Notes under the pieces: model-generated
Told to the model about the DNA's origin: nothing
The model's input: only the letters and a program-made list of their open reading frames with translations
The model's database searches: none
Source: Azolla caroliniana
Taxonomy: Eukaryota; Plantae; Polypodiophyta
Assembly: GCA_043228905.1 (NCBI GenBank)
Contig: JBHGNT010000007.1
Span: 9,672,001-9,736,000, forward strand
Reading direction: 5' to 3'
Length of the DNA: 64,000 nucleotides
Shown: in pieces, positions 1-64,000 of the stretch
Layout: the number at the start of each line of letters is the position of its first letter
Numbering within the stretch: the first letter of the stretch is position 1
Program-made: the position numbers and the translations under genes

Positions 1-3000
1 GATTTGCCAAGAACTTTCTTCTAGCTTCCAATCTTCCTTGTGTCTTGACCGACTATCAACATATCATCAACATATAGCAAGAGAATCAAGAAATCTCCTT
101 CCTCGTACCTTTTGATGAACACACAGTGATCAGCCTGTGTTTTCTGGAACCGATGTTCCATCATGAAGGACTCGAATTTCTTGTACCATTGGCGTGGAGC
201 TTGTTTCAGTCTGTACAAGCTTTTCCTCAGTTGACACACCGGATTCTCTTTCCCTTTCTCCTCAAAGCCTTTGGGTTGCTGCATGTAGATTTCTTCTTCT
301 AGCTCCCCGTGCAGAAATGTGGTTTTGACACCCAACTGTTCGATCTCCAGGTCCATGCTGGCCGCTATGCTCAGAATAGTTCGTATGGATGTCATCTTCA
401 TGACTGGTGTGAATATTTCGTCAAAGTCGAAGCCCTTCCTTTGTTGGAAACCCTTCACCACTATGCAGGTTTTATACCTGGGCTCGCTGTCGACTTCTCT
501 AGTCTTCACCTTGTAGACCCACTTATTCCTGAGTGCTCTCTTACCTTTTGACAGCTCTACTAGGTCATAGGTGTAATTCGCGTGCAAGGATTCCATCTCC
601 TCTTGCATCGCGCTCGGCCATTTTTCTTTGCTCTCGTCGGCAATGGCTTCTTCATAGCACTCCGGTTCACCGTCATCAGTCAAGAGGATGTATTGACTGG
701 AATATGTAATCGGTGCCTTCCTTTCTCTGAGTGGTTACCTTCGTCCACTCGTTGTTGGCTCTTTTCTGGATGTCTTTGCCAACTCTTCTCTTTGCTCGGG
801 ATTCTGTTCATCAATCGGCATCTCTAGGTTGGACAACTCCAACTCATATTCCTCAATTGATTTTAGCAGGTCTGCCGACTCAGACTCATAGTCTTTCAGT
901 TTTTCTGAGTCGACTGACTCGGATTCGGCTCTGTCGGCCAACTGTCTCCTTACAGCTGTCGGTGACGACTCACTTGGCCTTAAGTCGATGGTAGTCAAGG
1001 TTGACTGGGGAGTCGGTTTCAACTTCTGTTGCTTCTAGTCTTCAATTGTCTTGTCTTCTAGAAAGACTACATCCTGACTTCTCACTACCTTCTTGTCGAG
1101 TAAGTCCTAGAACCTGTAGCCGAACTCATCTTCCGAGTATCCCATGAATATGCATGCTTTCGACTTGCTGTCGAGCTTTGACCTCTGATCTTTTGGTACA
1201 TGCATATACGCCAAACATCCAAACACCCTCAGGTGTTGGTAGGAGACATCCTTCCCTGTCCACACCCTTTGTGGGACATCAACCTTTAATTGCACTGAGG
1301 GAGACCTGTTGATCAGATAAAAAATTGTGTGCAACGCCTTAGCCCAATAGGATTTCGACAGTTTCGCATGAGAGAGCATGCTCCTGACTCTCTCCATGAT
1401 CGTTCGATTCATCCTGTCTGCAAGCCCGTTCAACTTTGGGGTCTTTGGTACGGTGTATTCAATTCGAATACCTTGGCTCTTGAAGTATTCTTCGAATTGC
1501 CCTCTGTACTCTCCACCGTTGTCGGTTCGAACAACCATCAGTTTCCGACCTGACTCTCTTTCGGTTCTTGCCTGGAACTCCTTGAAAACCAACAATACTT
1601 TCTCCTTCGTCTTTAGGACAAAGGCCCATGTCTTTTGACTATGGTCATCAATGAATGTCACGAAGTACTGTCCACCTCGATGCGATGGAGCATCCACATA
1701 GCACACATCCGTGTGTACTAATTCCAGTGCAACTTCTCTTCTCCTCGGTGGTCTCAAGTCGAATGCCGTCCTGTTCTGCTTTCCGGCTAAGTAGTCAACA
1801 CACTTCTCCAGGTGCACTCCCTTCACTTCTGGTAGAAGTTTTTGGTCTGCTAACAGGTGCATTCCCTTCTCAGTCATGTGGCCTAGCCTTCTATGCCATA
1901 TCTCCCCTGCAGAGTCGGCTGCCATGTTTACTTCCGATTTGCACAGTCGGGCATGCATCATGTACAATGTGCCTTCTTTCTGTGCTCGGGCCACTATAAG
2001 ATTTCCTCGGCAGAACTTCCACTTGCCATTCCGAAAGCTACCACTGTAGCCTTCGTCATCAAGCCTTCCAGTCAATATCAGATTCAATCTGATATCGGGG
2101 ACGTGTCGAACATCCTTCAATGTTAGTCGACACCCTGTCGATGTCGTTAAGCACACACTTCCGACTCCGGTTATATTGCACTGTCCACTATCACCCATCT
2201 TTACATAGCCATGATATCCGGCTATGTAAGTCGAGAAGTACTCTCTTGACGGAGTAATGTGAAAGGATGCGCCAGAGTCGATCACCCAAGTGCACTCTTT
2301 GTTTGCAAGATTTGCAGTTGTCTACTCACAGATGAACATAAGTTCCTCATTGCTCGTAGCAATGGCCAAAGTGTTCTTTTCATCCGGAATTTTCCGGGGT
2401 TCGACATTATTTCTGACAGACTTATCTTTCTTCATGTGTCGGCAGTCCTTCTGGAAGTGTCCAAGTTTTCCGCAATAGAAGCACACAGGCTTACCTCTGG
2501 ACTTCAATCTAGTGTGGGATTTGTCCATTCATTGCGGACTTCTTCTTCGCCGGTCCCTTCCTCTATCCATGTGTTGAGTCAGATTCAACTCCGTTTGGGA
2601 TAAGACTCCTTTGTCTTTCCTCCTTGCCTCCTCGTTTAGGAGGCTTGTCTTCACCGTTTGTAAAGACAAGTTCTCTTCTTGACAAGAGGTGCTGAGAGTA
2701 AACACCAAGTTCTCCCAGCTTTTCGGTAGTGTGCACATCAGCAGGATGGCCTGCATTGCATCATCCAGGGGAAACTTGGTCGCAACAAGTTGATTTACAT
2801 ACCCCATAAACGTGCTGATGTGTTCGATGATACTCTCACCATCCCTATATTTCAGCCGTATGATCTTTCTCATCAACGAGGTTCTATTTAGCACGCTCTT
2901 CCTCTCATAAAGACCTGATAGCTTCTGCCACATCTCGTGGGCATTCGTGTCATTCGCTACATGTTGAAGGACACTTACATCGATACATTGTCGGATTGTG

Positions 3001-3185
3001 GCTACCGCCTTCCTATTCAGAAGCTTCTAGTCCGATTCCAATACTCCCCTGGGTATTTCTGCTCTATCGATTGGCTCGTACAAGTCTTTGACTATGAGAA
3101 GGTCCTCCATCTTGATCTTCCAATCTGCATAGTTCTGTGAGTTGAGAACTATCATACCTGGGAAACCGCTCACACCTCCTTTCAT
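1..3185 (-). pseudogene. Disrupted copia gag-pol (fragments 21-683 RT, 1107-2285 PR/INT, 2322-2933 gag)
   Basis: ATG at 3185 (MKGGVSGFPGMIVLNSQNYADWKIKMEDLL); several premature stops split the polyprotein into the listed ORFs. Confidence 0.9.
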
Positions 3186-3198
3186 GCTTGCACCTCAA

Positions 3199-3210
3199 GA
3201 TCTGATACCA
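3199..3210 (-). promoter_or_regulatory. Primer-binding site (tRNA-Met-i type) of E1
   Basis: Minus strand TGGTATCAGATC (consensus TGGTATCAGAGC), 3 nt after the LTR CA end. Confidence 0.85.
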
Positions 3211-3213
3211 GTT

Positions 3214-3815
3214 TGTTGAGAAATCGATGCGGAATAGATCACAATAAATGAACTACGTGCTGAAATACGAATTAAAGAAATATGCCAAGAAAAAAAAGAC
3301 AAGATTAACAATGGTGCATAGAGATTTACGTGGAAACCCTAAAACAGGGAAAAACCACGGATGAACATAATCTTCACTATACAAAGTGGATATACAACAC
3401 CGAGAGGAATACAACACTCTGTCGAGTGTATCAGCCACACAAGACTCTTCAAGTCTGTTGTTACTCACACAGCTATGGCGCGGCTCACACACACACTCTC
3501 TCTCTTTTCTCTCTCCTGCACACTACTATGTTCGTCTCATTGACACACAAACCAAAAGTTTGCCGTAGTTTCATATATACTTATGCAACTTTCTGGCTAT
3601 TTACATCCCTAGCCCACATGGGGCACACATGTACACGATTCCGATTTCAGCATCGGGCCCCATCCGGAGATACCTGTTTCCTAACATCATCATTATTGTT
3701 ACCATAATAATAATAGTTGAATTCTCAAACAGTCGACTCACTGTTCTCGACTCTTCGATTGTCGGCTTTCCAAATAGTTGGCTCTTCCTTCCACTGGAGG
3801 GACATATTCCCAACA
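3214..3815 (-). repeat. 5' LTR of E1 (~602 bp)
   Basis: TG...CA ends with 8/9 inverted repeat (tgttgagaa / ttcccaaca); the start TGTTGGGAATATGTCCCTCC is homologous to the other LTR starts in the window. Confidence 0.8.
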
Positions 3816-4612
3816 CTTAGTATGAAGTGTGAGGAAGGTGCTTTATATATAGTCACCCTCTCTCTTCATTAACTAACTACAACAACCACTCTCTCTCTTG
3901 GGGAATGTGAAGATTCATAGTCATGGGGAATATGTAACTCATTAGTTATGTGTCATAGAATATGGTTCTATGACACATAGTTAATGTGTAGAGGGTAGTG
4001 GTGTGTCTCTTGACCTTTGATTCTCAAAAGGTGTGTGCACACGTTGTGCTATGTTGAGCTTGATTCTCAACACGCCCCCTGAAGCTCAACTCGGGTCGGT
4101 TCCTTTTGATTGATGTCCACTTCGGCTGGTATCCGGTTCGGACGATCTCCGGTGTCCGCTTCGGCTCGTACCCGGTTCGGACAATATCCAGTTCTCGCTT
4201 GTACTCCCCCTCAAGCTTGGCAAGTCAGGGATCGTCAATCCAAGGTCTGACATGAATTGCCGAAGCTTGTCGGCTCCAAAGGCTTTGGTGAAGATGTCGA
4301 CCGTTTGAAGATTCGTGTTGATGTGTTGAAGGTCGACATCTCCGGCCTGTAAGCTCTCTCGAATGAAGTGATAGTGCACTTCGATGTGCTTTGTGCGCAC
4401 GTGGAACACCGGGTTCCAAGCCAGATATATATTGCTCATGTTGTCGCAGTAAATGGGAGTGAGATCCTTGATGGGGACGCCCAGATCCTTCAAAATCCTC
4501 TTGAGCCATACGGTTTCACATGCAGCTATGGCTGCACCCCTGTATTCGGCCTCTGTACTCGAAAGTGTGACAGTAGGCTGCTTCGTACTACTCCAAGATA
4601 TTGCTTCGCTAT
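3816..4612 (-). mobile_element. Remnant of a different copia element E0: RNase H end, PPT and partial 3' LTR
   Basis: AISWSS.KQPT...STEAEY and IYCDNMS...NPVFH.RTKHIEVHYHFIRE...DIFTK (ORF 4086-4493); PPT AGGGGGCG followed by TGTTGAGAATC at 4072; TATA at ~3842-3850. Confidence 0.88.
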
Positions 4613-5579
4613 TGTGAAAATACGACGAGGATACGTGAACTTGAGGCAGGACCTCGGGGCCTCCAACCAGAGGATATCAAATTCGTATGTTTATATTAAA
4701 GAATTAATAGAAATGAGAAAGATTGACAAATTTCATTAACAAAGGGGAAGAAAGATTACAATCTATCCCAAGATTGGGATTACAAAAGTTTAAGCTTACG
4801 GAGATTAATAGAATAATAGATTAGAAGAAACGAAGATATGGATTCAATAGGAAAATTAGGATTTTCTTCTCTAAGATAATTAGGCTTAGCGTTTTTTTCC
4901 CCAAGGAATGGGAGAGAGAAGAAGAGAATGGGCCCCCAAAAAGAAGAAGAAGAAACTAGAGAAAAGAAAGTGGTATATATATCAAGTTCCTTCTTGATCA
5001 TCGCCTCCCATGTTCCTTTGCATGTGTCCCCTTTTTGTTGCATGGACTCCATTTTTAGTTGTTTGGCCTTTATTTTTAGCTGCATGGCCTCACTGCAGGC
5101 ATCGTGGTTGCCAAAAACTGTGTTATTCCTTAGGCTGGACAACCCCCAACACAGGGTGTCCCTTGGAACACTTCAGCAAAGGGTGGTACGGGGAGATATG
5201 GATAAACCGTGGTATCCAATGGGTCATAAACGGTTACTATACGACACTGGTAATGATTGTAGCACACACATAAGATTAATTATATTAAGCACAGGACGGT
5301 GACCAAATAGATACTAAACACTATGTAAAATAGCAACACTTCTATTAATTATCCATCCTTGATTACATTCTTCCCGGGTCCTTTTATAGGTCTCCGATTG
5401 AGTTACAAACTAGTGACAACTAGCAACGGGCAACGATCCAACCGGATTTGAATTAGCATACCAATTCTAGGTCCGTTTGTCCGCTTCTCAAAATCACATA
5501 ATACTCCGCTTCTCAAAATAACATAATTAAATCCTTATTAATTTCAACTCCCTATTCCTAATTAAACACCCCTTTCACA
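4613..5579 (-). mobile_element. Putative LTR (~967 bp) of an unidentified retrotransposon, interrupting E0 RNase H
   Basis: 7-bp terminal inverted repeat TGTGAAA...TTTCACA; minus-strand CCTATAAAAGG TATA at ~5381-5391; no TSD. Confidence 0.5.
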
Positions 5580-5618
5580 TTCTGGACTCTAACTGCCCTT
5601 TGTCCTTGTTGGCCAACA

Positions 5619-8600
5619 TCTATAACATAAAGCTTAACATATTAGCCGATTGAACTCAATTTCACTCGTATCAAAAGTACAAGGTATATTGTTTAATTAA
5701 AGTAACGACATTTCTCGATACTCGGCTTTCACCCGAGCGACTCAGGTTCAAGTCCCAACAATGGAAACATCAAGTCTAGTTCAGGTTGCATCTTATACAA
5801 AAAGAGTCTCATAATTGACAAATACAAGACATAAAACCTTGTGGTGACATAATCTACATGTCGTGGGTTACAATGGTTGCCTCCAATTCAAAATATCTAT
5901 ACGTATCAAATTTGAAAGGATAATACGTGTTGAAAAACCCAAAGCGTCTCATGTGACTTGCGCATTCAAAATTACGTCTTATGTGACTTGCGTCTAATTA
6001 AATCTTGTTGGTTAGAATTATTCACTCTATTCCTAATCATTGACGAATCTTTTAATTTGATAAAAAAATCGTCTTCTATAACATAAAGCTGAACATATAT
6101 TAGCCGATTGAACTCAATTTCACTCGTATCGAATGTCCGAGGTCTATTGTTTAATTAAAGTAACCACATTTCTCGACAATTCATTCCAAGGGATAAAATC
6201 ACATTTCACTTAAAAGGAAACATACTTGATGCTCTCCTTTAGTAAACGATGAACCATGAAGGAAACACTAGGATACCATGTATCATCTTCTGTTTCCGCA
6301 ATTGATGGTTAATTGAGATTTTATTTTATTTTAGAGAAACATCCTTCCACTTTGTCAACTCCATACTCCAGTGTATTCTAGTTGGTTAGGATACTCGGCT
6401 TTCACCCGAGTGACCTGGGTTCAAGTCTCGACAATGGAAACATCAAGTCTAGTTCAAGTTGCATATTATATGACAAAAGTTTATTAATTAACAAATTCAA
6501 GACATTAAACCTTGTGATGACAGAATCTACATGTAGTGGGTTACAATGGTTGCCTCCAATTCAAAATATCCATATGTATTGACTTTGAAGGTATAATACG
6601 TGTCGACAAACCTAAAGCGTGTCATGTGACTGGCGCATTAAAAATTATGTCTTACCGGAAATATCTCATTAAGGCTTGTATGTTATAGTGGGTTAGAATT
6701 ATTCATTCTGTTCGCAATCGGGGAGGAATCATTAAATTTCACTTTGTTCATACTTAAAGTAATGACATTTCTGGACAATTCATTCAGGGGATAAAATCAC
6801 ATTTCACTTAAAAGGAAATTCATTCAAGGGGATAAAATCACATTTCAATTAAAAGGAAACATACTTGATGCTCTCGTTTAATAAACGAAGAACCACGAAG
6901 GCAATACTATGATATCATGTGTCACTTGCGTTCCCGCAATTTATGGTTCATTGAGATTTCATTTTATTTTATAGAAACATCCTTCAACTTTATCAACTCC
7001 ATACTCCATTGTAGTCTAGTTTGTTAGGATACTGGGCTTTCACCCAAGTGACCCGGGTTCAAGGTTTAATAATGGGAACATCCAGTCTAGTTCAAGTTGC
7101 ATACATCTTATACGAAAAAAGTCTCATAATTGAGACATACAAGACATAAAACTTGTGGTGACATAATCTACATATAGTGGGTGACAATGGTTGCCTCCAA
7201 TTCAAAATATCCATACGTATCGAATTTGAAAGGATAATACGTGAAAAACCTAAAGCGTCTCATGTGACATGTGCATTGAAAATTAAGTCTTGCCATAAAT
7301 ATCTTAATAAATCTTGGCGGTTAGAATTATTCACTCTATTCCTAATCATTGAGGAATCTTTTAATTTGATAAAAAAATCGTCTTCTCTAACATAAAGCTT
7401 AACATATTAGCTGATTGAACTCAATTTCACTCGTATTGAAAGTACGGGGTATATTGTTTCATTAAAGTAAGGACATTTCTTGACTATTCATTCAAGGGGA
7501 TAAAATTACATTTCACTTAATAGGAAACATACTTGATGCTCTCCTTTAGTAAACGAAGAACCACGAAGGCAACACTAGGATATCATGTGTCATCTTACGT
7601 TTCCGCAATTTATGGTTAATTGAGATTTTATTTTATTTTAGAGAAACATCCTTCAACTTTGTCAACTCCATACTCCATTGTAGTCTAGCTAGGTAGGATA
7701 CTCGGCTTTCATCCGAGCGACCCGGGTTCATGTCCCGGCAATGGAAACATCAAGTGTAGTTCAGGTTGCATGTTCTACGAAAAATGTCTCATAATTGACA
7801 AATACAAGACACAAAACCTTGTGGTGATATAATATACATGTAGTCGGTTACAATGGTAGCCACCAATTCCCAATTCTCAATTGTATTCAAGGGGATAAAA
7901 TCACATTTCATTTAAAAGGAAACATACTTGATGCTCTCCTTTAGTAAACGAAGAACCACGAAGGCAACAGTAGGATATCATGTGTCATCTTGCGTTTCTG
8001 CAATTCATGGTTAATTGAGATTTTATTTTATTTTAGAGAAACATCCTTTAACTTTACAACTCTATACTCCATTGTAGTCTAGCTGGTAAGGATACTTGGA
8101 TTTCACGTGAGCGACCCGTGTTCAAGTCCTGGCAATGGAAATATCAAGTCTAGTTTAAGTTGCATCTTATAAGGAAAAAGTTTCTTAATTGACAAATACA
8201 AGACATAAAACCTTGTGGTGACATATTCTGCATGTAGTGGGTTAGAATGGTTGCCTCCAATTGAAAATATCCATACGTATCGAATTTGAAAGCATAATAG
8301 GTGTTGGAAAACCTGAATCGTCTCATGTTACTTGCGTATTCAAAATTTGGTCTTACCATAAATATCGAATTAAATCTTGTCGGTTAACATTATTCACTCT
8401 ATTCCTAATCATTGAGGAATCTTTTAATTTGATAAAAAATTCGTCTTCTATAATATAAAGCTTAACATATTAGTTGATTAAACTCAATTTCACCTGTAAC
8501 GAAAGTATGAGGTATATTGTTTAAATAAAGTAACAACATTTCTCGACAATTCATTCAAGGGGATAAAATCACATTTTACTAGGATATCATGTGTCATCTT

Positions 8601-9537
8601 GCGTTTTTCGCAGTTTATGGTTAATTGAGATTTTATTTTATTTTAGAGAAACATCCTTTAACTTTGTCAACTCCATTCTCCATTGTAGTCTAGTTGGTTA
8701 GGATACTCGACTTTCACTCGAGCGATCCGGGTTCAAGGCTCAGCAATGGGAACATCAAGTCGAGTTCAGGTTGCATACATCTTATACGAAAAAAGACTCA
8801 TAATTGAGAGATACAAGACAGAAAACCTTGTGGTGACATAATCTACATGTAGTGGGTGACAATGGTTGCCTCCAATTGAAAATATCCATATGTATCGAAT
8901 ATGAAAGGATAATACGTGTTGAAAAACCTAAAGCGTCTCATGTGACATGCACATTCAAAATTAAGTCTTGCCATAAATATCTAATTAAATCTTGGCGGTT
9001 AGAATTATTCACTCTATTCCTAATCATTGAGGAATCTTTTAATTTGATAAAAGAAATCGTCTTCTACAACATAAAGCTTAACATATTAGCTGATTGATCT
9101 CAATTTCACTCGTATCGAAAGTACGTGGTATATTGTTTAATTAAAGTAACAACATTTCTTGACAATTCATTCAAGGGGATAAAATCACATACTTGATGCT
9201 CTCCTTTAGTAAACGAAGAACCACGAAGGCAACACTAGGATATCATGTGTCAGCATGCGTTTCCGCAGTTTATGCTTAATTGAGATTTTATCCTTCAACT
9301 TTGTCAACTCCATACTCCATTGTAGTGTAGTTGGTTTGGATGCTCACCTTTCACCCGAGTGACCCGAGTTCAAGTCCCGGCAATGGAAACATCAAGTCTA
9401 GTTCAAGTTGCATACATGTTATACGAAAAAAGTCTCATAATTGACAAATACAAGACATAAAACCTTGTGGTGACATAATCTACATGTAGTGGGTTACAAT
9501 GGATGCGTCCAATTCAAAATATCCATTCGTATTGTAT
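5619..9537 (+). pseudogene. Oldest array layer: ~7 degenerate tRNA-Glu copies in ~670-bp monomers
   Basis: Copies near 5717, 6367, 7005, 7674, 8067, 8678 and 9316 mostly carry stem-breaking substitutions; spacer has an extra ~237-bp module. Confidence 0.8.
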
Positions 9538-11604
9538 TGGATCCTACACTTGGTAGCCGAACTCATCATTGCCGTATCCGAGGAATATGCATGGTTGGGT
9601 CTTTGGATCCAACTTTCCTCTCCGGTCCTTAGGAACAGGCACGTACGCGAGACACCCGAACACCTTCAACTACCAGTAGGACACTTCCTTACCGGTCCAC
9701 ACCTTTTGCGGTGTGTCTCTATCCAAGGGCATTGAGGGTGATCTGTTTATCACATACGTCGCTGTCGACATCTCCTCAGCCCAAAATGTCTTGGGTAGTT
9801 TAGCATGTGCTAGCATATTCCGGACCCTCTCCATTATGGTCCGGTTCATCCTCTCGGCTAGCCCGTTTAGTTCCAGCGTCTTCGGTATGATAAATTCGAG
9901 TCGGATTCCCTTCGATCGGTAGTACTCCTCAAACTGCCCCCGGTATTCCCCTCCATTATCTGCTCGAACCGCCTTCAGGTTCCGTCTGGTTTCTCTTTTC
10001 ACTCTTGTGTGGAGCCCCTTGAAGATGGATAACACCTGATCCTTCATCTTCAACGGTGTGGCCCACAGCCCCATGCTGTGGTCATCTATGAACGTCACGA
10101 AGTACTGCGCTCCGGCATGGGACTTCGTGTCCACTTGACACACATCGGTATGCACCAACTCCAATGGTGCATTACATCTCATCGGTGGCCTTGATTGGAA
10201 GGAGGTCCGGTTTTGCTTACCGGCTAGGGAGTCGGTGCACCTCTCAAGATGCATGTTCTTCACCAGAATAAGGTTGTCATCGGCAAGCCTCTTCATCCCC
10301 TTCACGCTCATGTGACACGGTCTCTTGTGCCACAACTCACCGGCAGTGTTGGAAGCCACGTTCACTTCTTCTGGGCATAACCGAGCATTCATCAGGTACA
10401 ACGTGTTGACCTTTCGGGCCCGAGCCACTATCAGCCTCCCTTTGCTGAATTTCATGACTCCGTTCCGGATGCTACCAGTGTAGCCTTCATCATCTGGCCA
10501 ACCGGCTGATATCAGGTTCAATGTCAGACATCCTTCAACAGTAGCTTGCATCCACACATCTCCTATGCCAACAATTCGGCATGTACTTTCATTCCCCATC
10601 TGAACACAGCCGTGATCACCGGCTGTGTAGGATGAGAAGCATTTCCGGTTTGGGGTAAGGTGGAACGACTCTCCGGAATCGACAACCCACGTTGTCTCGT
10701 CGCCGGAAAGGTTCAACTCACTCTCCTCGGTGATGACCATCAACTCTTTTTCACTTGCCGCGATTGCTGTCGTTCCCTTCCGGTCTGGTCCCCTCTAGTC
10801 TTTACCGTTCCGGTCCGGTGTCCACTTTGAATTGGTACCGTGGGTTTCCTTGTCTTTTCGGAAGTGCTGACAGTTCTTCTGGAAGTGTCCCAGCTTGCCG
10901 CAATAGAAGCAAGTAGGCCTCCCCCTTGACTTTGACCTTGTCCTCGACTTTTCCCGGTTCTGGGGACTACGGTTCCTTTGTCTTCCGCGTTCCGATTCCG
11001 TAAGGAGCGCTTTGGATTCGAAGCTCATATCCTTGTCTCTCCGATGTGCCTCCTCATCTAGCAAGCTCAACTTCACTCTTGCTAGGGATAACCGTTTCCC
11101 TTCCGGCCCGGTGTTGCCCAAAGTGACAACCAACGTCTCCCAGCTATCTGGGAGGGAACTGAGCAGGAGTAGTGCTAGTACCTCATCGGCGAGAGGTACT
11201 TCCAATGATGTTGCTTGGTGGATCGGCCCTTGGAAAGCATTCATGTGCTCCGCCATGCTAGAGCCATCTTGGTACCGGAGTCTTACTAGCTTTCGAAATA
11301 CCGAAACTTGATTAAGAACATTTTTGTTCTGAAACATAATGCTGATCTTATCCTAGAGCTAATGAGCCTTTCTCTCTTCATTGAAGTTGTTGTATAGGCT
11401 CATGTCGATGAAGCACCATATGTACGCCGTTGTCTTCATGTGCATCACCTCCCATATTGTGGCATCAATCTTGTCCGGTCTCTTGTCCCCGAACTGAACC
11501 GGCAACCAAAGATCTTTAACCACGAGCATGTCCCTCATCTTCGACTTCCACACTGAGTAGTTGGAGGCGGCGAGCTTGAACATGCCTCCCAATGAATCGT
11601 CCAT
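9538..11604 (-). pseudogene. E2 gag-PR-INT pseudogene
   Basis: ATG at 11604 (MDDSLGGMFKL); stops, frameshifts and a small deletion in the protease-integrase linker. Confidence 0.88.
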
Positions 11605-11640
11605 TTTTCTTTTCTGTGTCGTTTTGCTTTGATACAAATT

Positions 11641-12312
11641 TGACGAGAAATTTGCGGAATAATCTTCGGCCACAACCGAAGCTTAGATCACTTGATAACA
11701 ATCAAACACAGAAGAAATGGGAAGTGGAGATAAGTACACAAACAGAAAGAGACTGCATAGGATGTTAACGTGGAAAACCCTGAGAGGGAAAAAACCACGG
11801 GAGTCCACAGACTCCAAACTATCACAATATCAAAATACAACAGAGAGCACAGAGGCAATGACCTCTTTCTCTCAATCTTCGCCTGGCGGCGGTTACAGCA
11901 GAGACACAATCTTTGTATATTGTTGTCACTCTCTCTCTTACGCACTGTACAGAAGTTACACCAATAACTCTATCATAATACACATTGAGTTTGCCCTAGG
12001 TCATATTTATACTAATATGACTTTCGGGCTATTCAAAAATATAGCCCTAGTGGGCTCTCCGGAACATATTTACATATATGTCCCTTTCATCCGATGACAG
12101 GTTCTCACCGGGCCTGTAACATCCGCTTCTCACCGGGTCTTCCTTGCCGGGTACTCGTCATCCGGTTCTTGCCAGGTCTTCCGTTGTCGGGTACTCCACA
12201 TCCAATTCTCACCAGGTCTACAACACCCGGTTCTCACCGGGTCTTCCTTGCCGGGTACTCGTCATCCGGTTCTCACCGGGTTTTCCGTTACCGGGTACTC
12301 CACATCCGGTTC
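11641..12312 (-). repeat. 5' LTR of E2, U3 end deleted; contains ~104-bp CCGG-rich tandem repeats
   Basis: End homologous to the E1 LTR end (tgacgagaaat..gcggaata); repeat period shown by MPGTRHPVL ORFs at 12144 and 12248. Confidence 0.8.
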
Positions 12313-15198
12313 TTACCATAAACATCTAATTAAATCTTGTCGTTTAGAATTATTTAATCTATTCCTAATCATTGAGGAATCTTGCGTTTCTTCAATTTAT
12401 GGTGAATTGAGATTTTATTTTATTTTCGAGAAACGTCCTTCAACTTTATCAGCTTCATACTCCATTGTACTCTAGTTGGTTAGGATACTCGGCTTTCACC
12501 CGAGCGACCCGTGTTCAAGTCTCGACAATGGAAATATAAGGTCTAGTTCAGGTTGCTTCTTATACAAGAAAAGTCTCATAATTGACAAATAAAAGACATC
12601 AAACCTTGTGGTGACATATTTTGCATATAGTGGGTTACAATGGTTGCCTCCTATTCAAAATATCCATACGTATCAAATTTGAAAACATAATACGTGTTGA
12701 AAAACCTCAACCGTCTCATGTTACTTACACATTCAAAAGTTGGTCTTACCATAAATATCTAATTAAATCTTGTCGGTTAGAATTATTCACTCTACTCCTA
12801 ATCATTGAGGAATCTTCTAATTTGATAAAGAAATCATCTTCTATAACATAAAGCTTAATATATTAGCATATTGAACGCAATTTCACTCGTATCAAAAGTA
12901 CGAGGTATATTGTTTAATTAAAGTAACAACATTTCTCGACAATTCATTCAAGGGGATAAAATCAAATTTCACAAAGGAAACATACTTGATGCTCTCCTTT
13001 AGTAAACGAAGAACCACGAAGGCAAAACTAGGATGTAATGTGTCATCTTCCGTTTCCACAATTTCTAGTTAACTGAGATTTTATTTGATTTTACAGAAAA
13101 ATCCTTCAACTTTGTCAATTCCATATTCCATTGTAGTCTAGCTAGGTAGGATACTCGGCTTTCAACCGAGCGACCCGGGTTCATGTCCCCGCAATGGAAA
13201 CATCAAGTGTAGTTCAGGTTGCATGACCTACGAAAAATGTCTCATAATTGACAAATACAAGACATAAAACCTTGTGGTGATATAATATACATGTAGTTGG
13301 TTACAATGGTAGCCACCAATTCCCAATTCTCAATTGTATTCAAGGGGATAAAATCACATTTCACTTAAAAGGAAACATACTTGATGTTCTCCTTTCGTAA
13401 ACGAAGAACCACGAAGGCAACAGTAGGATATCATGTGTCATTTTGTGTTTCCGCAATTTATGGTTAATTGAGATTTTATTTTATTTTAGAGAAATATCCT
13501 TCAACTTTGTCAACTCAATACTCCATTGTAGTCTAGCTGGTAAGGATAGTCGGGTTTCACCCGAGCGAGCCGTGTTCAAGTCCCGGCAATGGAAATACCA
13601 AGTCTAGTTCAAGTTGGATACATCTTATACAAAAAAAGTCTCATAATTGACAAATACAAGACATAAAACCTTGTATTCACATACACAATCTACATGTAGT
13701 GGGTTACAATGGTTGCCTTCAATTCTAAATATCGCTACGTATCGAATTTGAAAGGATAATACGTGTTGAAAAACCTAAAGCGTCGCATGTGACTTGCGCA
13801 TTCAAAATTAAGTTTTACAATAAATATCTAACTAAATCTTGGCGGTTAGAATTATTCACTCTGTTCCTAATCATTGCGAAGTCTTGCATTTCTACAATTT
13901 ATGATTAATTGAGATTTTATTTTATTTTAGAGAAACATCCTTCAACTTTGTCAACTCCATACTCCACTGTAGTCTAGTTGGTTAGGAAACTCAACTTTCA
14001 CCCGAGCAAACCGGGTTCAAGGCCCGGTAATGGAAACATCAAATCTAGTTCAAGGTGCATACATCTTATATGAAAAAAGTCTCATAATCATTCAGGAATC
14101 TTTTAGTTTTATAAAAATATCGTCTTCTATAACATAAAGCTTTACATATTAGCCGATTGAACTCAATTTCCCTCGTATCATAAGTAGGAGGTATATTGTT
14201 TAATTAAAGTAACGACATTTTCCGATAATTCATTCAAGGGGATAAAATCACATTTCATTTAAAACGAAACATGCTTGATCATCTCCTTTAGTAAACGAAG
14301 AACCACGAAGGCAACACTAGGATATCATGTGTCATGTTGCGTTTCCGCAATTTATGGTTAATAAAAATTTTATTTTATTTTAGAGAAACATCCTTCCGTT
14401 TATCAACTCCATGCTCCATTGTAGTCTAGTTCGTTAGGATACTCGGCGTTCACCCGAACGAACCGGGTTCATATCCGGGCAATGGAAATATCAAGTGTAG
14501 TTCAAGCTGCAATTTATTGTTAATTGACATTTTATTTTATTTTCGAGAAACATCCTTCAACTTTATCAACTCCATACTCCATTGTAGTCTAGTTGGTTAG
14601 GATACTAGTCTTTCACCCGAGTGACCCGGGTGCAAGTCCCGACAATGGAAACATCAAGTCTAGTTCAGGTTGCATCCTGTATGAAAAAAGTCGCATAATT
14701 GACAAATACAAGACATAAAACCTTGTCGTGACATAATCTACATGTAGTGGGTTACAATGGTTGCCTCCAATTCAAAATACGTGTTGACAAACCTAAAGCG
14801 TATCATGTGACTTGCGCATTCAGAATTAAGTCTTACCATAAATATCTACTAAAATCTTGGCGGTTTGAATTATTCACTCTATTCCTAATCATTGAGGAAT
14901 CTTGCATGTAGTGGGTTACAATGGTTGCCTCCAGTTCAAAATATCCATACGTATCGAATTTGAAAGGATTATACGTGTTGAAAAACCTAAAGCTTCTCAT
15001 GTGACTAGTGCATTCAAAATTAAGTCTTAGCATAAATATCTAATTAAATCTTGCCAGAAATATCTAATTAAATCTTGCATGTTAGAATTGTTCACTCTAT
15101 TCCTAATCATTGAGGAATCCTGCGTTTCAACAATTTATGGTTAATTGAGATTTTATTTTATTTTATAGAAAGAGTCTTCCACTCTATCAACTTAGTAC

Positions 15199-15271
15199 TC
15201 CATTGTAGTCTAGTTGGTTAGGATACTTGGCTTTCACCCAAGCGACCCGGGTTCAAGTCCCGGCAATGGAA
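15199..15271 (+). tRNA. tRNA-Glu(TTC), compensatory anticodon-stem variant
   Basis: Full cloverleaf; anticodon stem CTTGG/CCAAG. Confidence 0.8.
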
Positions 15272-18200
15272 ACATCAAGTGTAGTTCAGTTGCATCTTCT
15301 ACAAAAAAAGTGTCATAATTAACAAATACAAGACATAAAACCTTGTGGTAACATAATCTACATGTAGTGGGTTACAATGGTTTCCTACAATTCAAAATAT
15401 TCATACGTATCGAATTTGAAAGGATAATACATGTTGAAAAGCCTAAAGTGTCTCATGTGACTAGTGCATTCAAAATTAAGTCTTAGCATCAATATCTAAT
15501 TAAATCTTGCCATAAATATTTAATTAAATTTTGCCTATTAGAATTATTCACTCTATTCCTAATCATTGTGGAATCTTGCGTTTCAACAATTTATGGTTAG
15601 TTGAGATTTTATTTTATTTTAAAGAAAGATGCTTCAACTATATTAACTCTATACTCCATTGTAGTCTAGGTTGGTAGGATACTCGGCTTTCACCCCAGCA
15701 ACCCGGGTTCAAGTACCGGCCATGGAAACAGCAAGTCTAGTTCAGGTTGCGTCTTGTAAAATAAAATTCTCATAATTAATAATTACAAGACATATAACCT
15801 TGTGGTGACATAATTTACATGTTGTGGGTTACAATGGTTGGCTCCAATTAGAAATATCCATACGTATCGAATTTGAAAGGATAATACGTGTTGGAAAACG
15901 TAAAACGTCTCATGTGACTTGCGCATTCAAAATTAAGTCTTACCATAAATATTTTATTAAATGTTGATTCTTGGAACTATTAACTATATTCCTAATCATT
16001 GAGGAATGTTGCGTTTCTACAATTTATGGTTAATTAAGATTTTATTTTATTTTAGAGAAACATCCTTCAACTCTATCAACTCCGTACTCCATTCTAGTCT
16101 AGTTGCTTAGGATAGTTGGCTTTCACCCGATCGACCCGGGTTCAAGTCCCGACAATCGAAACATCAAGTCTAGTTCAAGTTGCATCTTGCACAAAAAAGT
16201 CTCATAATTGATAAATACAAGGCATAAAACCTTGTGGTGACTTAATCTACATGTAGTGGGTTACCATGGTTGCCTGCAATTCAAAATATCCATACGTATC
16301 GAATTCGAAAGGATAATACGTGTTGAAAAACCTAAAGCGTCTCATATGACTTGACCATTCTAAATTAAGTCTTACAATAAATATCTAATTAAATCTTGGC
16401 TGTTAGAATTATTCACTCTATTCCTAATCATTGAGGAATCTTGCGTTTCTGCAATTTATCATTAATTGAGATTTTATTATATTTTAGAGAAATATCCTTT
16501 AATATTATTTTAGAGAGACAACAAGTCTAGGTCAAGTTCTATCTTGTACGAAAAAGTCTCATAATTAACAAATACAAGACATAAAACCTTGTGGTGACAT
16601 CATCTACATGTAGTGGGTTACAATGGTTGCCCCCAATTCGAAATATCCATACGTATCGAATTGGAAAGGATAATACGTGTTGAAAAACCTGAAGTGTCTC
16701 ATGTGACTTGCGTAGTCAAAATTAAGTCTTAGCATAAATATGTAATTAAATCTTGCATGTTAGAATTATTCACTCTATTCCTAATGATTTAGAAATCTTG
16801 CGTTTCTGCAATTTATGGTTAATTGAGATCTTATTTTATTTTAGAGAAAGATACTTCAACTCTATCAACTCTGTAGTCCATTGTAGTCTAGTTGATTAGG
16901 ATAATCGGCTTTCACTCGAGCGGCGCGGGTTCAAGTCCTGGCAATCGAAACATCAAGTCTAGTGCAAGTTGGATCTTGTACGAAAAAGTCTCATAATTGA
17001 CAAATACAAGGCATAAAACTTGGTAGTGATATATTCTACATGTAGTGGGTTACAATGGTTGCCTCCAATTCAAAATATCCATTTCGAATTTGGAAGGATA
17101 ATACTTGTTAAAAAACCTAAAGCGTCTCATGTGACTTGTGCATTTAAAATTAAGTCTTAGCATAAGTATTTAATTAAATCTTGCATGTTAGAATTATTCA
17201 CTCTATTCCTAATCATTGGGGAATCTTTCGTTTCCGCAATTTATGGTTAATTGAGATTTTATTTTATTTTAGAGAAAGATCCTTCAACTCTATTAACTCC
17301 GTACTCCATTGTAGTCTAGTTGGTTAGGATATTCGGCTTTCACCCGAGCGACCCGGGTTCAAGTCCCGACAATGGAAACAATAAGTCTAGTTCGGGTTGC
17401 ATCTTGTAAAAAAAAAGTCTCATAATCTACAAATACACGACATAAACCCTTGTGGGGACATAATCTACATGTAGTGGGTTATAATGGTTGCCTAGAATTC
17501 AAAATATCCATACGTATCGAATTCGAAAGGATAATACGTGTTGAAAAACCTAAAGCCTCTCATGTGACTAGTGCATTCAAAATTAAGTCTTAGCCTAAAT
17601 ATCTAATTAAATCTTGCATGTTAGAATTATTCACTCTATTCCTAATGATTGAGGAATCTTGCGTTTCTGCAATTTATGGTTAATTGAAATTTTATTTTAT
17701 TTTAGAGAAAGACCCTTTAACTCTATCAAGTCCGTACTCCATTGTAATCTAGTTGGTTTGGATACAGGGCTTTCACCCGAGCGACCCGGGTTCAAATCTT
17801 GGGAATGGGAACAACAAGTCTAGTTCAGGTTGTATACATCTTACAAAAAAAAATCTCATAATTAATAAATACAAGACATAAAACCTTTTGGTGACATAAT
17901 CTACATGTAGTGGGTTACAGTGGTTGGCTCCAATTCGAAATATCCATACGTATCGAATTGGAAAGGATAATACATGTTGAAAAACCTCAAGCATCTCATG
18001 TGACTTGCGCATTCAAAATTAAGTCTTCGCATAAATATGTAGTTAAGTCTACTTCAGGTTTGATACATGTTAGACGAAAAAACTCTCATAATTAAAAGAG
18101 ACAAGACATAAAACCTTGTGGTGACATAATCTACATGTAGTGGGTTGCAACGGTTGCCTCCAACTCAAGATATCCGTACGTATCGAATTTGAAAGGATAA

Positions 18201-21200
18201 TACGTGTTCAAAAATCTAAAGCGTCTGATGTGACTTGCGCATTCAAAACTAAGTCTTAGCATAAATATCTAATTAAATCTTGCCTCTTAGAATGATTCTC
18301 TCTATTCCTAATCATTAAGGAATCTTGCGTTTCTGCAATTTAGGGTTAATCGACATTTTATTTTACTTTAGAGAAAGATCCTTCAACTCTATCAACTTTG
18401 TACTCCATTGTAGTGTAGTTGGTTAGGATACTCGACTTTCACTTGAGCGACCTGAGTTCAAGTCCTGGCAATGGAAACAACAAGTGTAGTTCAGGCTGCA
18501 TCTTGTAAAACAAAAGTCTCATAATTAACAAATACAAGACATAAACCCTTTTGGAGACATAATGTACATGTAGTGGGTTACAATGGTTGGCCTAGAATTC
18601 GAAATATCCATACATATCGATTTTGAAAGGATATTACGTGTTGGAAAACCTAACGTCTGATGTGACTAGTGCACTAAAAATTAAGTCGTAGCATAAATAT
18701 CTAATTAAATCTTGCCAGAAATTTCTAATTAAATCTTGCATGTTAGAATTATTCACTATATTCCTAATCATTGAGGAATTTTGCGTTTTAGCAATTTATG
18801 GTTAATTGAGATTTTATTTTATTTCAGAGAAAGAGCCTTCAACTCTCTCAACTTTGTACTCGATTGTAGTCTAGTTGGTTAGGATACTCGGCTTTCACCG
18901 GAGCAACCCGGGTTCAAGTGCCGGCAATGGAAACGTCAGTCTAGTTCAGGTTGCATCTTCTACGGAAAACGTATCATAATTAGGAAATACAAGACATAAA
19001 ACGTTGTTGTGATATAATTTACATGAAGTGGCTTACAATGGTTTCCTCCAATTTCAAATATCCATGCGTATCGTATTGGAAAGGATAATACGTGTTGAAA
19101 AATCTAAAGCGTTTCATGTGACTAGTGCATCCAAAATTAAGTCTTAGCATAAATATCTAATTAAATCTTGCCATAAATATCTAATTAAATCTTGCATGTT
19201 AGAATTATTCACTCTATTCCTAATGATTGAGGAATCTTGCGTTTCTGCAATTTATGGTTAATTGAGATTTTATTGTATTTTAGAGAAAGAGCTTTCAAAT
19301 CTATCAACTCCGTACTCCATTGTAGTCTAGTTTGTTAGGATACACGGCTTTTAGCCGAGCGACCCCGGTTCAAGTCCTGGGAATGGGAACAGCAAGTCTA
19401 GTTCAGGTTGGATACATCTTGTAAAAAAAAAGTCTCATAATTAACAAATACAAGACATAAAACGTTGTGGTGACATAATCTACATGTAGTGGGTTACAAT
19501 GGTTGCCTCCAATTCGAAATATCCATACGTATCGAATCGGAAAGGATAATACGTGTTAAAAAACCTCAAGCGTCTCATGTGACATGCGCATTAGAAATTA
19601 CGTCTTAGCATAAATATGTAATTAAATCTTGCCTGTTAGAATGATTCACTATTTTCATAATCATTGAGGAATCTTGCGTTTCTGCAATTTATGGTTAATG
19701 GAAATTTATTTCATTTTAGAGAAAGATTCTTCAACTTTATCAACTCCATACTCCATTGTAGTTTAGTTGGTTAGGATACTCGACTTTCATCCAAGCGACC
19801 CGAGTTCAAGTCCCAGCAATGCAAACAACAAGTCTAATTTAGGTTGGATACATCTTAGACGAAAAATGTCTCATAATTAACAAAGACAAGACATAAAACC
19901 TTGTAGTGACATAATCGACATGTAGTGGGTTAAAATGGTTGCCTCCAATTCAAAATATCCATACGTATCGAATTTGAAAGGATAATACGTGTTGAAAAAC
20001 CTAAAACGTCTCATGTGACGAGTGTATTCAAAATTATGTCTTACCATAAATATCTAATTAAATCTTGCCTGTTAGACTTATTGAGTCTATTCCTAATCAT
20101 TGAGGAGTCTTGCATTTTTGAAATTTATGGTTAATTGAGATTTTATTTTATTTTAGAGAAAGATGCTTCAACTATATCAATTCCGTACTCCATTGTAGTC
20201 TGGTTGGTTAGGATACTCAGCTTTCACTCGAGCGACCCGGGTTCAAGTCCCGGTAATGGAAACATCAAGTGTAGTTCAGGCTGCTTCTTCTACAAAAAAA
20301 GTCTCATAATTAAAATATACAAGACGTAAAACCTTGTGGTGACATAATCTACATGTAGTGGATTACAATGGTTGCCTATAATTCAAACTATCTATTAAAT
20401 CTCGCGTTTCTGCAATTCATGGTTAATGGAAATTTTATTTTATTTTAGAGTAAGATCCTTCAACTCTATTAACGCCGTACTCCATTATAGTTTAGTTGGT
20501 TAGGATACCTGCCTTGTAAAAAAAAAGTCTCATAATTAACAAATACAACACATAGACCCTTGTGGAGACATAATCTACATTTAGTGGGTTACAATGGTTG
20601 CCTACAATTCAAAATATTCATACGTATCGAATTTGAAAGGATAACACGTGTTGAAAAACCTAAAGCGTCTCATGTGACGAGTGCATTCAAAATTAAGTCT
20701 TAGTATAAATATCTAATTAAATCTTCCCATAAATATTTAAGTAAATCTTGCCTGTTAGAATTATTGAGTCTATTCCAAATCATTGAGGAGTCTTGTGTTT
20801 TTGAAATTTATGGGTAATTGAGATTTTCTCTTATTTTAGAAAAATATGCTTCAACTTGATCAACTTCGTATTCCATGGTAGTCTAGTTGGGCAGGATACT
20901 CGGCTTTCAACCGAGCAACCCAAGTTCAAGTATCGGCAGTGGAAACAACATGTCTAGTTCAGGTTGCATCTTGTAAAAAATAAGTCTCATAATTAATAAA
21001 TACAAGACATAAAACCTTCTGTTGACATAATCTACATGTAGTGGGTTACAATGGTTGGCTCCAATTCGAAATATCCATACGCGTATCGAATTTGAAAGGA
21101 TAATACGTGTTGGAAAAGTAATGCGTCTCATGTGACTTGCGAATTCAAAATTACGTCTTTGCATAAATCTCTAATTAAATCTTGCTTGTTGGAATTATTA

Positions 21201-21761
21201 ACTATATTCCTAATCATTAACGAATATTGCGTTTCTGCAATTTATGGTTAATTGAGATCTTATTTTATTTTAAAGAATCATCCTTCAACTCTATCAACTC
21301 CGTACTCCGTTGTAATCTTGTTGGTTAGATACTCGTCTTTCACCTGAGCAACCCGTGTTCAAGTCCCGGTAATGGAAACAACAAGTCTAGTTTAGGCTGC
21401 ATCTTGTAAAAAAAAAGTCTCATAACTAACAAATACAAGACATAGACCCTTGTAGAGACATAATCTACATTTAGTGGGTTATAATGGTTTCCTACAATTC
21501 AAAATATCCATACGTATCGAATTTGAAAGGACAATACGTGTTGAAAAACCTAAAGTGTCTCATGTGACTAGTGCATTCAAAATTAAGTCTTAGCATAAAT
21601 ATCTAATTAAATCTTGCCAGAAATTTCTAATTAATTCTTGCATGTTAAAATTATTCACTCTATTCCTAACCATTGAGGAATCTTTCGTTTCTGCAATTTA
21701 TGGTTAATTGAGATTTTATTTTATTTTAGAGAAAGAGCTTTCAACTCTATCAACTGTATAC

Positions 21762-21834
21762 TCCATTGTAGTCTAGTTGGTTAGGATACTCGGCTTTCAC
21801 CCGAGCGACCCGGGTTCAAGTCTCGGCAATGGAA
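21762..21834 (+). tRNA. tRNA-Glu(TTC)
   Basis: Consensus except one G-T pair in the T stem. Confidence 0.8.
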
Positions 21835-23577
21835 ACAACAAGTCTAGTTCAGGTTGGACACAACTTAGACGAAAAAAGTCTCATAATTAACAAATACAAT
21901 ACATAAAACCTTGTGGTGACATAATCTACATGTAGTGGGTTACAACGGTTGCATCGAATTCAAAATATCCATACGTATCAAATTTGAAAGGATAATACGT
22001 GTTGAAAAACCTAAAACGTCTGATATCACTTGCGAAACCGAAAGCGTCTCATGTGACTTGCGCATTCAAATTTAAGTCTTAGCATAGATATCTAATTAAA
22101 TCTTGCCTGTCAAAGTTATTCACTCTATTCCTAATCATTGAGGAATCTTGCGTTTCTGCGATTTATTATTGTAAAGAAGCGATGGTGATGAGAAAGAACC
22201 TTTGACTCTATCAACTTTGTACTCCATTGTAGTCTAGTTGGTTAGGATAATCGGCTTTCTCCCGAGCGACCCAGGTTCAAGTCCCGGCAATGGAAACAAC
22301 AAGTCTAGTACAGGTGGGAGACATCTTAGACGAAAAAAGTCTCATAATTAACAAATACAAGACATAAAACCTTGTGGTGACATAATCTACATGTAGTGGG
22401 TTACAATGGTTGCCTCGAATTCAAAATATCCATACGTATCGAATCTGAAAGGATAATACGTGTTGAAAAACCTAAAACGTCTCATATGACTTGCGAAACC
22501 GAAAGCGTGACATGAGACTTGCTCATTCAAAATTAAGTCTTAGCATAAATATCTAATTAAATCTTTCCTGTTAGAAATATTCACTGTACTCCTAATAGTT
22601 GAGGAATCTTGCGTTTCTGTGTTTTATGGTTGTAAAGAATCAATGGTTATGAGAAAGAGCCTTCAACTCTATCAACTCTGCACTCCATTGTAGTCTAATT
22701 GGTTAGGATACTCGGCTTTCACCTAAGGGACCCGGGTTCAAGTCCCGGCAATGGAAACAACAAGTCTAGTACAGGTGGGAGACATCTTAGACGAAAAAAA
22801 TCTCATAATTAACAAATAAAAGACATAAAACCTTGTGGTGATACAATCTACATGTAGTGGGTTAGAACGGTTGCCTCGAATTCGAAATATCGATACGTAT
22901 CGAATTTGAAAGGATAATACATGTTGAAAAACATAAAACGTCTTATATGACTTGCTAGACCTAAAGCGTCTTTTGTGGCTTACGCATTCAAAATTATGTC
23001 TTAGCATACATATCTAATTAAATGTTGCCTGGTAGAATTATTCACTCTATTCCTAATCAGTGGGGAATCTTGCGTTTCTGCGATTTATGGTTGTAAAGAA
23101 TCGATGGTAATGAGAAAGAGCCTTCAAGTCTATCAACTTCGTACTCCATTGTAGTCTAGTTGGTTAGGATACTTGGCTTTCACCCGAGCCACCCGGGTTC
23201 AAGTCCCCGCAATGAAAATATCAAGTCTAGTTCAGGTTGGAGACATCTTAGACGAGAAAAGTCTCATAATTAACAAATACAAGACATAAAACCTTGTGGT
23301 GACATAATCTACATGTAGTGGATTACAACGGATGCCTCGAATTCAAAATATCCATACGTATCGAATTTGAAAGGATAATACGTGTTGAAAAAGCTAAAAC
23401 ATTTCACGTGCCTTGCGCATTCAAAATTATGTCTTAGCATACATATCTAATTAAATGTTGCCTGGTAGAATTATTCACTCTATTCCTAATCAGTGGGGAA
23501 TCTTGCGTTTCCGCGATTTATGGTTGTAAAGAATCGATGGTAATGAGAAAGAGCCTTCAAGATTATCAACTTCGTAC

Positions 23578-23650
23578 TCCATTGTAGTCTAGTTGGTTAG
23601 GATACTCGGCTTTCACCCGAGCGACCCGGGTTCAAGTCCCGGCAATGGAA
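23578..23650 (+). tRNA. tRNA-Glu(TTC), perfect consensus
   Basis: Acceptor TCCATTG/CAATGGA, D stem GTCT/GGAT, anticodon stem CTCGG/CCGAG with loop CTTTCAC, T stem CCGGG/CCCGG with loop TTCAAGT. Confidence 0.9.
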
Positions 23651-24193
23651 ATATCAAGTCTAGTTTGGGTTGTAGACATCTTAGACGAAAAATCTCTCAT
23701 AATTAACAAATACAACACATAAAACTTTGTGGTGACATAATCTACATGTGGATAGGATAGTCGGCTTTCACCCGAGCGACTCGGGTTCAAGTCTTCCCAA
23801 TGGAAACAACAAGTGTAGTTCAGGTTGGAGACATCTTAGACGAAAAAAGTCTCATAATTAACAAATACAAGACATAAAACCTTGTGATGATATAATCTAC
23901 ATGGAGTGGGTTACAACGGATGCCTCGAATTCAAAATATCCATACGTATCGAATTTGAAAGTATAATATGTGTTGGAAAACCTAAAAAGTTTCATATTAC
24001 TTACGAAACTTAAAGCGTCTCATGTTACTTGGGCACTTAAAATTAAGTCTTACCATAGACATCTAATTAAATATTGCCTGTTATAATTATTCAGTCTATT
24101 CCTAGTCATTGTGGAATCTTGCGTTTCTGCGATTTATGGTTGTAAAGAATCGATGGTGATGAGAAAGTGCCTTCAACTCTATCAATTCCGTAC

Positions 24194-24266
24194 TCCATTG
24201 TAGTCTAGTTGGTTAGGATACTCGGCTTTCACCCGAGCAACCCGGGTTCAAGTCCCGGCAATGGAA
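24194..24266 (+). tRNA. tRNA-Glu(TTC)
   Basis: Consensus except variable loop CAAC. Confidence 0.82.
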
Positions 24267-24711
24267 ACAACAAGTCTAGTTCAGGTTGGAGACATCTTAG
24301 ACGAGAAAAGTCTCGTAATTAACAAATACAAGACATAAAACCTTGTGGTGACATAATCTACATGTAGCGGGTTACAACTGTTGCATCGAATTCAAAATAT
24401 CCATACGGATCGAATTTAAAAGGATAATATGTGTTGAAAAACCGAAAAAGTCTTATATTACTTGCGAAACCTAAATCGTGTCATTTTACTTGTGCACTTA
24501 AAATTAAGTCTTTGCATAGACATCTAATTAAATCTTGTCATGTTACTTGCGCACTTAAAATTAAGTCTTAGCATAGACATCTAATTAAATCTTGCCTGTT
24601 AGAATTATTCACTCTAGTCCTAATCATTAAGGAATCTTGCGTTTCTGCGATTTATGGTTGTAAAGAATCGATGGTGATGAGAAAGTGCCTTCAACTCTAT
24701 CAATTCCGTAC

Positions 24712-24784
24712 TCCATTGTAGTCTAGTTGGTTAGGATACTCGGCTTTCACCCGAGCGACCCGGGTTCAAGTCCCGGCAATGGAA
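24712..24784 (+). tRNA. tRNA-Glu(TTC), perfect consensus
   Basis: Identical to the 73-nt consensus. Confidence 0.9.
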
Positions 24785-25327
24785 ATATCAAGTCTAGTTT
24801 GGGTTGTAGACATCTTAGACGAAAAATCTCTCATAATTAACAAATACAACACATAAAACCTTGTGGTGACATAATCTACATGTGGATAGGATAGTCGGCT
24901 TTCACCCGAGCGACTCGGGTTCAAGTCTTCCCACTGGAAACAACAAGTGTAGTTCAGGTTGGAGACATCTTAGACGAAAAAAGTCTCATAATTAACAAAT
25001 ACAAGACATAAAACCTTGTGATGATATAATCTACATGGAGTGGGTTACAACGGATGCCTCGAATTCAAAATATCCATACGTATCGAATTTGAAAGTATAA
25101 TATGTGTTGGAAAACCTAAAAAGTTTCATATTACTTACGAAACTTAAAGCGTCTCATGTTACTTGGGCACTTAAAATTAAGTCTTACCATAGACATCTAA
25201 TTAAATATTGCCTGTTATAATTATTCAGTCTATTCCTAGTCATTGTGGAATCTTGCGTTTCTGCGATTTATGGTTGTAAAGAATCGATGGTGATGAGAAA
25301 GTGCCTTCAACTCTATCAATTCCGTAC

Positions 25328-25400
25328 TCCATTGTAGTCTAGTTGGTTAGGATACTCGGCTTTCACCCGAGCGACCCGGGTTCAAGTCCCGGCAATGGAA
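25328..25400 (+). tRNA. tRNA-Glu(TTC), perfect consensus
   Basis: Identical to consensus. Confidence 0.9.
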
Positions 25401-26363
25401 ACAACAAGTCTAGTTCAGGTTGGAGACATCTTAGACGAGAAAAGTCTCCTAATTAACAAATACAAGACATAAAACCTTGTGGTGACATAATCTACATGTA
25501 GCGGGTTACAACTGTTGCATCGAATTCAAAATATCCATACGGATCGAATTTAAAAGGATAATATGTGTTGAAAAACCGAAAAAGTCTTATATTACTTGCG
25601 AAACCAAAATCGTGTCATTTTACTTGTGCACTTAAAATTAAGTCTTTGCATAGACATCTAATTAAATCTTGTCATGTTACTTGCGCACTTAAAATTAAGT
25701 CTTAGCATAGACATCTAATTAAATCTTGCCTGTTAGAATTATTCACTCTAGTCCTAATCATTAAGGAATCTTGCGTTTCTGCGATTTATGGTTGTAAAGA
25801 ATCGATGGTGATGAGAAAGTGCCTTCAACTCTATCAATTCCGTACTCCATTGTAGTCTAGTTGGTTAGGATACTCGGTTTTCACCCGAGCGACCCAGGTT
25901 CAAGTCCCGGCAATGGAAACAACAAGTCTAGTTTAGGTTGGAGACATCTTAGACGAGAAAAGTCTCATAATTAACAAATACAAGACATAAAACCTTGTGG
26001 TGACATAATCTACATGTAGCGGGTTACAACTGTTGCATCGAATTCAAAATATCCATACGTATCGAATTTAAAAGGATAATATGTGTTGAAAAACCGAAAA
26101 AGTCTTATATTACTTGCGAAACCTAAATCGTGTCATTTTACTTGTGCACTTAAAATTAAGTCTTTGCATAGACATCTAATTAAATCTTGTCATGTTACTT
26201 GCGCACTTAAAATTAATTCTTAGCATAGACATCTAATTAAATCTTGCCTGTTAGAATTATTCACTCTAGTCCTAATCATTAAGGAATCTTGCATTTTTGC
26301 GTTTTATGATTATAAAGAATCGATGGTGATGAGAAAGAGCTTTCAACTCTATTAATTCCGTAC

Positions 26364-26436
26364 TCCATTGTAGTCTAGTTGGTTAGGATACTCGGCTTTC
26401 ACCTGAGCGACCCGGGTTCAAGTCCCGGCAATGGAA
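26364..26436 (+). tRNA. tRNA-Glu(TTC), G30-T40 wobble variant
   Basis: Anticodon stem CTCGG/CTGAG, otherwise consensus. Confidence 0.82.
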
Positions 26437-26804
26437 ATATCAAGTCTAGTTCAGGTGGGAGACATCTTAGACGAAAAAAGTCTCATAATTAACAAATACA
26501 AGACATAAAACCTTGTGGTGATATAATCTATATGTAGTGGGTTACAACGGTTGCCTCGAATTGGAAATATCGATACGTATCGAATTTGAAAGGATAATAC
26601 CTGTTGAAAAACATGAAACGTCTTATATGACTTGCTAGACCGAAAGCGTCTCATGTTACTTGCGCACTTAAAATTAAGTCTTACCATAGACATCTAATTA
26701 AATATTGCCTGTTAGAATTATTCACTCTATTCCTTATCATTGAGGAATCTTGCGTTTTTGCGATTTATGATTATAAAGAATCCATGGTGATGAGAAACAG
26801 CCTT

Positions 26805-27070
26805 AACCCGACCTTTGAGAATCTATGTTCAGACGTTGTACAATGTTCAGCGTGATTCTCAACATGCCCCCTCAAGCTCAACTCGGGTAGTCTCCTTTCG
26901 GTTGATGTCCGCTTCGGCTCGTACCCGGTTCGTACAGTTTCTGATTTTTGATTGTATTCCCCTTAAAATTGACAAGTCACAGATTGTCAATCCAAGGTCA
27001 GACATGAATTGCCGAAGCTTGTCGGCTCCTAAGGCTTTCGTGAATATGTCGGCCGTTCGAAGATTGTGTT
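26805..27070 (-). mobile_element. ~265-bp copia fragment (RNase H end, PPT, LTR start) of the E0 family
   Basis: Homologous to ~4010-4320 (gattctcaaca.gccccct.aagctcaactcggg; gacatgaattgccgaagcttgtcggctcc). Confidence 0.85.
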
Positions 27071-28873
27071 AATTATCAAATTAAATCTTGCCATAAATAT
27101 CTAAATAAATATTGCATGTTTGATTTATTCACGCTATTCCTAATCATTGAGGAATCTTGCGTTTCTACAATTTATGGTTAATTAAGATTTTATTTTATTT
27201 TAGAGAAAGAGCATTCAACTTTATCAACTCCGTACTTCATTGTAGTCTAGTTGGTTAGGATACTAGGCTTTCACCCGAGCAACCCAGGTTCAAGTCCCGA
27301 CAATGGAAACAACAAGTCTAGTTCAGGTTGGAGACATCTTTGACAGAAAAAGTCTGATAATTAACAAATACAATACATAAAACCTTGTGGTGACATAATC
27401 TACATGTAGTGGGTTACAACGGTTGCCTCGAATTCAAAATATCCATACGTATCGAATTTGAAAGGATAATACGTGTTGAAAAACCTAAAACATCTGATAT
27501 GACTTGCGAAACCGAAAGCGTCTCATGTGACTTGCGCATTCAAATTTAAGTCTTAGCATAGATAACTAATTAAATCTTGCCTGTTACAGTTATTCATTCT
27601 ATTCCAAATCATTGAGGAATCTCGCGTTTCTGCGATTTATTATTGTAAAGAAGCGATAGTGATGAGAAAGAACCTTTGACTCTATCAACTTTTTACTCCA
27701 TTGTAGACTTGTTGGTTACGATACTCGGCTTTCACCCGAGCAACCCGGGTTCAAGTCCCGGCAATGGAAACAACAAGTCTAGTACAGGTGGGAGACATCT
27801 TAGACGAAAAAAGTCTCATAATTAACAAATAGAAAACATAAAACCTTGTGGTGATATAATCTACATGTAGTGGGTTACAACGGTTGCCTCGAATTCGAAA
27901 TATCGATACATATCGAATTTGAAAGGATAATACCTGTTGAAAAACATAAAACGTCTTATATGACTTCCTAGACCTAAAGCGTCTTTTGTGGCTTGCGCAT
28001 TCAAAATTATGTCTTAGCATACATATCTAATTAAATGTTACCTGGTAGAATTATTCACTCTATTCCTAATCATTAAGGAATCTTGCATTTTTGCGATTTA
28101 TGATTATAAAGAATCGATGGTGATGAGAAAGAGCTTTCAATTCTATCAATTCCGTACTCGATTGTAGTCTAGTTGGTTAGGATACTCGGCTTTCACCCGA
28201 GCGACCCGGGTTCAAGTCCCGACAATGGAAATATCAAGTCTAGTTCAGGTTGCAGACATCTTAGACGAAAAAAGTTTCATAATTAACAAATCCAAGACAT
28301 AAAACCTTGTGGTGACATAATCTACATGTAGTGGATTACAACGGATGCCTCGAATTCGAAATATCCATACGTATCGAATTTGAAAGGATAATACATGTTT
28401 AAAAAACTAAAACATCTCACGTGACTTGCTCATTCAAAATTAAGTCTTAGCATAGATATCTAATTAAATCTTGCCGGTTAGAATTATTCACTCTATTCCT
28501 AATCATTGAGGAATATTTCGTTTTTGCAATTTATGATTGTAAAGAATCGATGGTGATGAGAAACAGCCTTCGACTCTATCAATTCCGAACTCCATTGTAG
28601 TCTAGTGGGTTAGGATACTCGGCTTTCACCAAAGTGACCCGGGTTCAAGTCCCGACAATGGAAACAACAAGTCTAGTTCAGGTTGCACACATCTTAAACG
28701 AAATAAGTCTCATAATTAACAAATACAAGACATAAAAGCTTGATGTGCATAATCTACATGTTACTCGGTTACAACGGTTGCCTAATCATTGAGGAATCTT
28801 GCGTTTCTGCGATTTATTATTGTAAAGAATCGATGGTGATGAGAAAGTGCCTTCAACTCTATCAATTCCGTAC

Positions 28874-28946
28874 TCCATTGTAGTCTAGTTGGTTAGGATA
28901 CTCGGCTTTCACCCGAGCGACCCGGGTTCAAGTCTCGGCAATGGAA
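28874..28946 (+). tRNA. tRNA-Glu(TTC)
   Basis: Consensus except one G-T pair in the T stem. Confidence 0.8.
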
Positions 28947-29488
28947 ATATCAAGTCTACTTTAGGTTTGAGACATCTTAGACGAAAAATCTCTCATAATT
29001 AACAAATACAACACATAAAACCTTGTGCTGACATAATCTACATGTGGATAGGATAGTCGGCTTTCACCCGAGCGACCCGGGTTCAAGTGTTCGCAATGGA
29101 AACAACAAGTCTAGTTCAGGTTGGAGACATCTTAGACAAAAAAAGTCTCAGAATTAACAAATACAAGACATAAAACCTTGTGGTGACATAATCTACCTGG
29201 CGTGGGTTGCAACGGATGCCTCGAATTCAAATATCTATTCGTATCGAATTTGAAAGTATAATATGTGTTGAAAAACCTAAAAAGTCTCATATTACTTACG
29301 AAACCTAAAGCGTCTCATGTTACTTGTGCACTTAAAATTAAGTCTTACCATAGACATCTAATTAAATCTTGCCTGTTAGAATTATTCACTCTATTCCTAA
29401 TCATTGTGGAATCTTGCGTTTCTGCGATTTATGGTTGTAAAGAATCGATGGTGATGAGAAAGAGCCTTCAACTCTATCAACTCTGTAC

Positions 29489-29561
29489 TCCATTGTAGTC
29501 TAGTTGGTTAGGATACTCGGCTTTCACCCGGGCGACCCGGGTTCAAGTCCCGGCAATGGAA
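29489..29561 (+). tRNA. tRNA-Glu(TTC)
   Basis: Consensus except one T-G pair in the anticodon stem. Confidence 0.8.
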
Positions 29562-31232
29562 ACAACAAGTCTAGTTCAGGTTGGACACATCTTAAATGAA
29601 ATAAGTCTCATAATTAACAAATACAAGACATAAAAGCTTGTTCTGCATAATCTACATGTACTCGGTTACAACGGTTGGCTAATCATTGAGGAATCTTGCG
29701 TTTCTGCGATTTATTATTGTATAGAAGCGATGGTGATGAGAAAGAACCTTTGACTCTATCAACTTTGTACTCCATTGTAGTCTAATTGGTTAGGATACTC
29801 AGCTTTCACCCGAGCGTCCCGGGTTCAAGTCCCGGCAATGGAAACAACAAGTCTAGTACATGTGGGAGACATCTTAGACTGAGAAAAAAGGTCTCATAAT
29901 TAACAAATACAAGACATAAAACCTTGTGGTGATATAATCTACATGTAGTGGGTTACAACGGTTGCCTCGAATTCGAAATATCGATACGGATCGAATTTGA
30001 AAGGATAATACCCGTTGAAAAAATAAAACGTCTTATATGACTTGCTAGACCTAAAGCGTCTTTGTCGATTGCGCATTCAAAATTATGTCTTAGCATACAT
30101 ATCTAATTAAATGTTGCCTGGTAGAATTATTCACTCTATGACTTGCTAGACCTAAAGCGTCTTTGTCGATTGCGCATTCAAAATTATGTCTTAGCATACA
30201 TATCTAATTAAATGTTGCCTGGTAGAATTATTCACTCTATTCCTAATTAGTGGGGAATCTTGCGTTTCTGCGATTTATGGTTGTAAAGAATCGATGGTAA
30301 TGAGAAAAAGCCTTCAAGATTATCAACTTCGTACTCCATTGTAGTCTAGTTGGTTAGGATACTCAGCTTTCACCCGAGCGACCCGGGTTCAAGTCCCGGC
30401 AATGGAAATATCAAGTCTAGTTCAGGTTGGAGACATCTTAGACGAATAATCTCGCATAATTAACAAATACAACATATAAAACCTTGTGGTGACATAATGT
30501 ACATGTGGATAGGATAGTCGGCTTTCACCTGAGCGACCCGGGTTCAAGTCTTCGCAATGGACACAACAAGTCTAGTTCAGGTTGGAGACATCTTACACGA
30601 AAAAAGTCTCATAATTAACAAATACAAGACATAAAACCTTGTGGTGACATAATCTACATGGAGTGGGTTACAACGGATGCCTCGAATTCAAAATATCCAT
30701 ATGTATCGAATTTGAAAGTATAATATGTGTTGAAAAAATTAAAAAATCTCATATTACTTATGAAACCTAAAGCGTCTCATGTTACTTGTGCACTTAAAAT
30801 TAAGTCTTACCATAGACATCTAATTAAATATTGCCTGTTAGAATTATTCATTCTATTCCGAATCATTGTGGAATCTTGATTCTCTGCGATTTATGGTTGT
30901 AAAGAATCGAGTGTGATGAGGAAGAGCCTTCAACTCTTTCAACTCCGTACTCCATTGTAGTCTAGTTGTTTAGGATACTCGGTTTTCACCCGAGCGACCC
31001 GGGTTCAAGCCCCGGCAATGGAAACAACAAGTCTAGTTCAGGTTTGAGACATCTTAAATGAACTAAGTCTCATAATTAACATATACAAGACATAAAAGAT
31101 TGTTGTGCATAATCTACATTTACTCGGTTACAACGTTTGCCTAATCATTGAGGAATCTTACGTTTCTGCGATTTATTATTGTAAAGAAGCGATGGTGATG
31201 AGAAAGAACCTTTGACTCTATCAACTTTGTAC

Positions 31233-31305
31233 TCCATTGTAGTCTAGTTGGTTAGGATACTCGGCTTTTACCCGAGCGACCCAGGTTCAAGTCCCGGCAA
31301 TGGAA
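31233..31305 (+). tRNA. tRNA-Glu-derived copy with TTT anticodon (probable pseudogene)
   Basis: Loop CTTTTAC; T stem CCAGG/CCCGG mismatch. Confidence 0.55.
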
Positions 31306-33018
31306 ACAACAAGTCTAGTACAGGTGGGAGACATCTTAGACGGAAAAAGTCTCATAATTAACAAATACAAGTTATAAAACCTTGTGGTGATATAATCTAC
31401 ATGTACTGGGTTACAACGGTTGCCTCGAATTCGAAATATCGATACGTATCGAATTTGAAAGGATAATACCTGTTGAAAAACATAAAACGTCTTATATGAC
31501 TTGCTAGACCTAAAGCGTCTTTTCTGGCTTGCGCATTCAAAATTATGTCCTAGCATACATATCTAATTAAATGTTGCTTGGTAGAATTATTCACTCTATT
31601 CCTAATCAGTGGGGAATCTTGCGTTTCTGCGATTTATGGTTGTAAAGAACGACGGTAATGAGAAAGAGCCTTCAAGATTATCAACTTCGTACTGCATTGT
31701 AGTCTAGCTGGTTAGGATACTCGGCTTTCACCCGAGCGACCCGGGTTCAAGTCCCGGCAATGGAAATATCATGTCTAGTTTAGTTTGGAGACATCTTAGA
31801 CGAAAAATCTCTCATAATTAACAAATACAACACATAAAACCTTGTGGTGACATAATCTACATGTGGATAGGATTGTCGGCTTTCACCCGAGCGACTCGGG
31901 TTCAAGTCTTCGCAATGGAAACAACAAGTCTAGTTCAGGTTGGAGACAGGTAAGACGAAAAAAGTCTCATAATTAACAAATACAAGACATAAAACCTTGT
32001 GGTGACACAATCTACATGGAGTGGGTTACAACGGATGCCTCGAATTCAAAATATCCATACGTATCGAATTTGAAAGTATAATATGTGTTGAAAAACCTAA
32101 AAAGTTTCATATTACTTACGAAACCTAAAGCGTCTCATGTTACTTGGGCACTTAAAATTAAGTCTTACCATAGACATCTAATTAAATATTGCCTGTTAGA
32201 ATTATTCAGTCTATTCCTAGTCATTGTGGAATCTTGCGTTTCTGCGATTTATGGTTGTAAAGAATCGATGGTGATGAGAAAGTGCCTTCAACTCTATCAA
32301 TTCCGTACTCCTAATTAGTGGGGAATCTTGCGTTTCTGCGGTTTATGGTTGTAAAGAATCGATGGTAATGAGATAGAGCCTTCAAGATTATCAACTTCGT
32401 ACTCCATTGTAGTCTAGCTGGTTAGGATAGTCGGCTTTCACCCGAGCGTGCCGGGTTCAAGTCCCGGCAATGGAAATATCAAGTCTAGTTTAGGTTGGAG
32501 ACATCTTAGACAAAAAATCTCTCATAATTAACAAATAGAACACGTAAAACCTTGTGGTGACATAATCTACATGTGGATAGGATAGTCGGCTTTCACCCGA
32601 GCGACCTGTGTTCAAGTCTTCGCAATGGAAATATCAAGTCTAGTTCAGGTTGGAGACATCTTAGACGAAAAATCTCTCATAATTAACAAATACAAGACAT
32701 AAAACCTTGTGGTGACATAATCTACATGGAGTGGGTTACAACGGATGCCTCGAATTCAAAATGTCCATACGTATCGAATTTGAAAGTATAATATGTGTTG
32801 AAAAACCTAAAAAGTTTCATATTACTTACGAAACCTAAAGCGTCTCATGTTACTTGGGCACTTAAAATTAAGTCTTACCATACACATCTAATTAAATATT
32901 TCCTGTTAGAATTATTCACTCTATTCCTAGTCATTGTGGAATCTTGCGTTTCTGCGATTTATGGTTGTAAAGAATCGATGGTGATGAGAAAGTGCCTTCA
33001 ACTCTATCAATTCCGTAC

Positions 33019-33091
33019 TCCATTGTAGTCTAGGTGGTTAGGATACTCGGCTTTCACCCGAGCGACCCGGGTTCAAGTCCCGGCAATGGAA
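33019..33091 (+). tRNA. tRNA-Glu(TTC)
   Basis: Consensus except one D-loop substitution. Confidence 0.82.
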
Positions 33092-33536
33092 ACAACAAGT
33101 CTAGTTCAGGATGGAGACATCTTAGACGGGAAAAGTCTCATAATTAACAAATACAAGACATAAAACCTTGTGGTGACATAATCTACATGTAGCGGGTTAC
33201 AACTGTTGCATCGAATTCAAAATATCCATACGTATCGAATTCGAAAGGATAATACGTGTTGAAAAACCGAAAAAGTCTTATATTACTTGCGAAACCTAAA
33301 TCGTGTCATGTTACTTGCGCACTTAAAATTAAGTCTTAGTATAGACATCTAATTAAATCTTGTCATGTTACTTGCGCACTTACAATTAAGTCTTAGCATA
33401 GACATCTAATTAAATCTTGGCTGTTAGAATTATTCACTATTGTCCTAGTCATTAAGGAATCTTGCATTTTTGCGATTTACGATTCTAAAGAATCGATGGT
33501 GATGAGAAAGAGCTTTCAATTCTATTAATTCCGTAC

Positions 33537-33609
33537 TCCATTGTAGTCTAGTTGGTTAGGATACTCGGCTTTCACCTGAGCGACCCGGGTTCAAGTCCCG
33601 GCAATGGAA
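33537..33609 (+). tRNA. tRNA-Glu(TTC), G30-T40 variant
   Basis: CTCGG/CTGAG stem. Confidence 0.82.
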
Positions 33610-34585
33610 ATATCAAGTCTAGTTCAGGTTGCAGACATCTTAGACGAAAAAAGTCTCATAATTAACAAATCCAAGACATAAAACCTTGTGGTGACATAAT
33701 CTACATGTAGTGGATTACAACGGATGCCTCGAATTCAAAATATCCATACGTATCGAATTTGGAAGGATAATACGTGTTGAAAAAGCTAAAACATCTCACG
33801 TGCCTTGCGCATTCAAAATTATGTCTTAGCATACAGATCTAATTAAATGTTGCCTGGTAGAATTATTCACTCTATTCCTAATCAGTGGGGAATCTTGCGT
33901 TTCCGCGATATATGGTTGTAAAGAATCGATGGTAATGAGAAAGAGCCTTCAAGATTATCAACTTCGTACTCCATTGTAGACTAGTTGGTTAGGATACTCG
34001 GCTTTCACCCGAGCGACCCAGGTTCAAGTCCCGGCAATGGAAATATCAAGTCTAGTTTAGGTTGGAGACATCTTAGACGAAAAATCTCTCATAATTAACA
34101 AATACAACACATAAAACCTTGTGGTGACATAATCTACATGTGGATAGGATAGTCGGTTTTCACCCGAGCGACTCGGGTTCAAGTCTTCGCAACGGAAACA
34201 ACAAGTCTAGTTCAGGTTGGAGACATCTTAAACGAAAAAAGTCTCATAATTAACAAATACAAGACATAAAACCTTGTGGTGACATAATCTACATGGAGTG
34301 GGTTACAACGGATGCCTCGAATTCAAAATATCCATACGTATCGAATTTGAATGTATAATATGTGTTGAAAAACCTAAAGAGTGTCATATTACTTACAAAA
34401 CCTAAAGCGTCTCATGCTACTTGTGCACTTAAAATTAAGTCTTACCATAGACATCTAATTAAATATTGCCTGTTAGAATTATTCACTCTATTCCTAGTCA
34501 TTGTGGAATCTTGCGTTTCTGCGATTTATGGTTGTAAAGAATCGATGGTGATGAGAAAGTGCCTTCAACTCTATCAATTCCGTAC

Positions 34586-34658
34586 TCCATTGTAGTCTAG
34601 TTGGTTAGGATACTCGGCTTTCACCCGAGCGACCCGGGTTCAAGTCCCGGCAATGGAA
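34586..34658 (+). tRNA. tRNA-Glu(TTC), perfect consensus
   Basis: Identical to consensus. Confidence 0.9.
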
Positions 34659-35103
34659 ACAACAAGTCAAGTTCAGGTTGGAGACATCTTAGACGAGAAA
34701 AGTTTCATAATTAACAAATACAAGACATAAAACCTTGTGGTGACATAATCTACATGTAGCGGGTTACAACTGTTGCATCGAATTCAAAATATCCATACGT
34801 ATCGAATTTGAAAGGATAATACGTGTTGAAAAACCGAAAAAGTCTTATATTACTTGCGAAACCTAAATCGTGTCATGTTACTTGCACACTTAAAATTAAG
34901 TCTTAGCATAGACATCTAATTAAATCTTGTCATGTTACTTGCGCACTTAAAATTAAGTCTTAGCATAGACATCTAATTAAATCTTGGCTGTTAGAATTAT
35001 TCACTCTAGTCCTAATCATTAAGGAATCTTGCATTTTTGCGATTTATGATTCTAAAGAATCGATGGTGATGAGAAAGAGCTTTCAACTCTATTAATTCCG
35101 TAC

Positions 35104-35176
35104 TCCATTGTAGTCTAGTTGGTTAGGATACTCGGCTTTCACCTGAGCGACCCGGGTTCAAGTCCCGGCAATGGAA
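35104..35176 (+). tRNA. tRNA-Glu(TTC), G30-T40 variant
   Basis: CTCGG/CTGAG stem. Confidence 0.82.
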
Positions 35177-35536
35177 ATATCAAGTCTAGTTCAGGGTGCA
35201 GACATCTTAGACGAAAAAAGCCTCATAATTAAAAAATCCAAGACATAAAACCTTGTGGTGACATAATCTACATGTAGTGGATTACAACGGATGCCTCGAA
35301 TTAAAAATATCCATACGTATCGAATTTGAAAGGATAATACGTGTTGAAAAAGCTAAAACATCTCACGTGCCTTGCGCATTCAAAATTATGTCTTAGCATG
35401 CATATCTAATTAAATGTTGCCTGGTAGAATTATTCACTCTATTCCTAATCAGTGGTGAATCTTGCGTTTCCGCGATTTATGGTTGTAAAGAATCGATGGT
35501 AATGAGAAAGAGCCTTCAAGATTATCAACTTCGTAC

Positions 35537-35609
35537 TCCATTGTAGTCTAGTTGGTTAGGATACTCGGCTTTCACCCGAGCGACCCGGGTTCAAGTCCCG
35601 GCAATGGAA
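35537..35609 (+). tRNA. tRNA-Glu(TTC), perfect consensus
   Basis: Identical to consensus. Confidence 0.9.
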
Positions 35610-36895
35610 ATAACAAGTCTAGTTCAGGTTGGACACATCTTAAACGAAATAAGCCTCATAATTAACAAAGACAAGACATAAAAGCTTGTTGTGCATAATC
35701 TACATGTACTCGGTTACAACGGTTGCCTAATCATTGAGGAATCTTGCGTTTCTGCGATTTGTTATAGTAAAGAAGCGATGGTGATGAGAAAGAACCTTTG
35801 ACTCTATGAACTTTGTACTCCATTGTAGTCTAGTTGGTTAGGATACTCGGCTTTCACACGAGCGACCCGGGTTCAAGTCCCGGCAATGGAAACAACAAGT
35901 CTAGTACTGGTGGGAGACATCTTAGACGTAAAAAGTCTCATAATTAACAAATACAAGACATAAAACCTTGTGGTGATATAATCTACATGTAGTGGGTTAC
36001 AACGGTTGCCTCGAATTCGAAATATCGATACGTATCGAATTTGAAAGGATAATACCCGTTGAAAAACATAAAACGTCTTATATGACTTGCTAGACCTAAA
36101 GCGTCTTTTGTGGCTTGCGCATTCAAAATTATGTCTTAGCATACATATCTAATTAAATGTTGCCTGGTAGAATTATTCACTCTATTCCTAATTAGTGGGG
36201 AATCTTGCGTTTCTGCGATTTATGGTTGTAAAGAATCGATGGTAATGAGAAAGAGCCTTCAAGATTATCAACTTCGTACTCCATTGTAGTCTAGTTGGTT
36301 AGGATAGTCGGCTTTCACCCGAGCGACCCGGGTTCAAGTCCCGGCAATAAAAATATCAAGTCTAGTTTAGGTTGGAGACATCTTAGACGAAAAATCTCTC
36401 ATAATTAACAAATACAACACATAAAACCTTGTGGTGACATAATCTACATGTGGATAGGATAGTCGGCTTTCACCCGAGCGACTCGGGTTCAAGTCTTCGC
36501 AATGGAAACAACAAGTCTAGTTCAGGTTGGAGACATCTTAGACGAAAAAAGTCTCATAATTAACAAATACAAGACATAAAACCTTGTGGTGACATAATCT
36601 ACATGGAGTGGGTTACAACGGATGCCTTGAATTCAAAATATCCATACGTATCGAATTTGAAAGTATAATATGTGTTGAAAAACCTAAAGAGTTTCATATT
36701 ACTTACGAAACCTAAAGCGTCTCATGTTACTTGGGCACTTAAAATTAAGTCTTACCATAGACATCTAATTAAATATTGCCTGTTAGAATTATTCACTCTA
36801 TTCCTAGTCATTGTGGAATCTTGCGTTTCTGCGATTTATGGTTGTAAAGAATCGATGGTGATGAGAAAGTGCCTTCAACTCTATCAATTCCGTAC

Positions 36896-36968
36896 TCCAT
36901 TGTAGTCTAGTTGGTTAGGATACTCGGCTTTCACCCGAGCGACCCGGGTTCAAGTCCCGGCAATGGAA
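36896..36968 (+). tRNA. tRNA-Glu(TTC), perfect consensus
   Basis: Identical to consensus; CAA motif at -11. Confidence 0.9.
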
Positions 36969-37413
36969 ACAACAAGTCTAGTTCAGGTTGGAGACATCTT
37001 AGACGAGAAAAGTCTCATAATTAACAAATACAAGACATAAAACCTTGTGGTGACATAATGTACATGTAGCGGGTTACAACTGTTGCTTCAAATTCAAAAT
37101 ATCCATACGTATCGAATTTGAAAGGATAATACGTGTTGAAAAACCGAAAAAGTCTTATATTACTTGCGAAACCTAAATCGTGTCATGTTACTTGCGCACT
37201 TAAAATTAAGTCTTAGCATAGACATCTAATTAAATCTTTTCATGTTACTTGCGCACTTAAAATTAAGTCTTAGCATAGATATCTAAATAAATCTTGCCTG
37301 TTAGAATTATTCACTCTAGTCCTAATCATTAAGGAATCTTGCATTTTTGCGATTTATGATTATAAAGAATCGATGGTGATGAGAAAGAGCTTTCAACTCT
37401 ATTAATTCCGTAC

Positions 37414-37486
37414 TCCATTGTAGTCTAGTTGGTTAGGATACTCGGCTTTCACCTGAGCGACCCGGGTTCAAGTCCCGGCAATGGAA
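37414..37486 (+). tRNA. tRNA-Glu(TTC), G30-T40 variant
   Basis: CTCGG/CTGAG stem. Confidence 0.82.
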
Positions 37487-37846
37487 ATATCAAGTCTAGT
37501 TCAGGGTGCAGACATCTTAGACGAAAAAAGCCTCATAATTAACAAATCCAAGACATAAAACCTTGTGGTGACATAATCTACATGTAGTGGATTACAACGG
37601 ATGCCTCGAATTCAAAATATCCATACGTATCGAATTTGAAAGGATAATACGTGTTGAAAAAGCTAAAACATCTCACGTGCCTTGCGCATTCAAAATTATG
37701 TCTTAGCATACATATCTAATTAAATGTTGCCTGGTAGAATTATTCACTCTATTCCTAATCAGTGGGGAATCTTGCGTTTCCGCGATTTATGGTTGTAAAG
37801 AATCGATGGTAATGAGAAAGAGCCTTCAAGATTATCAACTTCGTAC

Positions 37847-37919
37847 TCCATTGTAGTCTAGTTGGTTAGGATACTCGGCTTTCACCCGAGCGACCCGGGT
37901 TCAAGTCCCGGCAATGGAA
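37847..37919 (+). tRNA. tRNA-Glu(TTC), perfect consensus
   Basis: Identical to consensus. Confidence 0.9.
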
Positions 37920-38128
37920 ACAACAAGTCTAGTTCAGGTTGGACACATCTTAAACGAAATAAGTCTCATAATTAACAACGACAAGACATAAAAGCTTGTT
38001 GTGCATAATCTACATGTACTCGGTTACAACGGTTGCCTAATCATTGAGGAATCTTGCGTTTCTGCGATTTGTTATAGTAAAGAAGCGATGGTGATGAGAA
38101 AGAACCTTTGACTCTATGAACTTTGTAC

Positions 38129-38201
38129 TCCATTGTAGTCTAGTTGGTTAGGATACTCGGCTTTCACCCGAGCGACCCGGGTTCAAGTCCCGGCAATGGA
38201 A
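38129..38201 (+). tRNA. tRNA-Glu(TTC), perfect consensus
   Basis: Identical to consensus. Confidence 0.9.
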
Positions 38202-40062
38202 ACAACAAGTCTAGTACAGGTGGGAGACATCTTAGACGTAAAAAGTCTCATAATTAACAAATACAAGACATAAAACCTTGTGGTGATATAATCTACATGT
38301 AGTGGGTTACAACGGTTGCCTCGAATTCGAAATATCGATACGTATCGAATTTGAAAGGATAATACCCGTTGAAAAACATTAAACGTCTTATATGACTTGC
38401 TAGACCTAAAGCGTCTTTTGTGGCTTGCGCATTCAAAATTATTTCTTAGCATACATATCTAATTAAATGTTGCCTGGTAGATTTATTCACTCTATTCCTA
38501 ATTAGTGGGGAATCTTGCGTTTCTGCGATTTATGGTTGTAAAGAATCGATGGTAATGAGATAGAGCCTTCAAGATTATCAACTTCGTACTCCATTGTAGT
38601 CTAGTTGGTTAGGATAGTCGGCTTTCACCCGAGCGTGCCGGGTTCAAGTCCCGGCAATGGAAATATCAAGTCTAGTTTAGGTTGGAGACATCTTAGACGA
38701 AAAATCTCTCATAATTAACAAATACAACACATAAAACCTTGTGGTGACATAATCTACATGTGGATAGGATAGTCGGCTTTCACCCGAGCGACCCGGGTTC
38801 AAGTCTTCGCAATGGAAATATCAAGTCTAGTTCAGGTTGGAGACATCTTAGATGAAAAATCTCTCATAATTAACAAATACAAGACATAAAACCTTGTGGT
38901 GACATAATCTACATGGAGTGGGTTACAACGGATGCCTCGAATTCAAAATGTCCATACGTATCGAATTTGAAAGTATAATATGTGTTGAAAAACCTAAAAA
39001 GTCTCATATTACTTACGAAACCTAAAACGTCTCATGTTACTTGGGCACTTAAAATTAAGTCTTTCCATAGACATCTAATTAAATATTCCCTGTTAGAATT
39101 ATTCACTCTATTCCTAATCATTGTGGAATCTTGCGTTTCTGCGATTTATGGTTGTAAAGAATCGATGGTGATGAGAAAGAGCCTTCAACTCTATCAACTC
39201 CGTACTCCATTGTAGTCTAGTTGGTTAGGATACTCGGCTTTCACCCGAGCGACCCGGGTTCAAGTCCCGATAATGGAAACAACAAGTCTAGTACAGGTTG
39301 GTGACATCTTAGACGAGAAAAGTCTCAGAATTAACAAATACAAGACATAAAACCTTGTGGTGACATAATCTACATGTAGTGGGTTACAACTGTTGCATCG
39401 AATTCAAAATATCCATACATATCGAATTTGAAAGGATAATACGTGTTGAGAAACCGAAAAAGACTCATATTACTTGCGAAACCTAAAGCGTGTCATGTTA
39501 CTTGCGCACTTAAAATTAAGTCTTAGCATAGACATCTAATTAAATCTTGTCATGTTACTTGCGCACTTAAAATTAAGTCTTAGCATAGACATCTAATTAA
39601 ATCTTGCCTGGTAGAATTATTCACTCTAGTCCTAATCATTAAGGAATCTTGCATTTTTGCGATTTATGATTATAAAGAATCGATGGTGATGAGAAAGAAC
39701 TTTCAAATCTATCAATTCCGTACTCCATTGTAGTCTAGTTGGTTAGGATACTCGGCTTTCACTTGAGCGACCCGGGTTCAAGTCCCGGCAATGGAAACAA
39801 CAAGTCTAGTACAGGTGGGAGACATCTTAGACGAAAAAAGTCTCATAATTAACAAATACAAGACATAAAACCTTGTGGTGATATAATCTACATGTAGTGG
39901 GTTACAACGGTTGCCTCGAATTCGAAATATTGATACGTATCGAATTTGAAAGGATAATACCTGTTGAAAAACATTAAACGTCTTATATGACTTGCTAGAC
40001 CTAAAGCGTCTTTTGTGGCTTGCGCATTCATAATTATGTCTTAGCATACATATCTATGTAAA

Positions 40063-40536
40063 TGTCACTCTCTCTCTTACGCACTGTATAGAAGTTACAC
40101 CAATAACTCTATCATAATACACATTGAGTTTGCCCTAGCTCATATTTATACTAATATGACTTTCGGGCTATTTAAAAATATAGCCCTAGTGGGCTCTCCG
40201 GAACATATTTACATATATGTCCCTTTCATCCGATGACAGGTTCTCACCGGGCCTGTAACATCCGCTTCTCACCGGGTCTTCCTTGCCGGGTACTCGTCAT
40301 CCGGTTCTTGCCAGGTCTTCCGTTGCCGGGTACTCCACATCCAATTCTCAACAGGTCTACAACACCCGGTTCTCACCGGGTCTTCCTTGCCGGGTACTCG
40401 TCATCCAGTTCTCACCGGGTTTTCCGTTACCGGGTACTCCACATCTGGTTCTCACCAGGTTTACCACATCCGGTTCTCACCGGGTCTTCCTTGCCGGGTA
40501 CTTTGTATCCCATCCGGAGGGACGGAGATCCTAACA
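40063..40536 (-). mobile_element. Duplicated partial LTR of E2 retaining the true LTR 5' terminus
   Basis: Near-identical to 11924-12310 and extends to ...ggagggacggagatcctaaca (minus strand TGTTAGGATC...), followed by array spacer agcgtctcat. Confidence 0.9.
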
Positions 40537-43500
40537 AGCGTCTCATACGACTTGCGCATTCAAAATTAGTTCTTAGCATAAATATCTAATTAAATCTTGT
40601 CGGCTAGAATTATTCACTTTATTCCTAGTCATTGAGGAATCTTTTAATTTGATAAAAAATTCCTCTTCTATAACATAAAGCTTAACATATTAGCCGATTG
40701 AACTCAACTTCACTCGTATCGAAAGTACGAGGTATATAATTTAATTAAAGTAATGACATTTCATGACAATTCATTCAAGGGGATAAAATCACATTTCACT
40801 TTAAAGGAAACATAGATCATGCTCTCCTTTAGTAAACGAAGAACCACGAAGGCAACACTAGGATATCATGTGTCATCTTGCATTTCCACAATTTATGGTT
40901 AATTGAGATTTTTTTTTTTTAGAGAAACACCCTTAAACTTTGTCAACTCCATACTCCGTAATTGTCTACTTGGTTAGGATACTCGGCTTTCACCCGAGCA
41001 ACCCGGGTTGAAGACTCGGCAATGGGAACATTAAGTCTAGTTCAAGTTGCATACATTATATATGAAAAAAGTCTCACAATTGATAAATACAAGACATAAA
41101 ACCTTGTCGTGACATAATCTGCATGTAGTGGGTTACAATGGTTGCCTCATAATCTACATGTAGTGGGTTACAATGGTTGCCTCCAATTCCAAATATCCAT
41201 ACATATCGAATTTGAAAGGATAATACGTGTTTAAAAACCTAAAGTGTCTCATGTGACTTGCGCATTCAAAAATAAGTCTTCCATAAATATCTAATTAAAT
41301 CTTGTAGGTTAGAATTATTCACTCTATTCCTAATCATTGAGGAATCTTTTAATTTGATAAAAAAATCGTCTTCTATAACATATTAGCCGATTGAACTCAA
41401 TTTCACTCGTATCGAATGTACGAGGTCTATTGTTTAATTAAAGTAATGACATTTCTGGACAATTCATTCAAGGGGATAAAATCACATTTCACTTAAAAGG
41501 AAATATACTTGATGCTCTCCTTTAGTAAACGAAGAATCACGAAGGCAACACTAGGATATCATGTGCCATCTTGCGTTTCCGCAATTTATGGTTGATTGAG
41601 ATTTTATTTTATTTTAGAAATACATCCTTCAACTTTGTTAACTCCATACTCCATTGTAATCTAGTTGGTTAAAATCTAGTCTCATGTTACTTGCGCATTG
41701 AAAATTTGGTCTTACCATAAACATCTAATTAAATCTTGTCGTTTAGAATTATTTAATCTATTCCTAATCATTGAGGAATCTTGCGTTTCTTCAATTTATG
41801 GTGAATTGAGATTTTATTTTATTTTCGAGAAACGTCCTTCAACTTTATCAGCTTCATACTCCATTGTACTCTAGTTGGTTAGGATACTCGGCTTTCACCC
41901 GAGCGACCCGTGTTCAAGTCTCGACAATGGAAATATAAGGTCTAGTTCAGGTTGCTTCTTATACAAGAAAAGTCTCATAATTGACAAATAAAAGACATAA
42001 AACCTTGTGGTGACATATTTTGCATATAGTGGGTTACAATGGTTGCCTCCTATTCAAAATATCCATACGTATCAAATTTGAAAACATAATACGTGTTGAA
42101 AAACCTCAACCGTCTCATGTTACTTACACATTCAAAAGTTGGTCTTACCATAAATATCTAATTAAATCTTGTCGGTTAGAATTATTCACTCTACTCCTAA
42201 TCATTGAGGAATCTTCTAATTTGATAAAGAAATCATCTTCTATAACATAAAGCTTAATATATTAGCATATTGAACGCAATTTCACTCGTATCAAAAGTAC
42301 GAGGTATATTGTTTAATTAAAGTAACAACATTTCTCGACAATTCATTCAAGGGGATAAAATCAAATTTCACAAAGGAAACATACTTGATGCTCTCCTTTA
42401 GTAAACGAAGAACCACGAAGGCAAAACTAGGATGTAATGTGTCATCTTCCGTTTCCACAATTTCTGGTTAACTGAGATTTTATTTGATTTTACAGAAAAA
42501 TCCTTCAACTTTGTCAATTCCATATTCCATTGTAGTCTAGCTAGGTAGGATACTCGGCTTTCAACCGAGTGACCCGGGTTCATGTCCCCGCCATGGAAAC
42601 ATCAAGTGTAGTTCAGGTTGCATGACCTACGAAAAATGTCTCATAATTGACAAATACAAGACATAAAACCTTGTGGTGATATAATATACATGTAGTTGGT
42701 TACAATGGTAGCCACCAATTCCCAATTCTCAATTGTATTCAAGGGGATAAAATCACATTTCACTTAAAAGGAAACATAGTTGATGTTCTCCTTTAGTAAA
42801 CGAAGAACCACGAAGGCAACAGTAGGATATCATGTGTCATTTTGTGTTTCCGCAATTTATGGTTAATTGAGATTTTATTTTATTTTAGAGAAATATCCTT
42901 CAACTTTGTCAACTCAATACTCCATTGTAGTCTAGCTGGTAAGGATAGTCGGGTTTCACCCGAGCGAGCCGTGTTCAAGTCTCGGCAATGGAAATACCAA
43001 GTCTAGTTCAAGTTGGATACATCTTATACAAAAAAAGTCTCATAATTGACAAATACAAGACATAAAACCTTGTATTCACATACACAATCTACATGTAGTG
43101 GGTTACAATGGTTGCCTTCAATTCTAAATATCGCTACGTATCGAATTTGAAAGGATAATACGTGTTGAAAAACCTAAAGCGTCGCATGTGACTTGGGCAT
43201 TCAAAATTAAGTTTTACAATAAATATCTAACTAAATCTTGGCAGTTAGAATTATTCACTCTGTTCCTAATCATTGCGAAGTCTTGCATTTCTACAATTTA
43301 TGATTAATTGAGATTTTATTTTATTTTAGAGAAACATCCTTCAACTTTGTCAACTCCATACTCCACTGTAGTCTAGTTGGTTAGGAAACTCAACTTTCAC
43401 CCGAGCAAACCGGGTTCAAGGCCCGGTAATGGAAACATCAAATCTAGTTCAAGGTGCATACATCTTATATGAAAAAAGTCTCATAATCATTCAGGAATCT

Positions 43501-46500
43501 TTTAGTTTTATAAAAATATCGTCTTCTATAACATAAAGCTTTACATATTAGCCGATTGAACTCAATTTCCCTCGTATCATAAGTAGGAGGTATATTGTTT
43601 AATTAAAGTAACGACATTTTCCGATAATTCATTCAAGGGGATAAAATCACATTTCATTTAAAACGAAACATGCTTGATCATCTCCTTTAGTAAACGAAGA
43701 ACCACGAAGGCAACACTAGGATATCATGTGTCATGTTGCGTTTCTGCAATTTATGGTTAATAAAGATTTTATTTTATTTTAGAGAAACATCCTTCCGTTT
43801 ATCAACTCCATGCTCCATTGTAGTCTAGTTCGTTAGGATACTCGGCGTTCACCCGAGCGAACCGGGTTCATATCCGGGCAATGGAAATATCAAGTGTAGT
43901 TCAAGCTGCAATTTATTGTTAATTGACATTTTATTTTATTTTCGAGAAACATCCTTCAACTTTATCAACTCCATACTCCATTGTAGTCTAGTTGGTTAGG
44001 ATACTAGTGTTTCACCCGAGTGACCCGGGTGCAAGTCCCGACAATGGAAACATCAAGTCTAGTTCAGGTTGCATCCTGTATGAAAAAAGTCGCATAATTG
44101 ACAAATACAAGACATAAAACCTTGTCGTGACATAATCTACATGTAGTGGGTTACAATGGTTGCCTCCAATTCAAAATACGTGTTGACAAACCTAAAGCGT
44201 ATCATGTGACTTGCGCATTCAGAATTAAGTCTTACCATAAATATCTACTTAAATCTTGGCGGTTTGAATTATTCACTCTATTCCTAATCATTGAGGAATC
44301 TTGCATGTAGTGGGTTACAATGGTTGCCTCCAGTTCAAAATATCCATACGTATCGAATTTGAAAGGATTATACGTGTTGAAAAACCTAAAGCTTCTCATG
44401 TGACTAGTGCATTCAAAATTAAGTCTTAGCATAAATATCTAATTAAATCTTGCCAGAAATATCTAATTAAATCTTGCATGTTAGAATTGTTCACTCTATT
44501 CCTAATCATTGAGGAATCCTGCGTTTCAACAATTTATGGTTAATTGAGATTTTATTTTATTTTATAGAAAGAGTCTTCCACTCTATCAACTTAGTACTCC
44601 ATTGTAGTCTAGTTGGTTAGGATACTTGGCTTTCACCCAAGCGACCCGGGTTCAAGTCCCGGTAATGGAAACATCAAGTGTAGTTCAGTTGCATCTTCTA
44701 CAAAAAAAGTGTCATAATTAACAAATACAAGACATAAAACCTTGTGGTGACATAATCTACATGTAGTGGGTTACAATGGTTTCCTACAATTCAAAATATT
44801 CATACGTATCGAATTTGAAAGGATAATACATGTTGAAAAACCTAAAGTGTCTCATGTGACTAGTGCATTCAAAATTAAGTCTTAGCATCAATATCTAATT
44901 AAATCTTGCCATAAATATTTAATTAAATTTTGCCTATTAGAATTATTCACTCTATTCCTAATCATTGTGGAATCTTGCGTTTCAACAATTTATGGTTAGT
45001 TGAGATTTTATTTTATTTTAAAGAAAGATGCTTCAACTATATTAACTCTATACTCCATTGTAGTCTAGGTTGGTAGGATACTCAGCTTTCACCCCAGCAA
45101 CCCGGGTTCAAGTACCGGCCATGGAAACAGCAAGTCTAGTTCAGGTTGCGTCTTGTAAAATAAAATTCTCATAATTAATAATTACAAGACATATAACCTT
45201 GTGGTGACATAATTTACATGTTGTGGGTTACAATGGTTGGCTCCAATTAGAAATATCCATACGTATCGAATTTGAAAGGATAATACGTGTTGGAAAACGT
45301 AAAACGTCTCATGTGACTTGCGCATTCAAAATTAAGTCTTACCATAAATATTTTATTAAATCTTGATTCTTGGAATTATTAACTATATTCCTAATCATTG
45401 AGGAATGTTGCGTTTCTACAATTGATGGTTAATTAAGATTTTATTTTATTTTAGAGAAACATCCTTCAACTCTATCAACTCTGTACTCCATTCTAGTCTA
45501 GTTGCTTAGGATAGTTGGCTTTCACCCGATCGACCCGGGTTCAAGTCCCGACAATCGAAACATCAAGTCTAGTTCAAGTTGCATCTTGCACAAAAAAGTC
45601 TCATAATTGATAAATACAAGGCATAAAACCTTGTGGTGACTTAATCTACATGTAGTGGGTTACCATGTTTGCCTGTAATTCAAAATATCCATACGTATCG
45701 AATTCGAAAGGATAATACGTGTTGAAAAACCTAAAGCGTCTCATATGACTTGACCATTCTAAATTAAGTCTTACAATAAATATCTAATTAAATCTTGGCT
45801 GTTAGAATTATTCACTCTATTCCTAATCATTGAGGAATCTTGCGTTTCTGCAATTTATCATTAATTGAGATTTTATTATATTTTAGAGAAATATCCTTTA
45901 ATATTATTTTAGAGAGACAACAAGTCTAGGTCAAGTTCTATCTTGTACGAAAAAGTCTCATAATTAACAAATACAAGACATAAAAGCTTGTGGTGACATC
46001 ATCTACATGTAGTGGGTTACAATGGTTGCCCCCAATTCGAAATATCCATACGTATCGAATTGGAAAGGATAATACGTGTTGAAAAACCTGAAGTGTCTCA
46101 TGTGACTTGCGTAGTCAAAATTAAGTCTTAGCATAAATATGTAATTAAATCTTGCATGTTAGAATTATTCACTCTATTCCTAATGATTTAGAAATCTTGC
46201 GTTTCTGCAATTTATGGTTAATTGAGATCTTATTTTATTTTAGAGAAAGATACTTCAACTCTATCAACTCTGTAGTCCATTGTAGTCTAGTTGATTAGGA
46301 TAATCGGCTTTCACTCGAGCGGCGCGGGTTCAAGTCCTGGCAATCGAAACATCAAGTCTAGTGCAAGTTGGATCTTGTACGAAAAAGTCTCATAATTGAC
46401 AAATACAAGGCATAAAACTTGGTAGTGATATATTCTACATGTAGTGGGTTACAATGGTTGCCTCCAATTCAAAATATCCATTTCGAATTTGAAAGGATAA

Positions 46501-49500
46501 TACTTGTTAAAAAACCTAAAGCGTCTCATGTGACTTGTGCATTTAAAATTAAGTCTTAGCATAAGTATTTAATTAAATCTTGCATGTTAGAATTATTCAC
46601 TCTATTCCTAATCATTGGGGAATCTTTCGTTTCCGCAATTTATGGTTAATTGAGATTTTATTTTATTTTAGAGAAAGATCCTTCAACTCTATTAACTCCG
46701 TACTCCATTGTAGTCTAGTTGGTTAGGATATTCGGCTTTCACCCGAGCGACCCGGGTTCAAGTCCCGACAATGGAAACAATAAGTCTAGTTCGGGTTGCA
46801 TCTTGTAAAAAAAAAGTCTCATAATTAGGAAATACGAGACATAAAACGTTGTTGTGATATAATCTACATGAAGTGGCTTAACATGGTTTCCTCCAATTTC
46901 AAATATCCATGCGTATCGTATTGGAAAGGATAATACGTGTTGAAAAATCTAAAGCGTTTCATGTGACTAGTGCATCCAAAATTAAGTCTTAGCATAAATA
47001 TCTAATTAAATCTTGCCATAAATATCTAATTAAATCTTGCATGTTAGAATTATTCACTCTATTCCTAATGATTGAGGAATCTTGCGTTTCTGCAATTTAT
47101 GGTTAATTGAGATTTTATTGTATTTTAGAGAAAGAGCTTTCAAATCTATCAACTCCGTACTCCATTGTAGTCTAGTTTGTTAGGATACACGGCTTTTAGC
47201 CGAGCGACCCCGGTTCAAGTCCTGGGAATGGGAACAACAAGTCTAGTTCAGGTTGGATACATCTTGTAAAAAAAAAGTCTCATAATTAACAAATACAAGA
47301 CATAAAACGTTGTGGTGACATAATCTACATGTAGTGGGTTAAAATGGTTGCCTCCAATTCGAAATATCCATACCTATCGAATCGGAAAGGATAATACGTG
47401 TTAAAAAACCTCAAGCGTCTCATGTGACATGCGCATTAGAAATTACGTCTTAGCATAAATATGTAATTAAATCTTGCCTGTTAGAATGATTCACTATTTT
47501 CATAATCATTGAGGAATCTTGCGTTTCTGCAATTTATGGTTAATGGAAATTTATTTCATTTTAGAGAAAGATTCTTCAACTTTATCAACTCCATACTCCA
47601 TTGTAGTTTAGTTGGTTAGGATACTCGACTTTCATCCAAGCGACCCGAGTTCAAGTCCCAGCAATGCAAACAACAAGTCTAATTTAGGTTGGATACATCT
47701 TAGACGAAAAATGTCTCATAATTAACAAAGACAAGACATAAAACCTTGTAGTGACATAATCGACATGTAGTGGGTTAAAATGGTTGCCTCCAATTCAAAA
47801 TATCCATACGTATCGAATTTGAAAGGATAATACGTGTTGAAAAACCTAAAACGTCTCATGTGACGAGTGTATTCAAAATTATGTCTTACCATAAATATCT
47901 AATTAAATCTTGCCTGTTAGACTTATTGAGTCTATTCCTAATCATTGAGGAGTCTTGCATTTTTGAAATTTATGGTTAATTGAGATTTTATTTTATTTTA
48001 GAGAAAGATGCTTCAACTATATCAATTCCGTACTCCATTGTAGTCTGGTTGGTTAGGATACTCAGCTTTCACTCGAGCGACCCGGGTTCAAGTCCCGGTA
48101 ATGGAAACATCAAGTCTAGTTCAGGCTGCTTCTTCTACTAAAAAAGTCTCATAATTAAAATATACAAGACGTAAAACCTTGTGGTGACATAATCTACATG
48201 TAGTGGATTACAATGGTTGCCTATAATTCAAACTATCTATTAAATCTCGCGTTTCTGCAATTCATGGTTAATGGAAATTTTATTTTATTTTAGAGTAAGA
48301 TCCTTCAACTCTATTAACGCCGTACTCCATTATAGTTTAGTTGGTTAGGATACCCGCCTTGTAAAAAAAAAGTCTCATAATTAACAAATACAACACATAG
48401 ACCCTTGTGGAGACATAATCTACATTTAGTGGGTTACAATGGTTGCCTACAATTCAAAATATTCATACGTATCGAATTTGAAAGGATAACACGTGTTGAA
48501 AAACCTAAAGCGTCTCATGTGACGAGTGCATTCAAAATTAAGTCTTAGTATAAATATCTAATTAAATCTTCCCATAAATATTTAAGTAAATCTTGCCTGT
48601 TAGAATTATTGAGTCTATTCCAAATCATTGAGGAGTCTTGTGTTTTTGAAATTTATGGGTAATTGAGATTTTCTCTTATTTTAGAAAAATATGCTTCAAC
48701 TAGATCAACTCCGTATTCCATGGTAGTCTAGTTGGGTAGGATACTCGGCTTTCAACCGAGCAACCCAAGTTCAAGTATCGGCAGTGGAAACAACATGTCT
48801 AGTTCATGTTGCATCTTGTAAAAAATAAGTCTCATAATTAATAAATACAAGACATAAAACCTTCTGTTGACATAATCTACATGTAGTGGGTTACAATGGT
48901 TGGCTCCAATTCGAAATATCCATACGTATCGAATTTGAAAGGATAATACGTGTTGGAAAAGTAATGCGTCTCATGTGACTTGCGAATTCAAAATTACGTC
49001 TTTGCATAAATCTCTAATTAAATCTTGCTTGTTGGAATTATTAACTATATTCCTAATCATTAACAAATATTGCGTTTCTCCAATTTATGGTTAATTGAGA
49101 TCTTATTTTATTTTAAAGAATCATCCTTCAACTCTATCAACTCTGTACTCCGTTGTAATCTTGTTGGTTAGATACTCGTCTTTCACTTGAGCGACCCGTG
49201 TTCAAGTCCCGGTAATGGAAACAACAAGTCTAGTTTAGGCTGCATCTTGTAAAAAAAAAGTCTCATAACTAACAAATACAAGACATAGACCCTTGTAGAG
49301 ACATAATCTACATTTAGTGGGTTACAATGGTTGCCTACAATTCAAAATATTCATACGTATCGAATTTGAAAGGACAATACGTGTTGAAAAACCTAAAGTG
49401 TCTCATGTGACTAGTGCATTCAAAATTAAGTCTTAGCATAAATATCTAATTAAATCTTGCCAGAAATTTCTAATTAATTCTTGCATGTTAAAATTATTCA

Positions 49501-49603
49501 CTCTATTCCTAACCATTGAGGAATCTTTCGTTTCTGCAATTTATGGTTAATTGAGATTTTATTTTATTTTAGAGAAAAACTTTCAACTCTATCAACTCTA
49601 TAC

Positions 49604-49676
49604 TCCATTGTAGTCTAGTTGGTTAGGATACTCGGCTTTCACCCGAGCGACCCGGGTTCAAGTCCCGGCAATGGAA
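49604..49676 (+). tRNA. tRNA-Glu(TTC), perfect consensus
   Basis: Identical to consensus. Confidence 0.9.
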
Positions 49677-52118
49677 ACAACAAGTCTAGTTCAGGTTGGA
49701 CACAGCTTAGACGAAAAAAGTCTCATAATTAACAAATACAATACATAAAACCTTGTGGTGACATAATCTACATGTAGTGGGTTACAACGGTTGCATCAAA
49801 TTCAAAATATCCATATGTATCGAATTTGAAAGGATAATACGTGTTGAAAAACCTAAAACGTCTGATATCACTTGCGAAACCGAAAGCGTCTCATGTGACT
49901 TGCGCATTCAAATTTAAATCTTAGCATAGATATCTAATTAAATCTTGCCTGTCAAAGTTATTCACTCTATTCCTAATCATTGAGGAATCTTGCGTTTCTG
50001 CGATTTATTATTGTAAAGAAGCGATGGTGATGAGAAAGAACCTTTGACTCTATCAACTTTGTACTCCATTGTAGTCTAGTTGGTTAGGATACTCGGCTTT
50101 CTCCCGAGCGACCCAGGTTCAAGTCCCGGCAATGGAAACAACAAGTCTAGTACACGTGGGACACATCTTAGACGAAAAAAGTCTCATAATTAACAAATAC
50201 AAGACATAAAACCTTGTGGTGACATAATCTACATGTAGTGGTTTAGAACAGTTGCATCGAATTCAAAATATCTATACGTATCGAATCTCAAAGGATAATA
50301 CGTGTTGGAAAACTTAAAACGTCTGATATCACTTGCGAAACCTAAAGCGTGTCATGTGACTTGCGCATTCAAATTTAAGTCTTAGCATAGATATCTAATT
50401 AAATCTTGCCTGTTAGAGTTATTCACTCTATTCCTAATCATTGAGGAATCTTGCGTTTCTGCGATTTATTATTGTAAAGAAGCGATGGTGATGAGAAAGA
50501 ACCTTTAACGCTATCAACTTTGTACTCCATTGTAGTCTAGTTGGTTAGGATACTCGGCTTTCTCCCGAGCGACCCAGGTTCAAGTCCCGGCAATGGAAAC
50601 AACAAGTCTAGTACAGGTGGGAGACATCTTAGACGAAAAAAGGTCTCATAATTAACAAATACAAGACATAAAACCTTGTGGTGATATAATCTACATGTAG
50701 TGGGTTACAACGGTTGCCTCGAATTCGAAATATCGATACGGATCGAATTTGAAAGGATAATACCCGTTGAAAAAATAAAACGTCTTATATGACTTGCTAG
50801 ACCTAAAGCGTCTTTTGTGGATTGCGCATTCAAAATTATGTCTTAGCAACATATCTAATTAAATGTTGCCTGGTAGAATTATTCACTCTATTCCTAATTA
50901 GTGGGGAATCTTGCGTTTCTGCGATTTATGGTTGTAAAGAATCGATGGTAATGAGAAAGAGCCTTCAAGATTATCAACTTCGTACTCCATTGTAGTCTAG
51001 TTGGTTAGGATACTCGGCTTTCACCCGAGCGACCCGGGATCAAGTCCCGGCAATGGAAATATCAAGTCTAGTTTAGGTTGGAGACATCTTAGACGAAAAA
51101 TCTATCATAATTAACAAATACAACACATAAAACCTTGTGGTGACATAATCTACATGTGGATAGAATAGTCGGCTTTCACCCGAGCGACTCGGGTTCAAGT
51201 CTTCGCAATGGAAACAACAAGTCTAGTTCAGGTTGAGACATCTTAGACGAAAAATCTCTCATAATTAACAAATACAAGACATAAAACCATGTGGTGACAT
51301 AATCTACATGAAGTGGGTTACAACGGATGCCTCGAATTCAAAATATCCATACGTATCGAATTTGAAAGTATAATACGTGTTGAAAAACCTAAAGAGTTTC
51401 ATATTACTTACGAAACCTAAAGCGTCTCATGTTACTTGGGCACTTAAAATTAAGTCTTACCATAGACATCTAATTAAATATTGCCTGTTAGAATTATTCA
51501 CTCTATTCCTAGTCATTGTGGAATCTTGCGTTTCTGCGATTTATGGTTGTAAAGAATCGATGGTGATGAGAAAGTGCCTTCAACTCTATCAATTCCGTAC
51601 TCTAGTGTAGTCTAGTTGGTTAGGATACTCGGCTTTCACCCGAGCAACCCGGGTTCAAGTCCCGGCAATGGAAACAACAAGTCTAGTTCAGGGTGGAGAC
51701 ATCTTAGACGAGAAAAGTCTCATAATTAACAAATACAAGACATAAAACCTTGTGGTGACATAATCTACATGTAGCGGGTTACAACTGTTGCATCGAATTC
51801 AAAATATCCATACGTATCGAATTTGAAAGGATAATACGTGTTGAAAAACCGAAAAAGTCTTATATTACTTGCGAAACCTAAATCGTGTCATGTTACTTGC
51901 GCACTTAAAATTAAGTCTTAGCATAGACATCTAATTAAATCTTGTAATGTTACTTGCGCACTTAAAATTAAGTCTTAGCATAGACATCTAATTAAATCTT
52001 GCCCGTTAGAATTATTCACTCTAGTCCTAATCATTAAGGAATCTTGCATTTTTGCGATTTATGATTATAAAGAATCGATGGTGATGAGAAAGAGCTTTCA
52101 ACTCTATTAATTCCGTAC

Positions 52119-52191
52119 TCCATTGTAGTCTAGTTGGTTAGGATACTCGGCTTTCACCTGAGCGACCCGGGTTCAAGTCCCGGCAATGGAA
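52119..52191 (+). tRNA. tRNA-Glu(TTC), G30-T40 variant
   Basis: CTCGG/CTGAG stem. Confidence 0.82.
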
Positions 52192-53910
52192 ATATCAAGT
52201 TTAGTTCAGGGTGCAGACATCTTAGACGAAAAAAGCCTTATAATTAAGAAATCCAAGACATAAAACCTTGTGGTGACATAATCTACATGTAGTGGATTAC
52301 AACGGATGCCTCGAATTCAAAATATCCATACGTATCGAATTTGAAAGGATAATACGTGTTGAAAAAGCTAAAACATCTCACGTGCCTTGCGCATTCAAAA
52401 TTATGTCTTAGCATACATATTTAATTAAATGTTGCCTGGTAGAATTATTCACTCTATTCCTAATCAGTGGGGAATCTTGCGTTTCCGCGATTTATGGTTG
52501 TAAAGAATCGATGGTAATGAGAAAGAGCCTTCAAGATTATCAACTTCGTACTCCATTGTAGTCTAGTTAGTTAGGATACTCGGCTTTCACCCGAGCGACC
52601 CGGGTTCAAGTCCCGGCAATGGAAACAACAAGTCTAGTTCAGGTTGGACACATCTTAAACGAAATAAGTCTCATAATTAACAAAGACAAGACATAAAGGC
52701 TTGTTGTGCATAATCTACATGTACTCGGTTACAACGGTTGCCTAATCATTGAGGAATCTTGCGTTTCTGCGATTTGTTATAGTAAAGAAGCGATGGTGAT
52801 GAGAAAGAACCTTTGACTCTCTGAACTTTGTACTCCATTGTAGTCTAGTTGGTTAGGATACTCGGCTTTCACCCGAGCGACCCGGGTTCAAGTCCCGTCA
52901 ATGGAAACAACAAGTCTAGTACAGGTGGGAGACATCTTAGACGTAAAAAGTCTCATAGTTAACAAATACAAGACATAAAACCTTGTGGTGATATAATCTA
53001 CATGTAGTGGGTTACAACGGTTGCCTCGAATTCGAAATATCGATACGTATCGAATTTGAAAGGATAATACTCGTTGAAAAACATTAAACGTCTTATATGA
53101 CTTGCTAGACCTAAAGCGTCTTTTGTGGCTTGCGCATTCAAAATTATGTCTTAGCATACATATCTAATTAAATGTTGCCTGGTAGAATTATTCACTCTAT
53201 TCCTAATTAGTGGGGAATCTTGCGTTTCTGCGATTTATGGTTGTAAAGAATCAATGGTAATGAGAAAGAGCCTTCAAGATTATCAACTTCGTACTCCATT
53301 GTAGTCTAGTTGGTTAGGATAGTCGGCTTTCACCCGAGCGACCCGGGTTCAAGTCCCGGCAATGGAAATATCAAGTCTAGTTTAGGTTGGAGACATCTTA
53401 GACGAAAAATCTCTCATAATTAACAAATAGAACAAATAAAACCTTATGGTGACATAATCTACATGTGGATAGGATAGTCGGCTTTCACCCGAGCGACCCG
53501 GGTTCAAGTCCTTGCAATGGAAATATCAAGTCTAGTTCAGGTTGGAGACATCTTAGACGAAAAATCTCTTATAATTAACAAATACAAGACATAAAACCTT
53601 GTGGTGACATAATCTACATGGAGTGGGTTACAACGGATGCCTCGAATTCAAAATGTCCATACGTATCGAATTTGAAAGTATAATATGTGTTGAAAAACCT
53701 AAAAAGTCTCATATTACTTACGGAACCTAAAACGTCTCATGTTACTTGGGCACTTAAAATTAAGTCTTACCATAGACATCTAATTAAATATTGCCTGTTA
53801 GAATTATTCACTCTATTCCTAATCATTGTGGAATCTTGCGTTTCTGCGATTTATGGTTGTAAAGAATCGATGGTGATGAGAAAGAGCCTTCAACTCTATC
53901 AACTCCGTAC

Positions 53911-53983
53911 TCCATTGTAGTCTAGTTGGTTAGGATACTCGGCTTTCACCCGAGCGACCCGGGTTCAAGTCCCGGCAATGGAA
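53911..53983 (+). tRNA. tRNA-Glu(TTC), perfect consensus
   Basis: Identical to consensus. Confidence 0.9.
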
Positions 53984-54428
53984 ACAACAAGTCTAGTTCA
54001 GGTTGGAGACATCTTAGACGAGAAAAGTTCCATAATTAACAAATACAAGACATAAAACCTTGTGGTGACATAATCTACATGTAGTGGGTTGCAACTATTG
54101 CATCGAATTCAAAATATCCATACATATCGAATTTGAAAGGATAATACGTGTTCAGAAACCGAAAAAGACTCATATTACTTGCGAAACCTAAAGCGTGTCA
54201 TGTTACTTGCGCACTTAAAATTAAGTCTTAGCATAGACATCTAATTAAATCTTGTCATGTTACTTGCGCAGTTAAAATTAAGTCTTAGCATAGACATCTA
54301 ATTAAATCTTGCCTGTTAGAATTATTCACTCTAGTCCTAATCATTAAGGAATCTTGCATTTTTGCGATTTATGATTATAAAGAATCGATGGTGATGAGAA
54401 AGAACTTTCAAATCTATCAATTCCGTAC

Positions 54429-54501
54429 TCCATTGTAGTCTAGTTGGTTAGGATACTCGGCTTTCACCTGAGCGACCCGGGTTCAAGTCCCGGCAATGGA
54501 A
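54429..54501 (+). tRNA. tRNA-Glu(TTC), G30-T40 variant
   Basis: CTCGG/CTGAG stem. Confidence 0.82.
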
Positions 54502-55170
54502 ACAACAAGTCTAGTACAGGTGGGAGACATCTTAGACGAAAAAAGTCTCATAATTAACAAATACAAGACATAAAACCTTGTGGTGATATAATCTACATGT
54601 AGTGGGTTACAACGGTTGCCTCGAATTCGAAATATTGATACGTATCGAATTTGAAAGGATAATACCTGTTGAAAAACATTAAACGTCTTATATGACTTGC
54701 TAGACCTAAAGCGTCTTTTGTGGCTTGCGCATTCAAAATTATGTCTTAGCATACATATCTAATTAAATGTTGCCTGGTAGAATTATTCACTCTATTCCTA
54801 ATTAGTGGGGAATCTTGCGTTTCTGCGATTTATGGTTTTAAAGAATCGATGGTAATGAGAAAGAGCCTTCAAGCTATCAACTTCGTACTCCATTGTAGTC
54901 TAGTTGGTTAGGATACTCGGGTTTCAACCGAGCGACCCGGCTTCAAGTCCCGGCAATGGAAACAACAAGTCTAGTTCAGGTTGGACACATCTTCAACGAA
55001 ATAAGTCTCATAATTAACAAATACAAGACATAAAAGCTTGTTGTGCATAATCTACATGTACTTGGTTACAACGGTTGCCTAATCATTGAGGAATCTTGCG
55101 TATCTGCGATTTATTATTGTAAAGAAGTGATGGTGATGAGAAAGAACTTTTGACTCTATCAACCTTGTAC

Positions 55171-55243
55171 TCCATTGTAGTCTAGTTGGTTAGGATACTC
55201 GGCTTTCACCCGAGCGACCCGGGTTCAAGTCCCGGCAATGGAA
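55171..55243 (+). tRNA. tRNA-Glu(TTC), perfect consensus
   Basis: Identical to consensus. Confidence 0.9.
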
Positions 55244-56092
55244 ACAACAAGTCTAGTACTGGTGGGAGACATCTTAGACGTAAAAAGTCTCATAATTAAC
55301 AAATACAAGACATAAAACCTTGTGATGATATAATCTACATGTAGTGGGTTACAACGGTGCCCTCGAATTCGAAATATCGATACGTATCGAATTTGAAAGG
55401 ATAATACCCGTTTGAAAACATTAAACGTCTTATATGACTTGCTAGACCTAAAGCGTCTTTTGTGGCTTGCGCATTCAAAATTATGTCTTAGTATACATAT
55501 CTAATTAAATGGTGCCTGGTAGAATTATTCACTCTATTTGTAATCAGTGGGGAATCTTGCGTTTCTGCGATTTATGGTTGTAAAGAATCGATGGTAATGA
55601 GAAAGAGCCTTCAAGATTATCAACTTCGTACTCTATTGTAGTCTAGTTGGTTAGGATACTCGGCTTTCACCCGAGCGACCCGGGTTCAAGTCCCGGCAAT
55701 GGAAACAACAAGTCTAGTTCAGGTTGGAGACATCTTAGACGAGAAAAGTCTCATAATTAACAACTACAAGACATAAAACCTTGTGGCGACATAATCTACA
55801 TGTAGTGGGTTACAACTGTTACATCGAATTCAAAATATCCATACATGTCGAATTTGAAAGGATAATACGTGTTGAGAAACCGAAAAAGACTCATATTACT
55901 TGCGAAACCTAAAGCGTGTCATGTTACTTGCGCACTTAAAATTAAGTCTTAGCATAGACATCTAATTAAATCTTGCCTGTTAGAATTATTCACTCTAGTC
56001 CTAATCATATAGGAATCTTGCATTTTTGCGATTTATGATTATAAAGAATCGATGGTGATGAGAAAGAACTTTCAAATCTATCAATTCCGTAC

Positions 56093-56165
56093 TCCATTGT
56101 AGTCTAGTTGGTTAGGATACTCGGCTTTCACCTGAGCGACCCGGGTTCAAGTCCCGGCAATGGAA
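56093..56165 (+). tRNA. tRNA-Glu(TTC), G30-T40 variant
   Basis: CTCGG/CTGAG stem. Confidence 0.82.
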
Positions 56166-56834
56166 ACAATAAGTCTAGTACAAGTGGGAGACATCTTAGA
56201 CGAAAAAAGTCTCATAACTAACAAATATAAGACATAAAACCTTGTGGTGATATAATTTACATGTAGTGGGTTACAACGGTTGCCTCGAATTCGAAATATC
56301 GATACGTATCGAATTTGAAAGGATAATACTTGTTGAAAAACATTAAACGTCTTATATGACTTGCTAGACCTAAAGCGTCTTTTGTGGCTTGCGCATTCAT
56401 AATTATGTCTTAGCATACATATCTAATTAAATGTTGCCTGGTAGAATTATTCACTCTATTCCTAATCAGTGGGGAATCTTGCATTTCTGCGATTTATTGT
56501 TTTAAAGAATCGATGGTAATGTGAAAGAGCCTTCAAGCTATCAACTTCGTACTCCATTGTAGTCTAGTTGGTTAGGATACTCGGGTTTCAACCGAGCGAC
56601 CCGGGTTCAAGTCCCGACAATGGAAACAACAAGTCTAGTTCAGCTTAGACACATCTTCAACGAAATAAGTCTCATAATTAACAAATACAAGACATAAAAG
56701 CTTGTTGTGCATAATCTACATGTACTTGGTTACAACGGTTGCCTAATCATTGAGGAATCTTGCGTATCTGCGATTTTTTATTGTAAGGAAGCGATGGTGA
56801 TGAGAAAGAACCTTTGACTCTATCAACCTTGTAC

Positions 56835-56907
56835 TCCATTGTAGTCTAGTTGGTTAGGATACTCGGCTTTCACCCGAGCGACCCGGGTTCAAGTCCCGGC
56901 AATGGAA
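56835..56907 (+). tRNA. tRNA-Glu(TTC), perfect consensus
   Basis: Identical to consensus. Confidence 0.9.
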
Positions 56908-57116
56908 ACAACAAGTCTAGTTCAGGTTGGACACATCTTAAACGAAATAAGTCTCATAATTAAGAAATACAAGACATAAAAGCTTGTTGTGCATAATCTA
57001 CATGTACTCGGTTACATTGGTTGCCTAATCATTGAGGAATCTTGCGTTTCTGCGATTTATTATTGTAAAGAAGCGATGGTGATGAGAAAGAACCTTTGAC
57101 TCTATCAACCTTGTAT

Positions 57117-57189
57117 TCCATTGTAGTCTAGTTGGTTAGGATACTCGGCTTTCACCCGAGCGACCCGGGTTCAAGTCCCGGCAATGGAA
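57117..57189 (+). tRNA. tRNA-Glu(TTC), perfect consensus
   Basis: Identical to consensus. Confidence 0.9.
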
Positions 57190-59116
57190 ACAACAAGTCT
57201 AGTACAGGTGGGAGACATCATAGACGTAAAAAGTCTCATAATTAAAAAATACAAGAAATAAAACGTTGTGGTGACATAATCTACATGTAGTGGGTTACAA
57301 CGGTTGCCTCGAATTCAAAACATCCATACGTATCGAATATGAAAGGATACTACGTGTTGAAAAACCTAAAAGGTGTCATATGACTTGCGAAACCTAAAGC
57401 GTGTCATGAGACTTGCTCATTCAAAATTAAATCTTAGCATAAATATCTAATTAAATCTTTCCTGTTAGAATTATTCACTCTATTCCTAATCATTGAGGAA
57501 TCTTGCATTTCTGCGTTTTATGGTTGTAAAGAATGAATGGTAATGAGAAAGAGCCTTCAACTCTATCAACTCTGTACTCGATTGTAGTCTAGTTGGTTAG
57601 GATACTCGTCTTTCACCCGTGCGACCCGGGTTCAAGTCCCGGCAATGGAAAATCAAGTCTAGTTCAGGTTGGAGACATTTTAGATGAAAAAAGTCTCATA
57701 ATTAACAAATACAAGACATAAAACCTTGTGGTGACATAATCTACATGTAGTGGGTTACAACGGTTGCCTCGAATTCAAAATATCGATACGTATCGCATTT
57801 GTAAGGATAATACGTGTTGAAAAACCTAAAACATCTGATATGACTTGCGAAACCGAAAGCGTCTCATGTGACTTGCGATTTATTATTGTAAAGAAGCGAT
57901 GGTGATGAGAAAGAACCTTTGACTCTATCAACTTTTTACTCCATTGTAGTCTAGTTGGTTACGATACTCGGCTTTCACCCGAGCAGCCCGGGTTCAAGTC
58001 CCGGCAATGGAAACAACAAGTCTAGTACAGGTGGGAGACATCTTAGACGAAAAAAGTCTGATAATTAACAAATAGAAAACATAAAACCTTGTGGTGATAT
58101 AATCTACATGTAGTGGGTTACAACGGTTGCCTCGAATTCGAAATATCGATACGTATCGAATTTGAAAGGATAATACCTGTTGAAAAACATAAAACGTCTT
58201 ATATGACTTGCTAGACCTAAAGCGTCTTTTGTGGCTTGCGCATTCAAAATTATGTCTTAGCATACATATCTAATTAAATGTTACCTGGTAGAATTATTCA
58301 CTCTATTCCTAATTATTAAGGAATCTTGCATTTTTGCGATTTATGATTATAAAGAATCGATGGTGATGAGAAAGAGCTTTCAATTCTATCAATTCCGTAC
58401 TCGATTGTAGTCTAGTTGGTTAGGATACTCGGCTTTCACCCGAGCGACCCGGGTTCAAGTCCCGGCAATGGAAATATCAAGTCTAGTTCAGGTTGCAGAC
58501 ATCTTAGACGAAAAAAGTCTCATAATTAACAAATCCAAGACATAAAACCTTGTGGTGACATAATCTACATGTAGTGGATTACAACGGATGCCTCGAATTC
58601 AAAATATCCATACGTATCGAATTTGAAAGGATAATACATGTTTAAAAAACTAAAACATCTCACGTGACTTGCTCATTCAAAATTAAGTCTTAGCATAGAT
58701 ATCTTATTAAATCTTGCCTGTTAGAATTATTCACTCTATTCCTAATCATTGAGGAATATTTCGTTTTTGCAATTTATGATTGTAAAGAATCCATGGTGAT
58801 GAGAAACAGCCTTCGACTCTATCAATTCCGAACTCCATTGTAGTCTAGTTGGTTAGGATACTCGGCTTTCACCCAAGCGACCCGGGTTCAAGTCCCGGCT
58901 ATGGAAACAACAAGTCTAGTTCAGGTTGGACACATCTTAAACGAAATAAGTCTCATAATTAACAAATACGAGACATAAAAGCTTGTTGTGCATAATCCAC
59001 ATGTTACTCGGTTACAACGGTTGCCTAATCATTGAGGAATCTTTCGTTTCTGCGATTTATTATTGTAAAGAAGCGATGGTGATGAAAAAGAACCTTTGAC
59101 TGTATCAACTTTGTAC

Positions 59117-59189
59117 TCCATTGTAGTCTAGTTGGTTAGGATACTCGGCTTTCACCCGAGCGACCCGGGTTCAAGTCTCGGCAATGGAA
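59117..59189 (+). tRNA. tRNA-Glu(TTC), last array copy
   Basis: Consensus except one G-T pair in the T stem. Confidence 0.8.
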
Positions 59190-59240
59190 ATATCAAGTCT
59201 AGTTTAGGTTGGAGACATCTTAGACGAAAAATCTCTCATA

Positions 59241-59789
59241 ACGGTCCCTCCGGATGGGATGGTCAGATGTCCGGGAAGCCGGATGATGAAGACCCCGGCT
59301 ACGGAGCCGGATGATGAATGTACCCGGAGCGAGGTCCGGATGCGGGGACATATTTGTGAATATGTTTGCCAAGGGCCCTTGAGGCTATATTTGTAAATAG
59401 CCGGAAAGTCATATATGTATAAATATGACTTAGGGCAAACAGTTGTAGTTGTTGCTCATTTTCTGTTTTCACTTAGAGGGAGCGAAGTGAGAGCAGCCGA
59501 GAGAGAGAGAGAGAAAGGAAGAGGTCGACGCCTCTGTGTAATACCGCCGCCTGTGGCGAGGACAGCGAGGTCAAGGTCGTCGCCTTGCAGCTCGCCATTG
59601 TACACTCCCTGCGTATAGTGATAGTTGGAGTCTTGCACTCCCGTGGTTTTTTTTCCCGTTTAGGGTTTTCCACGCTAAATCCTGTGCATTCGAGTCTCTC
59701 TCTGTGTTTTGGATTTACTGCTGCACTGACTCGTGTTTCCTCGGTTGTGGCCGAGAGGTGAAGGTTTTGAAACCGTCGATTACCTAACA
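59241..59789 (+). repeat. 5' LTR of E4 (first ~10 bp missing)
   Basis: Ends ...cctaaca 2 nt before the PBS; TATAAATA at 59418; homologous to the reverse complement of 60452-61261. Confidence 0.88.
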
Positions 59790-59791
59790 AG

Positions 59792-59803
59792 TGGTATCAG
59801 AGC
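59792..59803 (+). promoter_or_regulatory. PBS, tRNA-Met-i
   Basis: TGGTATCAGAGC, exact consensus. Confidence 0.92.
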
Positions 59804-60451
59804 GACGGTAACACAGAAAATGGAAGGCGGCGGTAGTGGGCCTCCGGGCATGATGGTGTTGAACTCACAGAATTACGCCGACTGGAAGATAAAGATGGAA
59901 GACCTTCTCATCGTCCGAGACTTGTACGAACCGATCGACAATGCCGAGATACCCAAGGGGGTAATAGAGTCGGAGTGGAAGCTCCTGAACCGGAAAGCCG
60001 TAGCGACGATCCGGCAATATGTCGATGTAAGTGTTCTGCAACATGTGGCGAACGATATGAACGCCTATGAGATGTGGCGGAAGCTGTCGGGCCTCTACGA
60101 GAGGAAGAATGCGTTGAACCGGACCTCCCTGATGAGGAAGATAGTGAACCTCAAGTACCGGGACGGCGAGAGTATGGTGGAACACGTAAGCACGTTCATG
60201 GGATTCGTGAACCAGCTTGCGGCGATCAAGTTCCCGTTGGAGGATGCAATGCAAGCCATCATCCTGATGTGTACATTGCCGGAAAGCTGGGAGAACTTGG
60301 TGGTGACTCTCAGCACCTCCTGCACCGAAGATAACTTGTCCCTACAAACGGTAAAGACAAGTATTTTGAACGAAGAAGCGCGTCGGAGAGATAAAGAACC
60401 GGCCTCCGATCCAAAGATGCTGCTTACCGAATCGGATCGGGGAAGACAACG

Positions 60452-61261
60452 TGTTGCAAAACAGTGCTCGGCCACAACCGAGGAATGGGATCAACTCACA
60501 GAAAACAGGAAATAGAAAATGCACAAAACAATAGAGAGAAAGGTACACTGGATGTTTTACGTGGAAAACCCTAAATGGGAAAAACCACGGGAGTCCTCAA
60601 CCTCCAACTATCACTATGAACAGGGATGTACAATGGTGAAGCTACAAGGCAACAACCTTGAGCTCACTGTCTTCGCCACAGGCGGCGGTAATACACAGAG
60701 GCAACGACCTCTTCGTCTCTCTCTCTCTCTCTCGGCTGCTCTCACTTCTCATGAAAAATAAGCAACAACATAAAACTGTTTGCCCTAAGTCATATTTATA
60801 CATATATGACTTTCGGGATATTTACAAATATAGCCTCAAGGGCTCTTAGCAAACATATTCACAAATATGTCCCTGCATCCAGATCTCTCTCCGGGTACAT
60901 TCGTCATCCGGCTCCGTAGCCGGGGTCTTCATCATCCGGATCCGCATCCGGGTACTCTTCATCCGGCTTCATGCCGGGTACTCTTCATCATCCGGATCTG
61001 CATCCGGGTACTCTTCATCCGGCTTCATGCCGGGTACTCTTCATCATCCGGATCCGCATCCGGGTACTCTTCATCCGGCTTCATGCCGGGTACTCTTCAT
61101 CATCCGGATCCGCATCCGGGTACTCTTCATCCGGCTTCATGCCGGGTACTCTTCATCCGGCTTCATGCCGGGTACTCTTCATCATCCGGTTCCGTAACCG
61201 CAACCGGGCTTGCCGTCATTCATCTCCAGACATCCCATCCGGAGGGACCGTAATCCCAACA
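60452..61261 (-). mobile_element. Solo LTR (810 bp), antisense, related to the E4 LTR
   Basis: TGTTG...CAACA ends; 5-bp TSD CAACG at 60447-60451 and 61262-61266. Confidence 0.95.
60932..61190. repeat. U3 minisatellite: 4 x 56 bp plus a 26-bp subunit
   Basis: TCCGGA at 60935, 60991, 61047 and 61103; core CCGGGTACTCTTCATCCGG. Confidence 0.9.
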
Positions 61262-64000
61262 CAACGGAACCGGAGTCCGCAAAGACGGGAGAAGTCGGGG
61301 ACCCGGTCGCAGTCAAGAGGAAGGCCCACATGCTTCCACTGTGGGAAGCCGGGGCACTTCCGGAAGAATTGTCGGCATTACCGAAAAGACAACGGAGCCG
61401 ACGACACCGATTCGAAGAAGTCACCGGAGCGAAACGGCGCATACCGGGGAGCCACGGACCGGAGAGGTCCGGATCGGCGAGGGCAGGACCGGAAAGGAAC
61501 GACGGCACTCGCGGCAAGTGAAGAAGAGATAATGCTCATTATCGAAGAGAGGGAGCTGAACCTTGCCGGTGAAGAGATGACCTGGGTGGTCGATTCCGGA
61601 GCGTCGTTCCACCTGACCCCGGAGAAGAAATACTTCTCATCCTACACAGCCGGTGAGCACGGTTGTGTCCGGATGGGAAATGAAGGTAAATGCCGGATTG
61701 CCGGCATAGGAGACGTGTGGCTGATGACATCAACCGGATGCAAGATGCTGCTGAAGGATGTCCGACACGTTCCGGAGGTTCGATTGAACCTGATTTCGGC
61801 CGGGAGGCTAGACGATGAAGGCTACACGGGTAGCATCCGGAACGGTGTCACGAAGTTCAGCAAAGGGAGCCTGATAGTGGCTCGGGCCCGGAAGGTCAAC
61901 ACACTGTACCTGATGAATTCCCGGCTATGTCCTGAGGAGCTGAACGTGGCAGCTGACACTGCCGGTGAGCTATGGCACAAGAGACTGTGCCACATGAGCG
62001 AGAAGGGGATGAAGAGGCTTGCCGAAGACAACCTGATACCGGTAAAGCATTTACACTTGGGGAAGTGTACCGACTGTCTGGCCGGTAAGCAAAACCGGAC
62101 CTCCTTCCACTCAAGGCCACCGACGAGACGTAGCGCACCATTGGAGTTGGTGCACACTGACGTGTGTCAAGTAGAAACGAAGTCACATGGCGGAGCCCAG
62201 TACTTCGTGACATTCATTGATGACCACAGCCGGAAGCTGTGGACGACAACGTTGAAGACAAAGGACCAAGTGTTGTGCGTCTTCAAAGAACTCCACGCGA
62301 GAGTGGAAAGAGAATCCGGCAAGAAGCTGAAAGCGATACGAGCGGATAACGGAGGGGAATACCGGGGGCAGTTCGCGGAGTACTGTCGCTCGAAGGGAAT
62401 CCGGCTTGAGTTTACTGTGCCGAAGACGCCGGAACTGAACGGGCTGGCCGAGAGGATGAACCGGACCATAATGGAGAGGGTCCGGAGTATGCTAGCACAT
62501 GCGAAATTACCCAAGGGATTTTGGGCTGAGGCAATGTCGACGGCGACATATGTGATAAATAGATCACCCTCAGTACCCCTGGATGGAGACACGCCACAGA
62601 GAGTGTGGACCGGTAGGGAAGTATCCTACCGGCATCTGAAGGTGTTCGGATGTCTCGCATATGTGCATGTGGCAAAGGACCGGAGAGGAAAGCTAGATCC
62701 AAAGACCCGGCCATGCATATTCCTCGGTTACGGCGACGACGAGTTCGGCTACCGAGTATGGGACCCGGTCGACAAGAAGATATTCAGGAGTCGTGATATC
62801 ATCTTCATGGAGGACAAGACACTCGCCGACTGGGAGTCGGAGAAGAAGATGAAGAGCTCCAAGTCGACCGGTGAGAATCAACTCTACGAAGAGCAGTCCC
62901 GACCGGCAAGGGACCGGTTAGCACTCGAGGATCCGGCCGAAGACGGTGAAGAAACAGAACCGGCCGAGGAAGATGAAACTGATACTGGAACCGGCCCCGA
63001 TCCCGAAATGGATTCGGATGAAGAGGAAACGGAGGAGCCGGTTACCGAAGCTCCGGAACGGAGATATCCTCTAAGAGAGAGAAGGGCCCCCCGGAGATTT
63101 CTGGAACCAGAGCACGTGCTGCTAACCGACAAGGGGGAGCCGGAGAGTTTTGAAGAAGCAAAGCTTGACACCCATAGCCGCAGGTGGTTAAGTGCCATGC
63201 AGGAGGAGATGGATTCCCTGCATGAGAACCACACATATGAACTTGTGGAGTTGCCGAAAGGAAAGCGGGCGCTTTGAAACAAGTGGGTGTTCAAGCTGAA
63301 ACCGGGAGATGCCGGAAACCCCCCGAGATACAAAGCCAGGATCGTGGTGAAGGGGTTCCAGCAGAAGAAGGGCGTCGACTTCGACGAGATATTTGCCCCG
63401 GTAGTGAAGATGACCTCCATCCGGATGGTGCTGAGCATAGCGGCAAGCATGGACCTCGAGGTAGAACAGATGGACGTGAAGACGGCATTCCTTCACGGTG
63501 ACCTCGAAGAAGAGATCTACATGCAGCAACCGGAAGGATTCGAGAAGAAAGGGAAGGAGCACCTGGTATGCCGGTTGAAGAAGAGCCTTTACGGACTGAA
63601 GCAGGCTCCCCGGCAATGGTACCGGAAGTTCGACTCTTTCATGACCGACGAAGGGTATCACAAAACGCAGTCCGATCACTGCGTGTTTGTGAAGAAGTTC
63701 GAAGGAGGAGACTTCCTAATACTCCTCCTGTACGTGGACGACATGTTGATCGTCGGACGAGACCAGGTCAAGATACGGATGCTGAAGAAAGCGCTTCACC
63801 GAACCTTCTCAATGAAGGACCTGGGTCCGGCGAGGCAAATACTCGGGATGCACATCATCCGGAACCGGAAGAAGAAGCAGTTGTGGCTGTCACAGGAGAA
63901 GTAAGTGACAAAGGTGCTTCACCGGTTCAACATGTCGGAAGCAAGACCGGTCGGGTCAACCCTCCCGGCAAACTGCAAGTTGCCCAGCAAGCAAAGCCCC

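What the first reader, a model, noticed from the sequence alone, without database searches (positions are those of the whole stretch)
36280..38419. Young array lacks Pol III terminators: predicted polycistronic pre-tRNA
Seen: no T-run follows the tRNAs. The 616-, 433- and 282-bp monomers contain no TTTT on the sense strand although A4-A6 runs are abundant. Per 2310-bp unit only two conserved T-runs exist (T5 at 37344-37348, T4 at 38416-38419). The TTTTATTTTATTTT tract of old monomers is replaced in young ones by GTAAAGAATCGATGGTGAT. Known: Pol III stops at runs of 4 or more T, and RNase P/Z can excise tRNAs from multimeric precursors. Inference: initiation at 37414 would read through 37847 and 38129 as a ~1-kb tricistronic precursor, releasing three tRNAs plus spacer RNAs - a natural polycistronic tRNA-spacer system.
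Basis: partly seen in the sequence, partly recalled or inferred. Interest (0 to 1): 0.75.

Follow-up and report, generated by a model that had tools for sequence, protein, structure and literature searches.

The report
Terminator-less plant tRNA-Glu tandem arrays
A plant genome holds about 100 tandem glutamate-tRNA genes, none followed closely by the usual stop signal for their polymerase, and related arrays in other assemblies lack it too, so active copies would make unusually long, sometimes multi-tRNA precursors, although most copies are likely silent and no RNA evidence was available.

Summary
0 of 100 full tRNA-Glu copies have a T>=4 run within 28 nt of the gene, and 37414-38415 is free of T>=4 across three tRNAs. 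Three corrections. The 2310-bp unit has three T-runs, not two. Old monomers also lack a proximal terminator; their T-tract lies 48-35 bp before the next tRNA. The per-monomer T4 deficit is weak (P 0.045-0.33) and is shared by old spacers. New T-runs recur in young spacers, two in 12 and 10 copies, so only 23 of 57 young genes head a multi-tRNA stretch. New here: six metagenome contigs carry the same tRNA, five visibly in arrays, with diverged, weakly homologous trailers; 19 of 20 copies lack a proximal T-run. The trait is therefore old, not a young innovation. Best reading: a satellite-like tRNA homocluster, likely mostly silenced as in Arabidopsis, whose active copies would give long-trailer precursors, with polycistrons as a by-product. 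No usable RNA data. My five look-ups in the scan's notes showed no earlier report of this. Interest 0.4.

The parts
5717..59189 (+). Tandem tRNA-Glu(TTC) homocluster: 93 ARAGORN genes; 117 tRNA-like copies by BLAST, of which 100 are full length (57 young-type, 43 old-type); interrupted by LTR-retrotransposon pieces
36280..38589 (+). 2310-bp higher-order repeat of five monomers (616, 518, 433, 282, 461 bp); 2272 of 2310 aligned positions identical to the preceding unit
36280..36352 (+). tRNA-Glu(TTC) with a mutated 3' acceptor end (49.3 bits)
36451..36506 (+). 5'-truncated tRNA copy (positions 17-72) inside the 616-bp monomer
36844..36862 (+). Young-type segment standing where old monomers carry the T-tract, just upstream of the next tRNA
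36896..36968 (+). Intact modal tRNA-Glu(TTC), 66.9 bits
37237..37240 (+).
37344..37348 (+). T5, a newly gained run shared by 10 young copies
37414..37486 (+). tRNA-Glu(TTC), one substitution (63.5 bits); head of the T>=4-free stretch 37414-38415
37847..37919 (+). Intact tRNA-Glu(TTC), 66.9 bits
38068..38073 (+). Broken T-run (T3-G-T2), a candidate weak non-canonical terminator inside the proposed tricistron
   Evidence: class described for human Pol III in PMC3141230, where this variant was poor in vivo
38129..38201 (+). Intact tRNA-Glu(TTC), 66.9 bits
38221..38298 (+). Trailer stretch weakly homologous to trailers of the related arrays (best nhmmer hit, E 0.0075)
38416..38419 (+). T4 shared by 12 young copies; first T>=4 after 37414
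17257..17270 (+). Example of the old-type T-tract (three T4 runs), 48-35 bp upstream of the tRNA at 17305 and about 310 nt downstream of the previous tRNA
60920..63904 (+). Flanking Tnt1-like Ty1/copia polyprotein; shows a land-plant, transposon-rich setting

Best explanation
This is a satellite-like tandem cluster of plant tRNA-Glu genes with no T-run close behind any copy; most copies are likely silenced, and those that fire would each start their own transcript and make a long-trailer precursor, with multi-tRNA precursors arising only as a by-product. Shown: the array, the missing proximal T-run in old and young copies and in related arrays elsewhere, a single swap of the distal T-tract in the young family, repeated regain of T-runs, and decay of many copies. 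Inferred: amplification by unequal crossing-over and segmental duplication; DNA methylation; Pol III running a few hundred nt (sometimes further) until a T4/T5, a weak site, a fail-safe release or the next gene's bound factors stops it; RNase P and RNase Z releasing the tRNA; the spacer RNA being degraded.
For: 0 of 100 copies have a proximal T4, and 19 of 20 copies on six other contigs lack one within 25 nt, so the trait predates the young family. The T4 deficit is no stronger in young spacers than in old spacers minus the tract. T-runs occur in young spacers at 18 flanking contexts, two of them in 12 and 10 copies. Only 29 of 57 young and 5 of 43 old copies keep all stem pairs and the anticodon by ungapped comparison; 21 of 28 and 39 of 52 distinct stem substitutions break a pair, against 103 of 126 possible, which looks close to neutral decay. 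CpG sites in the tRNA mutate 3.5-5 times as often as A/T sites; 10 of 10 CpG sites against 12 of 23 CHH sites show deamination-type changes in old copies (P 0.013; young 7/10 vs 8/23, P 0.13). Copia elements flank and interrupt the array. Arabidopsis tDNA clusters are methylated and silent in tested organs (PMC7544208), with root-tip reactivation of one cluster (PMC12308677, title; cited in PMC13437025). Some copies are probably still useful: the tRNA differs by 0-4 of 72 nt between assemblies while trailers are 50-65% identical to the window's.
Against: No RNA, methylation or Pol III occupancy data exist for this locus, so silencing is by analogy. The tRNA body varies less than its flanks (A/T sites 0.011 vs 0.043-0.069 in young copies). 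Shared variants are depleted in the tRNA in the first 35 young copies (P 0.009), though not in all 57 (P 0.13) or in 26 old copies (P 0.87); this suggests that expanding lineages were functional. Eight representative trailers all lack T4 in their first 140 nt (product of shuffle probabilities 0.0005). They are not independent, but active avoidance of T-runs near the tRNA is not excluded.
Confidence: 0.5

Rival explanations
1. Regular polycistronic source of tRNA: Pol III routinely reads through two or more tRNA-Glu genes, and RNase P/Z cut them out of one long precursor.
For: 23 of 57 young genes head a T>=4-free stretch with 2-5 complete tRNAs; 40 of 57 do so if T5 is required. 27 of 57 spacers ending at a young gene hold no T4. 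In a related array family with alternating TTC and CTC genes, 2 of 4 TTC-to-CTC spacers have no T4. T4 is a weak terminator for yeast Pol III (PMC9278858).
Against: T-runs are regained and spread. 14 of 17 spacers in the related loci and 39 of 39 spacers ending at an old-type gene hold a T>=4. Known tRNA-tRNA dicistrons have spacers of a few nt and rely on the upstream promoter (PMC2566860), whereas here each gene has its own upstream region.
Confidence: 0.17
2. Dead satellite: the array is never transcribed, the tRNA body is kept uniform by gene conversion from working tRNA-Glu genes elsewhere, and the terminator is absent because nothing selects for it.
For: Stem-breaking changes run near the neutral share. 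There are truncated copies and three Lys(TTT) anticodon mutants. Fixed differences between old and young consensus are 0 of 72 in the tRNA and 9 of 228 in alignable flank, which is not significant (P 0.12).
Against: The same tRNA-plus-homologous-trailer arrangement persists across assemblies whose trailers have diverged to near-random identity, with intact TTC and CTC genes alternating in one family.
Confidence: 0.15
3. tRNA-led dicistronic gene: the trailer is itself a functional RNA released by RNase Z, as in plant tRNA-snoRNA genes or Yarrowia tRNA-RUF70.
For: A stretch about 20-95 nt behind the tRNA is detectably shared between the window and another array family (E 0.008-0.04; best reversed-sequence decoy 1.0 bit against 13.0 for that model). 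In angiosperms the few tDNAs without poly(T) were reported to lead snoRNAs (Michaud et al., as cited in 10.1101/2020.04.13.039131).
Against: No Rfam family other than tRNA reached a gathering score in the unit or in six loci. Folding z is 0.11 and 0.21 for a young and an old spacer. Spacers vary by large deletions and internal duplications. Models from two of the three sub-groups of related trailers did not beat decoys.
Confidence: 0.1
4. This plant lineage terminates Pol III close to the tRNA without a T>=4 run, so the genes are ordinary monocistronic units.
For: Only 53.7% of non-angiosperm land-plant tDNAs have T>=4 within 25 nt, against 91.6% in angiosperms (PMC13437025 Fig. S6). Non-canonical terminators exist for human Pol III (PMC3141230).
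Against: The first 70 nt behind the tRNA are A-rich and, in four of the five spacers, hold not even T3. The 53.7% may itself reflect arrays like this one (inference). The lineage of the window is not established.
Confidence: 0.08

Closest known systems
Plant tDNA homoclusters (Arabidopsis Pro and Ser-Tyr-Tyr, maize Ile/Ala; PMC13437025, PMC7544208, PMC11700998, PMC12652284)
   Same: Head-to-tail copies of one isotype at sub-kb spacing, formed by tandem and block duplication, in transposon-rich DNA.
   Different: Those clusters keep poly(T) tails (median longest run about 5 in Arabidopsis clusters), whereas here 0 of 100 do. This cluster is larger (about 100 genes in 53 kb) with higher-order repeats. 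The 5-genes-in-5-kb summary sheet of PMC13437025 lists no land-plant Glu homocluster, but no fern was in that chromosome-level set.
Dicistronic and tricistronic Pol III genes: yeast tandem tRNAs, Yarrowia tRNA-5S and tRNA-RUF70, plant tRNA-snoRNA (PMC2566860)
   Same: No terminator after the leading tRNA; release by tRNA-processing nucleases is predicted.
   Different: Known spacers are about 3-17 nt and the downstream gene depends on the upstream promoter. Here spacers are 209-543 nt, each gene has its own upstream region, and no co-transcript is shown.
Human tDNAs with distant terminators and long 3' trailers (PMC3141230)
   Same: tRNA genes with no T>=4 nearby, giving long-trailer pre-tRNAs and partial stops at broken T-runs.
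   Different: Those are dispersed single genes with in vitro and ChIP support. Here the arrangement is a tandem array with no transcript data.
tRNA-derived SINEs and tRNA-bearing TRIMs (Helenus; PMC10886601)
   Same: An old-type unit reads as tRNA head, about 300-nt body and T-rich end, at SINE-like length.
   Different: The head here is a complete tRNA (66.9 bits), whereas Helenus is reported not to fold as a functional tRNA. Dispersed copies, target-site duplications, PBS and PPT were not tested.

Membership tests
Plant tDNA homocluster | At least 5 tRNA genes within 5 kb, one isotype (PMC13437025) | tested here: met
   93 genes in 53 kb, 90 Glu(TTC) and 3 Lys(TTT) point mutants
Plant tDNA homocluster | Downstream poly(T) retained, as reported for Arabidopsis clusters (typical, not part of the definition) | tested here: not met
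   0 of 100 copies with T4 within 28 nt
Plant tDNA homocluster | DNA methylation and transcriptional silence | tested here: inconclusive
   Only an indirect mutation signature: CpG excess significant in old copies, not in young
Polycistronic Pol III tRNA unit | No terminator between successive tRNA genes | tested here: inconclusive
   Met for 23 of 57 young and 2 of 43 old genes under the T>=4 rule, not for the rest
Polycistronic Pol III tRNA unit | Very short intergenic spacer, downstream gene without its own initiation region | tested here: not met
   Spacers 209-543 nt; two CAA triplets within 25 nt upstream of 36896 and 37847
Polycistronic Pol III tRNA unit | Single primary transcript shown and processed to mature tRNAs | not testable with these tools
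   No RNA holder was listed; see Tried and rejected
tRNA-ncRNA dicistronic gene | Recognisable, structured RNA directly behind the tRNA | tested here: not met
   No Rfam match; folding z 0.11 and 0.21; only weak trailer homology
tRNA-derived SINE or TRIM | Degenerate tRNA head | tested here: not met
   Modal copy is a full tRNA with all stem pairs
tRNA-derived SINE or TRIM | Dispersed copies with target-site duplications, or LTR/PBS/PPT layout | not tested
   No whole genome was held

The most novel reading that the evidence does not exclude
A plant lineage (possibly ferns) keeps an old family of large tRNA-Glu arrays that have dispensed with proximal Pol III terminators and routinely make 0.4-2.4-kb precursors holding one to five tRNAs separated by long spacers. 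RNase P and Z would cut these into mature tRNAs and spacer RNAs. That would be a natural long-spacer polycistronic nuclear tRNA system, the counterpart of engineered tRNA-spacer cassettes (recalled), and might help explain why only about half of non-angiosperm tDNAs show a poly(T) tail.
Probability: 0.2. Interest if true: 0.68.

Novelty: new variant of a known kind. Interest (0 to 1): 0.4.

Why it matters
Plant tRNA gene clusters described so far keep their poly(T) terminators. A family of about 100-copy arrays without them, seen in several assemblies with a conserved tRNA body, means one of three things: Pol III makes kilobase-scale pre-tRNAs there, it terminates in an undescribed way, or large blocks of annotated high-confidence tRNA genes are silent repeats that inflate gene counts. 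Array-specific spacers make this testable with one RT-PCR or long-read experiment. It also warns against reading missing terminators in repeat arrays as evidence of polycistronic design.

Tried and rejected
No whole genome was held, so dispersed tRNA genes of this organism could not serve as a control. RNA: no RNA holder was listed; the two runs added by species label laid 0 records on 36280-38589 and on 13500-23600. These blanks are no evidence either way. Polarity of the T-tract swap: the L001/L003/L005 family has a T4-T7 run at about -39, but upstream alignments to the window are not significant (z up to 2.4), and the L004/L007/L008 family has none within 100 nt. The young consensus keeps several CpGs that the old consensus has lost, so it is not simply derived from present old copies. 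The pooled P of 0.003 for T4 depletion was rejected as pseudo-replicated. Spacer as known or structured RNA: rejected. Literature: nine searches returned no description of terminator-less plant tRNA-Glu arrays; the library omits most subscription papers. PMC6786969 (passages and supplement search) showed nothing on nuclear tRNA arrays. Entamoeba tRNA arrays are a recalled parallel; one search gave no paper on them. The per-species bars of Fig. S6 in PMC13437025 were not readable as text and may bear on the fern question.
Full report
Setting. The window is land-plant nuclear DNA. Copia ORFs flank and interrupt the array, and the best relatives are Tnt1-like polyproteins at 55% identity or less. 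From 5717 to 59189 runs a head-to-tail array of tRNA-Glu(TTC): 93 ARAGORN genes, three of them Lys(TTT) point mutants, and 117 BLAST copies, of which 100 are full length. There are two monomer families, 43 old and 57 young. The finding is one 2310-bp higher-order repeat, 98.4% identical to its neighbour; blocks of 4-6 kb recur 15-29 kb apart at 95-98% identity.

Observation. 37414-38415 has no T>=4. The swap of the T-tract is real, but the tract lies 48-35 bp before the next tRNA. Old copies therefore lack a proximal terminator too: 0 of 100 full copies have T4 within 28 nt, and old copies reach their first T4 at a median 282 nt. Per spacer, the T4 deficit against dinucleotide shuffles has P 0.045-0.33. 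Five old spacers without the tract give 0.05-0.33. The pooled P of 0.003 counts homologous copies as independent. The young state is one event amplified, on an already T4-poor ancestral spacer.

Is read-through maintained? Under the T>=4 rule, 34 of 57 young genes are monocistronic, 15 head two tRNAs, 6 three, 1 four and 1 five; under a T5 rule 40 of 57 head two or more; 41 of 43 old genes are monocistronic. T-runs occur in young spacers at 18 flanking contexts, two of them in 12 and 10 copies, so terminators are not being purged. A broken T-run lies at 38068 inside the proposed tricistron. Such sites can stop human Pol III partly, although this variant was poor in vivo (PMC3141230, passages). 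The spacer has no Rfam match and folds no better than shuffles.

Are the genes alive? The evidence is mixed. By ungapped comparison, 29 of 57 young and 5 of 43 old copies keep all pairs and the anticodon (copies with indels count as broken), and stem substitutions break pairs at close to the neutral share. Deamination-type changes are enriched at CpG in old copies (P 0.013) but not significantly in young copies (P 0.13). On the other side, the tRNA body varies 4-6 times less than flanks at A/T sites in young copies and about 2 times less in old. Shared variants are depleted in the tRNA among the 35 young copies left of 41000 (P 0.009), but not among all 57 (P 0.13) or among the 26 old copies left of 30000 (P 0.87). 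Old-versus-young fixed differences are 0/72 against 9/228 (P 0.12; the swapped segment was left out).

Related loci. An exact scan with 44 nt of the tRNA found 8 loci on 6 metagenome contigs. Five contigs hold two or more tandem copies, mostly at about 0.5-0.7 kb spacing; in L003 the spacer repeats up to the contig end. Eight intact copies differ from the window's tRNA by 0-4 of 72 nt, while trailers are 50-65% identical; the scan itself forced the first 44 nt to match in at least one copy per contig. A profile of the L004/L006/L007/L008 trailers finds the window's trailers at the matching offset (E 0.008-0.04, best decoy 1.0 bit); the profiles of the other two sub-groups did not beat decoys. 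Of 20 copies, 19 have no T4 within 25 nt; the exception is a decayed copy, and all other first runs lie 93 nt or more away. 14 of 17 spacers do hold a T>=4 before the next copy. One family alternates TTC and CTC genes, with 2 of 4 TTC-to-CTC spacers free of T4. The shared, old feature is thus a long trailer. Terminator-free runs over several tRNAs are sporadic elsewhere and commonest in this window's young family.

Mechanism. Each gene carries its own internal promoter (established knowledge of Pol III type 2 genes; the boxes are intact in the modal copy). By analogy with Arabidopsis clusters (PMC7544208, passages), most copies are likely methylated and silent. Cluster reactivation in root tips is known (PMC12308677, title and passages). 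A copy that fires would run into the spacer until a T4/T5, a weak site or a fail-safe release; in yeast T4 is weak and Sen1 removes read-through polymerases (PMC9278858, passages). RNase P and Z would free the tRNA. Multi-tRNA precursors would then occur where no stop intervenes, but nothing indicates design. All of these steps are inferred; no RNA data were available.

Comparison. It meets the definition of a plant tDNA homocluster (PMC13437025, sections 7 and 10, passages, supplement file 1 part 1 and searches in files 1 and 5) but lacks the poly(T) tails those clusters keep. 91.6% of angiosperm and 53.7% of non-angiosperm land-plant tDNAs have T>=4 within 25 nt; another survey gives 67-72% within 50 nt for angiosperms (PMC11700998, passages). 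It fails the short-spacer feature of known dicistronic Pol III genes (PMC2566860, passages). Also seen as passages only: PMC13578239, PMC12652284, PMC10886601, PMC6786969, 10.1101/2021.12.21.473619 and 10.1101/2020.04.13.039131. Nine literature searches found no account of such arrays.

Verdict. The most valuable result is that terminator-less tRNA-Glu arrays are an old, shared trait. New variant of a known kind; interest 0.4; probability of routine polycistronic precursors about 0.2.

Noticed in passing
L004 242-2128; L007 351-2797: tRNA-Glu arrays in which TTC and CTC isoacceptor genes alternate, each with its own trailer family; 2 of 4 TTC-to-CTC spacers hold no T4.
   Followed up: partly
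window 38221-38298 and equivalents: A-rich trailer stretch about 20-95 nt behind the tRNA, weakly conserved between the window and the L004/L007/L008 family; function unknown.
   Followed up: partly
window 12311-18050 vs 41710-47474; 18074-23316 vs 45947-51157; 35726-40065 vs 50433-54770: Large internal duplications of the array (95-98% identity) that copy the old-to-young junction and an LTR-like fragment.
   Followed up: partly
window 19316, 31233, 47161: Three copies have mutated to a Lys(TTT) anticodon on a Glu body.
   Followed up: no
window 23749-53521 (ten copies, e.g. 36451-36506): A 5'-truncated tRNA (positions 17-72, keeping the B box) sits 155 bp behind a full gene and has been amplified with the higher-order repeat.
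   Followed up: no
window about 9540-12300, 40060-40530, 59330-64000, 1-5200: Copia elements and LTR-like pieces with 40/104-bp and 26/56-bp internal tandem repeats interrupt and flank the array; the element at 59330 onward has a long open polyprotein frame and looks young.
   Followed up: no
L003 1-1300: The array edge abuts non-repetitive DNA that looks like an intron-containing gene on the minus strand.
   Followed up: no
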